Shown here one piece after another: positions 1-64,000 of a DNA stretch of 64,000 nucleotides (position 1 is the first letter of the stretch; the number at the start of each line of letters is the position of its first letter). The notes beneath the pieces are model-generated. The model was not told where the DNA came from. It did not search any database and saw only the letters and a list, made by a program, of their open reading frames with translations. A program made the position numbers and the translations under genes. The stretch lies in contig PBET01000024.1 in NCBI GenBank assembly GCA_002719815.1, forward strand, positions 3,393 through 67,392, written 5' to 3'. This DNA is from Methanobacteriota archaeon. GTDB lineage: Archaea; Thermoplasmatota; Poseidoniia; Poseidoniales; Poseidoniaceae.

Positions 1-1
1 T

Positions 2-667
2 ATTGCTCGATTGAAAGAACATGCAACGAAACTGAGAATTGATCATTCACTCATCGATGAACGTTCGATTGTTAAGCACTTGGAACTGAGCCCCCCAGAA
101 TTGAATGAAGGTCTCGTTCGAGTTGATGTTTCAGATTCATCGCACATCACCATCACGTATCGTCCATTCTCAGTTCAAAACGAATGCATAGATGCGATCA
201 CACATCCCAGCCCACGTTGGCCAAAGCGTGTTGCTGGAACAAAGCACGGTGCTTGGTCAGCATACATTGAAGCAAGAAAGGAAGCAGAAAGGAAAGGGGC
301 TGATGTAGCACTACTCGTACATGAATATTCAATTATTGATGGAGATCGATGCTCCCCGATTGTTCTCGATGAAGATGGTGTCGTTTGGATCAGTAATTCA
401 CCACTTGCTGTTGATTCAATCACAATTGAATTGATTCGCCCATTTCTCATCGCTTCAGGTTATCACATCCAAACTGGCCAACTCAACGAACGTCTGGTTG
501 CACGATGTGCCGAATTGGTTGCTGTCGGAACGGGTGTAGGTGTTGTAGGCATTGAGTCAATTGATGATGAACCTGTTGGCGACGATCGATTACGTCTCTT
601 TGAAGCCTGTACTTTAGCGCTCAAACAACTCTACGACATTACAGAACATTGGACCGAGGTGTGGTGA
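2..667 (+). CDS. pabC: Fold-type IV aminotransferase family protein, probable aminodeoxychorismate lyase; 5' end cut by the window edge
   Basis: The frame is open from nt 2, and the track start at 11 is a TTG. The C-terminal half of class IV PLP enzymes is recognisable (GADVALLVHEYSIIDG, VVWISNSPLAVDSITIELIR, AELVAVGTGVGVVGIESID). The stop TGA at 665-667 overlaps ATG 667 of the PabB-like gene. Confidence 0.6.
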   Translation: MARLKEHATKLRIDHSLIDERSIVKHLELSPPELNEGLVRVDVSDSSHITITYRPFSVQNECIDAITHPSPRWPKRVAGTKHGAWSAYIEARKEAERKGADVALLVHEYSIIDGDRCSPIVLDEDGVVWISNSPLAVDSITIELIRPFLIASGYHIQTGQLNERLVARCAELVAVGTGVGVVGIESIDDEPVGDDRLRLFEACTLALKQLYDITEHWTEVW

Positions 668-2865
668 TGAATCCCCTAGACGCTGTTCGGCATTGTCTCA
701 TGGAACATGAACTCTTAGGGGAAGATGCTGCTAATTTTGGTTCACCAGATGAAATCATGCTGGTTTCTGCAGGACCTGTCAGCCATCTCTCTCGCTTCTC
801 ATTACTCTGTGGGCCTTCAACAAAAAGGGTCATCGTCCGACAACCGTCGAGAGAACAAGTACCTGTAGCAAATCCTCATTCACCTTTGGCTGGAGAAATT
901 GATTTGGCCACCAAGTTGCCATTTACATTTGATCGAGAGACGTGGGATGGTTCGTCCTGGAAACCTGATGTGTCGTACACAAGTGCATCGCTTTCAACTG
1001 GATTGAGGAAAATATGTACATGTTCCAACGGGCAATTCAAACCGGATGATTCGACAGATGTCCCCTTCCATGGTCCATTTTGGACGGGCGCATTATCGTA
1101 CAATTTGGTACAAATGACGCAACCATTACGATTACAATATCCTCCAAATGAAGGCGAACTACTCTGCGTATTGTGGGAAATCGAACACTGTATTGTTCAT
1201 GATAAGGAGCGTGATGCGTTGGTTGTTTTATCGACAGATGTTCATTGGAAGGAGAGAGCGAACGAGTGTCTATCCAATGCTCCACTGGAAACAGTTCCTT
1301 TCGATGTTTTGATTGGCGAGAAACCATCTTCAAATTGCACCGATGCCGAACACGAAGAAATTGTCAAAACTGTTCAATCATCAATCGTTGATGGTCAACT
1401 CTACCAACTTAATTACGGTCGTTCATGGGAAGGAGCGGTTTTGACAGAACCATGGGATGTCTTCTGTCATTCAATTGCATCAAATCCTGCCCCATATTCT
1501 GGTTTTTTGCACATGAAAGATGAATCGTTTGCACTCATTTCTGCTTCACCAGAATCACTTCTTGCAACTGAGAAAGGCATCATCACAACAGCTCCGATCA
1601 AAGGGACTGCACCAAGGGGCGCATCAGAGGCCGAGGAGATACTTCTTCGTGAAGATATGATTTCTGATCGTAAGGAACGAGCTGAACATCGAATGCTGGT
1701 TGACCTTATGCGAAACGATGTCGGACGCATCTCAAAGCCAAATCAAGTCTGGGTGGAACGATTTGATGTTGAAGCCTATGCTGAAGTTCAGCATCTCGTT
1801 TCACGAATCAAAGGTCGATTGAACGATGGTATCGATGTTTTTGACGCGATTGAAAACGTATTTCCTGGAGGTTCGATTACAGGATGTCCGAGGACCGTTG
1901 TCTGTGCAGCAATCGATGAATTGGAGCAATACCCTCGCTCGTTTTGGACTGGATCGATGGGTTGGTTCGACCCTTCAACTGGTGATTCATCTTGGAATAT
2001 TTTGATACGAACGGCTGAACTTCACAAAAGGGACGACGGTTGGACATCTAGAGTTACAGCAGGAGGAGGGATTACCATTGAATCAAATCCAAAATCGGAG
2101 GTTGCTGAAGCCAAGTGGAAAGCAAATGGACTCCTACGATCATGTGGTTGGATTGACGACACTGTTCTCGCTTCCCCTGTCAAACATCTTGCCATTCATT
2201 CTCTACCACTCGAAAGCCAGCAATCGAATCACGAAGTTTCATTCTCAATTCATACCGATGAACTTGTGAAGAATGCGGTCTTGTTAATCGATAATTTGGA
2301 CTCATTTACCTACAACATCGCTCACGATATTTGTGGACTTGGCCATCATGTGAACATTGTTTCTGGAAGGGATCATTCACATCACTCCGCTCAGGAACTT
2401 CTCGAAGAATTACAACCATCCCATGTCGTTCTAGGACCGGGGCCAGGATGGCCACAAGACAGTCCCTTGACGATGGATTTCGCAAAGCAAGCACTTGAAG
2501 GCAATACCCCTCCACTTCTCGGGATTTGTCTTGGTCATCAAGCAATAGGTCTTGCATCTGGTCTCGACGTCGCCCCTAGTCCGATTGGACCCGTTCATGG
2601 CACACCCGTCAAGTGTTTACACGAAGGAAATGGTTTGTTTGAAGGCTTAGATGAACTATCGGTGACCCGTTACAATTCCTTAACATTGTTGACAGTTGAA
2701 TGTCAAGGACATGATAGCATTGTTATTGATGCAACCGATGACACGAAGTCGCTTGTTCTTGGCCTTCGCTCAACACAAGCATCCGTCTTTGGCGTACAAT
2801 TCCATCCAGAATCGGTTGGCAGTCAATCAGGTGTACAAATCCTGTCAAGATTTCTTGAATATTGA
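667..2865 (+). CDS. pabB: Aminodeoxychorismate (or anthranilate-type) synthase, component I fused to a C-terminal class-I glutamine amidotransferase
   Basis: Chorismate-binding motifs are present (SPESLL, IKGTAPRG, SDRKERAEHRMLVDLMRND, FPGGSITGCPR, FWTGSMGWF). These are followed by GATase motifs (LLIDNLDSFTYNI, GICLGHQAI, QFHPES). The likely start is ATG 667; the track start at 649 is TTG. Confidence 0.85.
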   Translation: MNPLDAVRHCLMEHELLGEDAANFGSPDEIMLVSAGPVSHLSRFSLLCGPSTKRVIVRQPSREQVPVANPHSPLAGEIDLATKLPFTFDRETWDGSSWKPDVSYTSASLSTGLRKICTCSNGQFKPDDSTDVPFHGPFWTGALSYNLVQMTQPLRLQYPPNEGELLCVLWEIEHCIVHDKERDALVVLSTDVHWKERANECLSNAPLETVPFDVLIGEKPSSNCTDAEHEEIVKTVQSSIVDGQLYQLNYGRSWEGAVLTEPWDVFCHSIASNPAPYSGFLHMKDESFALISASPESLLATEKGIITTAPIKGTAPRGASEAEEILLREDMISDRKERAEHRMLVDLMRNDVGRISKPNQVWVERFDVEAYAEVQHLVSRIKGRLNDGIDVFDAIENVFPGGSITGCPRTVVCAAIDELEQYPRSFWTGSMGWFDPSTGDSSWNILIRTAELHKRDDGWTSRVTAGGGITIESNPKSEVAEAKWKANGLLRSCGWIDDTVLASPVKHLAIHSLPLESQQSNHEVSFSIHTDELVKNAVLLIDNLDSFTYNIAHDICGLGHHVNIVSGRDHSHHSAQELLEELQPSHVVLGPGPGWPQDSPLTMDFAKQALEGNTPPLLGICLGHQAIGLASGLDVAPSPIGPVHGTPVKCLHEGNGLFEGLDELSVTRYNSLTLLTVECQGHDSIVIDATDDTKSLVLGLRSTQASVFGVQFHPESVGSQSGVQILSRFLEY

Positions 2866-2914
2866 GCGCATGGTTGAAATGACGGCAGTATTTGGGTAGG
2901 AATGAGGGAAGAAG

Positions 2915-3301
2915 ATGCCAGTCTGTCGACTCTGTTCTGGAACCTATCCACGCGAATTCTTCATTCATGGGAATGGACCAAAAACACAGGTCTGTGCACG
3001 ATGTGGTGTTGAGCACGGTTATATCAGTAAAGATGAGGCAACAAATCTCTACGATGATACACTGAAGTCTTCACGTCTCAGCACTGTTACTCGCCGATAT
3101 CGGCCCTTCCTCTACCTCACAGTTCTGTGGACGATTTACATCACAACAGTTCGAAGTATTGACCCATGGGGCTGGTACATGCTGATTATGCTCGCAATTC
3201 TAACACTCGCTTCAATTGTGCTCTTTTTCACCAGTGCTGCAAAGTTTTCCAGCACACTTGCTCGGCTAACGCCTGATTTTGAGCGCCCAAAAGGCCATTG
3301 A
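2915..3301 (+). CDS. Small membrane protein with an N-terminal CxxC...CxxC zinc ribbon and 2 predicted TM helices
   Basis: The N-terminus reads MPVCRLCSG...VCARCG, followed by two hydrophobic stretches (FLYLTVLWTIYITTV, YMLIMLAILTLASIVLFF). Confidence 0.4.
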   Translation: MPVCRLCSGTYPREFFIHGNGPKTQVCARCGVEHGYISKDEATNLYDDTLKSSRLSTVTRRYRPFLYLTVLWTIYITTVRSIDPWGWYMLIMLAILTLASIVLFFTSAAKFSSTLARLTPDFERPKGH

Positions 3302-3304
3302 GAT

Positions 3305-4600
3305 TCACTTTGAATGAATCCTTAGAACGTCTCCATCGGAGAGTTCATGTTCAGCCCCAACGATTCGTCGTGTACGTCCATCAACACCTTTGATGAAACC
3401 ATCTCCGAGATCGGAGTGCACTTTGTATGCCACTTGTTTGGCTTGGATACCATTCTGAACCACAAAAGCATCAGGCAATACGTTACCATCCCCATCGGTC
3501 CAATGGGTTTCATCTTGGACAGGATAAACAACAATACGATCGAGTTCCTCAAAAAGAACCTGATCAAGAAGATTGGTCAATCCAGTTCCTTGTAATTTAT
3601 TCAAACGTTCACCAAGAACCGACATGCCTTTCATTTGCGCATCGTTCATCGGCTGATTTTGATTTAATTCAAATGAAGTTGAACCGGGTGTATAGGAAAT
3701 AAATCCTGCCTTGCTCGCTTGACGGAGCGCTAATTCTGTTTCTGCCGAGCACGGTGTAAATTGATCGAGTGTGGCTTGAAGGTGGTCGAGTACACCATCA
3801 GGGGCCATGTCCGCTTTGTTCCCTGCAATAAAGATAGGAAACAACTGCTTCCTCAATGAAGAGGCAAGGAGAATCAGTACATCATCGGACCAATCCCATG
3901 GAGATGTCATGTCGCTATGGAGTTGGGTGAATGCATCAAAGGCGCGTTGACACGTGGAATCTGTTGCTCCCAATCCGGATAGGCGCTCTTGCAGGAATTG
4001 AGTGAATCCCTTCACACCTTCGGCTTGAATTCGACGAGCGCCGCGAGACCAGCCCTCTTTGACAAGCCCTAGAATCCATGCATCAAGTTCCTCTGTAAGG
4101 AAGGTGATTTCTGCAAGTGCTTGTTCAATCGCTTGTTCTTTTGTTGCTTTCAATCCTGTTGGATTTCCTTCAGCATCGGTTGTTCCTGCAACATCAATGA
4201 CCTGAATCAATGCATCGCATTCTGCTAAATCGGACAAGAAAGCATTCCCTCGGCCTCGTCCTTCACTTGCTCCAGGAACCAAGCCTGCAACATCGACCAA
4301 CATGCAAGGAACGTATCGCCTGTGCCCTTCACAAGAGCCTGTGCGTGGTGTGCAGATACTGCCTCCACGATCATCACTGAGTTGGCTACGACCGTCTTGT
4401 TCAAGTCGCTCTCGTAGGGACATACAGGGGCAAGGTTCTCGACTTGGAACAAAGGAAAATCCAACGTTTGGTTCAATCGTACAAAACGGATAATTTGCAA
4501 TATCGACTGGAATCAATGTCGATGCTGCAAAGAAAGTCGATTTGCCGACGTTTGGTTTACCAACCAATCCAATTCGCACGGTTTGACCGCCTCGCTTCAC
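3305..4600 (-). CDS. Obg-family GTPase (YchF/DRG-like) with C-terminal TGS-like domain
   Basis: G1 is GLVGKPNVGKST, G3 is DVAGLVPGASEGRGRGNAFL and G4 is AGNKADM. The C-terminus GDVLRIHSK is TGS-like. The GTG start overlaps the upstream stop (GTGA at 4597-4600). A Cys-rich insert (PCPCMS...ICTPRTGSCEGH) lies between G2 and G3. Confidence 0.8.
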   Translation of the reverse strand: MKRGGQTVRIGLVGKPNVGKSTFFAASTLIPVDIANYPFCTIEPNVGFSFVPSREPCPCMSLRERLEQDGRSQLSDDRGGSICTPRTGSCEGHRRYVPCMLVDVAGLVPGASEGRGRGNAFLSDLAECDALIQVIDVAGTTDAEGNPTGLKATKEQAIEQALAEITFLTEELDAWILGLVKEGWSRGARRIQAEGVKGFTQFLQERLSGLGATDSTCQRAFDAFTQLHSDMTSPWDWSDDVLILLASSLRKQLFPIFIAGNKADMAPDGVLDHLQATLDQFTPCSAETELALRQASKAGFISYTPGSTSFELNQNQPMNDAQMKGMSVLGERLNKLQGTGLTNLLDQVLFEELDRIVVYPVQDETHWTDGDGNVLPDAFVVQNGIQAKQVAYKVHSDLGDGFIKGVDGRTRRIVGAEHELSDGDVLRIHSK

Positions 4601-6558
4601 TCTTCTTCGACGACACCAGAGCGTACTCGTGCAATGGCGATGTCAAGTTCTGGGAGGTTGACTCGACCGTCTCCGTCAAGATCGATGAATTCCATGAGAC
4701 GTGCGATATCCCATGGAGGCAAATCTGCAATGTCTGTACTTCGTAGTGCCTGCTGGAGTTCATAGCCATCGATAAGGCCAGAGTCATCCAAATCGATTGA
4801 ACGGAAGAATTCAAAGATGCTCATGTCCTTCTTTGCGAGATAGTCTGACAGCATCTCAAGTTCATTCTTTTCAACTGGGAATTCATCAACTTCATCGTTG
4901 TGGAGGGTTGATGAAACTTCGATAATGGTCATTCCGCCATCGTCTTCAACATCGGCTCCAACGACCAAAACGGTATCGACACCAACGCCGCGTTGCAAGA
5001 GCTTTCGAATCGAAGATTCACCACGTTGCATGGAATAACGACTGATGTCCGAGGTTGTCGAAACGGTTGTATCGACTTTCATTCCTCCAATGGATGTTCG
5101 AATGAGATTCAAGAACAAGAGAATGACACCAATCGAAGCGAAGTAGAAGAGAACGGATGCGGTTAAACTGAATCCACCATCTGTCATGACCACGTCTTCA
5201 CTACCGGAATCGAGAAGTGCTTTTTCGGTGAAGTCACCCATCAACTTCGCAACTGTCGAAGTGACGGCACCAAAGGCGATGAGCATGGTTGACAGGGATG
5301 CAGATGATGAGGATGCGAGTTTACGGCCGCCTGCTAATGGATAGGATTCTGCGACACAGGCGACGGCCATAAGTCCGCCAACAGTCCACATGAAACCAAC
5401 ATCAACGGTTGTGGCCATGTCATTCAGTGCGCCAAGGCCAATGAACACGTCAAGTGAAGTGAAGTATCCTCCAATTGCATACAGTGGGAAGAAGACCATT
5501 GCAAGCGTTGCCGCTAATGCGCCTGGTCGAGATACAACACCTGTTGCATTGCCAAGCGAGGTCATGATGATGTTCACCGAACCTGCCATAATTGGCAAGA
5601 GGGCAAGCGTCATGAGGATGGCCCCGAGATTCTCGAGGAGTGTCCCAGCATCAGCCGATGATAGCATGAATGGAGGCAAGGTGAAGAAGAGAAGAAGAAG
5701 GCTTGCCTTCGTCATTGAATCGGACCAAATCGGGCGACTTGCTGCTCGAGGAACTACGTGATATGCAACCGAGAAGATAAGGGCGATAAGCGCCCAAGAT
5801 TGTGTCATTCGCTCTCCGAGCCAAACTGTTTGGGTTGAGTCAGCCAGTTCCCCAAAGAATCGGAATTGTGAACCGAAGATGAACGATGCAAGAGCCATGA
5901 ACATGAACCAGTTGCTTGCTGAGATGATGTCGCCCTTTCGTTGTGCCACTGTTAGGAGAACGTTGATCATCACTGCAATGATGATAAATGAGCGCAATGC
6001 ATGCATGAAGAGGTCTTGAATAAGGGCTTCATTTGCGGCTGTTAAATCGATAACAAGGCCAAGGATTGTTGGTAGAAGCATCGATGAAATGGTGAGGACT
6101 GAAAACAACAATCCAGTCAAACTGGCATTGGCTTCGCTTGCGAGACGGCCTGCTCCTGCTCGTGCTGCAGCAACCAAGCCACCGCCGACGAGAATCGAAA
6201 TTAGACCAGTCATCAAGGTCACATCAACGAATGTAGCCAACGCGCTTCCATCGTCATATTCCCATCCAATGCTTGCGAGCGAATCGAGGGCTGTAGCATC
6301 ATAATCGTGCCATAGTGCGAGGAATGTGCCGATTGCTGCAAAAGTTAGCCAGATCATTCCAAGGTTCATCCACGTCTTCGATCCACTTCCTTTGTCATCG
6401 TTGAAGAGATCAACAATTCCAGCTGGTGCTTTGTTGAGCAGAAAAAGGCCAAATTGACGCATCGGTTCGGCCATGTTTCCAATCCCACGTTGAAGATAGA
6501 ACGTAGCAAAACCAACCACCGTGAAGAAGAAGAAAAGTGCGATAAATACTGCATCCAT
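4597..6558 (-). CDS. Polytopic membrane protein (at least 12 hydrophobic segments) with a C-terminal pair of canonical EF-hand Ca-binding loops
   Basis: The EF loops DLDDSGLIDGYE (nt 4759-4794) and DLDGDGRVNLPE (nt 4648-4683) both fit the 12-residue D-x-D-x-[DS]-G-x-[IV]-[DN]-x-x-E pattern. The N-terminal roughly 480 aa are strongly hydrophobic. Confidence 0.7.
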   Translation of the reverse strand: MDAVFIALFFFFTVVGFATFYLQRGIGNMAEPMRQFGLFLLNKAPAGIVDLFNDDKGSGSKTWMNLGMIWLTFAAIGTFLALWHDYDATALDSLASIGWEYDDGSALATFVDVTLMTGLISILVGGGLVAAARAGAGRLASEANASLTGLLFSVLTISSMLLPTILGLVIDLTAANEALIQDLFMHALRSFIIIAVMINVLLTVAQRKGDIISASNWFMFMALASFIFGSQFRFFGELADSTQTVWLGERMTQSWALIALIFSVAYHVVPRAASRPIWSDSMTKASLLLLFFTLPPFMLSSADAGTLLENLGAILMTLALLPIMAGSVNIIMTSLGNATGVVSRPGALAATLAMVFFPLYAIGGYFTSLDVFIGLGALNDMATTVDVGFMWTVGGLMAVACVAESYPLAGGRKLASSSSASLSTMLIAFGAVTSTVAKLMGDFTEKALLDSGSEDVVMTDGGFSLTASVLFYFASIGVILLFLNLIRTSIGGMKVDTTVSTTSDISRYSMQRGESSIRKLLQRGVGVDTVLVVGADVEDDGGMTIIEVSSTLHNDEVDEFPVEKNELEMLSDYLAKKDMSIFEFFRSIDLDDSGLIDGYELQQALRSTDIADLPPWDIARLMEFIDLDGDGRVNLPELDIAIARVRSGVVEEE

Positions 6559-6568
6559 TCATATCACC

Positions 6569-6841
6569 TCAATCTGCTAGGACCTCGCCTGCCAGTGTCG
6601 ATACAATCGCTCCAAGTCCAATGATGAAACCAAGCAGGTAGTACCAAATTCCTGAACCTCCAAGATTGGACATCAGTGGCACGATGTCGCCGATAACCGG
6701 GATGTTATCCCAGCCGAAGATGGTGCTGAAAAGACCAAACATTCCGATGGTTACAACCGAAAGCAAAACAAGAATAATTCGGCTTGATGATGGTTCTGCA
6801 GTTCCGATGACTGCATCAGGGAGTTCTGTGCTATTCGACAT
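6569..6841 (-). CDS. Small 2-TM membrane protein
   Basis: This is a 90-aa ORF with two long hydrophobic segments. It sits immediately upstream of, and co-oriented with, the EF-hand membrane protein. Confidence 0.4.
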   Translation of the reverse strand: MSNSTELPDAVIGTAEPSSSRIILVLLSVVTIGMFGLFSTIFGWDNIPVIGDIVPLMSNLGGSGIWYYLLGFIIGLGAIVSTLAGEVLAD

Positions 6842-6941
6842 ACCTTGACCTCATGCGTCCAAGATGGACATGCCTGCGACTCAAAGCGCGGTGATAAACA
6901 TTCACCAAGAGCATCATTGAACCGCTCAATAACTCGGCTAT

Positions 6942-8108
6942 TCACGGCGAGCGAAGAATGTTGGTAAGAGAACCACGTCTTGGCATTGAAGTTCCAAGTG
7001 GGACCGGAATGGTTCTGTCATTCATTAACTCCTGATTCCATTGATTTTTGCAGACACAATCCAATCCTTGAAACTCATCCAGTGAACCAGAAACAGCATA
7101 ACGCTCGATCGCTGCAACAACTTCAGCATCGCATTCTCCACAATTGTGAGAGCCACGTATCTTTCCACCGGCAGTTGGATGGATAATCAAACGAGAAATT
7201 TGATCATCATCTCCATTCATTCCGCCATTTGGATGGACGATGTGGTGACTCTGTTGAATGAGTTCGACCAAGGACCAAAGCCAGGGAGGGCGATATTCAC
7301 GATGGCGATGAAGTCGATCGATAACAGTCCCTCGCTGGATGTTCATTGGATTGATGGAAATCTCATCGCTCTGTTCTGCAACAGCTTCAATCCACTTTAC
7401 ACAATGATCGAGTGCATCAGCTTCGCTCATAAACGGGGGTTTGAACATCAAATAGGTCTTGACTCGGAGATTGAATTTCTTGAGGCGTTCGACTGCTCGA
7501 TCCCACGATGCTGCAGAAAATCCTTTGTTCACGTGAAATCGTAGGACTTCATCATCGTAGGCTTCCAAGCCAATCGCTACCGTAAAATTTGGATTGATTG
7601 ATGTGGCCCAAGCCAATTTCTCTTCAGTTAGTTGTTCGGTTCGACTCTCGACAATGAGTTCCTTTCCAAGTTCGAAACAATCTCGTAAGACCGTTTCTTG
7701 GAAATCAACCGGGATTTCTCGATCTTCAAGCAACGAACCAGATGTGTAAACCTTGACCATCGATTGGCCTTCAAAATTAGAAAATTTATCCTTCGCGTGT
7801 TGCCATTGCGCATGAAGATCTTCGCTTGTGACATCATCGCGTGTATCGTTAAAATAGCCACAAAATGTACAACCTGAGGACCACCACCAATGGCAACCTT
7901 TGGTCCGAAGAATAACCGTAACCGCTGAGCAGGGTTCACCTTCAGTCGTCATCTCTGGTGTGGAATACACCGTTGCAGGAAACGATGCATCCCATGATTG
8001 TTGACGTTCTTTTGCCCATGGCGTATTTGCAGGGGCTTTGACGAGATCGTGGATTTTGAGGCTCTTTGAGGAATCCCCTAACATCGTAAGAGGTTTCTTC
8101 GATGACAA
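6942..8108 (-). CDS. Radical-SAM-related protein of the TIGR01210 / RaSEA-like (archaeosine biosynthesis) type
   Basis: The Cys cluster GCHWWWSSGCTFCGYFND is followed by a TIM-barrel-like alternating pattern. The assignment is from memory of the family motif. The track start is TTG 8108; an alternative ATG lies at 8084. Confidence 0.5.
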   Translation of the reverse strand: MSSKKPLTMLGDSSKSLKIHDLVKAPANTPWAKERQQSWDASFPATVYSTPEMTTEGEPCSAVTVILRTKGCHWWWSSGCTFCGYFNDTRDDVTSEDLHAQWQHAKDKFSNFEGQSMVKVYTSGSLLEDREIPVDFQETVLRDCFELGKELIVESRTEQLTEEKLAWATSINPNFTVAIGLEAYDDEVLRFHVNKGFSAASWDRAVERLKKFNLRVKTYLMFKPPFMSEADALDHCVKWIEAVAEQSDEISINPMNIQRGTVIDRLHRHREYRPPWLWSLVELIQQSHHIVHPNGGMNGDDDQISRLIIHPTAGGKIRGSHNCGECDAEVVAAIERYAVSGSLDEFQGLDCVCKNQWNQELMNDRTIPVPLGTSMPRRGSLTNILRSP

Positions 8109-8120
8109 TCTAGCAACCCC

Positions 8121-8975
8121 TTATTCTTCTTCGGAAATTCTTCGAAAGAGAATATCCGAACCCGCTTTAACAAACTGGCCTTTTGGATGCTGAGGATGGT
8201 TGTCTTCTGCAGAGATGACTTGAGGCTCATAGAGTGCTGCAGGAACTCGAACATCGACTCGGCTGCCGAGACGGATCATTCCGTAACGCTCGCCTCTTCG
8301 AAGTGTATCTCCAATCCCTTTCCAAGGAACAATCGTTCGAGCAAGCGCACCCGATATTTGCATGACTTCAGTGCGCTCTCCATCCTCTGCTTCGAAAACA
8401 GTACGGACACGTTCATTGTATTCGCTTTCTTTGCGATAGGCAGGCGCAAAGGGGCCGCGACGACGTCCTTTGCCCGTTCGATGTTCCATTGCAATAATCC
8501 TCGCTGAACGTGGCGCTCGGTTGACGTGAACGTCAAGAGGTGACATGAAGATGGCAACACGCCAAACATCTGAGTCATGAAGCGTTCCTTCCACGGGCTC
8601 GAATCGCTGTTCGGTTTCAAAGGTTAGAGGATTGTCACATGCTTGAGGATACCAGTCGCCCGTATGCTCATCGGTCTCAATGCTCTGCTCATCTCGCTCA
8701 GTTTGCGATGGTCGACGACCATTGGCTCGCTCACGACGAACAAACATCACGTGTCCATCTGCAGGTGAGACCAAAATGCCTGAATCTTGAGGAATTGGGC
8801 GATCAGGATCTCGCCAGAAATTAGCAAAGAAAACTGCAACCATCAAACAAAGAACGCCTAGGAGCGGTAACAGTCCATTCAATGAGTCAAGATAGATGCC
8901 GCCAACAAGAATTGCAACACCTGCAAGAGCGAAGGTTGCTACTGGAGCATGACCTCCCTGAGCAAGGCCTGCCAA
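8121..8975 (-). CDS. psd: Phosphatidylserine (archaetidylserine) decarboxylase-like proenzyme
   Basis: An N-terminal TM region is followed by VSPADGHV, LDVHVNRAP and the self-cleavage-type motif LGSRVDV. Confidence 0.7.
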   Translation of the reverse strand: MAGLAQGGHAPVATFALAGVAILVGGIYLDSLNGLLPLLGVLCLMVAVFFANFWRDPDRPIPQDSGILVSPADGHVMFVRRERANGRRPSQTERDEQSIETDEHTGDWYPQACDNPLTFETEQRFEPVEGTLHDSDVWRVAIFMSPLDVHVNRAPRSARIIAMEHRTGKGRRRGPFAPAYRKESEYNERVRTVFEAEDGERTEVMQISGALARTIVPWKGIGDTLRRGERYGMIRLGSRVDVRVPAALYEPQVISAEDNHPQHPKGQFVKAGSDILFRRISEEE

Positions 8976-8986
8976 GATGGTTCACC

Positions 8987-9787
8987 TCAGTTGTCAGCCC
9001 ATGGGTCGACATCGGAGTTCCAGGTTGCATCTGCTTCAGCGGGTTCTTCCGCTTCTTCAGCAGGTTCCTCTGCTTCTTCTGCGACCTCTTCTGAATCCTC
9101 TGATGTTTCTTCTGGGGCTTCTTCTTCGGCTGGCTCTTCGACAGCTTCTTCTTCCGAAGGTGCTTCTTCAACAACGCCTTCTTCAATGAGTGCTTCAGCT
9201 TCCTCGACGGTCATTTCAGCAGCACGTGCTTCGACCATCTCATCCATACGTTCTGTGAACGCTCGAGACATGTGTTGAGATTCTCGTTCGGCTTCAACCG
9301 CACGCTCGATCATCTCATAACGTTCCTTAATGGCCTTGTTGAGGTCTTCAAAGAGTGTCATGTGAGCAACATACCAATCATCACGAGCCTTCATTTCAGT
9401 AACTGCGAGTTTCAAATCATTGTCAAGTTCTTCCGCAATTCCAAACACTTTCCCAAGACGATCTTTCTCTCGAGAATACTTCTCTTCCATTGTTTGGAGA
9501 GCAGGTTCCAAATGCTCAACACGCTTGTCTGCTTTTGTAGCCTTCATCTCAAGTTCACGAATACGGAAATCTTTCTCCGCGATAAGTGATTCTTGCGCTT
9601 CACGCTCAATCTCTTTGTCGATAATTTCTTTTTCGAGAACTTCGATCTCTGCTCGTGCATCAACAAGTTCCTTTTCTTGTGTTTCATACGCTGCAAAGAG
9701 TTTCTTCAGACGGTCTGTTTCAGTGGCGAGTGCCTCTTCAAGCTGGCCGATTCGAACTTCGGGAGTGATGGTTCCTTCTTCACTCAT
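8987..9787 (-). CDS. Coiled-coil protein with an extremely acidic E/A/P-rich C-terminal tail
   Basis: Heptad-like E/K/L-rich sequence runs for about 190 aa. It is followed by EEAPSEEEAVEEPAEEEAPEE... and ends ATWNSDVDPWADN. Confidence 0.5.
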   Translation of the reverse strand: MSEEGTITPEVRIGQLEEALATETDRLKKLFAAYETQEKELVDARAEIEVLEKEIIDKEIEREAQESLIAEKDFRIRELEMKATKADKRVEHLEPALQTMEEKYSREKDRLGKVFGIAEELDNDLKLAVTEMKARDDWYVAHMTLFEDLNKAIKERYEMIERAVEAERESQHMSRAFTERMDEMVEARAAEMTVEEAEALIEEGVVEEAPSEEEAVEEPAEEEAPEETSEDSEEVAEEAEEPAEEAEEPAEADATWNSDVDPWADN

Positions 9788-9897
9788 TTTTTCACCCGGA
9801 GGTATGCCTCCACATCAACCCAGCCGCCTTTACCCTATGAAGCCGACGCCTCGTTGAGAACGATTGCACACTTCTCGGTCCTATGTTCTATGCACGA

Positions 9898-11778
9898 CTA
9901 GAATTTCTTTTTAGGACCACCAGGGAATAACCAGCGACTGGATTTTTCAGACGTTGCTTTGTCTTCGCTCTTCTCATATTTTTCCCTTCTAAAGAATATG
10001 AGCGATAGGAGGGCAATGATTGCTATTGCTGCAATCATGAGGTACATTGTGTTGGCATCGAGAGAGGATGCTTCTTCTGAGCGCGTGCCATCATTCGGGT
10101 ATGCATCCGTGTTATCCCCAACGCCATCGCCATCGGTATCGGTTGTTTCAGATGCATCATTTGGAAACGCATCAAGAGAATCCACTGTTCCATCGCCATC
10201 GGAATCTCTTTCGATTATTTCAATCGCATTCTCAACAACAATTGTTTCTCGGATACCGCCAATTTTCAGCAACGTTATTTGGAGATCGTACATCGACATT
10301 TCTGCGAATTCTGGTGCCTGAATCTCAACCTTCCATACACTATTTTCCGAGGCAGTGACTCTACCGCGTAAGTCTGATTCATCTTCCCAATCGCCTTGAG
10401 GTGCTGGACCCGCCACTGAGGCGAATGGAGCGATGTTGTAATCGATTGGTTGAGGCGTGTTTTTGTCGCTTCCTGAACCAATTCCTAATGGTCCATATTT
10501 ACCGCGACCCCAGCACGATACCGACCCGTTTTCATACAGACCACAGACATGGTCATAATTCACGCTCAAATCAACGATGTTTGTTGGCCCTTCAACGAAC
10601 ATTGGTGTAAGATAAATACCGCCAGTGACACCAATCCCAAGGCGGCCAAAGTGATTGTGCCCCCAACAGTATAGACTACTGTTTTCTAAGATAGCACACG
10701 AACTATGTGGGCCTACTGAAACCGATACTGCTGATGAACTGTCTGGCAATTGAGCATAGACTGGAATGAGTCGATTGGTGGTAGTATTCTCTCCAAGTTG
10801 ACCATAATTGTTCAAACCCCAGCAAGTGATTGAGCCGTTGTCAAGTAGAGCACATGAATGATGGTCTCCAACAGAAAGATCTGTCGCAGCGCGCCCTTCA
10901 GGTAACTCGACATTTGAAGACGGGGTATGAATCGTATCGCTCGTATCGCCATTTCCAAGTTGACCCACATTGTCACGGCCCCAGCACATAACGCCTCCAT
11001 CGTCAAGAAGTATACAGGTGTGTGTTGCTCCAGGCTCGACTTTCACAACTTTCCGATCCGATGGAGTCGTAATTGTTTGAGGCGTGTATTTGTCGCTTGT
11101 ATCCAAATTTCCGTTTCCTAAAGCTCCATATGAGTCAAGACCCCAGCAGGTCAAGTTGTCATCTTCTAAGATTGCACACGTGTGCTTAAGTCCCATACCG
11201 ATTGATTTCACACCCTTACCATCTGGAAATTGTACCTTCACGCTGGGAGATTTGTAGGTATTGGTTGAGTCATCACCGGCCTGCCCGTCTTCATTGAATC
11301 CCCAACAACTTGCAGAGTTGTCATCGAAAATGATGCACGTTCGCAATTGTCTCGCATAAATCTGGTCTACGCTTTGACCTTCAGCAATTGAAACGAACGA
11401 AGTAGGCTTATTCAAATTCGTTGCATCGCCACCATCGCCAAGTTGACCATAATTATCGAGCCCCCAACACATAGCTGAGCCATTTTCAAGGATTGCACAA
11501 CTATGCGAGTTTCCAGTGGCAAGTACAGATGAATGTGCTTTAGAAGCCATCGTATCCACTGAGACGAATTCATAACGAATTGTCGAGATACCAACATAAT
11601 CACTGAGATCAATGCTACATTCCATTGACTCGGCTTGGTTTACGTTAGCCTTCGGGCAATCTAATTCGAGTGATGTGCTTTCTTCAGCAATTGTTTGAAT
11701 AGGAACTAGAAGCAGAATTACAAGACAAATTCCTGCCTGAAGGTGAAGCAACCTGCCTCTCGACGGGGTTTTGACCAT
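9898..11778 (-). CDS. Surface protein: signal peptide, 7 RCC1 repeats (beta-propeller), thrombospondin-type-3-like Ca-binding repeats, C-terminal TM anchor
   Basis: There are seven CWG-x-[DN]-x-x-G-x-LG-x-G repeats (for example MCWGLDNYGQLGDG and MCWGRDNVGQLGNG). DSDGDGTVDSLDAFPND and DTDGDGVGDNTDAYPND follow. The C-terminus is MIAAIAIIALLSLIFF plus a basic tail. Confidence 0.8.
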   Translation of the reverse strand: MVKTPSRGRLLHLQAGICLVILLLVPIQTIAEESTSLELDCPKANVNQAESMECSIDLSDYVGISTIRYEFVSVDTMASKAHSSVLATGNSHSCAILENGSAMCWGLDNYGQLGDGGDATNLNKPTSFVSIAEGQSVDQIYARQLRTCIIFDDNSASCWGFNEDGQAGDDSTNTYKSPSVKVQFPDGKGVKSIGMGLKHTCAILEDDNLTCWGLDSYGALGNGNLDTSDKYTPQTITTPSDRKVVKVEPGATHTCILLDDGGVMCWGRDNVGQLGNGDTSDTIHTPSSNVELPEGRAATDLSVGDHHSCALLDNGSITCWGLNNYGQLGENTTTNRLIPVYAQLPDSSSAVSVSVGPHSSCAILENSSLYCWGHNHFGRLGIGVTGGIYLTPMFVEGPTNIVDLSVNYDHVCGLYENGSVSCWGRGKYGPLGIGSGSDKNTPQPIDYNIAPFASVAGPAPQGDWEDESDLRGRVTASENSVWKVEIQAPEFAEMSMYDLQITLLKIGGIRETIVVENAIEIIERDSDGDGTVDSLDAFPNDASETTDTDGDGVGDNTDAYPNDGTRSEEASSLDANTMYLMIAAIAIIALLSLIFFRREKYEKSEDKATSEKSSRWLFPGGPKKKF

Positions 11779-11842
11779 GGTACTACGTCACCCTTCTCCT
11801 TTATTGACTGATTTATTCTACTCAGTATCCATGACGTGCTTT

Positions 11843-12802
11843 TTACACTGAATCGGTAGCCTCAACCAATGCTTTTGCAATCGGAACTTCACCCATTGAA
11901 TGGCCTGCATCAGGAATCATATGAAGCGTCGATTTGGGAAGTTGTTTATGCAATTCCCATGCGCTTTTCGCAGGACAGACCATGTCATAGCGACCTTGTA
12001 CAATGATTGCAGGAATGTTTTCTATTGCCTCTGCATTGTTGAGAATGTAGGAATCTTCTACGAAAATTCCATTGATGAAATAATGGCATTCAATGCGAGC
12101 AAACGCTACTGCAAAATCAAGATCTTCCGCCTTTTCAAGGTATTCTGGGTCGGGGAACAGTCGACTTGTCGCCATCTCCCAACGCGTCCATTCCTTCGCC
12201 GCAGCACGGCGAACTTCAACGTCTTCACTCGTTAGGCGCTTGTAATAGGCAGGAATGAGCGCCGATTGCTCATCTACTGGAATGTGTTGCTGATACGGCT
12301 CAAAGGCATCTGGGAAAACATGACTTGCTCCTTCTTGGTAGAACCAGTGCAATTCAGATGTTCTGCACATGAAGATGCCTCGAAGAATGAACGATCGGAC
12401 GCGGCTAGGGTGAGTAATTCCGTAAATGAGCGAAAGCGTTGAACCCCATGAGCCTCCAAAGACATGCCACGTATCGATACCGAAGTGCATTCGTAATGCC
12501 TCGATATCGGAAACGAGGTGCATGGTTGTATTTTCTTCAAGATCTGCATAAGGCGTTGATTTTCCACAACCTCGTTGGTCGAACTGGATGATGTTCCACT
12601 TTTGTGGATCGAAATATTGTCGATACGATGGTTGGCTTCCTCCACCTGGGCCACCGTGGATGACAATGACTGGGGTGCCGTCAGGATTGCCTGCACATTC
12701 CCAAGCAATTGTGTGGCGATCTGATACTGCAAGCATGCCTGTTGAATACGGTTCAATTTTCGGGTAGAGTACGTCGTCAATCGATTGAGAGGTTAGGCTC
12801 AT
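11843..12802 (-). CDS. pip: Proline iminopeptidase (prolyl aminopeptidase), alpha/beta hydrolase
   Basis: Motifs HGGPGGG, the nucleophile elbow GGSWGSTL and a C-terminal DAGH are present. I verified ATG at 12802 (MSLTSQS...); the longer track ORF to 12991 adds an implausible Cys/Trp-rich extension. Confidence 0.85.
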   Translation of the reverse strand: MSLTSQSIDDVLYPKIEPYSTGMLAVSDRHTIAWECAGNPDGTPVIVIHGGPGGGSQPSYRQYFDPQKWNIIQFDQRGCGKSTPYADLEENTTMHLVSDIEALRMHFGIDTWHVFGGSWGSTLSLIYGITHPSRVRSFILRGIFMCRTSELHWFYQEGASHVFPDAFEPYQQHIPVDEQSALIPAYYKRLTSEDVEVRRAAAKEWTRWEMATSRLFPDPEYLEKAEDLDFAVAFARIECHYFINGIFVEDSYILNNAEAIENIPAIIVQGRYDMVCPAKSAWELHKQLPKSTLHMIPDAGHSMGEVPIAKALVEATDSV

Positions 12803-12872
12803 ACTACATCCGATACGAATGGGGATGATGTTGCTTTCGATGCCTTTTTTCGACGGATGCCATCGTCGATAC

Positions 12873-13499
12873 ATGAAGCAGGCAACAGACGTCTTCAACG
12901 ATTGGGCACACCGAGGCAAAGACGAGGGTATGGAACGTGGACACAGTCCTGCTGTCAATGAAATGTTGGAGGTTGCTTTCCAACGAGTCAATCAAGGAAA
13001 TCAACCCTTTTCATTCGCTGATTTAGGATGTGGAAATGGCTGGGTTGTACGATTGGTTGGTGGGCATGAGAACTGCATGCGAGCTGATGGTTTTGATGGT
13101 GCACCGCACATGATTGAGAAGGCAAACAACATTGATTCGAAACATGGTTATCATCTTGCTCTGTTTCCTGATACACAACCTCCTCAACAATACGATTTCA
13201 TTCATTCAATGGAATTCATTTACTACCTTCATGAACCTCAACAGATGCTACAATCAATTCACGACGATTGGTTGGCCGATGGAGGTTGGGCTGTAATTGG
13301 AATCGATCATTATGCGGAACATGAGGAAAGTCTTGGTTGGCCAGAAGCCCTCGATGTACATATGTCGACATTTACAGAGCAGGAATGGATTGCAATGTGG
13401 AATGACGTTGGATTTACTGAAATTCATGCGTGGAGAGCAAACCAATCCGAAGGAAAACCAGGAACACTCGCCATCATTGGGAAGAAAAATCAGAATTGA
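12873..13499 (+). CDS. Class I SAM-dependent methyltransferase
   Basis: The SAM-binding motif I FADLGCGNGW is present. ATG at 12873 (MKQATDVF) is preferred over ATG 12819. The 3' end overlaps the convergent AddA-like gene by 26 nt. Confidence 0.65.
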   Translation: MKQATDVFNDWAHRGKDEGMERGHSPAVNEMLEVAFQRVNQGNQPFSFADLGCGNGWVVRLVGGHENCMRADGFDGAPHMIEKANNIDSKHGYHLALFPDTQPPQQYDFIHSMEFIYYLHEPQQMLQSIHDDWLADGGWAVIGIDHYAEHEESLGWPEALDVHMSTFTEQEWIAMWNDVGFTEIHAWRANQSEGKPGTLAIIGKKNQN

Positions 13500-16400
13500 T
13501 CCCCAACTCAAGGCCCTGTGGTGCACACATTCGTACATCGCCATTGAAAAATGGACACTTTTTGCAGATATCAATCGCTTCCATTGGTAAGCGCTTCGGT
13601 TCGGTAACACCGTTTGAATCTGCAGTAAGGGTTGCCATCCAATGCAGGAGATTCATCAGTTCTTCTTCTGCTTCTTTGCACATCTTATCCGGCATTTGAA
13701 CAAGACGTCCCGTCGTGGCGATCAAGAGTGCTGGTGGCCGAATATCTCGTCTCTTTTCAATGGGTTTTCGTTCTTCTTGCTCACGCAAAACCAATGAATA
13801 AAGCATCAGTTGCAAACGATGATTTCGTAGCATCTGAACCTCCGCTTGGTTTTGTGGTTCAAACGAGAGCGGTTCATTCAGCGTCTCGTACAACGGGTGC
13901 AGTTCGAGTTCTTCCTCTCGCGCACCTGTTGTTTTCAAATCAATAACCTGCAACCAAGCCTGTTGATCTTCACATCCTGCAACCACAAGATCTGCCTGCC
14001 CTTCAAAGAGAACATTGACCGCATCAATCACTGTTCGAAATGACTGGTCAAGTTCTGTGAGTGGTGTTCTCAAACGACCTTTCAGGTCGATTTGTTGATT
14101 GAAAGAAAACGACAACTCCGTTCGCAACCCTTCGATTTCATGGCCATGAATCGCTTGACCTTCGACCATTTTTCCTAAAGCTCCATTTGATAGTCGTTTG
14201 GCCAAATCAATGATTCGTTGCCTCGTTTGCTTCTGTTCATCGCTGGACAATCGATGCCACTCGGGTTGTGATTGCGTTGCATCATCGATTTCCTTATCCG
14301 ATAACAGGTGGTTTTGTTGAGCATTCAACCAAACTTGTCCTAATTCAAAGCCTGTTGTCTTCATTTCTGCTGGATTTGCAATTCCAATTTCAACGAGTCT
14401 GTGGAACATCGATCCAAAGGCAGTTGCCGATGGCCAGCCGACAGAATTAGCCGTTACATCTTCCCCATCGGACCGATCTTTAGTATCCTCCTCACTCGAT
14501 TCGAACTTCGTTTCTTGATGGAGTTTGAAAGGCTCAGATTGCCAGCCTCGTACATGCGACAACCAATAGCGTCGTCGGCAGGAATGGGCCGTATCTAAGC
14601 CATGGGCTGTCATCTTTAACGTCGGGGTTTGATAAACAACGGCTTGTTCAATCTCACTGTCATCTGTCGCTTGTTCAACGAGTTGTTCCATGTTCAGCCA
14701 GTTGGAAAGTACGGAAGTTGGTGATTGTTCGGCAAAGCAATCAGGATGGTGATACATACGCAAGCTCTGTAGCGAATCTTGCATAAATCCACTCGACGTA
14801 TACAACGCATAGGGATCAAACTTCAACGTCTGCTCGCCATATTCTGCTAAACGTTCTCCTTGAACATCGTTGGTAAGACTCCAAGGCTGTTCATCGCCTG
14901 ATGCCAATCCCATGTATCGGAAACCTTCAAGCATCAAATCGCCCATGTTGTTCCCTTTTGCATTCACCTTCATCTCAACCATTGCATCATCACTCAACAA
15001 GCAAGGAGCATTTGGCGAGCCAACGAAGATCAAGCGATCTTTCACCCTGGTAAGTGCAACATAGAATTGACGACGCAATTCAGCTTGATTTTGTGCCTTG
15101 TTCATTTGTTCAGCCAACATCCACAAGGCATCTTCAGGCTTCTCTTTCGACTTCCATGGCTGAATACGGCCTGCAATTACATCTGGTGTAATCAAGACAT
15201 TGTTCTGAGCTTCAATGCTTGAACTGCGACGTCCTGCTTCAAACAATCCTGTGACGATCACAACCGGCGCTTGGAGACCTTTTGCCCCATGAATTGTCAT
15301 GATCTGAATCGCGCCACTTGTTGGTAAAGAACGGGCTTGGGGACCTTTGTTCCCAAGTGTTCCGAACGCCTTCATCTGATCAAGGATCGAGGCGGGTTCG
15401 TGTCCTGATTCACCACCTAATTTTTGCAACATTGCGTACCATGTTTCAGCAACTTGTCGTTCAGATTCATCTGGGAATGCGATGAGGAGATCGCTGTAAT
15501 CCAAGACAGCATCAAAGATTTCGTACATGGCGCCAGAATGTACCAAACGAGCGCATGCTTCCATGAGTGGCCCTTGAGGTTCGCCATCAAAATAGTCGGA
15601 AAAGAAGTGCCAATAATTGTCCACATCCTTCGTTTGGAAAATCTCCTCAATCTGTATGGATGATGCCCCAATAATTGAGGAACGAAGGACGGAATGGGCG
15701 GCATGTCTTGACCCTGGTCGTGCGAGAAGTTCCAACATAGCCATCAACGGTTGAACGACGGGTTGCTTGAGCAACTCACCTTGTTTATCAGCCATAACCG
15801 GCAATCCACGAGCTTGGAGTCGTGCGATTAAGTCGGGAATGTGCTTTCGTGAGTGGACGAGAATCATCACATCTTCAGGCAGAATTGGCTCTTCTGGTTC
15901 TACTTCAACAAAATCTTCCGCTTCTGTTGACCATATCCGAGTTGGTGAGCCTCGAACCAAGGCATCCAATCGAGAAGCGATAAGTTCATGTTCCAAATGA
16001 CGGAGATTTGCATTTCCTGCATCGAACAAGTTGTACCCTTGTGTAAGGCCAAGTGGTAGTTCCTCGGTATCGTTTTGAGTCGGAAGAAGCCACTCGATTG
16101 TCCCTATGCGTTCCGTATCTCGTCCAGATTCTAAGGGCTGAGCAGTTGCATGGAAATCGCCTGGGAATTGGTGATGCCGATGATTAAACGTGTCATCAAA
16201 CATATTGTTGAGCGTTTGAAGTAGGCCAGGTGCTGTTCGGAAATTCGTTCTCAGTTGAATATGGCCTTCGGCTCGTTCAACGATTGTATCATCATCGATG
16301 GCGAGACCTGCGTCGTCAATTCCATAGGAAACGTAGTCGTACGGAGCTGATTTCTCATCTCGGGAATAATCAGCGGCGGAGATGAATGAACCAGATTCAC

Positions 16401-18447
16401 CACCTGCGCCGACGGGCCGAGGATCTCGGCCGTGCCCTTCTTGAGTAAAAGTCTCCATCCGTTTCTCATTAGCCTCGATCTGGTTCGCTACACGAATGGA
16501 TGCAACCATTCGACGCATAACCGTAACCTCAGCCTGACGGAATCGGTAGATGCTTTGCTTCATATCACCAACAATGCAGATGGTTGGGTCCCAGGGACCT
16601 GCTGGTTCAGGGTGTTCTTCGGAAATGCCCTCTCTTCGCCCCCAAAGTCGCGAAAGGAGACGAGCATGTTCTGGATTCGTATCCTGATACTCGTCGATAA
16701 TGAAGGCTCGATATCGTGCACGAATTTGCTTTAATAGCGCAAATCTTCGTTGAAGATCAACGTATTTCTCTTCATCACGTTGCATAATGGTCAGTGCTCT
16801 TCGAATATGTTCATCCGACCATGGCTCATCACCAAGGTCATCCAATGCCTGGACAGCCTCGGGCGGATACCAATGACGAACGATGGCTGGACAGCGAACA
16901 AGGAGTAAATCGCCGACCATGACTTGAACATCGTCAAAATCATGCGCTTCTTCTTGTGCCTTCAAGTGACGAAGTAAATCCTGACAGCCTGAATGAACTG
17001 TATACAAATCGTTCAGAACTTCAACCTGAAGGTCACTAGAAACCCTCTGCATACCAGATGGTGGTTCGGTACCCAACGAAACGCCCAGTGGATGGCGGTC
17101 GTATTTTTCATTCGCATCTCGATGGACAAAAGGCCGTACAGGATTGAGGCAGTAGGCAACTTTTGCAAGCATCAACACCAGACGCCCATCACTTGGGTCA
17201 TGAATCCGGTTTTGCAAACGAGTTGCAGCCTTGGAAGCATCTTTCATGAGTTGTTCCTTGGTTGCCTCCTCAGATTTACGCTTGAAGACTGATGACCACG
17301 TCATCAAGCCTGAAGGCCAGTCTGCTAGCGTATTTGCTCGGGGGAAGTGCCCGTCCTTGAGAATGGTTGGTGCTGGCTCCTTCAACTGTGCATGCGATGC
17401 GGCCGCTGCAACCACCTGGTACAACCACTGAAGTTGTTCTATCGGAGTTGTAGGCAGTGCTTCCCGTGCCAAATGAGCGAGTTGATTGAAACGAGTATTT
17501 GTTGTAGCAACTTGCGCTGGAGCGACAATCACAGAATGATGTTCGAGGAAAACATCAACCCATTCGTTAAGGAATGCATGTACATCTTGAACGACCGGAG
17601 TGATAAGGTGGTGACACTCCTGTAAAATCATGTCCTCAATAAGTCGGTAATCTGGAGGTGTGTCACCATCCCATGGTAAACCAGTTCGAATCGAACGTGA
17701 GCGAAGCCGTCGCTTAGATTCCTCGACAAATAGCGACGATTCTAGCAATCCTTCCAATGCCGTTTGTGCACTTGCTTGACCTCCAAGCCGGATTGCGAGA
17801 CGATTGCGGGCAGCGATGAAAGCATCAGCTGATTGAAGCATGCCCGCTTCGATTGCATCGCGAGCATTTCGTATACGCCAAGCCGCATTCAATGCTTGAC
17901 TTCTCAAAAGAGGGGCTTTTTCTTCAGGAAGTTGTTCTCGACTGACGTGGATTGCTACGAGATCGATATGCGGTGAGAGAATTTCCGACAGGAACGCATC
18001 GATGGTCGATATTGGTGATGATTCAAGCAACGACATCAGCATCGAAACATCGCCTTGGTGACGCAGACGTGGGTCATGCATCCCCATTCGGTCATCGTCT
18101 TTTACAGGATGAGCACGAAGCGATTGAATCCTTTGTCGAATTCTTGACCGCAGTTCAGATGCCGCCTTTCGAGTGAAGGTAATCGCGACGATTTCTTGTG
18201 GCAACAGTCCTTTCCATTCATTCAATGGAGTGCGATCTTTCTTTGCTGCGAGAACGTGGCCTGCACCATACTGTTCCAACCGAATTGGTGGCGGCAAAAC
18301 ATGCGTAGCTCGTTGCTCTGCTGAAAGAAGATGCTGAACATATCGTTCAGCCATAACGGTGGTTTTACCTGTTCCAGCACCAGCATCCAATGCGATGTGT
18401 TGATCGAGATTAAGACCCAGTCGCTGACTTCTGTTGAAGGAAATCAC
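13474..18447 (-). CDS. AddA/RecB-like SF1 (UvrD-family) helicase fused to a C-terminal PD-(D/E)XK nuclease
   Basis: The helicase motifs occur in order: DAGAGTGKTT, ITFTRKAASELRSRI, IIDEYQDTN, VGDMKQSIYRFRQA, LRTNFRTAP, IMTIHGAKGLQAPVV, RRQFYVALTRVKDRLIF. The nuclease motifs are GQADLVV, VIDLKTTG and QLMLYS, flanked by Cys residues (SCRRRYW ... CKKCPFFNGDVRMC). The GTG start overlaps the upstream stop (GTGA at 18444-18447). Confidence 0.85.
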   Translation of the reverse strand: MISFNRSQRLGLNLDQHIALDAGAGTGKTTVMAERYVQHLLSAEQRATHVLPPPIRLEQYGAGHVLAAKKDRTPLNEWKGLLPQEIVAITFTRKAASELRSRIRQRIQSLRAHPVKDDDRMGMHDPRLRHQGDVSMLMSLLESSPISTIDAFLSEILSPHIDLVAIHVSREQLPEEKAPLLRSQALNAAWRIRNARDAIEAGMLQSADAFIAARNRLAIRLGGQASAQTALEGLLESSLFVEESKRRLRSRSIRTGLPWDGDTPPDYRLIEDMILQECHHLITPVVQDVHAFLNEWVDVFLEHHSVIVAPAQVATTNTRFNQLAHLAREALPTTPIEQLQWLYQVVAAAASHAQLKEPAPTILKDGHFPRANTLADWPSGLMTWSSVFKRKSEEATKEQLMKDASKAATRLQNRIHDPSDGRLVLMLAKVAYCLNPVRPFVHRDANEKYDRHPLGVSLGTEPPSGMQRVSSDLQVEVLNDLYTVHSGCQDLLRHLKAQEEAHDFDDVQVMVGDLLLVRCPAIVRHWYPPEAVQALDDLGDEPWSDEHIRRALTIMQRDEEKYVDLQRRFALLKQIRARYRAFIIDEYQDTNPEHARLLSRLWGRREGISEEHPEPAGPWDPTICIVGDMKQSIYRFRQAEVTVMRRMVASIRVANQIEANEKRMETFTQEGHGRDPRPVGAGGESGSFISAADYSRDEKSAPYDYVSYGIDDAGLAIDDDTIVERAEGHIQLRTNFRTAPGLLQTLNNMFDDTFNHRHHQFPGDFHATAQPLESGRDTERIGTIEWLLPTQNDTEELPLGLTQGYNLFDAGNANLRHLEHELIASRLDALVRGSPTRIWSTEAEDFVEVEPEEPILPEDVMILVHSRKHIPDLIARLQARGLPVMADKQGELLKQPVVQPLMAMLELLARPGSRHAAHSVLRSSIIGASSIQIEEIFQTKDVDNYWHFFSDYFDGEPQGPLMEACARLVHSGAMYEIFDAVLDYSDLLIAFPDESERQVAETWYAMLQKLGGESGHEPASILDQMKAFGTLGNKGPQARSLPTSGAIQIMTIHGAKGLQAPVVIVTGLFEAGRRSSSIEAQNNVLITPDVIAGRIQPWKSKEKPEDALWMLAEQMNKAQNQAELRRQFYVALTRVKDRLIFVGSPNAPCLLSDDAMVEMKVNAKGNNMGDLMLEGFRYMGLASGDEQPWSLTNDVQGERLAEYGEQTLKFDPYALYTSSGFMQDSLQSLRMYHHPDCFAEQSPTSVLSNWLNMEQLVEQATDDSEIEQAVVYQTPTLKMTAHGLDTAHSCRRRYWLSHVRGWQSEPFKLHQETKFESSEEDTKDRSDGEDVTANSVGWPSATAFGSMFHRLVEIGIANPAEMKTTGFELGQVWLNAQQNHLLSDKEIDDATQSQPEWHRLSSDEQKQTRQRIIDLAKRLSNGALGKMVEGQAIHGHEIEGLRTELSFSFNQQIDLKGRLRTPLTELDQSFRTVIDAVNVLFEGQADLVVAGCEDQQAWLQVIDLKTTGAREEELELHPLYETLNEPLSFEPQNQAEVQMLRNHRLQLMLYSLVLREQEERKPIEKRRDIRPPALLIATTGRLVQMPDKMCKEAEEELMNLLHWMATLTADSNGVTEPKRLPMEAIDICKKCPFFNGDVRMCAPQGLELGINSDFSSQ

Positions 18448-21400
18448 TTTGTTTCACCTCCAATGGATGCAGAAGAGCACGCACTTGCGAGTGAACAATA
18501 CTTGCAGTGATCTCCTGGTGCAGGATGATTCCAGCCGAGTTCACTTGCATCCTGTGCCCGGATTGCGGCAGTAATTCTTGAACTCATCCACGCCCGGAAA
18601 CTGTTACTCTCCGGTGTTGTTCCTTCAGTTGGTATACGGAAATGATTTCCAGAGTAAAACGTTCGAGTTCCGATGGTTCGGCTTTCCTCAAGAAAAGCAA
18701 AACTCGGATCGAGTTCAAGGAGATGTTCCGTATCATCGCCCACTTCTGAGATACCAACGCCAATGACGCGATCGCCTGGATGTGCTAATTCCCAAGCACG
18801 AGCATAGAGTGCTAATTGAATCTCCTTGAAGAGGCCCGCGACATGTCGAATGCCATCTTCACCAGGTTTTGGTCCTTCGATGGTTTTGAGGTCTCGAATG
18901 ATGATGAAGCGCTTCGCAGGAGGTCCACTTCCATCAAAGAAAAGTGGCATCCCTTCTGCGCTCTCATCATAGAGCCCACGCTCGGTTAGTCGTTCAAGGA
19001 GCGATTCATCGAGAACAAGGTGATCAACGCGATCAATTCGCCCACGTAACTTGATGCATGAGGTTTCAAATTGATCATCAAACCCTTCGATTTCTACACT
19101 CAACTCCGTTCCATGTTGCAACGCCCATTCACTGGCAATTGGTGCTGCTGAGGTCAGGTTGAGATCTGCTAAAAGTAGACGTCCGAGTCGCCCTCCAATC
19201 GGAAGCGTTCCGTTGCCTTCAAGCCAATCGTTCCAATCTTCAGGCGAGCAGCCAATCAAATCATTGCAGCGATGAACGGAAACTGCATTTGTTCTCGATA
19301 ACCAGGGAGCGATTTCAGACAAATGCCAGAGCAAACTTTCCCATATTTCTTGGTTTGATAGTGAAGTTCCTTGATGCATTGGCGTACCTTCGGCCAGTGG
19401 CGTCCCTCCTACTTCAATTCCAAGAAGTGTCATGAGATGTTCCTCAATGGCATGAACCAACGTTCCTTTTGTGAGTGGCGCAATGTCTTCAGAGGGCTCG
19501 GGAGTGTTGTCCGTGGCATCGAGTGTCTGTTCAGACCATGCTTGTCGGGGGCAAGTCAGCCAAGGTGTTAATCGGCTTGTTGACCATGTCTTTGATTCCG
19601 TTTCGATCGGTTGACTGGAAAGAATTTCGTTCAGGCTTGGTGAACCATACGTAGGCGGAGGAAGCGGACGAGGGTCGAGTGAAGGCCCCCTCGAATTGCC
19701 ATTCTTCTTGTATCCGAGATGCGGATAGGATGCTGAGGTTCGACCACCACTCACCTCGGCTTGAGAGACCGTGGGTTCGATGACAAGGCCCGTTGTTGTG
19801 AGCAAGCTCTCCCGTATCTCCCATGGCAGAATGCTTCCATTTGCAAGTGGCTTGAATTTTGGTTGGCGACGATAGCGATCGAGATGCACATCGCGTTCAA
19901 ATCGATTCGCTATGGTATTCGCTGACTGAATCGTTCCACTCGGAGTCCGCAACGCTTTCAATTCAAGACCAGTCTGTTGTTGCAGATCTCGTTGCATGTT
20001 CTCTGCTCGTTCAAGTTCCACTTCACCACCGTTCACAGATAATGAAGAAGTTCGATATGTCAGCCAATTTCCTGTTTCTCGAGTCACAATTGACCATCCA
20101 GCACCATCAGAAACTTCTTCCTGCAGGAACGCTGGAATGGCCGCAAGATTCCGTAAATCACCTTGCAGTTCAACGCCTGAAAGGTACTCGACAACCGGTG
20201 TCGAATTACCCGCAGATTCATCATGTTCGGTATCGAAGAGGATCACTTGTTGGCTTGAATTTAGCACAGATTTGAAGAGATGACGCGCCTGACGAACGGG
20301 TAAGTCTCCATCATTCAAGCCTAATTCGACTCGAACAGAATCGTCAATCCAAGGCACTCGCTCAGGCTTCATCGACCATGACTCAGCATCAATTCCAACG
20401 AAGAGAGTGAGGTCCGATGCTACCCCAAACGCTTGCTTTGGTGTACAGATATGTACATCGAAATGACGAACTCGATTCATAGGTAGTTTGGTTTGATCGG
20501 CTGCTAACCGACAAAAATCAATGAATGGAAGACTCGACTGATATTGGAGCAAACCATCAACGGATCGGACCCATGATTGCACGGCACCTACGGAGGCATC
20601 GTAATGCCGTGTACGTTCAAACAACGCCTCCCAGTCACATGCATGTAAAATTGTGCTGAGTACGTCTCGTGGCGTTTTACTTGGCTCGGGCAAGGGTAGA
20701 GAAATGTTTGATGACGCGCCAACGAATGGATTCGCAAGGAAGTTTTTCTCGGTTTCATCGAGTAACGCAGTCCATGATGTTGCAAGGCATTGCAACCACC
20801 ACTGCGTCTCCTCAATCGCTCGCAATTCTTCCTCACGACGATAGGCTTCAACAGCATATGGTTTTGCAACAGCTAAAGAGCCAAGCCACCGTTGGAGCGC
20901 TCCTTTTCCGCCAAGAACGTGGAAACTGCGGCCGATGTTTTCAATCACGTCCAAGTGTGGCCTTGGCCGCCAATCCTTCTTTTCTGGATGGGTCAAATCG
21001 GAAAACAATTTGCCAATAATCGGGAACGCCTTTGACTGGGCGATATCGAACAGTTTAGCTGTTGACCATGCATCTTGGCCATTGGGAATTGACAGAAATC
21101 GAAGTATTGCTTGTATAGCAGAGGTACTTCCAACTGAATCTGCTTGAGTATCGCATGTAATTCCAATGCGCTGCAGACGGCGAATCCATTCCTTGTGGCG
21201 GCCCTTGTCGGCATCGATGAGAAGAATACGTCCTTGTTCATGCTTGTTGAAATGATTGATGACTGAAATTGCGGCATCTGGAATCTGCGAGGCTCGGTCG
21301 AAACTCAGTAAGTGGATTCCTTCTGTCGCGTAATCAGCGTTACCGGATGCTGGAGGCAGAACGGTATGACGTGGGACCCATTCTGGCAGTTGGTCATCGC

Positions 21401-22148
21401 GTTCCAAAAGCGGTAGTTCATCATCGATGTATGCTCCATGAAATCCGAGACGGAATGAGCCTGTGACACAAAGATGATGGATTGGGCTTCGCACTGATAA
21501 GGCCTTGAGAAACTGCTTCTCATCTTCATGAAAGTCAGGCGGATGGTTGAGAAGGAGGATACCACGAATTGCTCCAAGCGTGTAAGGCGTTGGAACATTC
21601 AAATCGGCGAGTGCTGAACAAATTCGGGCGATGACGTGGTGCTCATGCAGAAGATTTTCGTTTTCAAACGATGAAAGAATCCGATCTGCTTCAAATGCGC
21701 CGGGATCTTCTTCCCACGTCGAAAGGATACCATGTTTTGTTGCATACGCATGGAGAGAAAGCAAACGCTCTGATTTTGAAAGTGTCCATGGCCTGGTCAC
21801 GTCGGGATGGAGGCGAGGAAAACGATGATCTTGCGCTGCAGAGGCAAACTTTTCGTGAACTTGTACAAGACCAGTCGATGTTCTTGGCACAAGAACAGGT
21901 AGTCGGAGATCGATCGTTAAGGACTTCAAGAGTCGTTGAAGCGTTGTGTGTCTGCTTGAATCAACAGAGCCCGCTTTCTGAAGAATGGCCTGGATAGACG
22001 AGGACCGAGTGACTTCATTCGGATAGATGACCAATAAATCGTCCCGTCCTGTTGCAATTTCATCCACAACCCAGGACGGGACGGTCGTATCGAAAGGGCA
22101 TGACTCTACTGTGATGTTCTCAGCCATATCCTCCCCACCCATCTTCAT
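18444..22148 (-). CDS. AddB-like subunit: long helicase-like scaffold without Walker A plus a C-terminal RecB-type nuclease with Cys4 (Fe-S staple-type) signature
   Basis: I found no GxGKT motif. The C-terminal motifs are GRIDRVD, IIIRDLKT and QLALYARAW, bracketed by LTCPRQAW and HCKYCSLASAC (C-x2-C-x5-C). The gene is translationally coupled to the AddA-like gene. Confidence 0.6.
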   Translation of the reverse strand: MKMGGEDMAENITVESCPFDTTVPSWVVDEIATGRDDLLVIYPNEVTRSSSIQAILQKAGSVDSSRHTTLQRLLKSLTIDLRLPVLVPRTSTGLVQVHEKFASAAQDHRFPRLHPDVTRPWTLSKSERLLSLHAYATKHGILSTWEEDPGAFEADRILSSFENENLLHEHHVIARICSALADLNVPTPYTLGAIRGILLLNHPPDFHEDEKQFLKALSVRSPIHHLCVTGSFRLGFHGAYIDDELPLLERDDQLPEWVPRHTVLPPASGNADYATEGIHLLSFDRASQIPDAAISVINHFNKHEQGRILLIDADKGRHKEWIRRLQRIGITCDTQADSVGSTSAIQAILRFLSIPNGQDAWSTAKLFDIAQSKAFPIIGKLFSDLTHPEKKDWRPRPHLDVIENIGRSFHVLGGKGALQRWLGSLAVAKPYAVEAYRREEELRAIEETQWWLQCLATSWTALLDETEKNFLANPFVGASSNISLPLPEPSKTPRDVLSTILHACDWEALFERTRHYDASVGAVQSWVRSVDGLLQYQSSLPFIDFCRLAADQTKLPMNRVRHFDVHICTPKQAFGVASDLTLFVGIDAESWSMKPERVPWIDDSVRVELGLNDGDLPVRQARHLFKSVLNSSQQVILFDTEHDESAGNSTPVVEYLSGVELQGDLRNLAAIPAFLQEEVSDGAGWSIVTRETGNWLTYRTSSLSVNGGEVELERAENMQRDLQQQTGLELKALRTPSGTIQSANTIANRFERDVHLDRYRRQPKFKPLANGSILPWEIRESLLTTTGLVIEPTVSQAEVSGGRTSASYPHLGYKKNGNSRGPSLDPRPLPPPTYGSPSLNEILSSQPIETESKTWSTSRLTPWLTCPRQAWSEQTLDATDNTPEPSEDIAPLTKGTLVHAIEEHLMTLLGIEVGGTPLAEGTPMHQGTSLSNQEIWESLLWHLSEIAPWLSRTNAVSVHRCNDLIGCSPEDWNDWLEGNGTLPIGGRLGRLLLADLNLTSAAPIASEWALQHGTELSVEIEGFDDQFETSCIKLRGRIDRVDHLVLDESLLERLTERGLYDESAEGMPLFFDGSGPPAKRFIIIRDLKTIEGPKPGEDGIRHVAGLFKEIQLALYARAWELAHPGDRVIGVGISEVGDDTEHLLELDPSFAFLEESRTIGTRTFYSGNHFRIPTEGTTPESNSFRAWMSSRITAAIRAQDASELGWNHPAPGDHCKYCSLASACSSASIGGETK

Positions 22149-22239
22149 GCGTGGCGACAGTATAAAACTGAACGTTCAAAATTTTGTTATTTTTTGTAGG
22201 GTGTTGGCATTTTTCATCGATTCTGAGGTGGATGTCGGA

Positions 22240-22293
22240 TAACATGAATTGTAACATGAATAATTCATGTTTTGTATAATTCAGAACATGAAT
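22240..22293. promoter_or_regulatory. Operator-like array: three direct (T/G)AACATGAAT copies and a perfect 19-bp palindrome AACATGAAT-A-ATTCATGTT
   Basis: The direct copies lie at 22240-22249, 22252-22261 and 22284-22293. The palindrome spans 22253-22271. A further ATTCA-N5-TGAAT lies at 22279-22293. The array ends 7 bp upstream of the TATA-like box. Confidence 0.5.
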
Positions 22294-22300
22294 CGTTGGA

Positions 22301-22308
22301 TTTAAATA
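22301..22308 (+). promoter_or_regulatory. Archaeal TATA-box-like element TTTAAATA upstream of the TFB-like gene
   Basis: It matches the TTTAWATA archaeal consensus. It lies 114 nt upstream of ATG 22422, which is itself preceded by AGGAGG (22409-22414). Confidence 0.45.
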
Positions 22309-22421
22309 GTACGGCGTCCATAAAGATACTCCAGCGCGTCGGTCCGAGCCCAATCCCACTTATTCCACCAACCCCTCGGACTTAATCATGTTGGAACAAA
22401 CAAGAACAAGGAGGACAAAAT

Positions 22422-23495
22422 ATGACGAAAAAGTGTGAAGAATGTGGCAGTTATGACTTGAAAGCGGACAACATCCGAGGCGAGGTGGTTTGCAACGATT
22501 GTGGACTTGTCATCGAGGATCAAGCCTCGGCGACCCAAAACGACAATGCAGGAACAATGTGGGGCGAAAATGCATCCAACACTCCGACCAAAGATGAAGC
22601 CAAGATTAAGACTGGCTCGAAGGGTAATGCGCTTGGTTCCTACATCGGTAAGCCAAATGAAGCGAAGGGCAAGTGGAAAATCCTACGACACCTGCACGCT
22701 CGAGATGTCAAGGACCTGCACCCAATGGCGCAAGCTACGATGGATGCTGCAAAGGAGTTGGCTGGCAAGGACAACGCCATGAAGGCGAAGAAAGTCATCA
22801 CCCTAGCGACCGTTCCACTCGATGATGAGAAAGCGAAGGCGTTGCGAGAAATCGCTGATGAGGAGGAAATCATCCTTCCAAAGAACTCTGTTTGCCGAAA
22901 GAAAACCCGAGGGGGAAGCACCCAGAACAACGAGAAGTTGCTTGCGCTGGGTTGTCTGCGAGCACATCAGGAGCGAACTGGCAAAATCAACATCGATTGG
23001 CCCCAGATGGTTGAAGGCACTGGTTTGACCATGGCTCAGGTTGTTGATGCTGCAAAAGTCATCATGAAGTACCTTAATCTATGCGAGAAAGCGCATCTTA
23101 TCGAAGAGCGAGCAGACCGAAGAACTGTTCATCTCGAGTTGCGAAACACCGAAATCGAGAACACTACGCTTCGACTGAAGCAACTTCTCGAAGATGTTGA
23201 TGAATCCGTGAAGACGCAAATCATGGACGATTACAAGCAACGACTCTTCACCTTGGGTGAGCCGACATTAGGCGGTTCACCGTTCTCAAGCGAGAACATT
23301 GAGGCCAAGGTCCTCTGCGCAATTCTCTTCCAAATCTCATGCGAGTCCTTTGGTGTTGAACAAGGACGGCTCGAGAACATCGCTCATGCGATTGGTCGAT
23401 GTCGAAACACCATCAAGAACCGCCTCAAGTCCCTTCGAAAGAAGGTGGCGTCTGGTGAGCTGGTTGACTTTGGTGTCTTGCAGAAGAAGCACTGA
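22422..23495 (+). CDS. Divergent TFB-like protein (TFIIB-type N-terminal zinc ribbon)
   Basis: The N-terminus KKCEECGSYDLKADNIRGEVVCNDCGLVIED is a TFIIB-type ribbon. The remaining roughly 320 aa are helical and basic. I cannot align them confidently to the B-reader (GPEWRAF) or the two cyclin repeats. Confidence 0.5.
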   Translation: MTKKCEECGSYDLKADNIRGEVVCNDCGLVIEDQASATQNDNAGTMWGENASNTPTKDEAKIKTGSKGNALGSYIGKPNEAKGKWKILRHLHARDVKDLHPMAQATMDAAKELAGKDNAMKAKKVITLATVPLDDEKAKALREIADEEEIILPKNSVCRKKTRGGSTQNNEKLLALGCLRAHQERTGKINIDWPQMVEGTGLTMAQVVDAAKVIMKYLNLCEKAHLIEERADRRTVHLELRNTEIENTTLRLKQLLEDVDESVKTQIMDDYKQRLFTLGEPTLGGSPFSSENIEAKVLCAILFQISCESFGVEQGRLENIAHAIGRCRNTIKNRLKSLRKKVASGELVDFGVLQKKH

Positions 23496-23503
23496 ATCGT
23501 GAG

Positions 23504-24442
23504 ATGGATTATCTCATTAAGGAGAGGTTCGTCCAGCGATACATGACTCGATTGCTCGTTGTTGGAGTTTTAGTTGTCCTGATGGTTTCTGTTGTACCTG
23601 TAGCGCATGCTGCGGAGATTAAAGAACTTGAAACAGGCATGCTCTTTGGTGGACTTCATGGAATGGCGAATGAGACCATCGTCGTCAACAGTAGCCTAGA
23701 AGATCTTCCTGCAATTGCTGAAGATTACACAGCCACCTGGTGTGGAAATTGTGTTGAAGTCGGCAATGCGCTCGAGACTGTGGCGGAGAACATCAGCATG
23801 GAGATCTATGCTGTTCATCGGAACATCTACGAGACTCAGGATCCACTAGGCAACGAGAATGTCGACGCACGCTTTAGGGACCGATACGATATCTATGCGC
23901 CAGAATTCAAACCTCCTGTGGCCGGTATCAATGGCAAGTACTCCCTTCGTGGTAGCAACCCTGTTGGTGATTCTCTGGAATCTGACTTTGCAGACTTAGC
24001 ATCACAACCGCATAATCTTGGAGATGGTTCCGTCACAATGACATGGACACCAACGGGTGATAATTCAGGAACTGTCGCTTGGAGCATTGATCAATCAACC
24101 AGTGCAGTTTACAATGTAACCATATGGATGGTCGAGAAAGAAGCTTACTTCCCAGATGGTACAAACAACCAGATCTACTACCATCACATTGTTCGTGAAA
24201 TCATTGATGTGGGAACTGTTACTGAAACTGGACTGAGTACGGGAACTGAGCAGATTACCTATGCCGATGCATACGATGATGATGACCTTGAAGTCCATAT
24301 CATGTTCCATGAGTACATCGAACGTCCTGAAATACAAGACGAGACCCCAACAGAACCTACCTCAGAGGATACACCCTTCCTCTCCATGCCTTTGACGATA
24401 CTTGCCCTTCTTGCAGTAGCCCTACGGCGACAGGATCAGTAG
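23504..24442 (+). CDS. Membrane-anchored extracytoplasmic thioredoxin-like protein
   Basis: An N-terminal signal/anchor (LLVVGVLVVLMVSVVPVAHA) is followed by the thioredoxin-type motif YTATWCGNCVEV. A C-terminal hydrophobic anchor (PLTILALLAVALRR) closes the protein. Confidence 0.45.
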   Translation: MDYLIKERFVQRYMTRLLVVGVLVVLMVSVVPVAHAAEIKELETGMLFGGLHGMANETIVVNSSLEDLPAIAEDYTATWCGNCVEVGNALETVAENISMEIYAVHRNIYETQDPLGNENVDARFRDRYDIYAPEFKPPVAGINGKYSLRGSNPVGDSLESDFADLASQPHNLGDGSVTMTWTPTGDNSGTVAWSIDQSTSAVYNVTIWMVEKEAYFPDGTNNQIYYHHIVREIIDVGTVTETGLSTGTEQITYADAYDDDDLEVHIMFHEYIERPEIQDETPTEPTSEDTPFLSMPLTILALLAVALRRQDQ

Positions 24443-26673
24443 AAATCAACCATGTTTGCGTGAAGTCGAGCATCAACTTCTGGCATGCGATCAGGCGGAC
24501 GTCCCACCTCGATGAAACGAAGAACGTAATCATCGATGTTTGCAAATCCAAACTCTTCGGTCATCGGTTCCATGAGTTCTCGCAACGCCTGTCGAGGATC
24601 TGCAATTGGGAAATCTCGACGGATGAAGACTTGGTTTAATTGACGATAACGTGCATGTCTGTATCCCAAAATCTCAAGGATTCGGCGAAGTGCATCTTCT
24701 TCTTGGGCAGATCGGATGGTTAGTCGCAAACGACATCCTTGCATCCGGAACATTCCACGCACACCACCGAGTTCGACCTGATGGCCAATCGGTTGCAGCG
24801 AAAGTGCCTCCCACACCAGTGGCATCGTTCGATACCAGCGATAGAATTGATCATCTTGACGAGGCTCTCTGGGTTCTTCTTCATTCTGAAACGGGGGATT
24901 TACAACAAGATTCTCTCGGATTTGTTGCCATCGAGGGAAGATGACTTGTTGTTGCAACCTCTGACGATAAAAATCTCCTTCTAAGATTTGATCATCATCA
25001 AATTCGTAATCAAAATCTGGATTTAAGTGGCCAGGCATATCGAAACCAACTTCCCGACCGGGACGTTGTTTCCAGTCTGCAACAATTTCCTCATCAGTCA
25101 TCAATTTCAAAGAACGGAATGCGATTGGTTCTTCTTCTTCCCCATCACCAAGGAGAAGACGATGAAGATGAAATCTGTGTTGCTTCCCAGATCGCTTGTA
25201 GAAGTCTTCTGGGTCCGCCCCTGTGTCTTTTTGAGCTACCCCGATTGGTGGCTGGGTCAGCAAATGCATCTGCAAACTATTCACCCGTTTCGAAGTCGTG
25301 ACATCTGAGAGAAGCGAGAGTATGACAATTGCAATGGTATCCCCTATCGGGATATCTTTGTGGTAGTTTCCTGTATGAATGCAAATCGAATGCCGATGCG
25401 TCACAGTCTTACCAACACCATGAATTTTGAAAGGTGCATTGTGTGCACCACGACCAATTCGAACCTCGTAGAAATGGCCAAGCATCCCTCGAACGAGCAT
25501 GCGGTCTCGATGAACCCAGGTATCGTTCGGGAATTGTTGAAGAACGCCTCGCAAAAATTGCATTGAACGGCGGAAGGGGACATTCGCAGTCTCAGCATTT
25601 TCATATGCTGCCGTCCAATTCATCTGCGTAGCAATGAGCCATTCGCCTTCTTTGGAACCGTGTGGGGAAGATCCCCATGAAATCAATCCAGCCAAGAGGC
25701 CTGGCACGAAGGGAATTTTTGCTCGGCGTACACTTCCATTCTTCGCCAATGTTCTAAAACAGAGATTTCCCTTAGAATTGACCATAAATGGGAAACTAAC
25801 ATTTGCATGTTTCACGGATTCTGACAACTCAATCCAACGTTGAACCCAGGGCCATTGTGAAGGCGGAATCGCCCTATTTTCTTGGTTCCGAATAAAGCGC
25901 CGTGCAAATTTCATCCGTTGTCTTGGTCGACGACCTGCCATTCGTTCCATCAAGTGGGACGACCAATCAGACCCGTCAGAAAAGAGTGGTTTCTTTTTAC
26001 GGCGCTCGTTTTGATCTAAGAGAAACGATGTTTGGACAAATACATCAAAGGGAGAAAGGAGTTCACGTTCAAATTGTCCAAACAGTCGATGGTAACGCTG
26101 TAGGATTCGTCGAGGGCGTCCTTGAGGATCGAGTGTTTGGTACAACCCACTCAACGCTAAGAAGAGCTTGACGAGATCCCAACCTTTGCGTTCTTCAGGA
26201 TTCAGGAGAAGCAAGAGGTACTGCTCCATCGGAATTCGAGCCTCGTGAATCCGCCCGTCGATGGTCATTCGTCCATCGATAAATGCGAGAAGCGTTCCAT
26301 CCCACATCACGAAGCCTTCCTCAAGGCGTTCCTTTTCGTAACCAGAATAACCTGTTTGCTTTTCGAGTTTTTCAATAAAGATGGACTCTTCTTCTTCGGG
26401 AAATGGGGAGTGGCGGACGGGATCTTGATCCGCCTCATCAAGACGGGCCCAGTCAACATCGGGCGTATGATTCATGAAGCGTTCGAGATTTCCCCAGCGC
26501 TTTTTCAATGAACGAACTGGCCCGCCAAGGACCGATGCCATGCGTTGATGGACTTCAAGAGGCAACGATGGTGCCCATTTACTCTCTTCGGTCAATTCGA
26601 TGCAGCGTATGCAGATTGGACAATTCGTTTCAGTATTTTCATTTTGGCAGATGCCACAGGCTTCCCCAATCAT
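24436..26673 (-). CDS. Large orphan protein with an N-terminal Cys5 zinc-ribbon/treble-clef-like motif
   Basis: ATG at 26673 gives MIGEACGICQNENTETNCPICIRC; the track start at 26709 is TTG. I recognise no other family motif with confidence. It lies directly downstream of ltaE on the same strand. Confidence 0.5.
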   Translation of the reverse strand: MIGEACGICQNENTETNCPICIRCIELTEESKWAPSLPLEVHQRMASVLGGPVRSLKKRWGNLERFMNHTPDVDWARLDEADQDPVRHSPFPEEEESIFIEKLEKQTGYSGYEKERLEEGFVMWDGTLLAFIDGRMTIDGRIHEARIPMEQYLLLLLNPEERKGWDLVKLFLALSGLYQTLDPQGRPRRILQRYHRLFGQFERELLSPFDVFVQTSFLLDQNERRKKKPLFSDGSDWSSHLMERMAGRRPRQRMKFARRFIRNQENRAIPPSQWPWVQRWIELSESVKHANVSFPFMVNSKGNLCFRTLAKNGSVRRAKIPFVPGLLAGLISWGSSPHGSKEGEWLIATQMNWTAAYENAETANVPFRRSMQFLRGVLQQFPNDTWVHRDRMLVRGMLGHFYEVRIGRGAHNAPFKIHGVGKTVTHRHSICIHTGNYHKDIPIGDTIAIVILSLLSDVTTSKRVNSLQMHLLTQPPIGVAQKDTGADPEDFYKRSGKQHRFHLHRLLLGDGEEEEPIAFRSLKLMTDEEIVADWKQRPGREVGFDMPGHLNPDFDYEFDDDQILEGDFYRQRLQQQVIFPRWQQIRENLVVNPPFQNEEEPREPRQDDQFYRWYRTMPLVWEALSLQPIGHQVELGGVRGMFRMQGCRLRLTIRSAQEEDALRRILEILGYRHARYRQLNQVFIRRDFPIADPRQALRELMEPMTEEFGFANIDDYVLRFIEVGRPPDRMPEVDARLHANMVDFY

Positions 26674-26705
26674 GGGGATACTGAATGTCGAGGTGTTAAA
26701 AAGTT

Positions 26706-27752
26706 TCAATGAAGAGATGACAACGCTTCAATGACGTTTTTTACATCTTCATCCGTGATATGAAGATGTGTTACAATTCGACAATGTGTTGGAGAAATAT
26801 CGAACATATCGATGCCTGCCTTTGCCATTCTTTCAGAAACTTCACTGGCCGAATGATCGTTCGCTGAGAAGTAGACCATGTTGGTTTGGACGGCGTTAAG
26901 GTCAACCGATACATGATCCATTTCATCGATTGCTTGTGCGATGGTTAATGCTCGACGATGATCTTCTTCCATCCGTTGAACGTTATTTTCAAGGGCATAA
27001 ATCCCTGCCGCAGCAAGAATTCCAGATTGACGCATACCTCCACCAAACATCTTTCGCCATCGATGCGCTTGTTCAATGAATTCAGTCGATCCGACAAGAA
27101 CAGAGCCTACAGGTGCTCCAAGGCCTTTGGAAAGACAAATGGATACTGAATCATAATCTCGAGTCATGCGAGGCAAAGGCGTCTTGGTGGCAACTGACGC
27201 ATTGAAAATTCGAGCACCATCGATGTGTGTTGAACAGTTCTTTTCCTTCGATACCTCTGCAATCGCATCGAGAACGTTTTGCTCATAACACGTCCCTCCT
27301 CCACGGTTCGCTGTGTTTTCAACACAGACAAGGCTTCCATCTGGATAATGCGATTGTGAACCACGTTGTTTTCGAATTGCCTGTTGAACAAGTTCAGGCG
27401 TAAGAAGACCATTGACTCCTTCCGGAAGAGCAACGCTTGAACCGCACAAAGCAGCGTATCCACCCCCCTCATAAAGATAGATGTGGCTGTAACGCTCGGT
27501 TACGATCTCATCACCAGGGACTGTGTGTGTCTTGAGTGCGACTGCATTCGACATCGTTCCTGATGGAACAAAGAGACCCGCTTCTTTTCCACACATTTCC
27601 GCAACCATTGCTTCAAGGCGCTGAACTGTTGGGTCGTCGCCTAAGACATCATCGCCTACTGCAGCATCTGCCATTGCTTGTCTCATCGGTGCAGTCGGTT
27701 GAGTGACTGTATCCGAACGCAAATCAATTCGGTTCGATTCAATGTCTCGCAT
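26706..27752 (-). CDS. ltaE: Low-specificity L-threonine aldolase
   Basis: Motifs DLRSDTVTQPT, VGDDVLGDDPTV, GLFVPSGTMSN, ENTANRGGG and HIDGARIFNA are present. Confidence 0.85.
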   Translation of the reverse strand: MRDIESNRIDLRSDTVTQPTAPMRQAMADAAVGDDVLGDDPTVQRLEAMVAEMCGKEAGLFVPSGTMSNAVALKTHTVPGDEIVTERYSHIYLYEGGGYAALCGSSVALPEGVNGLLTPELVQQAIRKQRGSQSHYPDGSLVCVENTANRGGGTCYEQNVLDAIAEVSKEKNCSTHIDGARIFNASVATKTPLPRMTRDYDSVSICLSKGLGAPVGSVLVGSTEFIEQAHRWRKMFGGGMRQSGILAAAGIYALENNVQRMEEDHRRALTIAQAIDEMDHVSVDLNAVQTNMVYFSANDHSASEVSERMAKAGIDMFDISPTHCRIVTHLHITDEDVKNVIEALSSLH

Positions 27753-27790
27753 GGTTGCTCCACATCGTTGCCCATGTTCAAGGAATCGAC

Positions 27791-28210
27791 TTAGAGCAAT
27801 TTCAATTCACCAGTCAACGCATCCAATTTTTCTTCTTCATCAGGCCCCAAGGCAAGAACTGTGTAAGACCCAGCAGGAATCTGTGTATGCCCTGCATCAT
27901 GAATCTTTGAAGTTAGAATCTGATGGTGTTTGGCTTGTTGTTCAATCTGCTCAAGTTGACGAACATCATTCGCTTTAACACAGACTTTTTTCTGTCCAGT
28001 AGAAAGCCATGCATCAAGCAGTTCTGGACGAAGTTCTCCTGATTGGAGCGTCGCTTTAACTGCAGCATGACCGACTTGGGCGCCAATTTTCCCCTTACCC
28101 ATTTTCAATGCGTGATTGATGACAAAGACCATTTTCAATGGTTGATCGTTTTTCACAAAGCGTTCAAATTTGGGTGCGGTGATTCGGTGCAGAAACGAGC
28201 GGATCCCCAT
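27791..28210 (-). CDS. pth2: Archaeal-type peptidyl-tRNA hydrolase Pth2
   Basis: Motifs GKGKIGAQVGHAAV and DAGHTQIPAGSYTVLALGP are present, with the C-terminus GELKLL. GAGGTGA precedes ATG 28210. Confidence 0.85.
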   Translation of the reverse strand: MGIRSFLHRITAPKFERFVKNDQPLKMVFVINHALKMGKGKIGAQVGHAAVKATLQSGELRPELLDAWLSTGQKKVCVKANDVRQLEQIEQQAKHHQILTSKIHDAGHTQIPAGSYTVLALGPDEEEKLDALTGELKLL

Positions 28211-28219
28211 TCAATCACC

Positions 28220-28591
28220 TCATTCGTACGTCTTCAATTCTCCGAAAAGTGAATCCATGGTGTGACGAGGGGCGGGCCCCACACCAAGAACCGTTACCGT
28301 CCCAGGAGCGACTTCTGTCAGCCCAGCATCTTTGATGAGTGCAAATGGAAGTGATGCTTCTTCTACCAAATTGAGGAAATACTCGATCTCTTCTTCGTCA
28401 TCGACTGCAAGACAGATTTTTCGAGATGCAGATTCTTTCCAACGCTGAACCATTCTTGAATGCGTTTTCTTTGCACGCTGAAGTGATGCAACGGCAGCGT
28501 GAGCGCACTGAACTGCGAGTTTACCTGCTGAGAGATTGAGATCCGTGCGACATAGAAATGCCATTGTGGGTGGATCAGAAAGTGCTGACAT
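28220..28591 (-). CDS. Second Pth2-type peptidyl-tRNA hydrolase paralogue
   Basis: Motifs SAGKLAVQCAHAAV and DAGLTEVAPGTVTVLGVGP are present, with the C-terminus GELKTYE. ATG 28591 is preceded by GGAGAG; ATG 28564 is an alternative start. Confidence 0.8.
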   Translation of the reverse strand: MSALSDPPTMAFLCRTDLNLSAGKLAVQCAHAAVASLQRAKKTHSRMVQRWKESASRKICLAVDDEEEIEYFLNLVEEASLPFALIKDAGLTEVAPGTVTVLGVGPAPRHTMDSLFGELKTYE

Positions 28592-29288
28592 GCTCACTCT
28601 CCTGCTGAATGAGTTCACTGTTTGACCGGTTCATTTGCAGGATGCGATCGAACCACTGGCCAAACCACATTGCGAAGAACAGGTTGCCAAGGAAGTGGAG
28701 TACATCGAACAACAGTCCATTGACAAGATAAAGACCAAACTCAAGTGCTGACATGCTTGAATCAATGATTGAAAGTGATACAATCAAACTGAATACAGGC
28801 ACACTCCACAATGCTGAGAAAGCGAGTTGCGTCATTGATAGGTTTCCATTTGCATCATGGACGCTGATTTGCGAGGCAACAAGGGCGACCGTTCCCCATC
28901 CTAAGATTTGGAACAAACTCCACCAACCATGACCAAGTACGGCATTGCTCGCAAGCGTCACAAGAACTGCGAATGCAAAACCTCGTTGTGCTCCGAATTT
29001 TGAACCGACCAGAACAGCGAGTATCGTTACCGGCATGACGTTTGGAATGAAGCTCATCGCAATACGGGAGACTGAAGCAATTGCAACGATCAGAAACAGT
29101 GGCCATAACCATGTATTTCCATCCTTTTGAGGTTTCACCAACAACCAGATGGCGATGAAGAAGAGTGTCGCATGAGCCAACAACAAGACTGTGGGAGATA
29201 CGGTAGGCCCGTGCGTACCTATCGCGCTCAGCATGCTCCTCCGAGCCGACGGACAGCCTTGAGTGTTACCGCTCAAACAGGTCGCCAT
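28575..29288 (-). CDS. Polytopic membrane protein, possibly an ECF-transporter S-component-like substrate-capture protein
   Basis: It has about 6 hydrophobic helices. The segment SFIPNVMPVTILAVLVGSKFG resembles the PN-x-x-P...G-x-x-x-G signature I recall for one S-component family. The start is uncertain (ATG 29288 or 29234). Confidence 0.35.
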   Translation of the reverse strand: MATCLSGNTQGCPSARRSMLSAIGTHGPTVSPTVLLLAHATLFFIAIWLLVKPQKDGNTWLWPLFLIVAIASVSRIAMSFIPNVMPVTILAVLVGSKFGAQRGFAFAVLVTLASNAVLGHGWWSLFQILGWGTVALVASQISVHDANGNLSMTQLAFSALWSVPVFSLIVSLSIIDSSMSALEFGLYLVNGLLFDVLHFLGNLFFAMWFGQWFDRILQMNRSNSELIQQESEHVSTF

Positions 29289-30898
29289 TCGACGATTGAG
29301 GTTTCACCAAGTTGTGCTTCAGCCATACCGACAGGGCTTCGTTTTCCATCGATTGTGAATTCCCACCCATCCCCAGCTGACTCGTTGAATGCAACCATGT
29401 ATGCGCCCAGATATTGTTGCTCGACTTGCGTTTGAATGCCCAACTCTTGACAGGCAAGCATGGTCAATTCATACACGGTATCTTGTGGCTCTAAACCTCC
29501 TATGGCTCGCTCTTCACCATCGATTTCAAACACAATAACTTGGGTCTGTTTCCATTCATTCGGCCAGGAAGCGTCCCATTCTATTTCATTCGCAGGCGTG
29601 GTCTTTTCTGCCAATTTAACCGATAATTCTGGTACAACAGCAATAGCCAACACAAGGAAAAATGCGGACCCGATTTTCATCATTTGAGCCCAGTCAAGCA
29701 TAGAAAAAGAACGGCACAGAAGAAGAAACAAGCCGAGGATTGCAAAATAATGGATGGTTTGAATGAGACTGCTATTCTCTGAACGTACTTCTTCAGACGG
29801 TGATTCTTGATGCGTAACTTGGAGAATGCCGGCATCATTTCCAAGTGCAAGGATCCCTTCAGAAAAGCCCGGAGCTGCTGTTCCATAGGTATCAAAAGAC
29901 GTATGTTCCATGCGAATCAATGACGTTTGATTGAAGACGCCCCATCCTCCATCGGGTGTATTTGACGGAGCCCATATCTCCACGGATGAATTGGAGATCC
30001 TCAGACCCAATTCGCCATATGAGCGAAAGGGCACCGTTGATTCAATGGAACATGTTTGCGTGTCGCAAAGTATTGAAATCCATTCATCGATTGTTGATGC
30101 ATAAATTCGGTCTCCATGCATCAAAGGCATTGCTGGTGAACCTCCAGCACTTCCGATAAGTGATCCATTGAGATACATGGATGAACCTGTATTGGTTTGC
30201 ATATGCACAAACAAACCGTGACGTGTTTCAATGGGCGCATGACGAATCTTTCCTTCTCCCAAATACGTTGTCGAAACGGTTCCATTCCGAGCAATGGTAT
30301 GGAGGTGTCCTGATTCGTCTCCAATCACATAGCCATCCTCGGTTATCGAAACACCATTTCGCCACCCTACATTGCCAGTATCGGCATCAAGCAGTTGATC
30401 CCCATTTGCAAGACAGAAACTTGCTATACCTGTACGCGTCGGAACGATGATGCGATCATCTTCCAGAGCCATTTGCCCAGTGATGCCAAAAAGTTCGACC
30501 TCTGTCTGATTTTCCCATAGGATTGAACCATCGTGTGGCGAATGTGCCGTCACTTTACCATCAACCCAACCAACGATGAGAAGATCTTGCCAATCGCCAC
30601 AGTCTCCAGTTCCTGACTCAACAAAGAATAGCGGCGCCATATCGTGTTGAAGCGATGTCTGTGAAACATAGGTCCAGCGTTCTTCTCCAGTATGAACATC
30701 AAAGGCTGCTACAACGGGCCGGTCATCACTACCTGTCCAGAATCCCGAAGTTCTCACATACACTGTATCATCGATTATGAGCGGTTTGGTTGTAATGTAA
30801 CCCGCATCAAACTCATGTGTCCAAGTGGTTTCTGTCGATGCTTGAGCAAGCGGCACACAGAGAATGAGAATGAGAAGAATCGATGGCACTCGCATCAT
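29273..30898 (-). CDS. Secreted PQQ-like beta-propeller protein with two TM segments and a C-terminal DUF4430-like (transcobalamin beta-domain-like) module
   Basis: A signal peptide (ILLILILCVPLAQA) is followed by PQQ-type repeats (AAFDVHTGEERWTY and others). The C-terminus reads GAYMVAFNESAGDGWEFTIDGKRSPVGMAEAQLGETSIVEWR. Confidence 0.5.
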   Translation of the reverse strand: MMRVPSILLILILCVPLAQASTETTWTHEFDAGYITTKPLIIDDTVYVRTSGFWTGSDDRPVVAAFDVHTGEERWTYVSQTSLQHDMAPLFFVESGTGDCGDWQDLLIVGWVDGKVTAHSPHDGSILWENQTEVELFGITGQMALEDDRIIVPTRTGIASFCLANGDQLLDADTGNVGWRNGVSITEDGYVIGDESGHLHTIARNGTVSTTYLGEGKIRHAPIETRHGLFVHMQTNTGSSMYLNGSLIGSAGGSPAMPLMHGDRIYASTIDEWISILCDTQTCSIESTVPFRSYGELGLRISNSSVEIWAPSNTPDGGWGVFNQTSLIRMEHTSFDTYGTAAPGFSEGILALGNDAGILQVTHQESPSEEVRSENSSLIQTIHYFAILGLFLLLCRSFSMLDWAQMMKIGSAFFLVLAIAVVPELSVKLAEKTTPANEIEWDASWPNEWKQTQVIVFEIDGEERAIGGLEPQDTVYELTMLACQELGIQTQVEQQYLGAYMVAFNESAGDGWEFTIDGKRSPVGMAEAQLGETSIVEWRPV

Positions 30899-32964
30899 GA
30901 ATGCCTCTGGATGATTGCCCGTAAGACTGCACTGACTTGCTTTCCATCAACACCCGGACATGCTCCCATCACCACGCCCATCAGAGGACCCATTGCACCC
31001 ATACCGCGTTCTTTCACGAAATCGATACGTTCGAGAACAATGCCCTCGACGATTGATTCAAGATCGCCAATCTCGGCTGGAACGAGATCATTCTCCTGAG
31101 CGAATGCCTCGACCTCCCCCCTCGTAATGTGCTTGCTTTGAGCAAAATGTTCCACAACTTGTTCAATACCTTCCCGGGTGAGACCATCGTTTTCTCGTAC
31201 GGAGAGAATACAAGATAGGACCGTAGGAACGACTGTTTCGTGTTCAAGAAGAAGTGTAGCCCATGCCTTACTTTTTGTTTGGTGATGATCAAAGAAATCA
31301 TCATCCAATTCTCTTGAAAGAAGTTGTTTGCATTGGTCTTCAGATAACTCAGTTTGCTTGAGTCGTTCCATTCTCTCATCTTGACGCATCGGAAGATTAT
31401 CGATGACGTGTTGCCAGTGGGATTTGGTGATTTGGATTGTCGGTATATCCGTTTCAGGGTACATTCGTGCGCCCCCTGGTAACGGTCGCATCGGTGTTGT
31501 GGTACCATCTTCAGGCGCTCCCTTCTTGACAACGACATTACGAACCTCTTGAGGAAGTCGGTGGTAGGCCAATCTGGCACGTAATCCGACCGATTCAAGC
31601 GCCAATTGTGCTTGCCATTCTGGAGCGAGACAGAGAACAAATGCATCACTGGATGATAAGTTCAATTCATCCCGTACGGATTGAACATGCTCATCTTCGA
31701 TACCATAAGCAGGAAGTTCGTCAGAATGGAAAACACCGCGTACACCTGCAAGTTTTGCAGCGCCTGCCAATTCTCTCCCCAATCGAGGTAGTTGTGAACC
31801 TTCTGAATCCAATACCTTTGAACCAATCTTTCCTGCAAATCCAGGAAGTGGTAAGGCGAGCATGATGTATCCTGATTCGAGACCTTGCTTCACCATACGG
31901 CTGTCGCAAGATGAAAACGAGGTTGTAACATCACTGCATTCCAATGGAATGTGTGATTCGACCACTTCCATAACATTCGATTCAACGTCCGCATCATCAA
32001 GACGTCTGTCCTGTGGAAGTGGTGGCAGGGATTGTTCGGAACGCAATTCATTCGCCAGTCGATACATGTGCACTTGACGAACCATCTCCAAGCGAACGAT
32101 GCGTGGTATCCAAGCAAGATCTTGACATCCCTTGATCTCGACTCGATCGCCACATGCGACACTCACGTTCAGATCCTGACGAATCGAGCCTAGACCTCGA
32201 CGAACACGCCGTGTATCTCTCAATGTTCGACCCAAGGCTTGAGCCGTTTCTTTTGCATGTTCTGGAGACTGGATGTCCGGAGATGTTGCAATTTCAATGA
32301 GTGGAACGCCGAGACGGTCAAGATTGTAGATGACTTGTTCTCCATGATCTGTGGAAAGACTGTCCAATTTGCGAGCACTGTCTTCTTCCAAACAAAGTAC
32401 ATCGATACCAACATCTCCCGTTTGGGTTTTGAGAACACCATCCGAAGAAATGAGTGTTGTTCGCTGAAATCCGCTTGTATTTGATCCATCAACGACCGTT
32501 TTACGCATCGTTTGTAAAGCGCCGAGAGGTTTTGCTTGAAGCATAGCAGAAACCGTCAATGCAACATCAAGAGCATCTTCATCATGGGATAATGGTGGGC
32601 TTTCATCCAATTCAATCAAGCCAGAATTTGGTGATTGGATATAGACGAATGAACGGTTACGTCGCTTCTCAAATCGTGCAGCAACGTCGACTTTTCCACC
32701 TTCTCCGCTCGCAAGACGGAGTTTGCGTGCGTATCGAGGCCAATCGTTTGGCACGGTATCGATGGTCACATCGTAAAGCATGGATGGTTGACGCGAATGG
32801 AGTTTACCTGTTGCAAGTTGCTGGTGGACTTCGATACCACACATGAATCCCAATTGTGCTGTATCAAAGGTCGATGCATCCGTCACATCACCTACCGGTT
32901 CTCCTTGGACGACATCTGCCATGAACATTCCAAGCATCTCCACTTCATGAGATGATTGCTTCAC
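30895..32964 (-). CDS. gatE: Glutamyl-tRNA(Gln) amidotransferase subunit E
   Basis: The archaeal GatE N-terminus motif GIEVHQQL is present, and the length and GatB-like C-terminal helical domain fit. The start is uncertain (possibly ATG 32922). Confidence 0.8.
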   Translation of the reverse strand: MKQSSHEVEMLGMFMADVVQGEPVGDVTDASTFDTAQLGFMCGIEVHQQLATGKLHSRQPSMLYDVTIDTVPNDWPRYARKLRLASGEGGKVDVAARFEKRRNRSFVYIQSPNSGLIELDESPPLSHDEDALDVALTVSAMLQAKPLGALQTMRKTVVDGSNTSGFQRTTLISSDGVLKTQTGDVGIDVLCLEEDSARKLDSLSTDHGEQVIYNLDRLGVPLIEIATSPDIQSPEHAKETAQALGRTLRDTRRVRRGLGSIRQDLNVSVACGDRVEIKGCQDLAWIPRIVRLEMVRQVHMYRLANELRSEQSLPPLPQDRRLDDADVESNVMEVVESHIPLECSDVTTSFSSCDSRMVKQGLESGYIMLALPLPGFAGKIGSKVLDSEGSQLPRLGRELAGAAKLAGVRGVFHSDELPAYGIEDEHVQSVRDELNLSSSDAFVLCLAPEWQAQLALESVGLRARLAYHRLPQEVRNVVVKKGAPEDGTTTPMRPLPGGARMYPETDIPTIQITKSHWQHVIDNLPMRQDERMERLKQTELSEDQCKQLLSRELDDDFFDHHQTKSKAWATLLLEHETVVPTVLSCILSVRENDGLTREGIEQVVEHFAQSKHITRGEVEAFAQENDLVPAEIGDLESIVEGIVLERIDFVKERGMGAMGPLMGVVMGACPGVDGKQVSAVLRAIIQRHS

Positions 32965-32966
32965 AT

Positions 32967-35081
32967 CTAGACAATTTGCAAGGTATCGTAACCCGTTGGG
33001 CGCATAAGACGACCGTTTTGGTTGAGTTTATCGATGACTTCCTCGGCTTTTTCTCTTGGAATATCGAGGCGTTCTGCTTCATTGAGGACGTCAATCAGTT
33101 GGGCGTAGCCATCACCATTGGCGGACAGACGTTCAACAATGTCGAGAATGGTTCGTTCAGCATGGCGAGCCTTTCCTTTTTGATTGGAAGCGATCGCTGT
33201 TTCATCGAAATTCTCACCCATCAGATCGTATCTCCATGTCTTTGTCAGACGTACAGCTCGCTCAGCATCTTCGATGGTTGCCGTTTCCGACAGTCGAATG
33301 CGGGCACTCGCTTCGGCCAATCGTGCGAGAGCTTCCAATGCACGCGCAGTGATGGCGACTGAGTCCTGATATTCACCGGACTGTTTACGTGTTGAAACAT
33401 AGTAATCGATGATGTGCTTTTTGGCTTCCTCATCCAAATTTGGATGGACTGTTCGCTTCGCGTATGCAACGTACTTGCGGATAAATTCTCGATGAAGGTG
33501 CCCATCCGTATGACTTGGTTTGGTCATGACTGAGCTCAGTTTACGTGGGTCGGGTCTTGATCCCTCATTAACCAATAATTCACTTGTACCGGAGAGTCTG
33601 TTGTCAACAATGTGCCCTGCAATCTTCGCGTCCTTGTCTTCTGAAGGCTCATCTGTCAGCAACCAAATGACATCAAAACGAGAGATAAGTGGTGGAGCGA
33701 GGTTGATTTGCCCGGTAAAGGGAACTTCTGAAACAGGTTGGAAACGGCCTGCCTTTGGGTTCGCAGCGGCCAATACGGCGCAACGTGTGCGAAGGCTTGC
33801 ATTGATTCCAGCTTTTGAAATTGAAATTGTTTGTTGTTCCATCGCTTCGTGCATACTGGATCGATCGGCTTGATTCATTTTGTCGAATTCGTCGATTGCA
33901 GCCAATCCCTGATCGGCGAGAACGAGGGCGCCCGCTTCCAATGTCCAGCGTCCGTCAGCGCTCGCATCTTGAACTGCAGCTGCAGTCAAACCAGCGGCTG
34001 ATGCGGACATACCGGAGGTAAATCGACCGCGAGGAGAAATGTTGCCCATGTAGGCAAGAAGTTGCGACTTTGCAACACCAGGATCACCCATCAAAAGGAT
34101 GTGAATATCTCCACGGTTTCGTGTTCCATCTGGATTGAGTCGCGCAACACCCCCAAACAATTGCAACATGAGCGTTTCTTTGATCTTGTCCATTCCAAAA
34201 ATGGAAGGAGCAATCGACTCAGCGATTCGCTTGTAAACATCTTGATCGGCTGCAAATGTTTTGATTTCTGCTTCTTCCTCATCGGAGACAACTATTTCCT
34301 CCAATGCAAGGTTTTGACGTTCAAGCGATTGAACGCGCATGAAGATATCAAACACAGGGGTGTCCTTTCCAAACTTGCGTTGCGAACGAATGAACAAAAC
34401 GCCGTTGGCTTTGACTCGATCGCCTGGATTGACCTTTCCAGTGAGGTCATGTTCTGCTACACATGAAATGCGTTCAGGCTGGACGCCTCCGCGAACCTGT
34501 TCAGGTAGTTCCTGCAGTTCAATAAACTGTGAATTCGTTAGTGTTGAACGTTCTTGCAATAATTGGAAGCGTGTTTGGCGATTGGTCAAGCCACATCCAC
34601 CATCGATTTGTGAACACTCCATTGGCGTGATGAGTTCCTGTTCGTTGGGTTGCTGAATGATGGTCAAATGTTCGCACGCGACACATTTGAACGTTGCAGA
34701 ATACATTCGAGGACGAACACCAGAGATTTTTGTTACCACGGCATCAATGGAAATCATCAAACCGATATCATCCGAGCGAAGTTGGGAAACGGTGCGAACC
34801 TGGTCGCTTGGAAGGTGAACAATACGCACCCATGGATTGATTGTACCATGGCCCACATCAGCGAGTAACTCTCGAAGGGCTCTGTTTGATGCATCATCAT
34901 GCAAATCTGGTTGTTCAAGAATACTTTGAGCAAAAGTTGGATCAAATCCTTCGATGGTCCGATATGAAACCTCAAGACTCTGGACATCCGGCCAAAGTTG
35001 AGCGATGTTGTGGACATCCTCGGTAAAATGTGCATGCAGAAGTGTCGACCATCGCGCTGTCAAATCAAAGTCTTGAATCAT
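32967..35081 (-). CDS. mcm: MCM replicative helicase
   Basis: A zinc motif (CVACEH...C...GGC), Walker A (LLMGDPGVAKSQLL), Walker B (IDEFDKM) and the arginine finger (SRFDVIWLL) are present, followed by a C-terminal wHTH. ATG 35081 (MIQDFDLTARW) is preferred over the track start at 35246. Confidence 0.9.
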   Translation of the reverse strand: MIQDFDLTARWSTLLHAHFTEDVHNIAQLWPDVQSLEVSYRTIEGFDPTFAQSILEQPDLHDDASNRALRELLADVGHGTINPWVRIVHLPSDQVRTVSQLRSDDIGLMISIDAVVTKISGVRPRMYSATFKCVACEHLTIIQQPNEQELITPMECSQIDGGCGLTNRQTRFQLLQERSTLTNSQFIELQELPEQVRGGVQPERISCVAEHDLTGKVNPGDRVKANGVLFIRSQRKFGKDTPVFDIFMRVQSLERQNLALEEIVVSDEEEAEIKTFAADQDVYKRIAESIAPSIFGMDKIKETLMLQLFGGVARLNPDGTRNRGDIHILLMGDPGVAKSQLLAYMGNISPRGRFTSGMSASAAGLTAAAVQDASADGRWTLEAGALVLADQGLAAIDEFDKMNQADRSSMHEAMEQQTISISKAGINASLRTRCAVLAAANPKAGRFQPVSEVPFTGQINLAPPLISRFDVIWLLTDEPSEDKDAKIAGHIVDNRLSGTSELLVNEGSRPDPRKLSSVMTKPSHTDGHLHREFIRKYVAYAKRTVHPNLDEEAKKHIIDYYVSTRKQSGEYQDSVAITARALEALARLAEASARIRLSETATIEDAERAVRLTKTWRYDLMGENFDETAIASNQKGKARHAERTILDIVERLSANGDGYAQLIDVLNEAERLDIPREKAEEVIDKLNQNGRLMRPTGYDTLQIV

Positions 35082-35158
35082 GTTCGCACCACACTGAGGA
35101 ATTAGATATGGACGGCTACCGTTCTTAATGGTTCCATTGCAATTTATGCGCCCCTTCA

Positions 35159-35173
35159 TTTCCACTGGAAAAC
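35159..35173 (-). promoter_or_regulatory. ORB-like dyad (candidate Orc1/Cdc6 recognition box) with adjacent G-string
   Basis: The minus strand reads GTTTTCCAGTGGAAATGAAGGGGCG. TTTCCA-N-TGGAAA is a perfect 13-bp palindrome at 35159-35171. GGGG follows 5 nt after the dyad on the minus strand. Confidence 0.4.
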
Positions 35174-35270
35174 GCCATACATTCATACATGCTTTCTCAT
35201 CGAAAACATACAGAAAGTGGAACGGCGCCAAACTCAATAGATTCATATCAAATCAACACGACGGTTTGCC

Positions 35271-35783
35271 ATGATTATCTTCGCGCATGGACTGGAAGGG
35301 TCTCCGAACGGAAGTAAGATTCGTGCCTTACGCAATGCAGGTTTTGATGTTGTAGCGCCTGATTTTCAAGGGATGAATCTCGCTGAACGTGTGGACTTGC
35401 TGGAAGAAATTTGTTTGAAATATGCTTCGAAACGGCCTGTACTTGCTGGATCAAGCTATGGAGGATTGACTGCTGCAATCATCGCAATGAAGATGCCAGG
35501 TGCATTTCGCGGACTTCTCTTGTGCGCTCCTGCACTTCATTTGATTGAGCCTCCTGTGGATGAGAACACTGTTCTTGTTGCTCCAAATGGATTGAAGACG
35601 GTCATCATTCATGGCCTTGAAGACGATATTGTCCCCATTTCGTGCAGTATTGACTACGCAGCTCGCTCGGGGAATGATGTCGTTGCATTTCATCAGGTCA
35701 ATGATGGCCATCGCCTTGCTGAATCGCATCAAGAGATTATCGACGCTGCCCAGTTGTTGAGTGGCGAGACGATTGATTCATGA
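35271..35783 (+). CDS. Small alpha/beta-fold hydrolase (esterase-like)
   Basis: Motifs IIFAHGLEGSP, the nucleophile elbow GSSYGG, HGLEDDIVP and a C-terminal DGHRL are present. Confidence 0.6.
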   Translation: MIIFAHGLEGSPNGSKIRALRNAGFDVVAPDFQGMNLAERVDLLEEICLKYASKRPVLAGSSYGGLTAAIIAMKMPGAFRGLLLCAPALHLIEPPVDENTVLVAPNGLKTVIIHGLEDDIVPISCSIDYAARSGNDVVAFHQVNDGHRLAESHQEIIDAAQLLSGETIDS

Positions 35784-35805
35784 ATTGGCTCGTTTTGGAA
35801 AACGT

Positions 35806-36903
35806 ATGAGCGACCCTATGGACTACGCTTCAAGCGGTGTCGACATCGATCTTGAAGGAGCGGCTGTCGCTTCGCTCATCGGTTCGTTGCAACGTTCGAC
35901 ACGAAAGCCGGGAACGCCTGGTGCACCTGTTGATTTGCCTGGTGGATTTGGAGGCCTCATCGAATTCGGTAATCATCTCTTGGCCTTAGCAACAGATGGC
36001 GTAGGAAGTAAGTTGCAAATCGCTACTGAAGTCAAAGACTGGAGCAGTGTAGGGATTGACTGCATGGCCATGAATGTGAACGATTTACTGTGTGTCGGTG
36101 CTGAACCCATCGCTTTTGTCGATTATATTGCAGTTCCAAAGCCCGACCCTGAGGTGCATGCTGCGGTCGGCGCATCGCTCGCAAAAGCATGCGAATTAGC
36201 AAATGTTACACTCGCTGGCGGAGAGACTGCATCGCTTCCTGGAATCGTTACAGAACTCGACCTTTCTGGAACTGCTCTCGGCTTCCTTGACAAGGATTCT
36301 GCGATCACAGGCGAGCGTCTGCAGGCTGGCGATGTTCTCATCGGCTTACCATCATCAGGCATCCATTCAAACGGATTCTCGCTCGTTCGAAGCATCATCG
36401 GACGGGTAGGTCTTGGCTATACAGATCAATGCCCCTTCGATGCACATTTTGATGGACGATCGCTTCCAGAACAACCTGTTCTTTCCGATATTTTGTTGAT
36501 TCCGACCAAAATCTACTGCGAACCCATCGTCAAGTTGCTTCAACACCTCAAATCAACGCAAGGCTCAGTTCATGCCCTCCATGGTATTGCCCATATCACC
36601 GGAGGAGGTCTCTCAAACCTCTTGCGATTGCACGGCCACCTCGGATGGCACATCGATACGCCAATGCCGATTCCTCCTGAATTTACATGGCTTCAGCAAG
36701 CAGGAAACGTGACAGATTTGGAAATGCATCGTACCTTCAATATGGGGCTTGGGATGGTCCTTGCTGTTGAAAGAGAACAGGCAGATGCAATCCTTGAATT
36801 CATCAAAACATATGAGTCGAATGCAGCCATCATTGGCGCAGTTCATGACAATGGACACAAGGTAACACATCAGAATCCTGATGTTTTCTTCGAGCATTAT
36901 TGA
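35806..36903 (+). CDS. purM: Phosphoribosylformylglycinamidine cyclo-ligase (AIR synthetase)
   Basis: Motifs YASSGVDID, TDGVGSKLQIA, AMNVNDLLCVGAEP and LAGGETA are present. I verified ATG at 35806. Confidence 0.9.
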   Translation: MSDPMDYASSGVDIDLEGAAVASLIGSLQRSTRKPGTPGAPVDLPGGFGGLIEFGNHLLALATDGVGSKLQIATEVKDWSSVGIDCMAMNVNDLLCVGAEPIAFVDYIAVPKPDPEVHAAVGASLAKACELANVTLAGGETASLPGIVTELDLSGTALGFLDKDSAITGERLQAGDVLIGLPSSGIHSNGFSLVRSIIGRVGLGYTDQCPFDAHFDGRSLPEQPVLSDILLIPTKIYCEPIVKLLQHLKSTQGSVHALHGIAHITGGGLSNLLRLHGHLGWHIDTPMPIPPEFTWLQQAGNVTDLEMHRTFNMGLGMVLAVEREQADAILEFIKTYESNAAIIGAVHDNGHKVTHQNPDVFFEHY

Positions 36904-36941
36904 AGCGGTGCGGTCAAGAAGAGGAGCCATCTCGTCCAAGC

Positions 36942-38291
36942 ATGGGCGAGTCATTTTCAGGACAGGATGTTCCTGATGATTGGCCTGGCCATGTATGGTG
37001 TGAAGGACGTACATTTGTTCACTTGAAAACAAGTCAAGAGCGTCCAACCCATATGCCTCGAGGGCCTGCTGCAAAATCCGGAACGGGTTTCATGAATCCT
37101 GCAATGGCACCAGCGCGTACACGTTCGGTTCTCTTGTTGCAAGATGCGCTCGAACATGGTTGGATCAATGGAGATCGCCCAGTTCGGGCTTTGGATGCAC
37201 TCTGTGCTACAGGAATTCGCGTTCGACGATGGAGAAACGAAATCAAATCGGATTTGCAAGACTACTTGCACATAACTGCCAATGATCTTGACCGCAAAGC
37301 ACTCGATTGGGCTTTGAATTCAACCAATTCTGATCATGAAATACCAATTCCTCAATCGATTGATGATGAACAAGTTCAACCACACTTCATCGAAAAGAAT
37401 GGAATCAAGTTTCAAAATCAAGATGCGCGTTTAGCGATGATTCAAGGGTCGTTTCAATGGATTGACATCGATCCTTTCGGTTCACCAGTGACGTTCATCG
37501 ATGCTGCATTGCAGGCGCTCGGGCGAGTAGGTGTTCTCGAAGTGACGGCAACCGATACTGCTGCATTAACTGGTTCTTCTGCGACTTCAGGTATGCGTCG
37601 GTACGGTCACAAAGGCATCGTTGATTTGTATGCTCATGATGATGCTATTCGGGTTCTTCTTGGAACCATAGCAACACGTGCTGCACAACTTGACCGCGCT
37701 ATCGAGCCTATCCTTGCATTGTTCGATGGCCATCATGTTCGAGTTTCCGTACTCGTTCGGAAGAGCAAGCAGGGAGCAGATAAGACTCGAGAACAAATGG
37801 GCTGGAGAGTTCGTTGTGAAGACATTCCATACAAATTCACGAAACAACCGACAATCGAAGAAATGCCTCAATCGAGTGGCCCAATGTGGATTGGACCGTT
37901 ATGGAATGGTGATATCTGTTCTCGACTTACCGAAGAAAACGCGGTCAAGACATGTCTTGCTCAACCTTCTGATTTAGAACGAGGAATCCCAATCGGACTC
38001 GAATGGAGCGAGTCTGACCAACTGTATGCAGAACGTGAGATTCGACGTTCAGTGCGTCATATTGCGCAAGCAGCACCTTTGCTATCATCGGAACACCTGT
38101 TGCTCGCATTCGATCAACTACCTCGATTCGCTGGCGTGGGTTCATTACCATCGATGGAGCGACTTATCGATACTCTCAATGAAGCTGGTCATTTGTCAGC
38201 AAGAGTTCCCGATCTTCGGCCGTTTATCGCAACGCATGCACCATTCGAAACGGTTCTTGAGACCATACGAACTATTCTTTCAGCCGAATGA
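36942..38291 (+). CDS. trm1: tRNA (guanine26-N2)-dimethyltransferase Trm1
   Basis: Motifs FMNPAMAPARTRSV, ALCATGIRVRR, IDIDPFGSPVTFIDAAL and LEVTATDTAALTG are present. ATG 36942 is preferred; the track start at 36900 is TTG. Confidence 0.85.
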   Translation: MGESFSGQDVPDDWPGHVWCEGRTFVHLKTSQERPTHMPRGPAAKSGTGFMNPAMAPARTRSVLLLQDALEHGWINGDRPVRALDALCATGIRVRRWRNEIKSDLQDYLHITANDLDRKALDWALNSTNSDHEIPIPQSIDDEQVQPHFIEKNGIKFQNQDARLAMIQGSFQWIDIDPFGSPVTFIDAALQALGRVGVLEVTATDTAALTGSSATSGMRRYGHKGIVDLYAHDDAIRVLLGTIATRAAQLDRAIEPILALFDGHHVRVSVLVRKSKQGADKTREQMGWRVRCEDIPYKFTKQPTIEEMPQSSGPMWIGPLWNGDICSRLTEENAVKTCLAQPSDLERGIPIGLEWSESDQLYAEREIRRSVRHIAQAAPLLSSEHLLLAFDQLPRFAGVGSLPSMERLIDTLNEAGHLSARVPDLRPFIATHAPFETVLETIRTILSAE

Positions 38292-39035
38292 GGGATCATT
38301 GATTGCATCGTCATCATCGGGCGAAGGCAGCAACGGTGTAGCGCTCTCAATGATTTCTTGAACAGATTGCTCAATACTTCGAGCATTTTCAAGCATCGCC
38401 GATAATGGAATTTCTTTCCCGGTCATTTCTGTAATGGCTTCGATAGCAACAGCTGCAGCACGAACATCAGGATACATTGGACTCGCTTCAGAAAGCAAAG
38501 CAGTGATATCGAGATTGAGCCGATCACCTTCACTCAAGAGGAATCCAGTAATTCCAGATACAATACCACGTTGAATCGTCTGTAAATCAAGCGATTTCAA
38601 TCGATCTCTCGCTACAGCATTCGCCCCAACTGCGAACAAGCCCTCACCTTGAATTTGTTTTTCGGGCTTGAGAATTCCATCGATGATGATCAATTGATCA
38701 AAGCCTCCTACTCTGAACCACTCAAGAACCGTTGAACCAAAGGCAATATCTTGTTCCTTCTCAAATTGAATTTCAGCAGTAAAAACACCAATTCCATCGC
38801 CTTGGTAAACACGAACTGGGTGTCGAGGCACTTCATTTTGAATCAAAGCGACAGCTGGAAAGTTCTCATCCATAACCGTCCCTAGTTGTGTAAGATTGAG
38901 TGATTCAATGATGTGAGAAGCGGCAATAACGCCGACCATTCCTGCCGTAGTAAAGCCACAGATTGCGACGCCACCTGTGGTCGGGTCAACACCTGAACGA
39001 AGAACAAGGTCATACGTTCCGAACTGTTGTTTCAT
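38280..39035 (-). CDS. PAC2-family proteasome assembly chaperone homologue (PbaA/PbaB-like)
   Basis: The segment ICGFTTAGMVGVIAASHIIESL is typical of the PAC2 family N-terminus. The acidic C-terminal tail ends DPSFG. Confidence 0.65.
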   Translation of the reverse strand: MKQQFGTYDLVLRSGVDPTTGGVAICGFTTAGMVGVIAASHIIESLNLTQLGTVMDENFPAVALIQNEVPRHPVRVYQGDGIGVFTAEIQFEKEQDIAFGSTVLEWFRVGGFDQLIIIDGILKPEKQIQGEGLFAVGANAVARDRLKSLDLQTIQRGIVSGITGFLLSEGDRLNLDITALLSEASPMYPDVRAAAVAIEAITEMTGKEIPLSAMLENARSIEQSVQEIIESATPLLPSPDDDDAINDPSFG

Positions 39036-39086
39036 ACTCAGGCCTCGTTTTGCCGGTCGCCTCGTGTTTGAAAAAATTCTCGGCGC

Positions 39087-42000
39087 TCATTCTTGATATT
39101 CGGACCAGTCTTCTGCGCCCTCTTCACGGTACCACCATGTTCCGACTTCATCTTCGTACCATTCTGTTCCATACTCATCGACGGAAATGCCATCGTCGTC
39201 CCCAGATGCTTCTTCAACAGCCACCTCGCTCTCTTCAGAAACTTCTTGTTCCACGACGTCGCCAGAATCGTCAACTTCCGAAATCAAGGCATCACCAGGA
39301 CGTTCGATGACTTCAGGCTCGTCTGCGATTGTCTTGTCCTCAAACTCGTCGAGAGGTTTTCCTTCAGGAATTTCGATTGGTTCTTCTTCCTCTTCAATAA
39401 AGTCGTCCTCTTCGTAGAACGACTCATCTTCAAATGCTGCAGATGCTCTTCGATTCAAAACAACGTAGCCAGCGATTGCAAGTAGGACGACAACTGCACC
39501 AATGCCACCGTAAAGAGCCGTGTTAGACGAACTCTTCTCTTCACCGTCCGTGGTTGGTTCTTCGACATACAATGAAGCTGTCCACGTTACAGTATCGTCG
39601 GTGTATTGGTCAACGAGATCATAATCAGGGGAGCTTGTTCGCAGTTGAATTGTAAATTCCTTTTCAACATCAACGTCTTTTTGTCGAGCCCAAAGCGGGT
39701 CCTCGTATTTTGGAACAAAGGCAACGGTTTCAGATTCATTGGCTGCAATGCTTATCGTTCCAGGCGTTTTGAACAACGAAGGAGATGAGGTCACTGAGAC
39801 AACAACGTTGACTGCAAACGGGTTTGGATTTGTGATAACACATTCAATCGAATCATCAGCATTTTGTTGATTGGTCAGAATGATTGAACTTTCACAGCCG
39901 ATAGTTGCCGATTCAATCGATGTCGGAGCCCAGACTTCTTCTGTTTGGTTGTCAGTTTCATTTTCCTGGATTGGAACGGAATAAGCGTTCAATTGCACAC
40001 CTATCATCGTCGTACCAAACATTTCTCGGTTACCAGAATCAACCATGAATTCAATTTTTGTCATGTTTACAAAAGTGGAAACGATACGAATCTTACCACT
40101 GGAAATCGTTTCGTTACCTTCCATAAGAGCATCCTGAGAACTGTCATCGAATGCTTGCCATTGGATCGTCGTACCTTCAAGTGATGCTTGATGTGCTGAA
40201 TTTTGTTCAACTGCACTCAATGTGACGTTGATGTCAATTGCACTGTTTGCATCCATATCGACCGAAGATGGTCCTGCAAGTTGGACTGTAATGCCCGTAC
40301 CCATGGAAGATTGGGCTGTTGCACTTGCGAAAGGTTGCGTGTTTGGAAGTTCAATGCTCTGCATTTCGACCTCGATATCCACTTGACCCTGACTTGTTGC
40401 GGAATAATCGAGTAGTGTTTGTGGGATGAGTACGTCATGCAAATCTTCAACATCGATAGGAGTCCATTGGCCGCTTGAATCTGTTTGTCCATTCAAGACA
40501 AATTCTTCATCCCCATAGGTCATCGTTAACTCGAGGTTAGCGTTTTCGATTGCAATTGGTTGCTGCGCTTCATCGAGATAGTACGCATCAACATGAATGC
40601 TCATTGGACTTGTTGATTCCAGTACCGGGCTTGTTGCTCCGGAAGGACCGGATTCCACAACCACATCCAATTGACTACTAATGTACGAATTGTTGAATGC
40701 TGTCGTTGGACCTGCAAATGGTAACGCTAGCGATGCGTTGTCATACTGATCAATTGCTGCTACAGCAACCCAGTATTGTTGCCCGTCTTGTATCTCCTCT
40801 GAACTGGTGCTTCCTGTAGCATCTGAATACGCACTGGTGTGCGTAATTTCAAGTTCGGTCGTTGATGAAGAGAGGGTCGAAACAGGTTGGTATGTTATCT
40901 CTCCGATAGTGTAGTCCTTCTCGCTGGTCAATTCAGTGGTAATGGCCGTGCCATCCAAATCGGATTGCGCGACATAGACTCTGTACTCTTCAACACCTGC
41001 ATGTGTACTTGCATCCCATGTTACCTTCATTGGTGCTGAGGCTGTCTCAATGTCCAAATCAATGAGTTGTACATTGGTTACTGCTGTAGGAGCTGCGGGG
41101 TATGGAATCGTCACTTCAAGTGATTGCGAAAGGTTGCTGACGACACCAAATGAATGGATAGAACGGACGATATAGCCATAGGTTGAGCCAATATCAACAT
41201 CGGAATCCGAATAGGAATTTTGTCCTATTACAGCATCATGCGGGGATGAGAAATCGTACGAAGAGGTTGATGACATTCGGAAGACTTGGAACTGTTGGAG
41301 ATCGGAACCAAACTCACTAAGAGCCTGCCACTCGATGGTAACGCCATTTTCAGTCAATGTCTGAACGGTTAGAATCGGTGTTGGAGGCAACGCAAGATTC
41401 GGCGCTCCAAGGGTGTAATTCATGCTCAACAAAGTTGCATCAAATTGACCCGCCTTTGTCGTCTCTACAGGTAGGGTAATCGTGAACGATCCCGATCCAG
41501 GGAGCATTTGTTGGTTGAGTGAATTGCTCAATGAACCGATAATCCCGGCACTTGTTTTTACTTGAAATTCAATATCATAAGCAATGTCAAGGTCTGTGAA
41601 ATTCGCTGTTCCATTTGAGTTGCTTGATAGTGACATCATGTTGGTCACCATTTCAATACCATAACCATCCGAGATTCCAGGGTAGGCAGGTAGGAATGGA
41701 GCAATTGTATCTCGGATGGTATTATCCGCATCGGTTATTTTCAGCACACCGAGATGCGAAAGCGTCGTGCTTGCGTAGCCCTCAGCCCACAAATCATCAT
41801 CACCATCAACATCGGTATCAAGTGAAAGATTGTGCCATGCTCCTATGAATACACCTTGAAGCGATTCACCAGCAAGCACGAATTGATCCATTAGGCCGTC
41901 GTGGTTGATATCTGAAAATTGGATGTCTCTCGGGACTGAATAAGGCGTCAATGGAGAATCACTGGGTGATCCAAGGCCGGTTGCAGATATTGAACGGAAT

Positions 42001-43385
42001 CCAATATCGCCTTCGATTGTTGATGGATTTCCGTCTCCAAATTGGGCATTGGGTGTAAAGAGCGATGGGTTTCCATCGTTGTTGTGATCAGCTACAGTAG
42101 CATTCATTGAATCGAGAACATCCAATATTGCTACCTGATTCCACGAGGATTGATTGTTGACAATAATGACCGATTCTGTTTCTTTTGTAGTCAAGAAATC
42201 GATGTCTCCATCGCCATCAAAATCGCCTGCAACCGAATCCAATGTAAGGTTACGGAACTTCTGGATGTTAGCATTCAGTTGCCGGGTTACAGAATCATAC
42301 GTGATCTCTGTAGCATCGTTCCATGCATCGGAGACAATGATGACGTTTTCACTTCGGTCGAAGAAATCCCCGACCCTTAGACTGCGCATGCTTGTTCGCC
42401 CCTGGCCGAAATTCCATCGAAAAACAGGAATGTCGTCATCTTGGCGAACGGCGTCAGTCGAACCATTAAACAACGTCAACGAAACAAGGCCTTGTCCTGA
42501 GTATCCATGAATGGTGATGAAATCTGGATAATTATCGCCGTTCATATCAGCGATTTGAACATCGATTGGACTGCTTGTAATATTGACGCTGAACGATGGA
42601 TCATACGTCATTGTTGTCGAATTGAAATAGTGAATGCACATCATTGCGCTCCCTAACGAAAATGTGACTACGTCATCGTGTGAATCGTTGTTCATGTCTG
42701 CAATTCGCATCTGATCTGAGTTGATACACGTGGATGTCCAGCCAGTCAGATTGTATTGCATTGTTGTTGCATTGCTTTCAACAACAGCAAAACCTGTGTT
42801 TACTCCTGTGGTTGCATTCTGGGTTGAGAAAACAAAAGCATCGGTCATACCATCTGCATTTGAATCTCCGAGCAACATTTGTCGCACAGCACCGACTGCA
42901 ATATACTGGCCATCTATTTCAGGCGTATATGTGATGTTTGCTTGACTGGATTGTAGAGTAGCGTTCTTCGGTAGCAAAATTGGAGAAGGCATGCCCGAAC
43001 TATTGTTCAACTGAATTGTATCATAGATTGAACCTGTTTGAAAGGAATTTTGATGCGCCAAGTCGCCATAACCAATCCCAGAATATGCCCATATCGTGTC
43101 TCCAGTACTGCTGTTTATCCAAACGTTACCGGGTGTATCTGCCGCAGATTGACCCTCAACAACAAAGGAGGCATCTTGGAATGTTACATTTCGTTCAAGA
43201 TCCAATTGCAGTATCGTTGATGTATTATTTCCATCGGATGTAACCGTAATGGATGCTGCTCCTCCTGTGAAGGAATTTACTTGCGTCGTACCACTCGCAA
43301 ATGACTGCGGAACAAAGAGAAGTGGAGCAACAAACAACACCACGAGAAAGAGGGCTTTTTTATTCAATCGAGATTCTTGCATCAT
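39087..43385 (-). CDS. Giant (1432 aa) surface protein: FG-GAP/VCBS propeller repeats, Ig/FN3-like domains, TM anchor, acidic Trp-rich cytoplasmic tail
   Basis: A signal peptide is followed by Ca-binding FG-GAP-like loops (GDSNADGMTDAFVF, ADMNNDSHDDVVTF, ADMNGDNYPDFITI, GDFDGDGDIDFLTT, SDINHDGLMDQFVL). The TM segment is LYGGIGAVVVLLAIAGYVVL. The tail ends ...GTEWYEDEVGTWWYREEGAEDWSEYQE. Confidence 0.7.
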   Translation of the reverse strand: MMQESRLNKKALFLVVLFVAPLLFVPQSFASGTTQVNSFTGGAASITVTSDGNNTSTILQLDLERNVTFQDASFVVEGQSAADTPGNVWINSSTGDTIWAYSGIGYGDLAHQNSFQTGSIYDTIQLNNSSGMPSPILLPKNATLQSSQANITYTPEIDGQYIAVGAVRQMLLGDSNADGMTDAFVFSTQNATTGVNTGFAVVESNATTMQYNLTGWTSTCINSDQMRIADMNNDSHDDVVTFSLGSAMMCIHYFNSTTMTYDPSFSVNITSSPIDVQIADMNGDNYPDFITIHGYSGQGLVSLTLFNGSTDAVRQDDDIPVFRWNFGQGRTSMRSLRVGDFFDRSENVIIVSDAWNDATEITYDSVTRQLNANIQKFRNLTLDSVAGDFDGDGDIDFLTTKETESVIIVNNQSSWNQVAILDVLDSMNATVADHNNDGNPSLFTPNAQFGDGNPSTIEGDIGFRSISATGLGSPSDSPLTPYSVPRDIQFSDINHDGLMDQFVLAGESLQGVFIGAWHNLSLDTDVDGDDDLWAEGYASTTLSHLGVLKITDADNTIRDTIAPFLPAYPGISDGYGIEMVTNMMSLSSNSNGTANFTDLDIAYDIEFQVKTSAGIIGSLSNSLNQQMLPGSGSFTITLPVETTKAGQFDATLLSMNYTLGAPNLALPPTPILTVQTLTENGVTIEWQALSEFGSDLQQFQVFRMSSTSSYDFSSPHDAVIGQNSYSDSDVDIGSTYGYIVRSIHSFGVVSNLSQSLEVTIPYPAAPTAVTNVQLIDLDIETASAPMKVTWDASTHAGVEEYRVYVAQSDLDGTAITTELTSEKDYTIGEITYQPVSTLSSSTTELEITHTSAYSDATGSTSSEEIQDGQQYWVAVAAIDQYDNASLALPFAGPTTAFNNSYISSQLDVVVESGPSGATSPVLESTSPMSIHVDAYYLDEAQQPIAIENANLELTMTYGDEEFVLNGQTDSSGQWTPIDVEDLHDVLIPQTLLDYSATSQGQVDIEVEMQSIELPNTQPFASATAQSSMGTGITVQLAGPSSVDMDANSAIDINVTLSAVEQNSAHQASLEGTTIQWQAFDDSSQDALMEGNETISSGKIRIVSTFVNMTKIEFMVDSGNREMFGTTMIGVQLNAYSVPIQENETDNQTEEVWAPTSIESATIGCESSIILTNQQNADDSIECVITNPNPFAVNVVVSVTSSPSLFKTPGTISIAANESETVAFVPKYEDPLWARQKDVDVEKEFTIQLRTSSPDYDLVDQYTDDTVTWTASLYVEEPTTDGEEKSSSNTALYGGIGAVVVLLAIAGYVVLNRRASAAFEDESFYEEDDFIEEEEEPIEIPEGKPLDEFEDKTIADEPEVIERPGDALISEVDDSGDVVEQEVSEESEVAVEEASGDDDGISVDEYGTEWYEDEVGTWWYREEGAEDWSEYQE

Positions 43386-43507
43386 GCCACCTTATCGCGG
43401 ACACGACAAACTTCTACTTCAAGTCGATGACTCAAATCGAGAAGATGGCCTCACTTGAAGCAGAGATGCACAAGACGGAATGTTAGGCGCTCATACAAAC
43501 ATTATCA

Positions 43508-44038
43508 ATGAGAGGAATTGTGGATGATACTGATACGATGGTAACACAAGCCAAAATTTTCATCTCTGCTGGTGACTTTGAAATCGACATCAGCGGAGCA
43601 ACTGTTGAAGTTGATGCTCGCTTGATTCAGATGCGCCATGACGATACCTGGTCAATTGTCCTGCAGCGTCTGAGAGACGCTCGGGATGCTGCTATCGACG
43701 CTGCAATTGATGCTGCACGAGAAGTTGGACTCCCAGAACGTGGGTTCGCTTTCCGTTCATTGGTTGACAACTGTTCCTTGGTCAAAAAACCAGATCAAGT
43801 CCTTGCGGCGATTCACTACCTGCGTGATGTAGAACGCATCAATGACAGTCCTCCACGGGTTGTCAATCAACTGTTTACCGATGCAGGAATTGAGCCACCT
43901 GGCAACCTCAGCTTGTACCTAAACAGGCTCAAAGAGCGCGGTCTATTGATGGTACCAATCGAATATGGGGATAAGAACAGATTTTCTCTCCTCACCGATG
44001 CTGGCAGGGCGCACCTTGACAAACAATCAACATCCTGA
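43508..44038 (+). CDS. Hypothetical protein with a possible C-terminal winged-helix domain
   Basis: This is a 176-aa ORF. The C-terminal part (LYLNRLKERGLLMVPIEYGDKNRFSLLTDAGRAHL) looks like a MarR/PadR-style recognition helix plus wing. I recognise no other motif. Confidence 0.3.
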   Translation: MRGIVDDTDTMVTQAKIFISAGDFEIDISGATVEVDARLIQMRHDDTWSIVLQRLRDARDAAIDAAIDAAREVGLPERGFAFRSLVDNCSLVKKPDQVLAAIHYLRDVERINDSPPRVVNQLFTDAGIEPPGNLSLYLNRLKERGLLMVPIEYGDKNRFSLLTDAGRAHLDKQSTS

Positions 44039-44045
44039 GTGAATT

Positions 44046-44504
44046 ATGGTAATGTCTGGAGGAGGGGAGGGCGACCCCCGAGACGACCCCGATGAGTCAA
44101 AGACAGAACTCATCGATTGTTCCTACCAAAACCATGCGAAAGCCATCTTCAGGAAAGGGCGCCATCGTGGGTCAACCTTTCGAAGAGCCATTCTGGATGG
44201 TGCCGATCTCACAGAAGGAGACTTTTCTGAGTGCGACTTTCGGAGAGCTTCGATGGTTGAAGCCGATTTAATGAAATCAGCATTCGATGGTGCTGATTTT
44301 CGAGGAGCTGACCTCAGAAAAGCCCGATGCAATCTCTCAAATTTTCGGAATTGCAAATTGGAAGGAGCTGATTTACGCGGCATTCGTGGGAAATATGCTA
44401 TTTGGCAAGGAAGCGATTGGTGGAATGCGATTCTAAACGACGACCTTGCCAAGGCTTTGGCGAAAAAATGGCCCCGTCCAACAGATCATTCAGACTCATC
44501 CTGA
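44046..44504 (+). CDS. Pentapeptide-repeat protein
   Basis: Consecutive A(D/N)LXX pentapeptides run through ADLTEGDFSECDFRRASMVEADLMKSAFDGADFRGADLRKARCNLSNFRNCKLEGADLRG. Confidence 0.8.
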   Translation: MVMSGGGEGDPRDDPDESKTELIDCSYQNHAKAIFRKGRHRGSTFRRAILDGADLTEGDFSECDFRRASMVEADLMKSAFDGADFRGADLRKARCNLSNFRNCKLEGADLRGIRGKYAIWQGSDWWNAILNDDLAKALAKKWPRPTDHSDSS

Positions 44505-45088
44505 ACAAGAACAACCTTGTTCGCCTCTTGAAACGCCAAACGGGCACGAGCGTTGATGAGCGGAAGAAGCGCCAACGCTGCAAAAAAGAACGTGCAGATT
44601 CCGCAAGTATATCCAAAATACTCAGCAGTATCTTGTATCGTTCCATTCAGATGCTTCTGTGCCGCATCATGAAAGACCATATTTCCTACAATACCCCCAA
44701 AGAAAGAAATAAGCGCTCCAGAAAGTGCAATTTTACTTCCAACTGGTTTCATTCGAAAGAGAAGTATGCCGCCAACAAATCCAGCCGCACTACCAAGACC
44801 TAAGGACACGCCACGAATGAGGTAGCCATTGTTCTCGTTCACTTCCTTGTGATACGATTGATAGGCATCGAAGGATATGTTGTCACCTTGTTGGTTCGGA
44901 GTTTCAAGAATCTCGGCCATGAATTCATCTGAGACCTCTTCTTGATTTGCAAGATCGAGGTCAGCTTTTGCGACAAGTGCAAAGAAAACTGAACAAACGA
45001 TCAAGAGAATTGCAACTGTCTTTGGACCTTTGTGGTCGGGACGAATCGCAAACATATCGGCATCCGTTCCGTCATTCATTCGCTTCAT
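44486..45088 (-). CDS. Membrane protein (4 predicted TM helices), function unknown
   Basis: Hydrophobic segments include TVAILLIVCSVFFALVA and GSAAGFVGGILLF. The start is uncertain (ATG 45079, 45088 or 45112), because the track ORF to 45220 overlaps the upstream thioesterase gene. Confidence 0.4.
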   Translation of the reverse strand: MKRMNDGTDADMFAIRPDHKGPKTVAILLIVCSVFFALVAKADLDLANQEEVSDEFMAEILETPNQQGDNISFDAYQSYHKEVNENNGYLIRGVSLGLGSAAGFVGGILLFRMKPVGSKIALSGALISFFGGIVGNMVFHDAAQKHLNGTIQDTAEYFGYTCGICTFFFAALALLPLINARARLAFQEANKVVLVQDESE

Positions 45089-45503
45089 CTCTCCCGCATG
45101 ATTCGAGTCCATCTCGTAGGTGGCCCGGTATTGGCATTCGTTGCATTGAATCCATATTGACACATACAGTGACGTGTGTTGATGTCCAAAGCAATTCGTC
45201 GCGTTGATTTCGGAATTCATAACGCCATGTGCACGAGGATCCTCCTACGTTCTCAATCCAAATGGTTGCAGTAATCGTATCTCCATAACGTAACGGCGCA
45301 TGGAAGTCTGCTTCAACGTGGACGACTGGAAACCCAATCTTTTGTTCAAGCAGTAGATCTGCATATCGAACACCGCATATACTAACCCAAGAATCCTCAA
45401 AAAAACGATGTGCAAGATCAAAGATTCGGGGATAATAGGCAATATTTGCAAGGTCGACCATTGGGAAATCAACCCCTCGCTCAAGGTGAACTGCCATATC
45501 CAT
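45072..45503 (-). CDS. Hotdog-fold acyl-CoA thioesterase (4HBT/YbgC-like)
   Basis: The pattern VDFPMVDLANIAYYPRIFDLAHRFFE fits the 4HBT N-terminal strand-helix. HVEADFHAPLRYGD is also present, and the length is about 140 aa. ATG 45503 is preferred; the track start at 45545 is GTG. Confidence 0.55.
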   Translation of the reverse strand: MDMAVHLERGVDFPMVDLANIAYYPRIFDLAHRFFEDSWVSICGVRYADLLLEQKIGFPVVHVEADFHAPLRYGDTITATIWIENVGGSSCTWRYEFRNQRDELLWTSTHVTVCVNMDSMQRMPIPGHLRDGLESCGRDEANE

Positions 45504-45561
45504 TCCAAGGCTATCCGCATGATGAACTCTTGTACAGGCTTGCACATGAAGTTCCGTTGTG

Positions 45562-45569
45562 CTTATATC
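45562..45569 (+). promoter_or_regulatory. TATA-like box CTTATATC upstream of tRNA-Arg
   Basis: It ends 27 nt upstream of the mature tRNA 5' end (45596), which is the spacing expected for an archaeal promoter. Confidence 0.45.
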
Positions 45570-45595
45570 AAGTCGTCAGGTGGAACGAATACCCC

Positions 45596-45672
45596 GGCCC
45601 CTTGGGGTAGTTTGGATATCCTTCGACCCTGCGGAGGTTGAGACCCGTGTTCGAATCGCGGAGGGGCCGCCA
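45596..45672 (+). tRNA. tRNA-Arg (anticodon GCG), CCA encoded
   Basis: I folded the cloverleaf by hand. The acceptor stem is GGCCCCT/AGGGGCC. The D arm contains GG18-19. The anticodon stem is CGACC/GGTTG with loop CTGCGGA. The variable loop has 4 nt. The T arm is CCGTG-TTCGAAT-CGCGG. The discriminator is G, followed by genomic CCA. Confidence 0.8.
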
Positions 45673-45674
45673 AC

Positions 45675-46571
45675 TCAAGATGTTGCTCGCTCTGCGGCGT
45701 CAGCCTCAAGTCGCTTTGCAACTGGTGCGTGGTGCTTGGCAACCTGTCGCATGAAGTATTCATCAGAAGCATACATCTCATCTTGGATAAGAACACGCGG
45801 GGAGTCTGAAAGCAATTCAACCAAGCTCAAGACATCGTCGTAATGGTAGCAATATTCGAACTGAGATGAATCTTGCACAACCTTCGTCCACTTTCGTTGA
45901 TTCTTTTTCTTGAAGTAAATGGTAAATCCATCAACCAATGGATTGGCGTCCGTTACTCGCCACTTCCATCCATCTGTTCCCTTGACTTCAACGGCGGCTT
46001 CTTCGGGCTTGAATTTAGCAGCGGTTGTGGATTCGATCCATGTCTTCATCGCTTTGGAAGCTGGACTTTCATTCAATCCATAGAGAAGGAGCATGGCTCT
46101 TCGCAGAGGACCATGTGCGGGGTGTTGGATAAATTTGTCATCGTTCAGCAGCATCAAGAAATACGAGTCGAGAATGTCACAGCCTGGCAGGTCTGCCACG
46201 TTCTTGTAGTCAGGTTGAATGCAAACAGATGTCTCTTTCCCCTTCGTTTCCCCTTTTCGGGTTGTTTTTGTTGTCTGTAGGCCACTTCCTCCTGCAAATG
46301 GGTTCTTCAATCGAGAAAGAATCGATTCAAGAGGAATGGTATACGTAGCAAGATTACCGAGAATAACGATGTTTTCCGCATCAAAGAGAATCCTATCTGG
46401 ATTTTTGTTGATGGTTTTCATCAGATAATCGAACGATGTGTGCATTGCTTCGAAACTATCGTTGATTTGTCCTTGAAATTGCTCAAGCTTCTTTGTTTGG
46501 TATTCTGCCGAGGGCGAGGGGTACTCGATTTCTTCTTCAGCCATTTGAAATGTCTCGTCGTCCATGAACAT
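45675..46571 (-). CDS. Hypothetical protein (298 aa), no recognisable motif
   Basis: This is a long ATG-initiated ORF. Its stop codon lies 2 nt from the 3' end of the convergent tRNA-Arg. Confidence 0.4.
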   Translation of the reverse strand: MFMDDETFQMAEEEIEYPSPSAEYQTKKLEQFQGQINDSFEAMHTSFDYLMKTINKNPDRILFDAENIVILGNLATYTIPLESILSRLKNPFAGGSGLQTTKTTRKGETKGKETSVCIQPDYKNVADLPGCDILDSYFLMLLNDDKFIQHPAHGPLRRAMLLLYGLNESPASKAMKTWIESTTAAKFKPEEAAVEVKGTDGWKWRVTDANPLVDGFTIYFKKKNQRKWTKVVQDSSQFEYCYHYDDVLSLVELLSDSPRVLIQDEMYASDEYFMRQVAKHHAPVAKRLEADAAERATS

Positions 46572-46595
46572 CTCTCAATTCGAGAGTATTTGAAC

Positions 46596-47267
46596 TCAAG
46601 ATGGCCAATGGACAATTTCCCACTCTTGTTCCTCTGCAAATTTTTGCAATGGTCCTTCTGGATTGACAGCAATCGCATGGCCACATATTCGCATAAACCA
46701 CGAGTCAGCAAGCGTGTTTCCATAGCCATAACACTTGGACAAATCATGCCTATTAATCTCAGCATCCTTTTCCACAACAGGCACCTTTCCTTTTCGCCGT
46801 GGAACAGACCATCCTCGTTCAGATCCTGACAACCAACCTGAACGTGTTTCAGGCCCACACCCATAGACAGCATCCATGCCAAGAACGCGTGCCATGGCCT
46901 CAGCCATTGGTGCGACCGTCGCCGTCACCAGCACCAAACGATGGTCTTGGTTTCGATGCCATTCCAATCGATCCCACGCTCCTTGAGAGATTTTTGCTTT
47001 GAGCATCGATGTTGCGATTTCATCCGAATATTGCTCAAGTATGCGCCAGGACGCAAGCGAAAGGTGGCCGCGGTTTCGTAGAGCATCGTAAGGTGCCTTT
47101 CCTGTGAGAAGGCCAAACGTAGCTCCAAGGACCCATGCAACTGTTGCATGCGGAATTCTCCACGGACGTCGCTTGGCGAGAACACCCGTCAGTGTCTTCT
47201 CACTGGAAGCGTTGAGCAATGTACCATCGAGGTCGAAATATGCGGCTACTTCACTACCCTCGCCCAT
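46596..47267 (-). CDS. HAD-superfamily hydrolase, subfamily IB (SerB-like phosphatase)
   Basis: Motif I is YFDLDGTLL, and VLVTATVAPMAE and GYGNTLADSWFM (motif IV region) follow. ATG 47267 is preferred; the track start at 47315 is GTG. Confidence 0.65.
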   Translation of the reverse strand: MGEGSEVAAYFDLDGTLLNASSEKTLTGVLAKRRPWRIPHATVAWVLGATFGLLTGKAPYDALRNRGHLSLASWRILEQYSDEIATSMLKAKISQGAWDRLEWHRNQDHRLVLVTATVAPMAEAMARVLGMDAVYGCGPETRSGWLSGSERGWSVPRRKGKVPVVEKDAEINRHDLSKCYGYGNTLADSWFMRICGHAIAVNPEGPLQKFAEEQEWEIVHWPS

Positions 47268-47351
47268 GGTTTGTGCACTTGAAATCAATTCAAGAGGTCG
47301 TCGGTTCAAATCCACCGAATCTTGAAAACAATCGGTACTAAGGGCTTAACC

Positions 47352-49454
47352 ATGCAGCGAATGATCGTCATGGTTCTTGCAACCATGCTTCTTGTTCCAT
47401 TCGCTGGATGTCTCGAACAAGATGGGGCAACAAGTGAGGCTGGAACGTTCTCCCTCAGTGTCGAATGGACAACAATACCGCTGGAATCAAAATCTGGATA
47501 TTATGAAGACGAACAGAGCATTTCATGGGACGTAGCATCCGAATCCATCAGTGATCAGATAGAAGATTCAGGTGGAATTGTTGTTGGCGTATTGATGAGT
47601 CTCGATTATCCAAACGAGGATGAATCTCCAAATCCTGGCTTCTGTACGGGGCTCGAGAATAACGTGCCAGACACTGTTTCTGGCACGGTGAGCAAAAACG
47701 AGTGGACGTTGACAGAGAGTGGTTCGAACCCAGGGTCTCACGTTGTGAATTTGACTTGGCATAATCAATCCCTTTTGGAAATGGAGACAATTTCTGGGAT
47801 GTCGAAGAGTGAGATTCTACAACAAATCGATTTTGGAATTGATGCGCTCGGTTCGTATAGTCTCACCATTCTTGTCGATGCTGAAGCCTACGACGGCGCA
47901 ACATGCTCTCACACAGATAACGGAGAAGATGTCACAAGCTCCATTTCTCTCCTTGTTGTGGATGTGCAGTTGGAGGGAGATGAGGATGCAAGTGTCCTCT
48001 CAGTTGGAGAAGGAGCGATTTCAATACTCCTTTTCTCTCCTTGGTTTATTGGAATGTTCCTCTTAGTTGGTTATCTCTTTTCAAAGAAAGAGCGATACCA
48101 TCTAACTGTTATTCTCGAAGAGGATGAAGCCATCGATGAATCTCGATCTTCGATCGAAGAAGGAAAGACATTGGTCGAAAGTTATCGGGCACGAGTGTTG
48201 ACCCTCTGTGCACTGTACGTCGCACAGGGAATTCCATGGGGATTCATTACCGTGACGTTCGTAACTTATCTGGCCGTTGAAGGCGTAGGAGCGGGCCAGC
48301 TTGCGTTCTTGCTTACACTCGGAACGCTTCCTTGGTCGGTTAAATTCCTCTGGGGGCCAATTATCGACCGTTATCAATTCCCAGAAATGGGCAAGCGAAG
48401 ACCTTGGATTTTGATCGCACAAACTGGAATGATCGTTGTTCTCAGTTCGATGTTGTTGATTCCAAATATGTCGTCGAATGTAACATTGGTTGGCATTATG
48501 TTCCTTGTCTACAACATCTTTACAGCGTTGCAAGACGTTAGTACGGATGCGCTTGCTGTCGATATTCTTGAACCGCACGAATTTGAAAAGGTCAACAGTT
48601 ACATGTTCACCTCAAAGGCTGTTGGGGGAATCATAGGTGGAGCCGGTTTGGGAACCATCATCGGATTTGTAGGCATCAAGGGTGCGATTGTTCTGCAAAT
48701 CCCGATCCTCGTTGCCATCATGCTCGTTCCTTTGTTCATGACCGAAAAGCCTGGAGAGAAGTTGTTTCCATGGAGTGAATCTTCTGAGAAGAAGGTTGAA
48801 CAACAAACGATTGAACAGAAGAATTTCAAAGAAATCTTTGAAAATATCAAGATTGCATTCTCATTCCGTTCAGCGCAACTCGGTATTTTGTTGAGTCTTA
48901 TCATTTCGCTCTCGTACTTCCTAATCCCCATTCTTCCACTTCTCTTTGTCCGCGAATTGGGATGGACTGAAGAACAATTCAATGCCACCAAAGGCGGTGT
49001 TATTCTTATCGTCACAATGCTGGGCTACATGGTTGGTGGCCAACTTGGTAAACAGTTCGGAGGCAAATCCATCATCATTGGTGCAGCATTTTCTACCGCG
49101 CTCATCACCATCGTTTGGGGAATGAATGAATCCTTATGGAGTAATGGAATCTTCATGATGACCGTTTGGAGTCTGCAAACATTTGTTTGGGCGATGGTTT
49201 CAATCAACATCTACTCGCTGATGATGCGAATCACATGGCCTGAAGTTGGTGGAACGCAGTTTACAGGCTACATGGCAATGATGAATCTTTCAGCGATCAT
49301 TGGCTATCAGTTGACTGCACCACTCGCAGCAAGGTTTGACTATTCAACACTGTTTTACATCGCAGCATTGCTCGAAACCGTTGTTGTTCTTGGTGCGATG
49401 TTTATTGATCCCGAAGAGACGAGACGTGCGATGGCAAAACGTAGGTCAGAATGA
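47352..49454 (+). CDS. MFS transporter of the AmpG/PAT-like type fused to a roughly 230-aa N-terminal extracytoplasmic lipoprotein-like domain
   Basis: A signal peptide with a lipobox-like sequence (LLVPFAGC) starts the protein. After the extracytoplasmic domain come about 12 TM helices, with LYVAQGIPWGF and LPWSVKFLWGPIIDRY motifs. Confidence 0.65.
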   Translation: MQRMIVMVLATMLLVPFAGCLEQDGATSEAGTFSLSVEWTTIPLESKSGYYEDEQSISWDVASESISDQIEDSGGIVVGVLMSLDYPNEDESPNPGFCTGLENNVPDTVSGTVSKNEWTLTESGSNPGSHVVNLTWHNQSLLEMETISGMSKSEILQQIDFGIDALGSYSLTILVDAEAYDGATCSHTDNGEDVTSSISLLVVDVQLEGDEDASVLSVGEGAISILLFSPWFIGMFLLVGYLFSKKERYHLTVILEEDEAIDESRSSIEEGKTLVESYRARVLTLCALYVAQGIPWGFITVTFVTYLAVEGVGAGQLAFLLTLGTLPWSVKFLWGPIIDRYQFPEMGKRRPWILIAQTGMIVVLSSMLLIPNMSSNVTLVGIMFLVYNIFTALQDVSTDALAVDILEPHEFEKVNSYMFTSKAVGGIIGGAGLGTIIGFVGIKGAIVLQIPILVAIMLVPLFMTEKPGEKLFPWSESSEKKVEQQTIEQKNFKEIFENIKIAFSFRSAQLGILLSLIISLSYFLIPILPLLFVRELGWTEEQFNATKGGVILIVTMLGYMVGGQLGKQFGGKSIIIGAAFSTALITIVWGMNESLWSNGIFMMTVWSLQTFVWAMVSINIYSLMMRITWPEVGGTQFTGYMAMMNLSAIIGYQLTAPLAARFDYSTLFYIAALLETVVVLGAMFIDPEETRRAMAKRRSE

Positions 49455-49500
49455 GGGTCTTACTTCTCGAATAATTGAAGGAAACCGAAGTCACTGAAGC

Positions 49501-49776
49501 CTAATTGTCATCCGAATCAAGACATCCATAGACACGGCGTCCAGCGCGATGGTCTTGCCACCATGTGAGTTTGTCTGCAAGATGTCTCGGAATGAAGAAA
49601 CCTACTTTACGTGGCGTTAGACCATGATTTCGCATGGTTCGATCATGAGATAGATTGGCCACAATCGATTGAGCTGAACAGCCCGGATTGGCTGTGACAA
49701 ATCGCATGATTTCTTCTTTCAGTCGTTCAAAGCGTGCTTTTTTCTGGGAACCCTTTCCCAATCTTCGGGGAGACAT
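49501..49776 (-). CDS. Small basic protein, possible winged-helix DNA-binding protein
   Basis: It is 91 aa and Lys/Arg-rich. The helix-turn-helix-like segment is IMRFVTANPGCSAQSIVANL. Confidence 0.3.
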   Translation of the reverse strand: MSPRRLGKGSQKKARFERLKEEIMRFVTANPGCSAQSIVANLSHDRTMRNHGLTPRKVGFFIPRHLADKLTWWQDHRAGRRVYGCLDSDDN

Positions 49777-49824
49777 AAACGCAAATGTTCACGTTTACAC
49801 TTATCAAACAAATGGGGGTTTTCC

Positions 49825-50232
49825 CTATTCCATTGTAACCGGTTGCGTGGTTTTCCAATTGGCCGTAGCAAGTTTCTTGGCCTTTCCATCAGCGATGATC
49901 GGAGCGATTTTATTGAGTCGGCCATGCATACCGTGAACTTGGAATTTAACTCGCAATTCAGCCGTCATGGATGCTTCGAGCGCCTGCATTTGTTCATCAT
50001 CCAATTCGATGCTTGCCAGTGCTTCTCCAGTCGTAATCGATGAAATTGTGAAGGTTTTATCCTTGCACGAAAGCGATGGTCTGAAGTCCATATCATCAGG
50101 ATGATTCATCCAAACAGAGATATCGAGCGAAAGGGTATCGCGAATGTTGACTCGACTGATTTCGACTGATTCAACCATGCGACTCAATCCTTCCAACCGT
50201 CGGCCATTCAAACCCTTTTCGTCCAATCTCAC
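49825..50232 (-). CDS. Hypothetical protein (135 aa)
   Basis: The GTG start overlaps the stop of the upstream PKD lipoprotein gene (GTGA at 50229-50232). I recognise no motif. Confidence 0.3.
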   Translation of the reverse strand: MRLDEKGLNGRRLEGLSRMVESVEISRVNIRDTLSLDISVWMNHPDDMDFRPSLSCKDKTFTISSITTGEALASIELDDEQMQALEASMTAELRVKFQVHGMHGRLNKIAPIIADGKAKKLATANWKTTQPVTME

Positions 50233-51404
50233 TCGAATGCAATTTCAGTAATGACTGGTTCATGAACAATAATTCGAATTGTTAGAGTCCAATCATTCCC
50301 TGGATCTGGATCTGGCAAAAACTCGACTGCTGGATCAGGATTGGTTTGCAATGCCTGCACAAACAGATTCCATGGATTTTGGCCAAAATCTTGGCCAGGG
50401 CGATTAAGAATCATCTGCAAAACCATGGCTTCTGAATCTGCTTCAATGATTTCATCAAGTCCCCTCGGGTTGAGTTCGTTTGCAGTAATCGTTGCCTTCG
50501 CATTCTCAGATTGTGTAATGTTTCCTCCCTCAGTTTCAGCTTCTTCTCTGAATCCATCACCTGGAACCTTAATCATAAGGGAGAAATTATCGTAGGGTTG
50601 AATGACATCGTTTTCCAACTCGAGGATTGCTTCAAACGAAAGGATACGCCCCTGTTGCCCAGGTAGGATTTCTTGTGTCCACTCTTCGCCTTCTGCAAGG
50701 TAATCTGACCATGAGAGGTCAATCGCCTTCTCTTTCCATTCAATGTTGAATTGGCGTGATGAAACGTTGATTTCAAACACTTCCGTAACGACGCCGCCTT
50801 GTCCATCATCGAGGGTCAGTGAACCAACGTAGAGGCCACTGCTGTTGGTTGGAAGCAACACTTGTGGCTCGGTTGAATCAATATCATTGCGTCCATCACC
50901 ATCACTGTCCGAATCAACACCCCAGTCCAAATCCCATTGATACATGAGGTCGCCAGATTCTGGGTCGACTGAACCAGATGCATCAAGGAGGACAGCATCT
51001 CCCGCTCTTGGATTTTCAGGATATTTCAGGTCAATCGTTGGGGCGCCATTGACGATGACAACAGCAAACGCTTCGTCAACACCTCCTTGATCGTTCTCGA
51101 CTTCAAGGGAAACGGTATAAGCGCCAAAGATGTTGTAGACATGGGATGTAAAGCCAGTGACGGTTTCTGAAGTCTCACCATCACCAAAATCCCAACGATA
51201 GGCGGTGATGATTCCTTCAATTGCATCGGATTCTCTTGCATCAAATGTGACCATTTCTCCTTCTTGAATCAAAAGAGGATAGGCTTCCAATGTTGCTCTT
51301 GGTTGCGTTGTTGAATCGAATGCCCCTAGACAACCTGTAAGTGAGAAGGTGAGCATCACGGTCACGAGAAACAAACCGCGAAAGCGTAATTGTTTCTCTT
51401 GCAT
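50229..51404 (-). CDS. PKD-domain-containing lipoprotein
   Basis: A signal with a lipobox-like sequence (SLTGC) starts the protein. There are two PKD-like modules (YRWDFGDGETSETVTGFTSHVYNIFGAYTVSLEVENDQGG and YQWDLDWG...). Confidence 0.7.
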   Translation of the reverse strand: MQEKQLRFRGLFLVTVMLTFSLTGCLGAFDSTTQPRATLEAYPLLIQEGEMVTFDARESDAIEGIITAYRWDFGDGETSETVTGFTSHVYNIFGAYTVSLEVENDQGGVDEAFAVVIVNGAPTIDLKYPENPRAGDAVLLDASGSVDPESGDLMYQWDLDWGVDSDSDGDGRNDIDSTEPQVLLPTNSSGLYVGSLTLDDGQGGVVTEVFEINVSSRQFNIEWKEKAIDLSWSDYLAEGEEWTQEILPGQQGRILSFEAILELENDVIQPYDNFSLMIKVPGDGFREEAETEGGNITQSENAKATITANELNPRGLDEIIEADSEAMVLQMILNRPGQDFGQNPWNLFVQALQTNPDPAVEFLPDPDPGNDWTLTIRIIVHEPVITEIAFE

Positions 51405-51476
51405 AGGTCCTGCTCAGTCTTGTCCTATATCTAACCATGTTGTTGTTCTGTACACATTTCTTCATTTTCTTGAACA

Positions 51477-51851
51477 TCATTCCTCATCCAAATCAAAGGA
51501 AACTTCAGTCGAAACATCACCGATGATTCCAGCATTCTCAAGGTGATTGCCAAGTTCTTCAATCGAGGTATGCTCAATCACGTTCCTTTCCGAGAAATCT
51601 TCCATTTCGTCATCATCAAGAACGTCATCGACGGACGCATCATGACGGTCATAATCGGGAGCTGGTTGAATCATTGTAGGTTCGAGTTCTTCGTCATCGT
51701 CTGCAAGGATGGATTCGATTGATGAGACATCTTCATCAACATCTCGCTCATACTGTTCCTGTAGAACTGAAAGCATTGGATCTTCCCCTATTTCTTCAGC
51801 GGAATCGAGTTCAGATTTTCTTTTTGAGAAAAAGCGTTTGAAGAAACCCAT
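51477..51851 (-). CDS. Highly acidic small protein with an N-terminal amphipathic basic helix
   Basis: The N-terminus MGFFKRFFSKRK is followed by about 110 aa of D/E-rich sequence. Confidence 0.4.
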   Translation of the reverse strand: MGFFKRFFSKRKSELDSAEEIGEDPMLSVLQEQYERDVDEDVSSIESILADDDEELEPTMIQPAPDYDRHDASVDDVLDDDEMEDFSERNVIEHTSIEELGNHLENAGIIGDVSTEVSFDLDEE

Positions 51852-51954
51852 AGTGAGTTGGTAGAGGGCGCTGACTTTAACCTAAGTGGAAGCAGGAATG
51901 TCAACAGCATGGTTCAAGCGATAGTTCTTCAATCATCCATGATTGGTTGTGAAT

Positions 51955-52770
51955 ATGGAACTTCTTGAAGGCGAACGGGTGCTCGCTTTCGACTTGGAAA
52001 CGACCGGTATTAGCACCTCAAGAGACCGTATTGTTCAGTTAGCGCTCATTGGCTCAGATGTTGATGGAGCTGAAATTTCATACGATCGATTGGTCAATCC
52101 ACGTCGACCGATTCCCTACGATTCGCAACGAATTCACGGTATTTCAGATGCAGACGTTCGAGGAGAGCCTGATTTTGCACAAATAGCTGACAAAGTATCA
52201 GAATTGATTGAAGGTTGCGTCCTTATCGGCCACAACGTTCGCCAATTCGACTTACCAATGCTAAGGAATGAATTTCTTCGTATTGGAGCGTTACCTCCAG
52301 AACCGAAGGCAGTACTCGATACGCTCGAGATGGTTCGTCGACTAAAATTACCCCGTCCGCATCGGTTGGGTGCACAATGCAATCGACATGGCATTTCGCT
52401 TGAAAATGCCCACACTGCATCTGCAGACGCTGCTGCATCATTGCTTCTACTTTGGAAATTGGGACTCGATCATCCAAGTTATTTTCGAAAATCACTGAAG
52501 GAAGTCGAACAGTGGTGTGCAACTGGTTCAACTGCAAAAGCCCAATCCGATCTTGGACCACAACTCGATGATTTGGAAGTCGTCGATTCGAACGGGATGG
52601 TACGCCGAGATGGAGAACATATGGTCCTCGCTGTAGGTCGCCATCGTGGACGTCATTTGGAAGAGTTGAATGATCTTGATCCTCGTTACTTGGACTGGTT
52701 GCTTTCACCGAATGGCATTGATGATTCTGAAGCCGTTGAGGCGATTAAGGCATACCTGAATCAGCAATAG
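51955..52770 (+). CDS. DEDDh 3'-5' exonuclease (DnaQ/epsilon-like) with a C-terminal DUF3820-like extension
   Basis: Exo I is AFDLETTG, Exo II is LIGHNVRQFDLPML and Exo III is HTASADAAAS. The C-terminal extension reads GRHRGRHLEELNDLDPRYLDWLL. I verified ATG at 51955. Confidence 0.8.
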   Translation: MELLEGERVLAFDLETTGISTSRDRIVQLALIGSDVDGAEISYDRLVNPRRPIPYDSQRIHGISDADVRGEPDFAQIADKVSELIEGCVLIGHNVRQFDLPMLRNEFLRIGALPPEPKAVLDTLEMVRRLKLPRPHRLGAQCNRHGISLENAHTASADAAASLLLLWKLGLDHPSYFRKSLKEVEQWCATGSTAKAQSDLGPQLDDLEVVDSNGMVRRDGEHMVLAVGRHRGRHLEELNDLDPRYLDWLLSPNGIDDSEAVEAIKAYLNQQ

Positions 52771-53899
52771 GCGACCATGGCAAAACATCGCACCATGAAC
52801 CTACGCGCCAGACGTCTCGACTCATCATTGCACTGCCGAGGAAAATTGGACCTTGATGCCCAGCATCGAGAAGTTCCTCGAAGACCACTTTCCCTCGTCC
52901 ATCAAAGGTAACGTTACGCATCTGTCCGGTTGGCTCAACGTTACCGCTCTCGGTTGCAGGAATGCATTCCTCTACTGTTGCTATCGATTTCCCTTCATCG
53001 TATTGATGCAAGACAACGACGCCATCTGCGAAGTCACCCTTGTGGAGCGATTTATTTTGATGCCGCCAATTCCACCAGTGCGGACACCATGCTTTCCAAT
53101 CACAAAATCCGCCACAGGAGGCTTGTCCTGGCGTAGGTGGAAGAGGTGTCTCCGAAGGTTGCGTTGCTTTCCATGCTTCATAGGCTGCTTCGAGCACATT
53201 CTCTCCAATCGCATCCCACTTGGAGGATGTATCAGTGTACCATCCTTGAGCTTGCACAGGTGGAGCCTTTTCATTATTGGAAAGAAGAATATCACGATAC
53301 ATTCGCAGTTGTCGGTTGACTTCTGGTTTGAGTTTCCCTTGTGGAGGTTTTCCAGTCTTCAAATCTGCAACCAGCCAACCTTTGAGGTTGCCATCATCGC
53401 CAACGTCTGCAAGGAGAAGATCTAACCGGCCCATCAAATGACCATCTTTTGTCACCAATTCTCCTTCAACTGCAATCACAAGCGATTGTATCTTTTTCCA
53501 CAATGCGATGGTTATTCGTTCATGTGCAAGACCTTGAACACCAACATGATCCAGTAGCATGTTAATGGCACCTTTCTGCTGTTTTTGGGCCTCCTTGTAC
53601 TTCTCTTCCTTCCAGTTTGGATGACGTGGCGTTTCATGGAACAATCGTTTTTCTTCTTCCCAACGATTTCGCAACAATTGATCCGCTTTCTCAAACATCC
53701 AATTCGACTCAGCCGGCTCTCGCTGTGAGAGATCAATTTGCAACAAATCCTCAATTGATGCGTGGACGGCCGTCCCCAAGGAAGCGGCCATACCAGTCTT
53801 TTTTGGCAAACCTTGTCGACTCAGCCAATACATACGTGGGCACGTCTCATAACGATTCCACGCTGAAGGCGACAAACTGTGCTTCCGCTCTTCGACCAT
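52745..53899 (-). CDS. Cas4/RecB-like PD-(D/E)XK nuclease with Cys4 signature plus an extra C-terminal roughly 100-aa domain
   Basis: The first Cys lies in ETCPRMYWL. The nuclease motifs are GRLDLLL, VADLKTGK and RQLRMYRDIL. The remaining Cys lie in CGGFCDWKAWC. ATG 53899 is preferred, because the track GTG start at 53977 would lie 2 nt from the divergent PAC2 gene. Confidence 0.6.
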   Translation of the reverse strand: MVEERKHSLSPSAWNRYETCPRMYWLSRQGLPKKTGMAASLGTAVHASIEDLLQIDLSQREPAESNWMFEKADQLLRNRWEEEKRLFHETPRHPNWKEEKYKEAQKQQKGAINMLLDHVGVQGLAHERITIALWKKIQSLVIAVEGELVTKDGHLMGRLDLLLADVGDDGNLKGWLVADLKTGKPPQGKLKPEVNRQLRMYRDILLSNNEKAPPVQAQGWYTDTSSKWDAIGENVLEAAYEAWKATQPSETPLPPTPGQASCGGFCDWKAWCPHWWNWRHQNKSLHKGDFADGVVVLHQYDEGKSIATVEECIPATESGNVEPTGQMRNVTFDGRGKVVFEELLDAGHQGPIFLGSAMMSRDVWRVGSWCDVLPWSPIADSGMP

Positions 53900-53979
53900 G
53901 AACGAGGGCTGGCCTTGAAGAACATGAAACCTACGCTTGAAGCCGAAAGTGTTGAATGCCTCCTTGTTGAGTTTCACCT

Positions 53980-54777
53980 ATGGAAGGAACTCTCGTCAAG
54001 ATTCGAGCGGACGTCATCACCGAGGAAGCACTTGTCATCACCTGTTTTCCAAGCGTTGGAATGGTCTCAAGTATCGTAGGGCATTATTTGATTGATAATT
54101 TGGATCTCGAATTTGTTGGTGGCGTTGTCGACCCTCGACTTCCTCCACTGACCCTCGTTACCGATGGCAAACCAATGCCGATTATTCGAGCCTATGCGGG
54201 TAAGCCAGAATGTAGCATTGAGGGATGTGACAAAATTATTCTTCTCATGAGTGAACTCGTTATTCCAAGTCCGCTGGTCCATGATATCGTTTGGGCACTT
54301 TACGATTGGTCAAAAGGTTCCAAAATTCGCATGGGTATTTTGATTGATGCTTTCTCAAAGGAAGGTTTGGGAGGCAATTCAGGTATTGAAGAACCAACCA
54401 TCGAATACGACGATACAGAAGGAATCGATATGGTCGGAATCGGTGCAACCGATAACGTCTGTGAAATGCTCAAAGGATTGGATGTTCCTTTGCTTTCAAG
54501 TGGCGTCATCCGTGGTGTCAACGGCGTATTGTTGAGTGAGGCGCGACGAAGAGCAATCGATGTTCTTAGCGTCATGGTTGAAGCCGATCCTCGTTTCCCT
54601 GATGCGCGTGCTGCGGCTGAATTGGTTAAGAAACTCAACGCCATTCTTCCTACGATACATCTCGATGATCAACCATTGCTTGAAGAAGCGCAACTTCTCG
54701 AGGAGCAATTGAAATCATTGCTTAGCCAAGCCGCACCTTCGGAAGCGCCTTCACCATCATCGATGCTGTACGGTTGA
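53980..54777 (+). CDS. PAC2-family proteasome assembly chaperone homologue with a C-terminal HbYX-type motif
   Basis: The N-terminus VITCFPSVGMVSSIVGHYLIDNL is PAC2-like. The extreme C-terminus ...SSMLYG is hydrophobic-Tyr-X, as in 20S alpha-ring docking tails. Confidence 0.65.
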   Translation: MEGTLVKIRADVITEEALVITCFPSVGMVSSIVGHYLIDNLDLEFVGGVVDPRLPPLTLVTDGKPMPIIRAYAGKPECSIEGCDKIILLMSELVIPSPLVHDIVWALYDWSKGSKIRMGILIDAFSKEGLGGNSGIEEPTIEYDDTEGIDMVGIGATDNVCEMLKGLDVPLLSSGVIRGVNGVLLSEARRRAIDVLSVMVEADPRFPDARAAAELVKKLNAILPTIHLDDQPLLEEAQLLEEQLKSLLSQAAPSEAPSPSSMLYG

Positions 54778-55308
54778 AGATTGGCGCATCAACAAAGCCG
54801 CGAGAATCAGAGCAATCACAACGATGCTCAACCACGATGGGAGCAGGAGTGTATTCTCCTTCACAAATGGTAAGAATTCTGTCAAAGAGTCTGCCCTCGT
54901 ATAGGTTCCTCCAAGCGAAGCCGTGAGGAGCATGCATGCTGTTGAGAGGGAGCCAAACGCATTGTGAAGGTGATGGGGACGATCATCTTCATGCATCTTC
55001 CAACGCGTATACAAAACGCCGAGAGCGAGCCCCCCGCCCGCCGTTGAGAGAAGCATTTTGTTGGCAAGCAAGGGCGATGTGTGGGCTCCACTGGGCGATG
55101 ATTCGATTCCTGAAAGAATCGCAAATGGAAGTGAGAGGAGTCCAAACAACAACGCAACGTGTGCAGTTGTGTCCATCATTGGCATGAATTTGCTTTCTTT
55201 GTTAAGGAAAAGGAAGACAGAATGCAAGAAGAAACAGAGACCGGCAAGCGCAAAGGATCCAACAACGAGTTCCGTTGTCATAACGTGAAACGTAGCCGAT
55301 TCAATCAT
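54757..55308 (-). CDS. 5-TM membrane protein with conserved-looking His residues at helix boundaries
   Basis: Hydrophobic helices carry His residues in FFLHSVF, TTAHVALLF and RPHHLHNAF. An ATGA overlap links it to the upstream gene (55305-55308). Confidence 0.4.
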   Translation of the reverse strand: MIESATFHVMTTELVVGSFALAGLCFFLHSVFLFLNKESKFMPMMDTTAHVALLFGLLSLPFAILSGIESSPSGAHTSPLLANKMLLSTAGGGLALGVLYTRWKMHEDDRPHHLHNAFGSLSTACMLLTASLGGTYTRADSLTEFLPFVKENTLLLPSWLSIVVIALILAALLMRQSSTVQHR

Positions 55309-56261
55309 ATGCTCTCCTCCACATATTCCTTGAATTCATCATGCTTTCTCCTCGATGGTTGAAGCAAGAGAACCAATCCGAAGAAGAATGCAAGATGTGC
55401 AATTGATTGAAGCTGTAATGCCGTTTCGTCCGCTTCCCAACTTGGTTTAACACTCACTAAAGAGAACCAAGGTGTCGTTTGCTGAGGCCCTTCACCTTCA
55501 AGCACAGCCCGCCATTCAATGGTCGATTCTGTCAATGCTTCAGGCAATTCAGCCTTCCAGCACTGATCCTTTTGCGTTGTTTCAAGTTGATAGGTTTGAC
55601 CAGAAGGTTCTCGCCATTCGAGAACAACATTGCTTGCAGCAATTGTTTCAAGACAGATGTTGGTCGATTCACCAACGTCTCTCGAACGTGGTGGTTCGTA
55701 ATCTGGATCAATGCGTTGAAGATTCTCGGGTATTGGTTCAACGGTTATCGAAAAGGCCTGAGATACGCCAAAGAATGGGCTACCTGCATCGGTTCCTGAA
55801 TTATCTCCATGATGTACTGAAACGTAGAGATTTTTTTCACCAATTTCATCCGAACGGAGAATCCATGAGTGGGATAGAACCCCTGAATCGACGGATGAAT
55901 ATTCGATGTAATTGTTTGAACCCCCCATCCCATCGGAGAGTATACTCCAGCCGTCAGTGGTTGGGATGTCTCCATTTGCATTTGTGGATGAAAGAAGGAA
56001 GATGCCAATTTGGTCAATAGCATGCGATGATTGGAGGCCGGAGATTTGGACTGTTATTTCAGCTGGTTGACCAACCCAAACCGTTCCTGACGGTTGAAGG
56101 CTGAGTTGAAGATTGGAGGTTGCATTTTGGTTCGCATCACCATGGCAAGCACCACCGCATTGCATATTTTCCAAACTATTGCCAACACCTCCAGGATTAC
56201 CACTTACGTGAAGCGGAACAAGTAGCGAGAGCACGATAAGTAGAACCAGTTTTCGTTTCAT
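55305..56261 (-). CDS. Secreted, C-terminally anchored protein with an N-terminal CGGACHG motif
   Basis: The signal peptide is LVLLIVLSLLVPLHVSG. The motif MQCGGACHGDANQ is followed by beta-rich sequence. The C-terminal TM segment is HLAFFFGLVLLL. ATG 56261 is preferred. Confidence 0.5.
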   Translation of the reverse strand: MKRKLVLLIVLSLLVPLHVSGNPGGVGNSLENMQCGGACHGDANQNATSNLQLSLQPSGTVWVGQPAEITVQISGLQSSHAIDQIGIFLLSSTNANGDIPTTDGWSILSDGMGGSNNYIEYSSVDSGVLSHSWILRSDEIGEKNLYVSVHHGDNSGTDAGSPFFGVSQAFSITVEPIPENLQRIDPDYEPPRSRDVGESTNICLETIAASNVVLEWREPSGQTYQLETTQKDQCWKAELPEALTESTIEWRAVLEGEGPQQTTPWFSLVSVKPSWEADETALQLQSIAHLAFFFGLVLLLQPSRRKHDEFKEYVEESI

Positions 56262-56263
56262 AA

Positions 56264-58771
56264 TCAATCACCCCTACGCAACATGCTTGACGTGAACAAG
56301 AGAATCCCAATGATGGCATACACGAGCCCCAAGCCCAATCCAGCAACAGAAGAAGGTCCTTGTTCGAGTTCAACGGACGAAGATTCGATGACCACTGCTA
56401 CCGAAGGTGATTGGCATGGCGCCTCCAAGATGCGATCATCAAGAATGGTTTGAAGTTGATAATCGGACGTTCCGATAAGATTCGGCGAATCCGTGAACGA
56501 TGTTGTATTTGTTTTACCAACAACAACACCATTTCGCGCAATCTCAAACGATGCTTGTACAGAAGACGTCCAAGTCCACTCAAGATTCACATCATTTCCA
56601 GATACTGTATGAACAAGGTTTGGGCATGCCAATGCCGGAATCGATTCAAGCGTCATCGACGTCGAATTAGTTGAGCCTGATTCATCGGTGACAACAAGCG
56701 ATACATCGAGCGATCCACTAAGAGGCATGAGGAGCGATGTTTCGAGTCCAGATGCGCCCCCGCTTGCCCAAGCCCATTTGTAATGGACGATTGCATTATC
56801 TGCATCGGTTGATGCACGTGCTGAGAGAACAACACGTTCACCAGCATACAGGGATTCTGTAAGCACCGTTATCTGTGCAATTGGAGGGGCGTTTTCAACG
56901 ATGATGGAAGACGTTGATACAACGGAACTTTCCCCATCACTGGCAACCACTTCAACACTCCATTCTTGGCCTGGACCGAGGTAGGATGAAGGCACAATTG
57001 TTGCATTATCAAGCGATCCTTCCCGAAACCCGTTTCGGAACCAAGTAATGGATGAAATTTCGGTCACATCTTCATCGAGGTCAGCCATGATCGCTTCAAG
57101 GGAGAGATCGTCTTGGGATGTAACGCCTTCATTCAGTACGATTGAAAGTTGAGGCTCTGTATTGATGATGGATACTGAAACCGTTTGACTTTGAGAACTC
57201 ACGTCTTCACCATCATCGGCTTGGAGAACAGCTGTCCATGTATCGCCCTTTTTTGTCGCAGAGAATGGCAGCGTTGCAAGATTGTTGTACGCTGGCTGTT
57301 CCGTCCCGTCAAGGTACCAAACGATGAGTGCCGTGAGCGTATCGCCATCAGCATCGCTCATGGTAGCATTAACTGTGATATCTTGATCTGTCGACGCTTC
57401 TGTAGCGCTTGTTGAAGCTGCATCTAGTTGCGGTCGTGTGTTCAAAATCTGGATTGTTGAAGAGGTGGCCCATGCTGACCAATCAGTTCCATCGTTGACT
57501 CGGATTTCGACAGACCACATGTCGTTTTTACTCGTAACAGATGCGTCGAGCATCGATGAGGAAAATGTTGTCAATAATCCGTTCTTCGACCAACGATACT
57601 CTGTTTGAACAATGGCGTCCATATCTGCATCAGAAGAAGTTGATGAGGCGGTGAGTGAATCGGATGTTGTTGGAGCCGATGGAGAAATGGTGATGCTATC
57701 AACTGTTGGGACTGTGTTTGACGTTTGATCGCTAATGGAAATTGAATTTGAACGAGCCCATGAGGAGTAATCTTCTCCATCGTATGCTCGGATCTCAACC
57801 TCCCAAGAGTCCCCGCTACGTGTCGTATAGGATGGGACGATGGTAAAATTGTCCAACCCATGTTGTAGCGAACCATCGAGATACCAACGATACTCGTAGG
57901 ATAATGCATCCCCGTCGTTGTCACTTGGACTTGTTACAGATGCTGATAGGTCATCATCATTGGTTGGTGTGGAAGGAGTCAATACCGCTGATGCAATCGT
58001 CGGTGGTGCATTGAACACCGTCACGATGTTGGATTGGGTTTCAGTTCCAACATCTTCGCCATCAGATGGTGTAACCTTTGCCCACCAGTCATCGTTCTTG
58101 GTCGTATGAGTTTTCGAAATCGTCAGCTGATCGTTAAACTGCGTTTGATGACCTCCATTCTTGAACCAATGAATGGATGTACCTGTCTCCAAATCGCCAT
58201 CTTGATCAGAATATGTGTATGCAAGCGTCAGATCATCAAGGGATGTTGCCATTGATGGTGTAATTTGAACGTTGGAAACTGAGGGCGGATTATTTGTAAC
58301 AACCACTGTTTCAGTAATGGTCAAACTCATGGTTGACCAAGCATCGCCGTTGTTCCCATAAGCTCCATTTGCAGTCATGCCTGCAATGTCGACGTTGACC
58401 GTTCCACTACCTGCAGATGGTGCTGTCCAATCGAAGGACCAAGCACGATTGACAGCATTTGAGTGGGTAATGGATTTGCCACTAACTTTGACAGAAGTAC
58501 TTCCTCCCGTAGCAAATGTTCCCTTGTCAACTTGGACATTGAATCCACCATATGTTCCAGATAGGCTGCTTGAAACTGATAGTTGGATAGAGTAGGTTTG
58601 GCCAGCAGTGTACGTGGACGGGAAATTCTCTGAAATTGTCACCGAAGAGCTGCTAGAATGACATCCGCATCCCCCTGAGGAGTAATGCCTCCCGTTGGAA
58701 TTTGCTTCGATGATAGGTGAAAGCATCACCATCGCAACAACGGCTGACAGGACTATCGCTTTTAGTTGCAT
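56264..58771 (-). CDS. Large secreted, C-terminally anchored protein: N-terminal GGCGCH motif domain, five tandem roughly 92-aa Ig-like modules, PKD-like module
   Basis: A signal peptide (from ATG 58771, MQLKAIVLSAVVAMVMLSPIIEA) is followed by SSGGCGCHSSSSS. The repeated pattern is P-x-[IVL]...D-x-D-G-D...[YH]-x-W-[FYS]-x-[ND]-G...[KS]-x-[DG]-D-x-W...DG. The C-terminal TM segment is GLGLGLVYAIIGILLF. Confidence 0.55.
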   Translation of the reverse strand: MQLKAIVLSAVVAMVMLSPIIEANSNGRHYSSGGCGCHSSSSSVTISENFPSTYTAGQTYSIQLSVSSSLSGTYGGFNVQVDKGTFATGGSTSVKVSGKSITHSNAVNRAWSFDWTAPSAGSGTVNVDIAGMTANGAYGNNGDAWSTMSLTITETVVVTNNPPSVSNVQITPSMATSLDDLTLAYTYSDQDGDLETGTSIHWFKNGGHQTQFNDQLTISKTHTTKNDDWWAKVTPSDGEDVGTETQSNIVTVFNAPPTIASAVLTPSTPTNDDDLSASVTSPSDNDGDALSYEYRWYLDGSLQHGLDNFTIVPSYTTRSGDSWEVEIRAYDGEDYSSWARSNSISISDQTSNTVPTVDSITISPSAPTTSDSLTASSTSSDADMDAIVQTEYRWSKNGLLTTFSSSMLDASVTSKNDMWSVEIRVNDGTDWSAWATSSTIQILNTRPQLDAASTSATEASTDQDITVNATMSDADGDTLTALIVWYLDGTEQPAYNNLATLPFSATKKGDTWTAVLQADDGEDVSSQSQTVSVSIINTEPQLSIVLNEGVTSQDDLSLEAIMADLDEDVTEISSITWFRNGFREGSLDNATIVPSSYLGPGQEWSVEVVASDGESSVVSTSSIIVENAPPIAQITVLTESLYAGERVVLSARASTDADNAIVHYKWAWASGGASGLETSLLMPLSGSLDVSLVVTDESGSTNSTSMTLESIPALACPNLVHTVSGNDVNLEWTWTSSVQASFEIARNGVVVGKTNTTSFTDSPNLIGTSDYQLQTILDDRILEAPCQSPSVAVVIESSSVELEQGPSSVAGLGLGLVYAIIGILLFTSSMLRRGD
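56870..58280 (-). repeat. Protein-level tandem repeat region (5 divergent modules of roughly 92 aa plus 1 PKD-like module) inside the 56264-58771 CDS
   Basis: The modules start NNPPSVSNVQITPS, NAPPTIASAVLTPS, NTVPTVDSITISPS, NTRPQLDAASTSAT, NTEPQLSIVLNEGV and NAPPIAQITVLTES. The copies are too divergent to be recent DNA duplications. Confidence 0.55.
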
Positions 58772-58828
58772 AACAGAAAAGTATTCCAAACTCGTTAAGA
58801 ATGTTCGTTCCGAGCATCAGAAAATCTC

Positions 58829-60949
58829 TCAATAATCAAACAAGGTTGGTTGGGCCGTTGGAGAAGTTGATTTTTCTTCATCGAAATCGCCTGACAATTG
58901 TTCCATCAATGTCTTTTCATCCCATACTTGAACGTCGAATTTTTCTGCCTTTGCAAGCTTTGAACCAGCATTTTCTCCCGCTACGAGAATCGAAAGATTG
59001 CCCGATACGCTACTGACAACCTTTCCGCCGGCAGCCTTGATACGGGCCTGAATACTCTTTCTCGATTCAGAGAGTGTGCCCGTTACACAGAATGTCATTC
59101 CTTCGAACGGTCCTCCAGCAGCCACTTGGACTTCTTTTGTGATGGTCAATTGTGTGAGGAGATCAACGATGAAAGCTCTACGTAAATGAATGCCGTCTCT
59201 GAGTTGCAAAGCGACAATCTCTCCAACACCATCAATGGATGTTAATTCAGAGATTCGTGAAGAATCATCTTGGCTTTCATCAACCCATTGCAGAAGGTTC
59301 TCAGGTTGAACGAAATGATTCGATATTGCAGAAGCAAGTTCTGGACCAATACCTGGCAACCCAAGGGCGCTAAGGAACTTCGAAAAGGTCATTGAACGAC
59401 TTTTTTGGATCTCGTTCAGAACATTGTCAGCGGACTTTTGACCCATACGATCGAGAGAGAGCAACATCTGTTCATCCAACCGATACAAATCAGGTATGCT
59501 TGAGATGAGGCCTTCATCGATGAGTTGTTCGACAAGTTTCTCGCCAATCCCGTCCATTTCCAACGCTCTACAATAGTACAGGATGCTCCGACCAAGTCGA
59601 GCAGAACATTGAACATCCGTACATCGAATGAATGCGCCTTCAATCTCGATTGGTCCTTCACAAGCAGGGCATGCTTCTGGAGGAGTTATTGCTCGGCGTT
59701 GCGGTAGTTTTCCAGTAAATGGTTCACCATCTGCATGCACTCTACCTTCGATATCGTGTTGTGATGCAGCACCAAGGCTGGCTTCGATCTTTGGAATGAC
59801 ATCGCCTCGCCGAACGATACGAACTTTGTCACCGATTTGGATCTCAAGTCGTTCAATTTCACCAAGATTGTGAAGGGTTGTATTCTCGACGGTGACGCCT
59901 CCTACACGTTGAGGAGCGATACGTGCAACCGGCGTAATCGTTCCAGTTCGGCCCGTTTGCCAATCAACGTCGAGCAAGACAGATGTTGCTTCTTCAGGCG
60001 GAAATTTCCAGGCCAATGCCCAACGTGGATGATGGGCCGTCATGCCGAGTAAATCTCTCTTCTCGAGATCATCAACTTTGAACACAAGTCCATCGATTTC
60101 AAAACCATACGTCTCTCGATTTTTACTCCATTTTTGCGTTTCATGGCAAAGGGAATCGATTGATGCATCTTCTGTAGCCGAGTTGTGTACGACCCATGGT
60201 GCAGGCTTGACCCCTGCTATCGTAGTCAACCATTCGAGAATTTGGCTGTCAAATGCATCGCTTGGAGGTGCAATCGAATCGGGGTGACGCACATGTTCTG
60301 GAGGAAACTTCGCATCATAAGCAAGGAAGACCAAGTCGCTTGCATCCGCCTTTCCATCCGCGTTTTTCTGACGAAGCGCGCCAGCTGCAAGGTTTCTCGG
60401 ATTGGGGGAAATCTCCCGATATTTCGCTTCGAACACCGATTTTCTCATCACCACTTCGCCACGAATGTGAACATCGACTTCAACCCCAAGTCTGTTCGGA
60501 ACGTTTTCCACCTTGCGTGCATTTTTGGTAACATCTTCGCCCCTGTCTCCACTGCCTCGTGTTGCAGCTCGAACCAAACGGCCTTTTCTGTATTCGAGCG
60601 AGAGTGCTGAACCATCGAGTTTTGGTTGTGAAATAAACCGGGTTGATTCGAGTGATGATTCTTTGACAAAGTGAGCGATGTCTTCATCGTTTGTGCCTTT
60701 GTTCAGCGAGCGCATCGGGAACAAATGATCGACTTTGACTGTTCCAGGATCGATTTCAGCGCCGACGCGTTGCAATTGGGGATGTTGGGGGTCAAGTGCT
60801 TTCAATTCATCCCAGAGTGCATCAAATTCAGCATCTGATATCTCGGATTGTGCTTTGTTGTAATACAGATCGGAATGGTATGCAATCTGCTCAGATAGCC
60901 ATGCTACGCGGCTCTGGTTGGAAGTGGATTCCTTCGCATCCTGAGCCAT
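58829..60949 (-). CDS. ligA: NAD-dependent DNA ligase (bacterial LigA type)
   Basis: The adenylation motif is QPKLDGSALSLEY. A Cys4 zinc finger (CPACEGPIEIEGAFIRCTDVQC), an HhH region and a C-terminal BRCT domain (FEGMTFCVTGTL) follow. An N-terminal Ia-like domain is also present. Confidence 0.9.
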   Translation of the reverse strand: MAQDAKESTSNQSRVAWLSEQIAYHSDLYYNKAQSEISDAEFDALWDELKALDPQHPQLQRVGAEIDPGTVKVDHLFPMRSLNKGTNDEDIAHFVKESSLESTRFISQPKLDGSALSLEYRKGRLVRAATRGSGDRGEDVTKNARKVENVPNRLGVEVDVHIRGEVVMRKSVFEAKYREISPNPRNLAAGALRQKNADGKADASDLVFLAYDAKFPPEHVRHPDSIAPPSDAFDSQILEWLTTIAGVKPAPWVVHNSATEDASIDSLCHETQKWSKNRETYGFEIDGLVFKVDDLEKRDLLGMTAHHPRWALAWKFPPEEATSVLLDVDWQTGRTGTITPVARIAPQRVGGVTVENTTLHNLGEIERLEIQIGDKVRIVRRGDVIPKIEASLGAASQHDIEGRVHADGEPFTGKLPQRRAITPPEACPACEGPIEIEGAFIRCTDVQCSARLGRSILYYCRALEMDGIGEKLVEQLIDEGLISSIPDLYRLDEQMLLSLDRMGQKSADNVLNEIQKSRSMTFSKFLSALGLPGIGPELASAISNHFVQPENLLQWVDESQDDSSRISELTSIDGVGEIVALQLRDGIHLRRAFIVDLLTQLTITKEVQVAAGGPFEGMTFCVTGTLSESRKSIQARIKAAGGKVVSSVSGNLSILVAGENAGSKLAKAEKFDVQVWDEKTLMEQLSGDFDEEKSTSPTAQPTLFDY

Positions 60950-60973
60950 ACTCTACCACCGTGTTGACCCCAT

Positions 60974-61414
60974 TTAAGGTTCATGATTTTGCAGTTTAAG
61001 TTCGACGAATTCTCCATCGATCATCGGACATCGTGACATAACAATGTTTGACATAATTCGCATGTGAATTTCGGCTACAACAAACACTGTCGCTTCAAAC
61101 ATATGTCCCGCGTGTGTTACAAAATCGTCGTCAGCAAAGGTGGCATGAAGGTGTGTGAATGCAGAACCATCCTCATGGCGGGCAAGATTTCCTTGTAAGG
61201 TGACGAGTTCAGCTGGTTGCTCAATTACACGCCGATGATAGGTGAATGTTTCATCCATGTATCCGAACGTTGAATTCATGGTACGACCGATTCCACTCGT
61301 AATCACAGCCCCATTGATGTCAAGTTCGTCTGCAAGTTTTCGAAGGGATGTGTGAATCTCTTCGCCCGGTTCCAGAACGATGACAACATCATCGCCACTA
61401 CGTGCCCATTCCAT
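60974..61414 (-). CDS. PPC (DUF296) domain protein
   Basis: The segments VVIVLEPGEEIHTSLRKLADELDINGAVITSGIGR and HLHATFADDD fit the PPC/DUF296 pattern. ATG 61414 is preferred. Confidence 0.55.
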   Translation of the reverse strand: MEWARSGDDVVIVLEPGEEIHTSLRKLADELDINGAVITSGIGRTMNSTFGYMDETFTYHRRVIEQPAELVTLQGNLARHEDGSAFTHLHATFADDDFVTHAGHMFEATVFVVAEIHMRIMSNIVMSRCPMIDGEFVELKLQNHEP

Positions 61415-61454
61415 GATTGAAACACACCAAGGAATCACTTAGCCATACCTCTCT

Positions 61455-61982
61455 TCATTCCTCTTCGTTTGGATGAAGGATGTCAACGATCTTCTGTGCT
61501 GCGACATCAAGGTCTGAGCGATCGCCTCCAAGCGGAAGAGGTCCGAATGGCCCCCAGCCTTTACGAAGCAACATAATTCGGTGCTTTGGTTGACGTTTTG
61601 GAAGACGAAGTCGTTGCCAGGCATAGCGTTGTCCATCGGCAAAAAGATGCGTTGAAGTAACTGCATATCGTTTTGGAACAAGAAGGGAAATGATATGCAA
61701 ACCAAGCAATACATCCCAAAGAATGACGTAGAAAATTGGTGTATTCGAAAAGGATGCGAATCCCCATGGTAGAGCCATCATTGCCGCCATTGAACCGAGA
61801 TTCGCCCATTGCCGGAACATCTCATGATTGCGCTCACTTTTCCAAGCAAATCCATTGTTTGGAAGATGTCCAAATTCGGGCACATCTCGATGTTGTCGAG
61901 TTAGCCACCAAGCATCCCAAGCCACAATCGCCCCTAAAATGAGAACCATCGCAATGGCAACGGATTCTGCACTCGGAAGCAT
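61455..61982 (-). CDS. Membrane protein (3-4 TM helices), function unknown
   Basis: Hydrophobic segments include VAIAMVLILGAIVAW, MAAMMALPWGFASF and IFYVILWDVLLGLHIISLLV. Confidence 0.4.
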   Translation of the reverse strand: MLPSAESVAIAMVLILGAIVAWDAWWLTRQHRDVPEFGHLPNNGFAWKSERNHEMFRQWANLGSMAAMMALPWGFASFSNTPIFYVILWDVLLGLHIISLLVPKRYAVTSTHLFADGQRYAWQRLRLPKRQPKHRIMLLRKGWGPFGPLPLGGDRSDLDVAAQKIVDILHPNEEE

Positions 61983-61991
61983 AACAAACCC

Positions 61992-64000
61992 TCAAAGCAT
62001 TCGTTCATCGATTTCGCCCAATGATTTCGGGCCTCCACCACGAATTCGGATGAAGAAGATGATGAGAACCAAAATCAGAATCGCTCCAAGGAAGATAATC
62101 GGCGTAGAATTGTCTTCGGAATTGCCCATTGAACTTCCTTCGAGTTCATCGGGCGTTCCATCACCATCATCGTCCTGATCTTCAAACAGTGAAGTCGTAA
62201 ATCCAGGTGGACATTCGATTCGATCTGGTTGTCCATCTTCATCGGTATCCAACCAGGCACAGGGGTCTTTTGGCCAAACATCGTTTTCATCCAAACGGCC
62301 ATCATTATCATCATCCGGGTCGTATATGTCTGGGCCACATTGCAATCCGTTTACTGCATCAAACCATGTATCTGAACTACACGATGATGTCCAATCACCA
62401 TCTGTATCGAGTTGTGTTACTTCGATATCAACTTCGACCATGGATGTAAGCCCAAGATTGTCTGTTGCAGTAATTGAAACGACAAACAGGCCAGAATCAA
62501 GATTGCTAATGTTGAACATTGTTGATGTCGATTGCCCATCTTTGACCAGTTGGTTTTGAGCATCGAATACCTGCCAATTGATGGAAATGTTCTCGAATAC
62601 TGTCGTATCATCAGAAACGGAAATCGAGACTTCAACAGGCATCGTTTCCATATGACGTTGCCCAGAATATGGGCTTTGAATGGACAAATCGGGTGCTTGA
62701 TTGGCAAGAAGAACAATTTGAACACCCTTCGCAGCGTCTTGTCCGATTGGGAATGTGAGAAGCGTAGGCAAACTCATTGAAGATAAGGCCTCTACTGTAG
62801 CTTCATTCGTCGTTGAAGACCCTTCAAACGTGGTTTGTGTATGAAGCAATTCAACATCGATAAATGAGCCCGAATACGCAACTGCTGCCGTCAATAAATC
62901 GCTGTTGATCGAATACGTGGCTTCCACAACTTCTCCACCTAGTACGGCATGAAGGGAGTGGGTGCTCCATTCATTGAGCAACCCATCCGAATCAATTGAT
63001 TCAGATCCCGATCTTGTGGTATCGACTGCATCAACGCGACTGCTTGAAATCGAAATGTCCCCTTGAATCGTAGAAGACGACATTCGAAGGTCGAAGAATT
63101 CGACAGAAATGGCTTCCACAGATTGAATGGAAGCATTGGTCAGCAAGACTGGTGCTGGCTCTTCGAAATCATGTGCATGAAGTTTCAAGCCCACTGAGTA
63201 ATCCAAAATCTGTACTTCTTCCAAAACAACAGGCTCAGTAATGCCATGACGTATGGTTAATCCAACACCTGAATTCTCTCCATCCAACGTTAGATCGTAG
63301 AGGTTTCCAGAGGTTTCATCCAAATCGATTCCAGGTGCACCCCAAACGGAAAGATTGCGGAAATTGACGTCTTCACACATGAATGCAAATACACCACCAC
63401 TTTCACCAGCGTAGATATCCGAATCGCTAAGGTGGAAACCAGCATCAATGGACTGCATACGAACGACATACGCTCCGTCAAATGAAGAAGAGTCGATTCC
63501 TCGAACCTGGCCCGTCGTTCCAGTGAGATCGATACCATCCTCAAGTCCAGCGCCGAGGTTGAGGCCTTGAACATCAAGTGAGGAAAGACGGGCCCATAAC
63601 CCATCTCCATTGCAATCCGTTAGGGATACATCGTGCAATGTTAATGTTGCATCTTGACTTTGACTTTGAATGCACATTGAACCTGCATCTCGTAGGTCAG
63701 AATCAGTCATTGTCAGCGAGGATTGAGCGGTTGCTAGGATGCTGATCAGCGGGTCTCCTCCTGCAGAACGAGCGAAATGCGCCCCCTGTATACTTGCATC
63801 GCCAAGACCTGCCATTGTCAGCAAAGGAGAGCCTTCGGTTAGAACTGTACCAGAGAGATCGATACGTGAACCCACAATTCCATCGAGAAGGAGTCCTCCC
63901 CAACGAGCGCCGAAACCTGTCGATGATATCGTTGATGCTCCTGCTTCAAAGATGCCTTGTACATCGATAATTGCATTGGACGAAATGCGTAATTCAACAC
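61992..64000 (-). CDS. Large surface protein with right-handed parallel beta-helix repeats, Ig-like domain, thrombospondin-type-3-like Ca-binding repeats and C-terminal TM anchor; N-terminus outside the window
   Basis: I checked the frame codon by codon from 63876 to 64000 and it stays open; the track start at 63875 is GTG. Beta-helix-like repeats are present (LTLHDVSLTDCNGDGL...). DPDDDNDGRLDENDVWPKD and DTDEDGQPD follow. The TM segment is IIFLGAILILVLIIFFI. Confidence 0.6.
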   Translation of the reverse strand, partial: VELRISSNAIIDVQGIFEAGASTISSTGFGARWGGLLLDGIVGSRIDLSGTVLTEGSPLLTMAGLGDASIQGAHFARSAGGDPLISILATAQSSLTMTDSDLRDAGSMCIQSQSQDATLTLHDVSLTDCNGDGLWARLSSLDVQGLNLGAGLEDGIDLTGTTGQVRGIDSSSFDGAYVVRMQSIDAGFHLSDSDIYAGESGGVFAFMCEDVNFRNLSVWGAPGIDLDETSGNLYDLTLDGENSGVGLTIRHGITEPVVLEEVQILDYSVGLKLHAHDFEEPAPVLLTNASIQSVEAISVEFFDLRMSSSTIQGDISISSSRVDAVDTTRSGSESIDSDGLLNEWSTHSLHAVLGGEVVEATYSINSDLLTAAVAYSGSFIDVELLHTQTTFEGSSTTNEATVEALSSMSLPTLLTFPIGQDAAKGVQIVLLANQAPDLSIQSPYSGQRHMETMPVEVSISVSDDTTVFENISINWQVFDAQNQLVKDGQSTSTMFNISNLDSGLFVVSITATDNLGLTSMVEVDIEVTQLDTDGDWTSSCSSDTWFDAVNGLQCGPDIYDPDDDNDGRLDENDVWPKDPCAWLDTDEDGQPDRIECPPGFTTSLFEDQDDDGDGTPDELEGSSMGNSEDNSTPIIFLGAILILVLIIFFIRIRGGGPKSLGEIDERML

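Follow-up and report, generated by a model that had tools for sequence, protein, structure and literature searches.

The DNA analyzed here is a 64-kb window from the genome of a Poseidoniaceae (Marine Group II, MGII) archaeon, in which the gene for a divergent protein of the TFB family stands back to back with an AddB-AddA operon (Table 1). The TFB-like open reading frame (ORF) is real and under purifying selection. It does not owe its existence to chance, because the protein has 64 close homologues (99 to 50% identity), the gene is present in 34 GTDB species genomes, and dN/dS is 0.04 to 0.08 over the whole coding sequence (CDS), similar to the values of neighboring genes. Since the genome scan used a narrow alignment (A1), its matches are all Poseidoniaceae; further homologues of the protein were found at 22 to 29% identity. 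According to the ORF listing, the window holds no earlier in-frame start codon between the upstream stop and the ATG, and in many orthologues, according to an intergenic alignment, the start codon at this site is TTG. Database versions of 386 to 391 amino acids (aa) were rejected as a true N-terminal extension: their extra part is translated 5' untranslated region (UTR), including the Shine-Dalgarno sequence, and in the genomes that carry them the aligned start is TTG.

Table 1. Features at the TFB-like locus (positions are those of the 64-kb window)
Feature	Position	Strand	Remarks
AddA-like helicase-nuclease, 1657 aa	13474..18447	-	PF00580, PF13361, PF12705
AddB-like nuclease subunit, 1234 aa	18444..22148	-	PF12705, E 1.4e-11; divergent to TFB-like gene
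Putative TATA box TTTTATAC of AddB-AddA operon	22160..22167	-	Conserved in aligned Poseidoniaceae loci, not in L035; presumed function
Conserved element TTTGTTATTTTT	22183..22194	.	Between the two promoters (intergenic alignment)
Extra distal operator half-site AACATGAAT	22241..22249	+	Exact 7-mer core at this position seen in the window only
Perfect palindromic operator AACATGAAT-A-ATTCATGTT	22253..22271	.	9+1+9; upstream of TFB-like gene's TATA box
Conserved operator half-site AACATGAAT	22285..22293	+	BRE-proximal; TATA box 7 bp downstream
Putative TATA box TTTAAATA of TFB-like gene	22301..22308	+	Conserved across Poseidoniaceae (intergenic alignment)
Conserved half-site-like AATCATGTT in 5' UTR	22384..22392	+	~30 nt ahead of start codon
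Shine-Dalgarno GGAGGA	22410..22415	+	Ahead of TFB-like CDS
CDS, divergent TFB-family paralogue	22422..23495	+	357 aa; ATG at 22422, stop TGA at 23495 (ORF listing)
TFIIB-type zinc ribbon, aa 4-34, CxxC-x15-CxxC	22431..22523	+	PF08271; presumed RNAP dock-binding module
Segment at B-reader/B-linker position, aa 35-99	22524..22718	+	Predicted disordered, pLDDT <50
Cyclin-like repeat 1, aa ~100-227, remodelled	22719..23102	+	Helix between 'LP' and 'RG.S' shortened, extra helices before it
Cyclin-like repeat 2, aa ~228-345	23103..23456	+	hhalign, phmmer, 1ais_B profile match
C-terminal helix-turn-helix of repeat 2, aa 314-343	23361..23450	+	hhalign; model helices 314-323, 328-343
312-aa membrane/secreted protein, WCGNC thioredoxin-like motif	23504..24442	+	8 nt downstream of TFB-like gene

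The N terminus carries the TFIIB-type zinc ribbon that the first-pass annotation had recognized. It matches PF08271 (E = 4.9e-9, 36 bits against a cutoff of 29) as well as the ribbon of Pyrococcus furiosus TFB (1pft), and its cysteines, arranged as C5-x2-C8-x15-C24-x2-C27, are all four invariant among 26 family members. Farther along, the conserved B-reader/B-linker sequence of TFBs (GPEWRAF ... DKGLST.IG) is lacking. That no GPEWRAF-type signature could be seen had been remarked earlier, and we likewise did not find the motif in the protein: 'NAGTMWGEN' occupies the equivalent position, 'KGNALGSYIG' stands where canonical TFBs have DKGLST.IG, and the reader/linker segment by itself shows no significant similarity to a canonical TFB profile (E = 0.26). 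KGNALGSYIGKP resembles the linker 'DKGLGSFIGKP' of one canonical TFB, P0112. Within the Poseidoniaceae alignment A1 the segment is strongly conserved (NDNAG.MWGE, NTPT, KIKTG.KGN.LGSYIG, and GKWK), while G48 is its sole invariant residue across the whole family. On the basis of the low dN/dS and of this conservation in a segment predicted to be disordered, we concluded that the gene is functional.

Curated libraries recover the N-terminal ribbon alone. PF00382 gave no match up to E = 10 in the ~260 aa behind it, and the 27.7 bits scored against the NCBIfam TFB model NF001658 (cutoff, 384) come entirely from the ribbon; 10 distant family members likewise fail both models. These results fit the earlier remark that the rest of the protein could not be aligned by eye to the cyclin folds. 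The fold and profile searches proposed at that stage did recover the repeats. Full-length hhalign comparisons with canonical TFBs covered 264 to 283 columns (Prob 98.6 to 98.9, E = 6e-16 to 3e-17), the core without its ribbon still matched over both repeats (Prob 88.8, E = 2.5e-6), and repeat 2 was found even alone (Prob 93, E = 2.8e-7). For repeat 2 there is also a direct phmmer match to the second-repeat region of a canonical TFB (P0096, aa 298 to 409) and a profile match to 1ais_B (aa 129 to 194). Repeat 1 alone is undetectable by sequence against canonical TFBs (E = 0.17), and its assignment is based on an AlphaFold2 model, built on 21 sequences, in which pLDDT is 80 to 90 across aa 100 to 357. 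The top 15 Foldseek matches of the protein are without exception chains of TFIIB, Brf, or TFB. The best structural matches are to Brf1, to TFIIB, and to the core of P. woesei TFB, the last with 176 of 193 core residues aligned at 3.2 Å, and in both fold searches TFIIB, Brf, and TFB rank above Orc6 and cyclins. At the C-terminal helix-turn-helix, hhalign pairs RCRNTIKNRLKSL with the canonical BRE-reading VTEVTIRNRYQEL and 'NTIKNRLKSL' with 'VTIRNRYQEL', so that T-I-K-N-R of the recognition helix falls on T-I-R-N-R.

Because the profile-profile match and the AlphaFold model together give two repeats and a helix-turn-helix, the protein is, as judged from these comparisons, a complete TFB-family member, neither ribbon-only nor decayed: it has a ribbon of the CxxC-x15-17-CxxC type, two cyclin-like repeats, and, in repeat 2, a helix-turn-helix predicted to contact DNA. 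The suggestions of a 'degenerate' TFB and of a 'ribbon-only RNAP-binding regulator' both found no support, given that the ~260 aa form two cyclin-like repeats with a TFB-type helix-turn-helix, and that purifying selection acts on the gene. Since repeat 1 lacks the helix found between 'LP' and 'RGRS' in canonical TFBs, the protein may bind TBP differently or not at all.

The description of the protein as a highly divergent TFB paralogue was upheld once TFBs were counted. Published annotation of MGII genomes other than the window's own, from which the co-occurrence with canonical TFBs is taken, lists two K03124/arCOG01981 TFBs at other loci in one MGII metagenome-assembled genome (MAG), so the TFB-like gene is not the sole TFB, nor is it the most conserved. 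In the MGII reference genome those two have different best matches, MG2_0083 and MG2_1391. For one of the recognizable MGII TFBs, 308 aa long, the comparison of MGIIb with the reference genome gives 622 bits. KEGG TFIIB belongs to the core of both MGIIa and MGIIb, with reported counts of 150 of 158 and 90 of 92 genomes, respectively. No canonical TFB was found inside the 64-kb window. Positional orthologues of the TFB-like protein across Poseidoniales share ~24% identity, the lowest value among 13 syntenic genes, compared to ~78% for canonical TFBs between euryarchaeal orders. Given the two recognizable TFBs in published MGII annotations, we concluded that the TFB-like protein is not the housekeeping factor. 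All members of its family found so far come from Marine Group II (Poseidoniales).

The divergent arrangement with an AddAB-like operon, proposed from the sequence, was confirmed by Pfam nuclease and helicase domains in the 1657-aa and 1234-aa proteins. AddA combines a UvrD-type SF1 helicase with a C-terminal PD-(D/E)XK nuclease, AddB is an adjacent PD-(D/E)XK subunit, and MGII orthologues are annotated as addB (Prokka name) and addA (K16898). The synteny comparison that had been suggested showed the divergent AddB/TFB-like pair to be kept in four deeply diverged lineages, in one of which both flanks differ. The pair sits in a block where some 12 unrelated genes keep their order just as well, so that adjacency says little about a functional link with AddAB; it is also all that speaks for a possible connection of the TFB-like gene to DNA repair and for the stress or DNA-damage role first suggested. 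On the other side, the 312-aa gene, whose product has no Pfam match, keeps its same-strand adjacency to the TFB-like gene but is inverted in L055, and the two are possibly cotranscribed in Poseidoniaceae. In the MGIIb MAG SIMO Bin 19-2 the order is AddA-AddB-310 aa-ThrAld; as the slot lacks the TFB-like gene there, at least some lineages can dispense with it.

A complex operator had also been noted ahead of the gene, and it proved to be real. Of the 9 AACATGAAT half-sites over the whole 64 kb, four fall within 52 bp, and two of these build a perfect 9+1+9 palindrome that is unique in the window. The palindrome, with the consensus AACAWGAA-N3-TTCWTGTT, is present in 37 of 42 fetched family loci, including those of the distant lineages L035-37 and L055-56, once per locus and always upstream of the TFB-like gene. 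Throughout the order both palindrome and half-sites keep their position, and neither occurs elsewhere in each ~20-kb locus, on which basis we concluded that the TFB-like gene is regulated. The putative TATA box TTTAAATA, assigned from the archaeal promoter consensus, would leave a 5' UTR of ~90 nt. Rfam gave no match in the window, so none of the conserved elements of the 5' UTR and the intergenic region belongs to a known RNA family.

These observations suggest that Poseidoniales have in this gene a third TFB/TFIIB-family member, specific to their lineage and acting as a regulated alternative initiation factor, a reading to which we assign a probability of about 0.5. The ribbon would dock on RNA polymerase, the cyclin core would sit on TBP-bound promoter DNA, and the helix-turn-helix would read a BRE-like element, with the factor presumably serving a subset of promoters beside two conventional TFBs. 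Divergence of the reader/linker and remodelling of repeat 1 could alter which promoters are preferred, how efficiently they open, or how TBP is contacted. Expression of the gene would itself be set by a probably dimeric DNA-binding protein recognizing the palindrome AACAWGAA-N3-TTCWTGTT and the related half-sites that flank the TATA box. The AddAB operon is a candidate target or coregulated unit. A more specific proposal, which we regard as unlikely, is that this clade-specific, episodically fast-diverging factor is a dedicated initiation factor or coactivator of a DNA-break or UV response, switched on via the AACAWGAA-N3-TTCWTGTT operator and driving the adjacent bacterial-type AddAB end-resection operon.

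Compared to canonical archaeal TFB (Pyrococcus; 1PFT for the ribbon, 1AIS/1D3U for the core-TBP-DNA complex), the TFB-like protein is alike in domain order and size but has a core identity of only ~12 to 15%, fails PF00382 and the NCBIfam cutoff (27.7 versus 384 bits), lacks GPEWRAF, lacks the LP-RGRS helix in repeat 1 while having extra helices there, and diverges far faster between clades (24% identity in one order versus ~78% between orders). P. furiosus TFB2 and the haloarchaeal TFB paralogues are also extra copies beside a housekeeping TFB; TFB2 is induced by stress (heat shock) and, like the TFB-like protein, has no conserved B-reader/B-finger motif. Those paralogues are readily recognized by TFB sequence models, whereas the TFB-like protein is not. 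Sulfolobus TFB3 is truncated. Like the TFB-like protein it is a nonessential TFB-family paralogue without a canonical reader, and the two may share a DNA damage theme, which for the TFB-like gene comes only through its AddAB neighbors. The TFB-like protein is full length rather than of the TFB3-type truncated architecture (ribbon plus partial core), belongs to another phylum, and is not orthologous. For TFB3, UV induction and an activator role are reported as experimentally shown (PMC6101594). A Brf1-type C-terminal extension is missing from the TFB-like protein, and because archaea have a single RNAP, a polymerase-specific role like those of the eukaryotic TFIIB-like factors Rrn7/TAF1B and Brf1 does not apply.

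An alternative, to be taken tentatively and with less confidence than the reading above, is an auxiliary factor with a role like that of TFB3, which binds RNAP via its ribbon and activates or competes with complexes of the housekeeping TFB, with no TBP-DNA nucleation of its own. Such a role would suit the missing B-reader signature, a remodelled repeat 1 whose shortened helix lies in what is the TBP-contacting repeat of canonical TFB, a ribbon that is the best conserved module, and a gene that at least one lineage does without; the precedent of a TFB paralogue activating DNA-damage-responsive genes is TFB3 (PMC6101594). Against such a role, the protein, in contrast to truncated TFB3, still has its two cyclin repeats as well as a TFB-like helix-turn-helix bearing T-I-K-N-R, and this argues for retained contact with DNA and promoter. 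Recruitment of the cyclin scaffold outside transcription, as in Orc6, as a partner, binding DNA or protein, of the AddAB end-processing machinery or of replication proteins, seems improbable, slightly more so than the dedicated DNA-break factor: the intact ribbon is a dedicated RNAP-dock module, Orc6 is outranked by TFIIB, Brf, and TFB in both fold searches, and the gene is divergent to AddAB, not within one operon with it.

Two further explanations have very little to recommend them. A fast-evolving housekeeping TFB of the window's organism would account for the full TFB architecture and for the failure to find a canonical TFB within the 64 kb, but we consider it highly unlikely in light of the two recognizable TFBs elsewhere in MGII genomes (one, of 308 aa, at 622 bits), the ~24% identity across the order against ~78% for canonical TFBs between euryarchaeal orders, and the slot left empty in one MAG. 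Less credible still is the idea of a remnant, decaying or reduced to its ribbon, whose C-terminal part has no structured function. It would explain why Pfam and NCBIfam recover nothing but the ribbon, yet it is contradicted by a dN/dS of 0.04 to 0.08 over the whole CDS, by 78 invariant columns among the aligned Poseidoniaceae sequences (A1), mostly within aa 102 to 349, and by a confident helical model homologous to the TFB core.

Among the archaea of the surface ocean, Poseidoniales are dominant, and because they are uncultured, their gene regulation is known from sequence alone. If the alternative-factor reading holds, standard annotation has overlooked a third TFB-type factor in the basal transcription machinery of these archaea, and the family's well-defined, order-wide operator offers a concrete handle on its regulation. 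The protein also appears to be a natural example of a TFB in which repeat 1 and the reader/linker have drifted far while the ribbon and BRE-reading helix-turn-helix have stayed. Were the DNA damage proposal true, a euryarchaeal circuit would have arisen independently as the counterpart of the one built on TFB3 in crenarchaea.

Sequence searches yielded no canonical TFB assignable to Poseidoniales, and several candidates were rejected. P0112 is carried on a marine contig without assignment; P0258 and P0249, from Tara data, cluster with TFBs labelled Hydrothermarchaeales by NCBI; and P0252 and P0219 occur in the context guaA-purE-TFB-Gar1-TFB, which we took as Methanomassiliicoccales-like. P0112 is the canonical TFB nearest to the TFB-like protein in the N-terminal part. 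A literature search for a described MGII TFB paralogue returned nothing specific, and NCBI names family members 'TFIIB-type zinc ribbon-containing protein' or, for many entries, leaves them nameless. There was no sign of a viral origin of the gene, and no viral copies were found in IMG/VR, nor by tblastn among 50,697 phage and archaeal-virus records, a set to which the Poseidoniales virus ON649702 does not belong. A TFB is shown on the published genome map of that virus.

The ORF at 22422-23495 (+), preceded by GGAGGA at 22410-22415, encodes a 357-aa TFB-like protein. Its sole Pfam match, above threshold, was the TFIIB zinc ribbon (PF08271; aa 4-34, E = 4.9e-9), and no TFIIB cyclin repeat was detected by Pfam. 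The NCBIfam TFB model covered aa 3-35 only, scoring 27.7 bits where the cut-off is 384, and the only match in a PDB sequence search was the Pyrococcus TFB ribbon (1pft). The divergently transcribed neighbors are both large; the AddA-like gene encodes a UvrD helicase plus PD-(D/E)XK, and the AddB-like gene encodes PD-(D/E)XK. These results agree with the first-pass annotation, which had described a recognizable ribbon, an unrecognizable remainder, and divergent AddAB-like genes. Many orthologues have TTG at the aligned start position. Database versions of 386 to 391 aa (homologous proteins P0002, P0007-P0044, and others) were rejected as over-extended calls in which the 5' leader is translated: the excess of ~29 to 34 aa includes the GGAGG Shine-Dalgarno sequence, and the aligned true start is TTG.

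Behind the ribbon, profile and fold searches matched the TFB core. In profile-profile alignments the TFB-like family matched canonical TFBs from the ribbon through the helix-turn-helix (HTH) at the C terminus (probability, 98.6 to 98.9; E = 6e-16 to 3e-17; 264 to 283 columns), and with the ribbon deleted, as a check that it was not the source of the match, the cores still matched over both repeats (probability, 88.8; E = 2.5e-6). Compared alone with canonical TFBs, repeat 2 gave a probability of 93 (E = 2.8e-7), and neither repeat 1 (E = 0.17) nor the reader/linker (E = 0.26) showed significant similarity. Using phmmer, aa 232-342 directly matched the region of canonical TFB P0096 that holds the second repeat, and the recognition helix NTIKNRLKSL aligned with the canonical VTIRNRYQEL. 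The best alignment of repeat 1 placed LPKNS..CRKKTRGGS opposite LgLP..(helix)..RGRS, with most of the helix that joins the two motifs in canonical TFBs absent. An AlphaFold model from 21 sequences is disordered over aa 31-99 and confidently all-helical over aa 100-357 (pLDDT, 80 to 90); each of its top 15 Foldseek matches was a TFIIB, Brf, or TFB chain. The protein is thus a full TFB-family member in which, judged by sequence, the ribbon and second repeat/HTH are still recognizable and the reader/linker and first repeat have drifted past detection. The predicted structure suggests that repeat 1 is a cyclin-like repeat.

Pairwise dN/dS of the TFB-like gene was 0.04 to 0.08 wherever dS was unsaturated, the same range as for AddA, AddB, threonine aldolase, and Pth2. 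Such values make a decaying remnant scarcely credible and, with the core match, contradict the degenerate or ribbon-only protein that the first-pass annotation had offered among its options. Within Poseidoniaceae the predicted disordered segment at aa 35-99 shows strong conservation, as expected if it becomes ordered on a partner; the TFB reader/linker likewise gains order only on a partner. Divergence is episodic and falls between clades, since identity is 85 to 97% inside subclades, matching or exceeding that of AddA and AddB, and falls to 54% and 24% from one major clade to another, under every neighbor gene (window versus loci L003, L024, and L035). The 24%, against the distant locus L035, is the lowest among 13 syntenic genes. 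Canonical TFBs, in contrast, are ~78% identical across euryarchaeal orders.

All Poseidoniaceae loci share the order hydrolase, methyltransferase, AddA, AddB, opposite-strand TFB-like gene, 312-aa protein, 757-aa protein, threonine aldolase, and Pth2. All three of the 22 to 29% identical relatives looked up occupy the same slot and are thus positional orthologues: P0146 (L035-37) and P0161 (L053-54) lie in the Poseidoniaceae gene order, and P0105 (L055-56) adjoins AddB between flanks that both differ (peptidase M20 upstream, other genes downstream). The divergent AddB/TFB-like pair, kept at each of these loci, is the neighborhood's most stable element. Genes 1050-1054 of the MGIIb MAG SIMO Bin 19-2 read M20-AddA-AddB-310 aa-ThrAld with the TFB-like slot empty (PMC9723583), an apparent lineage-specific loss showing that the gene is not always retained. 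A dozen unrelated genes keep their collinearity just as well, and adjacency therefore gives weak support to a functional link with AddAB; a DNA-damage role is hypothesized from this adjacency, the one observation pointing to it. The 312-aa protein (23504-24442, +) begins 8 nt past the TFB-like stop codon and has a signal/TM segment at its N terminus, a thioredoxin-like WCGNC motif, and a hydrophobic anchor at its C terminus. The fast-diverging 757-aa protein has an N-terminal CGIC...CPICIRC cysteine cluster; in MGIIa, L035, and L053 its gene and the TFB-like gene are syntenic, but in L055 other genes take its place. Neither protein has a Pfam match.

The control region (22149-22421) holds four AACATGAAT half-sites inside 52 bp, of nine in the whole 64-kb window, and no other window match to the full palindrome has fewer than three mismatches. 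With at most one mismatch, AACAWGAA-N3-TTCWTGTT occurs in 37 of 42 fetched family loci, exactly once per ~20-kb locus and always ~170 to 230 bp upstream of the TFB-like start, distant L035-37 and L055-56 included. Its position is common to L001-L037 (not L003) and L055-56; it is missing from L003, L053/54, and three loci without upstream DNA. The complex operator described at first pass is borne out as a palindrome plus half-sites at a position conserved across the order, and the palindrome type suggests a putative dimeric regulator. Candidate promoter elements were assigned from the archaeal consensus, and the likely TATA box would leave a ~90-nt leader. Just 12 nt separate the listed AddB start, ATG 22148, from the conserved TATA-like TTTTATAC; translation probably begins instead at ATG 22127 (MAENIT...), with GGGGAGGA before it (22127-22148, minus strand).

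Features of the control region and genes compared with distant locus L035
Feature	Coordinates	Remark	Identity, window versus L035 (%)
AddA	13474-18447 (-)		45
AddB	18444-22148 (-)		36
GTATAAAA, AddB side	22160-22167	TTTTATAC on minus strand; intergenic alignment	
TTTGTTATTTTT, conserved element	22183-22194	intergenic alignment	
Half-site flanking palindrome	22241-22249		
Perfect palindrome AACATGAAT-A-ATTCATGTT	22253-22271	formed by two of the four half-sites	
Half-site abutting BRE position	22285-22293	intergenic alignment	
TTTAAATA, likely TATA box	22301-22308	intergenic alignment	
AATCATGTT, half-site-like, in leader	22384-22392	intergenic alignment	
757-aa protein	24436-26709 (-)		30
PQQ-repeat protein			34
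Threonine aldolase			65
GatE			69

No canonical TFB lies within the 64-kb window, and sequence-based searches for a canonical Poseidoniales TFB found none. For the paralogue count proposed at first pass we turned to published annotation, which describes other genomes of the same order and not the window's own. SIMO Bin 19-2 has two recognizable TFBs at other loci, both K03124 (PMC9723583; Damashek et al. 2021, Supplementary Table): gene 531 (308 aa; euryarchaeal TFB orthologous group, 524 bits; best match MG2_0083, 5e-190) and gene 374 (326 aa; arCOG01981, 242 bits; highly transcribed; best match MG2_1391, 1e-98). Their best matches are two distinct genes of the MGII reference genome. KEGG TFIIB was reported in 150 of 158 MGIIa and 90 of 92 MGIIb genomes, a category that could in principle take in some divergent TFB-like family members (PMC6336850; Tully 2019, Supplementary Data 10). 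By these annotations the TFB-like gene is a paralogue within the order, and the two K03124 TFBs make it highly improbable that it is the housekeeping TFB itself. Elsewhere among archaea, canonical TFB paralogues exist in tandem: an unrelated contig, which we guess to be of Methanomassiliicoccales-like origin, carries TFB-Gar1-TFB (L051 110-2514; 323 and 310 aa, both PF00382-positive). Gene 55 of SIMO Bin 19-2, a 73-aa ORF named tfb_1 by Prokka and adjoining a PrsW protease, is possibly a ribbon-only protein (PMC9723583).

We favor, at a probability of roughly 0.5, a regulated alternative initiation factor whose promoter preference is altered, whose ribbon would dock on RNAP, and whose core/HTH would sit on TBP-bound DNA. 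Loss of the reader signature and remodeling of the first repeat speak for an auxiliary factor like Sulfolobus TFB3, modulating complexes made by the housekeeping TFB, and we consider this main rival a tentative possibility. That the protein serves as a non-transcriptional cyclin scaffold seems unlikely.

Extra TFB copies are common in archaea (haloarchaeal paralogues, Pyrococcus TFB2, and Sulfolobus TFB2 and TFB3). Unlike these, the TFB-like family escapes curated models past the ribbon, is so far known only from Poseidoniales-type marine contigs, and carries an order-wide conserved operator; no earlier description was found in the literature searched. The 64 close homologues (99 to 50% identity, ~357 aa) come from marine metagenomes, and the single named one is called [quoted passage not shown] by NCBI. 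Scanning GTDB with a single genome for each species recovered the gene from 34 genomes, titled mostly as Poseidoniaceae, Poseidoniales, or broader archaeal ranks; two with bacterial names (L002 and L021) are presumably mis-binned contigs. When 1.84 billion cluster representatives were searched exhaustively with phmmer, ~20 more full-length relatives emerged, just 22 to 29% identical. In 10 of these scanned with Pfam, the TFIIB-type ribbon was the only family reaching threshold, and three lacked any ribbon match. Phage and archaeal-virus records and IMG/VR yielded no copies.

Further DNA-metabolism genes lie at 58829-60949 (-), 52745-53977 (-), and 51943-52770 (+), encoding LigA (a BRCT-bearing NAD+-dependent DNA ligase), a stand-alone PD-(D/E)XK nuclease, and an exonuclease of the RNase T/DnaQ-like type. 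These are mainly bacterial types, and AddAB adds to this set in the archaeal window. RCC1-repeat, EF-hand, and two PAC2 (proteasome assembly chaperone) family proteins, with domains associated mainly with eukaryotes, are encoded at 9898-11778 (-), 4597-6558 (-), 38280-39035 (-), and 53980-54777 (+).

What the first reader, a model, noticed from the sequence alone, without database searches (positions are those of the whole stretch)
35082..35270. Exact TTCCAGTGGAAA dyad plus G-string (archaeal ORB-like) in the mcm upstream region
If mcm starts at ATG 35081, the conserved N-terminus begins there and the upstream ORF extension is Cys/Trp/Phe-rich and implausible. That leaves a 189-bp non-coding region. 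Its minus strand reads GTTTTCCAGTGGAAATGAAGGGGCG (35150-35174). As I recall, TTCCAGTGGAAA(C/T) is the conserved core of archaeal origin recognition boxes bound by Orc1/Cdc6, and full ORBs carry a downstream G-string. A second, oppositely oriented half-site (AAGTGGAAC, 35215-35223) and a GTTCCAT site (35131-35137) lie nearby. The A and B sites flank a roughly 40-bp spacer that is about 62% AT. This may be a replication origin or an Orc1-dependent control site for mcm.
Basis: partly seen in the sequence, partly recalled or inferred. Interest (0 to 1): 0.65.

Follow-up and report, generated by a model that had tools for sequence, protein, structure and literature searches.

The report
Orc1 recognition box fixed upstream of mcm
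A textbook binding site for the archaeal replication initiator Orc1/Cdc6 sits just upstream of the promoter of the replicative helicase gene mcm in every Marine Group II archaeon examined, and it looks like a control site for mcm rather than the replication origin, which appears to lie elsewhere in these genomes.

Summary
It is the only one in 64 kb, against 0.02 expected by chance. The contig belongs to Ca. Poseidoniales. mcm starts at ATG 35081.

The ORB lies on the mcm strand 67-95 nt upstream of the mcm start in all 58 Poseidoniales loci with upstream DNA, and in none of 23 loci from other archaea. It keeps a fixed distance to a BRE/TATA-like box. A degenerate second core lies 52 bp further upstream, and the upstream neighbour gene varies.

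The site lacks an inverted full ORB partner and an AT-rich unwinding region.

Poseidoniales, including the window's family, carry a canonical origin-like locus elsewhere. There, two inverted ORBs flank 130-146 bp of 60-77% AT DNA, next to a beta-CASP nuclease gene.

Best reading (0.6): an Orc1/Cdc6 operator that couples mcm transcription to the initiator. A secondary origin is not excluded (0.15). Binding and any effect on transcription are inferred, not shown. This is a new variant of a known element.

The parts
35149..35173 (-). Full ORB: GTTTTCCAGTGGAAATGAAGGGGCG. Dyad core TTCCAGTGGAAA at 35159-35170, G-string GGGG at 35151-35154, with the G-string pointing towards mcm.
   Evidence: Read directly. 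It is unique in the window, with 0.02 expected. It is present in the same slot and strand in all 58 Poseidoniales loci: the core is exact in 37 of the 57 relatives, has one mismatch in 16 and two in 4. Information content is 1.3-2.1 bits per core position and 2.1 bits per G of the G-string.
35212..35223 (-). Its centre lies 52 bp upstream of the ORB centre. It has no G-string.
   Evidence: The best match to TTCCANTGGAA falls at -53 relative to the ORB in 30 of 56 loci, and at -55 to -51 in 48 of 56. Mismatches are 0-1 in MGIIb-type loci and 2-4 in MGIIa (4 here), against a mean of 4.3 in control windows. The position is weakly conserved in the anchored profile.
35193..35195 (-). Short A-tract in the spacer, weakly conserved at about -26 relative to the ORB.
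   Evidence: The anchored profile gives 0.7-0.8 bits at -27/-26. Its function is unknown.
35120..35135 (-). BRE/TATA-like core promoter of mcm: GGAACC then ATTAAGAACG. The clade consensus is g.aat..TTATA at +34 to +45 from the ORB.
   Evidence: The distance from the ORB is fixed across 58 unique loci, with 0.5-0.9 bits at +41 to +45. Calling it BRE/TATA is an inference from archaeal promoter consensus (my knowledge). It was not mapped.
35114..35119 (-). Conserved GTAGCC (clade consensus gT.G.C at +50 to +55 from the ORB), between the TATA-like box and the expected transcription start. Role unknown.
   Evidence: Up to 1.2 bits in the anchored profile.
35088..35091 (-). Shine-Dalgarno-like GGTG 7 nt upstream of the mcm ATG.
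   Evidence: GGTG or GGAGGTG recurs just upstream of the ATG in relatives. The role is inferred.
32967..35081 (-). mcm coding sequence (704 aa plus stop). The true start is ATG 35081, not 35246.
   Evidence: Pfam finds MCM P-loop, OB and lid domains. Homologues are 704-710 aa, and conservation starts at MIQDFDL.
35271..35783 (+). Divergent neighbour, a small alpha/beta hydrolase. It is not part of the conserved unit.
   Evidence: Pfam. The upstream neighbour belongs to at least three unrelated families across relatives while the ORB stays linked to mcm.

Best explanation
The element is a genuine Orc1/Cdc6 recognition box recruited as an upstream operator of the mcm promoter.

Proposed mechanism:
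- One Orc1/Cdc6 monomer binds the full ORB. Its winged-helix domain sits on the dyad and its AAA+ domain on the G-string side facing the promoter. By analogy with solved Orc1-ORB complexes, it bends and underwinds the DNA.
- A second, weaker site 52 bp (five helical turns) upstream may bind another monomer on the same face of the helix.
- The ORB ends about 15 bp upstream of the BRE/TATA-like box, at a distance invariant across the order. Initiator occupancy is therefore expected to modulate TBP/TFB recruitment and hence mcm transcription. Because the site lies upstream of BRE/TATA rather than over it, activation is more likely than occlusion.
- This would tie helicase supply to the amount or nucleotide state of the initiator.

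Shown: the motif, its uniqueness, its conservation across all Poseidoniales loci examined, its fixed strand and phase, its linkage to mcm rather than to the neighbour, and the existence of a separate canonical origin-like locus.

Inferred: Orc1 binding, which paralogue binds, the promoter assignment, and the sign of regulation.
For: - The motif matches the ORB exactly and is unique in 64 kb.
- The same pattern in metagenomes lies beside orc1 in about 30 loci from other archaea, so it is the canonical initiator site.
- It is present on the mcm strand 67-95 nt before the ATG in all 58 Poseidoniales loci with upstream DNA, down to 25% identity over the first 120 MCM residues (about 42% over the full length).
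- No other full ORB occurs in 958 kb of those loci.
- None is found upstream of mcm in 23 non-Poseidoniales loci.
- Spacing to the TTATA box and to a gT.G.C element is constant, and the distal core is fixed at -53.
- The upstream neighbour varies among at least three families.
- The spacer is not AT-rich across the clade.
- A canonical inverted-ORB/DUE locus exists elsewhere in both families.
- Literature: a single full ORB binds Cdc6 with high affinity (PMC1904270). Orc1 binds as a polar monomer and deforms DNA (PMC3089459, PMC12141716). Sulfolobus Orc1 proteins have many non-origin ChIP-seq sites and their deletion alters transcript profiles (PMC3607249). Orc1-2 is a global transcription regulator (PMC9738581).
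Against: - There is no binding, transcription-start or expression data.
- The Poseidoniales orc1 genes could not be located with the searches available, so I could not ask whether orc1 or other replication genes carry the same operator. The bacterial-type ligase gene in the window does not.
- At the predicted origin, the right-hand ORB also sits at a fixed 46-54 nt from the beta-CASP start. A fixed phase with a promoter is therefore not exclusive to a purely regulatory site.
- In Pyrococcus, ChIP-chip found essentially no Cdc6 binding outside oriC (PMC1904270).
- The BRE/TATA assignment rests on consensus only.
Confidence: 0.6

Rival explanations
1. It is a replication origin, either a second or dormant oriC or a minimal helicase-loading site. 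Orc1 at the ORB, with or without the distal core, would load MCM onto the about 40-bp spacer next to the helicase's own gene.
For: - It is a full, high-quality ORB, with a second core-like element 52 bp away.
- In this window the spacer is 63% AT against 53% for the locus.
- The flanking genes diverge.
- Multi-origin chromosomes and dormant origins are known in archaea (PMC4010727, PMC4595724).
- The clade's predicted main origin is also not next to orc1, so absence of orc1 is not an argument here.
Against: - No inverted full ORB partner is present. Where the distal site is well preserved (MGIIb) it is mostly a direct repeat.
- In S. islandicus oriC1 both inverted ORBs are individually required, and they flank a region of about 130 bp (PMC12141716).
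- Across 56 loci the spacer is only about 38 bp and is not AT-enriched (0.548 versus 0.523). The beta-CASP locus has 130-146 bp at 60-77% AT.
- The cumulative GC skew shows no extremum at 35.1 kb.
- Third-position skew shows no signal under any model, so this test is uninformative.
- Most genes to the right of the site (14 of 22) are on the strand head-on to a fork leaving 35.1 kb.
Confidence: 0.15
2. It is an initiator titration or architectural site, analogous to E. coli datA. A high-affinity ORB away from the origin would buffer free Orc1 or organise the chromosome, and its position at mcm would be incidental to transcription.
For: - It is a very well conserved, near-consensus ORB outside the predicted origin.
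- The core is exact in 37 of the 57 relatives.
Against: A pure sink would not need a constant strand or a constant distance to the TATA-like box and the mcm start, nor strict linkage to one gene through changes of neighbour over the whole order. One site gives little titration capacity.
Confidence: 0.12
3. The box is bound not by an Orc1/Cdc6 protein but by another winged-helix regulator that recognises a similar dyad, so the resemblance to the ORB is convergent.
For: Palindromic TTCC..GGAA cores are simple. No binding data exist.
Against: - The G-string, its spacing and the trailing T(G) are conserved together with the dyad. The consensus is indistinguishable from the ORBs of the clade's own inverted-pair locus and from orc1-adjacent ORBs of other archaea.
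- The full pattern is absent from the remaining 958 kb examined.
Confidence: 0.08

Closest known systems
ORB elements of oriC1-type archaeal origins (Saccharolobus/Sulfolobus oriC1, Pyrococcus oriC), bound by Orc1-1/Cdc6
   Same: The dyad core (TTCC...GGAA, here TTCCAGTGGAAA) and the downstream G-string are the same. The implied polarity of a monomeric Orc1 is the same. The motif is the one found beside orc1 genes in other archaea (PMC1904270, PMC12141716).
   Different: It is a single full copy with no inverted partner, no AT-rich unwinding element and no adjacent initiator gene. It sits at a fixed distance from a BRE/TATA-like box of mcm.
Predicted Poseidoniales oriC
   Same: The ORB consensus is the same. 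The G-string faces the flanking gene, and the ORB lies close upstream of that gene's start.
   Different: That locus has two full inverted ORBs and a 130-146 bp spacer at 60-77% AT. The mcm site has one full ORB and a 38-bp spacer of ordinary composition.
Non-origin roles of archaeal Orc1/Cdc6: non-origin ChIP-seq sites in S. islandicus, and Orc1-2 as the DNA-damage regulator
   Same: An Orc1-family protein acts at promoters as a transcription factor (PMC3607249, PMC9738581).
   Different: As I recall, Orc1-2 recognises a different short promoter motif rather than the canonical ORB. Here the canonical origin-type ORB itself is used, at one specific replication gene, and it is conserved over a whole order.
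Bacterial DnaA boxes in promoters (dnaA autoregulation, nrdAB) and the datA titration locus
   Same: The logic is the same: the initiator's origin-type recognition sequence is reused outside the origin to couple gene expression or initiator availability to replication (established knowledge; comparison also drawn in PMC3607249 and PMC1904270).
   Different: The protein family and domain of life differ. The target here is the replicative helicase gene.
Pyrococcus/Thermococcus second ORB cluster inside the dp1 (PolD small subunit) gene
   Same: ORBs are associated with a replication gene outside the unwinding region, conserved within an order (PMC1904270).
   Different: That cluster lies within the 5-kb oriC-cdc6-dp1 region and inside a coding sequence. 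The mcm ORB is intergenic, promoter-proximal, and at least 29 kb from any beta-CASP/origin-type locus, since none is present in the window.

Membership tests
Archaeal origin recognition box (ORB, Orc1/Cdc6 site) | Dyad core with invariant TTCC and GAA blocks (TTCCAGTGGAAA-type) | tested here: met
   There is an exact TTCCAGTGGAAA at 35159-35170 on the minus strand. The core motifs are as described for Pyrococcus ORB and mini-ORB (PMC1904270).
Archaeal origin recognition box (ORB, Orc1/Cdc6 site) | G-string a few bases 3' of the core, which distinguishes a full ORB from a mini-ORB | tested here: met
   GGGG lies 4 nt after the core. These positions are invariant in relatives at 2.1 bits each.
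Archaeal origin recognition box (ORB, Orc1/Cdc6 site) | The same motif occurs at initiator-adjacent origins | tested here: met
   The pattern scan of metagenome contigs returned about 30 of 120 loci with orc1 adjacent, often with several ORBs.
Archaeal origin recognition box (ORB, Orc1/Cdc6 site) | Specific binding by Orc1/Cdc6 | not testable with these tools
   This needs EMSA, footprinting or ChIP with Poseidoniales Orc1/Cdc6.
oriC1-type archaeal replication origin | At least two full ORBs in inverted orientation, both required | tested here: not met
   Only one full ORB is present. The distal element lacks a G-string, is degenerate here (4 mismatches), and is mostly direct in MGIIb. The requirement comes from PMC12141716.
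oriC1-type archaeal replication origin | AT-rich duplex unwinding element between the ORBs (about 100 bp or more) | tested here: not met
   The spacer is about 38 bp. Mean AT over 56 loci is 0.548 against 0.523 for the loci, and it is enriched in only 34 of 56. The beta-CASP locus has 130-146 bp at 0.60-0.77 AT.
oriC1-type archaeal replication origin | Adjacent initiator gene (orc1/cdc6 or whiP) | tested here: not met
   No Orc1-like gene is in the window (Pfam; tblastn) or within 10 kb of mcm in the Poseidoniales loci. Caveat: the clade's better origin candidate also lacks one within 10 kb.
oriC1-type archaeal replication origin | Strand-composition switch or marker-frequency peak | tested here: inconclusive
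   The cumulative GC skew has no extremum at 35.1 kb. Flank skews are dominated by coding strand. Third-position skew fits no replication model, with R2 at most 0.075. Coverage data are not available.
Initiator-binding operator in a promoter (DnaA-box-type or Orc1-as-regulator logic) | Fixed position and orientation relative to the core promoter of the target gene | tested here: met
   The strand is always the same. TTATA lies at +41 to +45 and gT.G.C at +50 to +55 from the ORB in 58 unique loci. The ORB lies 67-95 nt from the ATG.
Initiator-binding operator in a promoter (DnaA-box-type or Orc1-as-regulator logic) | Linkage to the target gene is independent of the neighbouring gene | tested here: met
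   The upstream neighbour is an esterase-type hydrolase in 25 loci, a small alpha/beta hydrolase in 10, a PCC-domain protein in 5, and others elsewhere. The ORB is kept throughout.
Initiator-binding operator in a promoter (DnaA-box-type or Orc1-as-regulator logic) | Occupancy changes transcription of the target | not testable with these tools
   This needs in vitro transcription, reporter assays or metatranscriptomics.

The most novel reading that the evidence does not exclude
The mcm-proximal ORB, together with its distal core, is a minimal second helicase-loading site or origin placed at the helicase's own gene. With coupled transcription and translation, newly made MCM would be captured and loaded in cis by Orc1. 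This would be an origin architecture with one full ORB and no classical unwinding element.
Probability: 0.1. Interest if true: 0.8.

Novelty: new variant of a known kind. Interest (0 to 1): 0.55.

Why it matters
Poseidoniales (Marine Group II) are among the most abundant planktonic archaea and have no cultured representative, so their replication control can only be read from sequence.

A canonical initiator box locked to the promoter of the replicative helicase gene across the whole order would be a clear, testable case of an archaeal initiator acting as a gene-specific regulator through its origin-type site. It would link origin licensing to helicase supply, much as DnaA boxes do for bacterial replication genes.

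The by-product may be practically useful. The conserved inverted-ORB/AT-rich locus next to a beta-CASP nuclease gene is a concrete oriC prediction for this clade. It is not next to orc1, which departs from the usual archaeal replicator-initiator pairing (PMC4010727). It also gives an anchor for coverage-based growth-rate estimates in ocean metagenomes.

Tried and rejected
- **Longer MCM N-terminus (start 35246).** Rejected. Homologues are 704-710 aa. The upstream 'extension' is read in different frames in different lineages, yet it is the same DNA.
- **orc1 near the site.** A typed Orc1 consensus and the Natronoplasma Orc1 were used in tblastn against the window and all loci. The only hit beside mcm was in Natronoplasma (L072), with none in Poseidoniales.
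- **GC skew.**
  - The window profile shows no extremum at 35.1 kb.
  - Left/right flank skews at mcm and at the predicted origin are dominated by coding-strand composition.
  - Third-codon-position skew regressed on three replication models shows no signal.
  - All of these were dropped as evidence either way.
- **Same-contig linkage of mcm and the beta-CASP origin on very long contigs.** Contig lengths in the two hit lists do not coincide, so the distance between the two loci is unknown.
- **RNA element in the intergenic region.** No Rfam match at E up to 1.
- **Other ORB-like cores in the window (1279, 11510, 31938, 40093 and others).** All lie without a G-string, the ones checked against the ORF list fall inside ORFs, and they were treated as chance.
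It is not conserved beyond 95-99% relatives and lies in the BRE-like slot.
- **Classifying the remaining 75 ORB-bearing metagenome contigs.** Only one more (L190) could be tied to the Poseidoniales origin flank.

Full report
**What is in the window**

The window is a contig of Candidatus Poseidoniales (Marine Group II archaea). The best MCM homologues are annotated as Poseidoniales or Poseidoniaceae. The closest genome loci are Poseidoniaceae MAGs.

- The ORF 32967-35246 (-) is MCM by Pfam.
- Most homologues are 704-710 aa, and conservation starts at MIQDFDL, so the true start is ATG 35081.
- The next gene, a small alpha/beta hydrolase, starts divergently at 35271. This leaves a 189-bp intergenic region.

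On the minus strand, 35149-35173 reads GTTTTCCAGTGGAAATGAAGGGGCG.

- The exact 12-mer dyad is unique in the window.
- The full pattern TCCAGTGGAAAYNNNGGGG, even with two mismatches, occurs once against 0.02 expected.
- Other near-matches to the core carry no G-string, and those checked lie inside ORFs.
- No Rfam family matches the region.

**Is it an ORB?**

The invariant TTCC and GAA blocks and the 13-mer TTCCAGTGGAACT are described for Pyrococcus ORBs and mini-ORBs. A single full ORB binds Cdc6 with high affinity there (PMC1904270).

I scanned public metagenome contigs for the exact pattern. Of the 120 loci returned:
- about 30 have an orc1/cdc6 gene directly beside the match, often with several ORBs;
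- four are mcm-upstream sites of Poseidoniales type (L116, L120, L163, L196);
- eleven, plus one weaker case (L190), flank a beta-CASP metallo-beta-lactamase nuclease gene.

The motif is therefore the canonical initiator site.

**Conservation upstream of mcm**

The first hint came from the protein alignment. Homologues whose gene call was extended upstream translate the extension as FPVEMKG, SPVEIKGWD or SPVEMRG in one frame and as SSGNEGV or SSGKQGV in another. This is the same ORB DNA read in two frames.

I then fetched 80 genome loci with an MCM profile.

- All 57 Poseidoniales-type loci with at least 130 nt of upstream DNA, plus the window, carry the ORB on the mcm strand, with its G-string towards mcm.
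- The core ends 67-95 nt before the ATG.
- Among the 57 relatives, the core is exact in 37, has one mismatch in 16 and two in 4.
- This holds across Poseidoniaceae- and Thalassarchaeaceae-labelled MAGs, down to 25% identity over the first 120 MCM residues (about 42% over the full length).
- In 958 kb of these loci there is no other full ORB.
- None of 23 loci from other Thermoplasmatota, Methanoperedens and similar groups has one upstream of mcm.
- The upstream neighbour changes between lineages: an esterase-type hydrolase in 25 loci, the small hydrolase seen here in 10, a PCC-domain protein in 5, and others. The box is therefore tied to mcm.

**Anatomy relative to the promoter**

I anchored 58 unique upstream regions on the ORB without gaps.

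- Information content is 1.3-2.1 bits over the core and 2.1 bits at each G of the G-string.
- The following T has 1.0 bit.
- At constant distance there is g.aat..TTATA at +34 to +45 and gT.G.C at +50 to +55.

I read the first of these as BRE/TATA, by comparison with archaeal promoter consensus (my knowledge, not mapped). In the window these elements are GGAACC/ATTAAGAACG (35120-35135) and GTAGCC (35114-35119). A GGTG Shine-Dalgarno-like element follows at 35088-35091.

Upstream, the best match to the palindrome TTCCANTGGAA sits at -53 in 30 of 56 loci and at -55 to -51 in 48 of 56.
- It has 0-1 mismatches in MGIIb-type loci and 2-4 in MGIIa.
- Control windows average 4.3 mismatches.

The two centres are 52 bp apart, which is five helical turns.

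**Is it an origin?**

Several features of an oriC1-type origin are missing.

- In S. islandicus oriC1, two inverted ORBs flank an AT-rich region. The ORB3-DUE-ORB2 region spans about 130 bp, and each ORB is individually required (PMC12141716). Here there is one full ORB.
- The distal element has no G-string and, where well preserved, is mostly a direct repeat.
- The spacer is about 38 bp. Across 56 loci it is not AT-enriched: 0.548 against 0.523, higher in 34 of 56. The 63% AT in this window is therefore not a conserved feature.
- No orc1 gene is in the window or within 10 kb of mcm in any Poseidoniales locus. The only locus with orc1 beside mcm was Natronoplasma.

Composition tests did not help.
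- The cumulative GC skew has no extremum at 35.1 kb.
- Flank skews follow coding strand.
- Third-position skew fits no replication model, with R2 at most 0.075.

**A better origin candidate in the same clade**

The beta-CASP-linked ORB hits share one architecture across 14 lineages examined in detail.

- Two full ORBs are in inverted orientation with their G-strings pointing outwards.
- They are separated by 130-146 bp of 60-77% AT DNA, in loci that are 40-62% AT overall.
- The locus lies between a small ferredoxin gene on one strand and the beta-CASP gene on the other.
- The right ORB core ends 46-54 nt before the beta-CASP ATG, or 35 nt in L213.

The beta-CASP proteins fall into two clades.
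- One is named Marine Group II MED-G33/G34, Thalassarchaeum or Thalassarchaeaceae.
- The other includes proteins named Poseidoniales and Poseidoniaceae, among them P0436 on JBMYVA010000042.1 (L217).

The window's family therefore has this locus too. Its ORB consensus, (a/t)TTCCA(G/C/A)TGGAAA(T/C)aaaGGGGTg, is the same as that of the mcm box. No Orc1-like gene lies within 10 kb of it. This is a prediction from architecture, not a mapped origin.

**Mechanism proposed**

Orc1 binds an ORB as a polar monomer. Its winged-helix domain sits on the conserved core and the AAA+ initiator-specific motif on the adjacent DNA, and it bends and underwinds the duplex (PMC3089459, PMC12141716).

At mcm, this geometry places the AAA+ side towards a BRE/TATA-like box about 15 bp away, at a distance that has not drifted across the order. 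I infer that initiator occupancy modulates assembly of the transcription pre-initiation complex on mcm. Because the site is upstream of BRE/TATA rather than over it, I favour activation, by the positional rule known for archaeal regulators (my knowledge). The distal core could add cooperative binding on the same face of the helix.

There is precedent. Sulfolobus Orc1 proteins have multiple non-origin ChIP-seq sites, and their deletion changes transcript profiles (PMC3607249). Orc1-2 is a global DNA-damage regulator (PMC9738581).

Which Poseidoniales paralogue would bind is unknown. A phylogenomic survey places an MGII sequence in the Orc1-2 cluster (PMC3914693). I could not retrieve the genes.

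**Rivals**

- *A secondary or dormant origin, or a minimal MCM-loading site.* This cannot be excluded without coverage or biochemical data. It is weakened by the missing partner ORB and unwinding element.
- *A titration or architectural site.* This does not explain the strict strand and phase relative to the promoter.
- *A different protein recognising a look-alike box.* This is unlikely, because dyad, spacing, G-string and trailing T are conserved together and match the clade's own origin ORBs.
- *Caveat for my preferred reading.* The right-hand origin ORB also keeps a fixed distance to the beta-CASP start. Proximity to a promoter is therefore a general property of ORBs in this clade.

**Novelty**

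The ORB itself is a known element. A conserved, promoter-phased, non-origin ORB at the helicase gene, restricted to one order, is a new variant of its use.

I found no paper in the searchable library that combines Poseidoniales with origins, ORBs or Orc1.

The predicted origin is not next to the initiator gene. This departs from the usual statement that characterised archaeal origins pair with an adjacent initiator gene (PMC4010727).

**Verdict**

- Observation: confirmed.
- Interpretation as an ORB: supported.
- 'Origin': not supported.
- 'Orc1-dependent control site for mcm': the best-supported but untested reading.

Noticed in passing
L201-L220, L126, L135, L181 and others (e.g. L219:9680-10001; L217:193-540): A predicted Poseidoniales oriC. 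Two inverted full ORBs with outward G-strings flank 130-146 bp of 60-77% AT DNA, between a small ferredoxin gene and a beta-CASP/MBL nuclease gene. It is conserved in both families, has no orc1 within 10 kb, and was not found in the searchable literature.
   Followed up: partly
L084, L095, L102, L113, L122, L142, L144, L184 and about 12 more metagenome loci: In many non-Poseidoniales ORB loci from diverse metagenomes, the gene divergent from orc1 across the ORB cluster is a conserved 130-180 aa protein. Two of four scanned members gave winged-helix Pfam hits (Penicillinase_R/MarR/TrmB-like). It may be an origin-associated DNA-binding factor.
   Followed up: partly
window 35114-35119 (-) and the equivalent +50 to +55 position in relatives: A conserved GT.G.C element lies between the TATA-like box and the expected mcm transcription start, with up to 1.2 bits. 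It is not explained by the ORB or by the TATA box.
   Followed up: no
L164:1-1002: A short contig has two direct ORBs upstream of an orc1 5' end. The divergent gene is a PCC-domain gene distantly related (about 31-36%) to the PCC gene that is divergent from mcm in MGIIb-type loci (L044-L056, L163).
   Followed up: partly
window 58829-60949 (-): An NAD-dependent (bacterial-type) DNA ligase with adenylation, OB, HhH and BRCT domains is encoded on this archaeal contig. It has no ORB upstream.
   Followed up: no
window 13474-22148 (-): Two adjacent giant ORFs of 1657 and 1234 aa. They were not scanned for domains.
   Followed up: no
window 22422-23495 (+): A 357-aa protein in which Pfam recognises only an N-terminal TFIIB-type zinc ribbon. 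It may be a divergent TFB-like factor.
   Followed up: no
window 38280-39035 (-) and 53980-54777 (+): Two PAC2-family (proteasome assembly chaperone-like) genes lie within 16 kb of each other.
   Followed up: no
L215:~9880-9905 and L103 (right-hand origin ORB): In two MGIIb origin loci the right-hand ORB has a C-run (CTACCCCCC, GAGGCCCCC) where the G-string should be. The left ORB is canonical.
   Followed up: no
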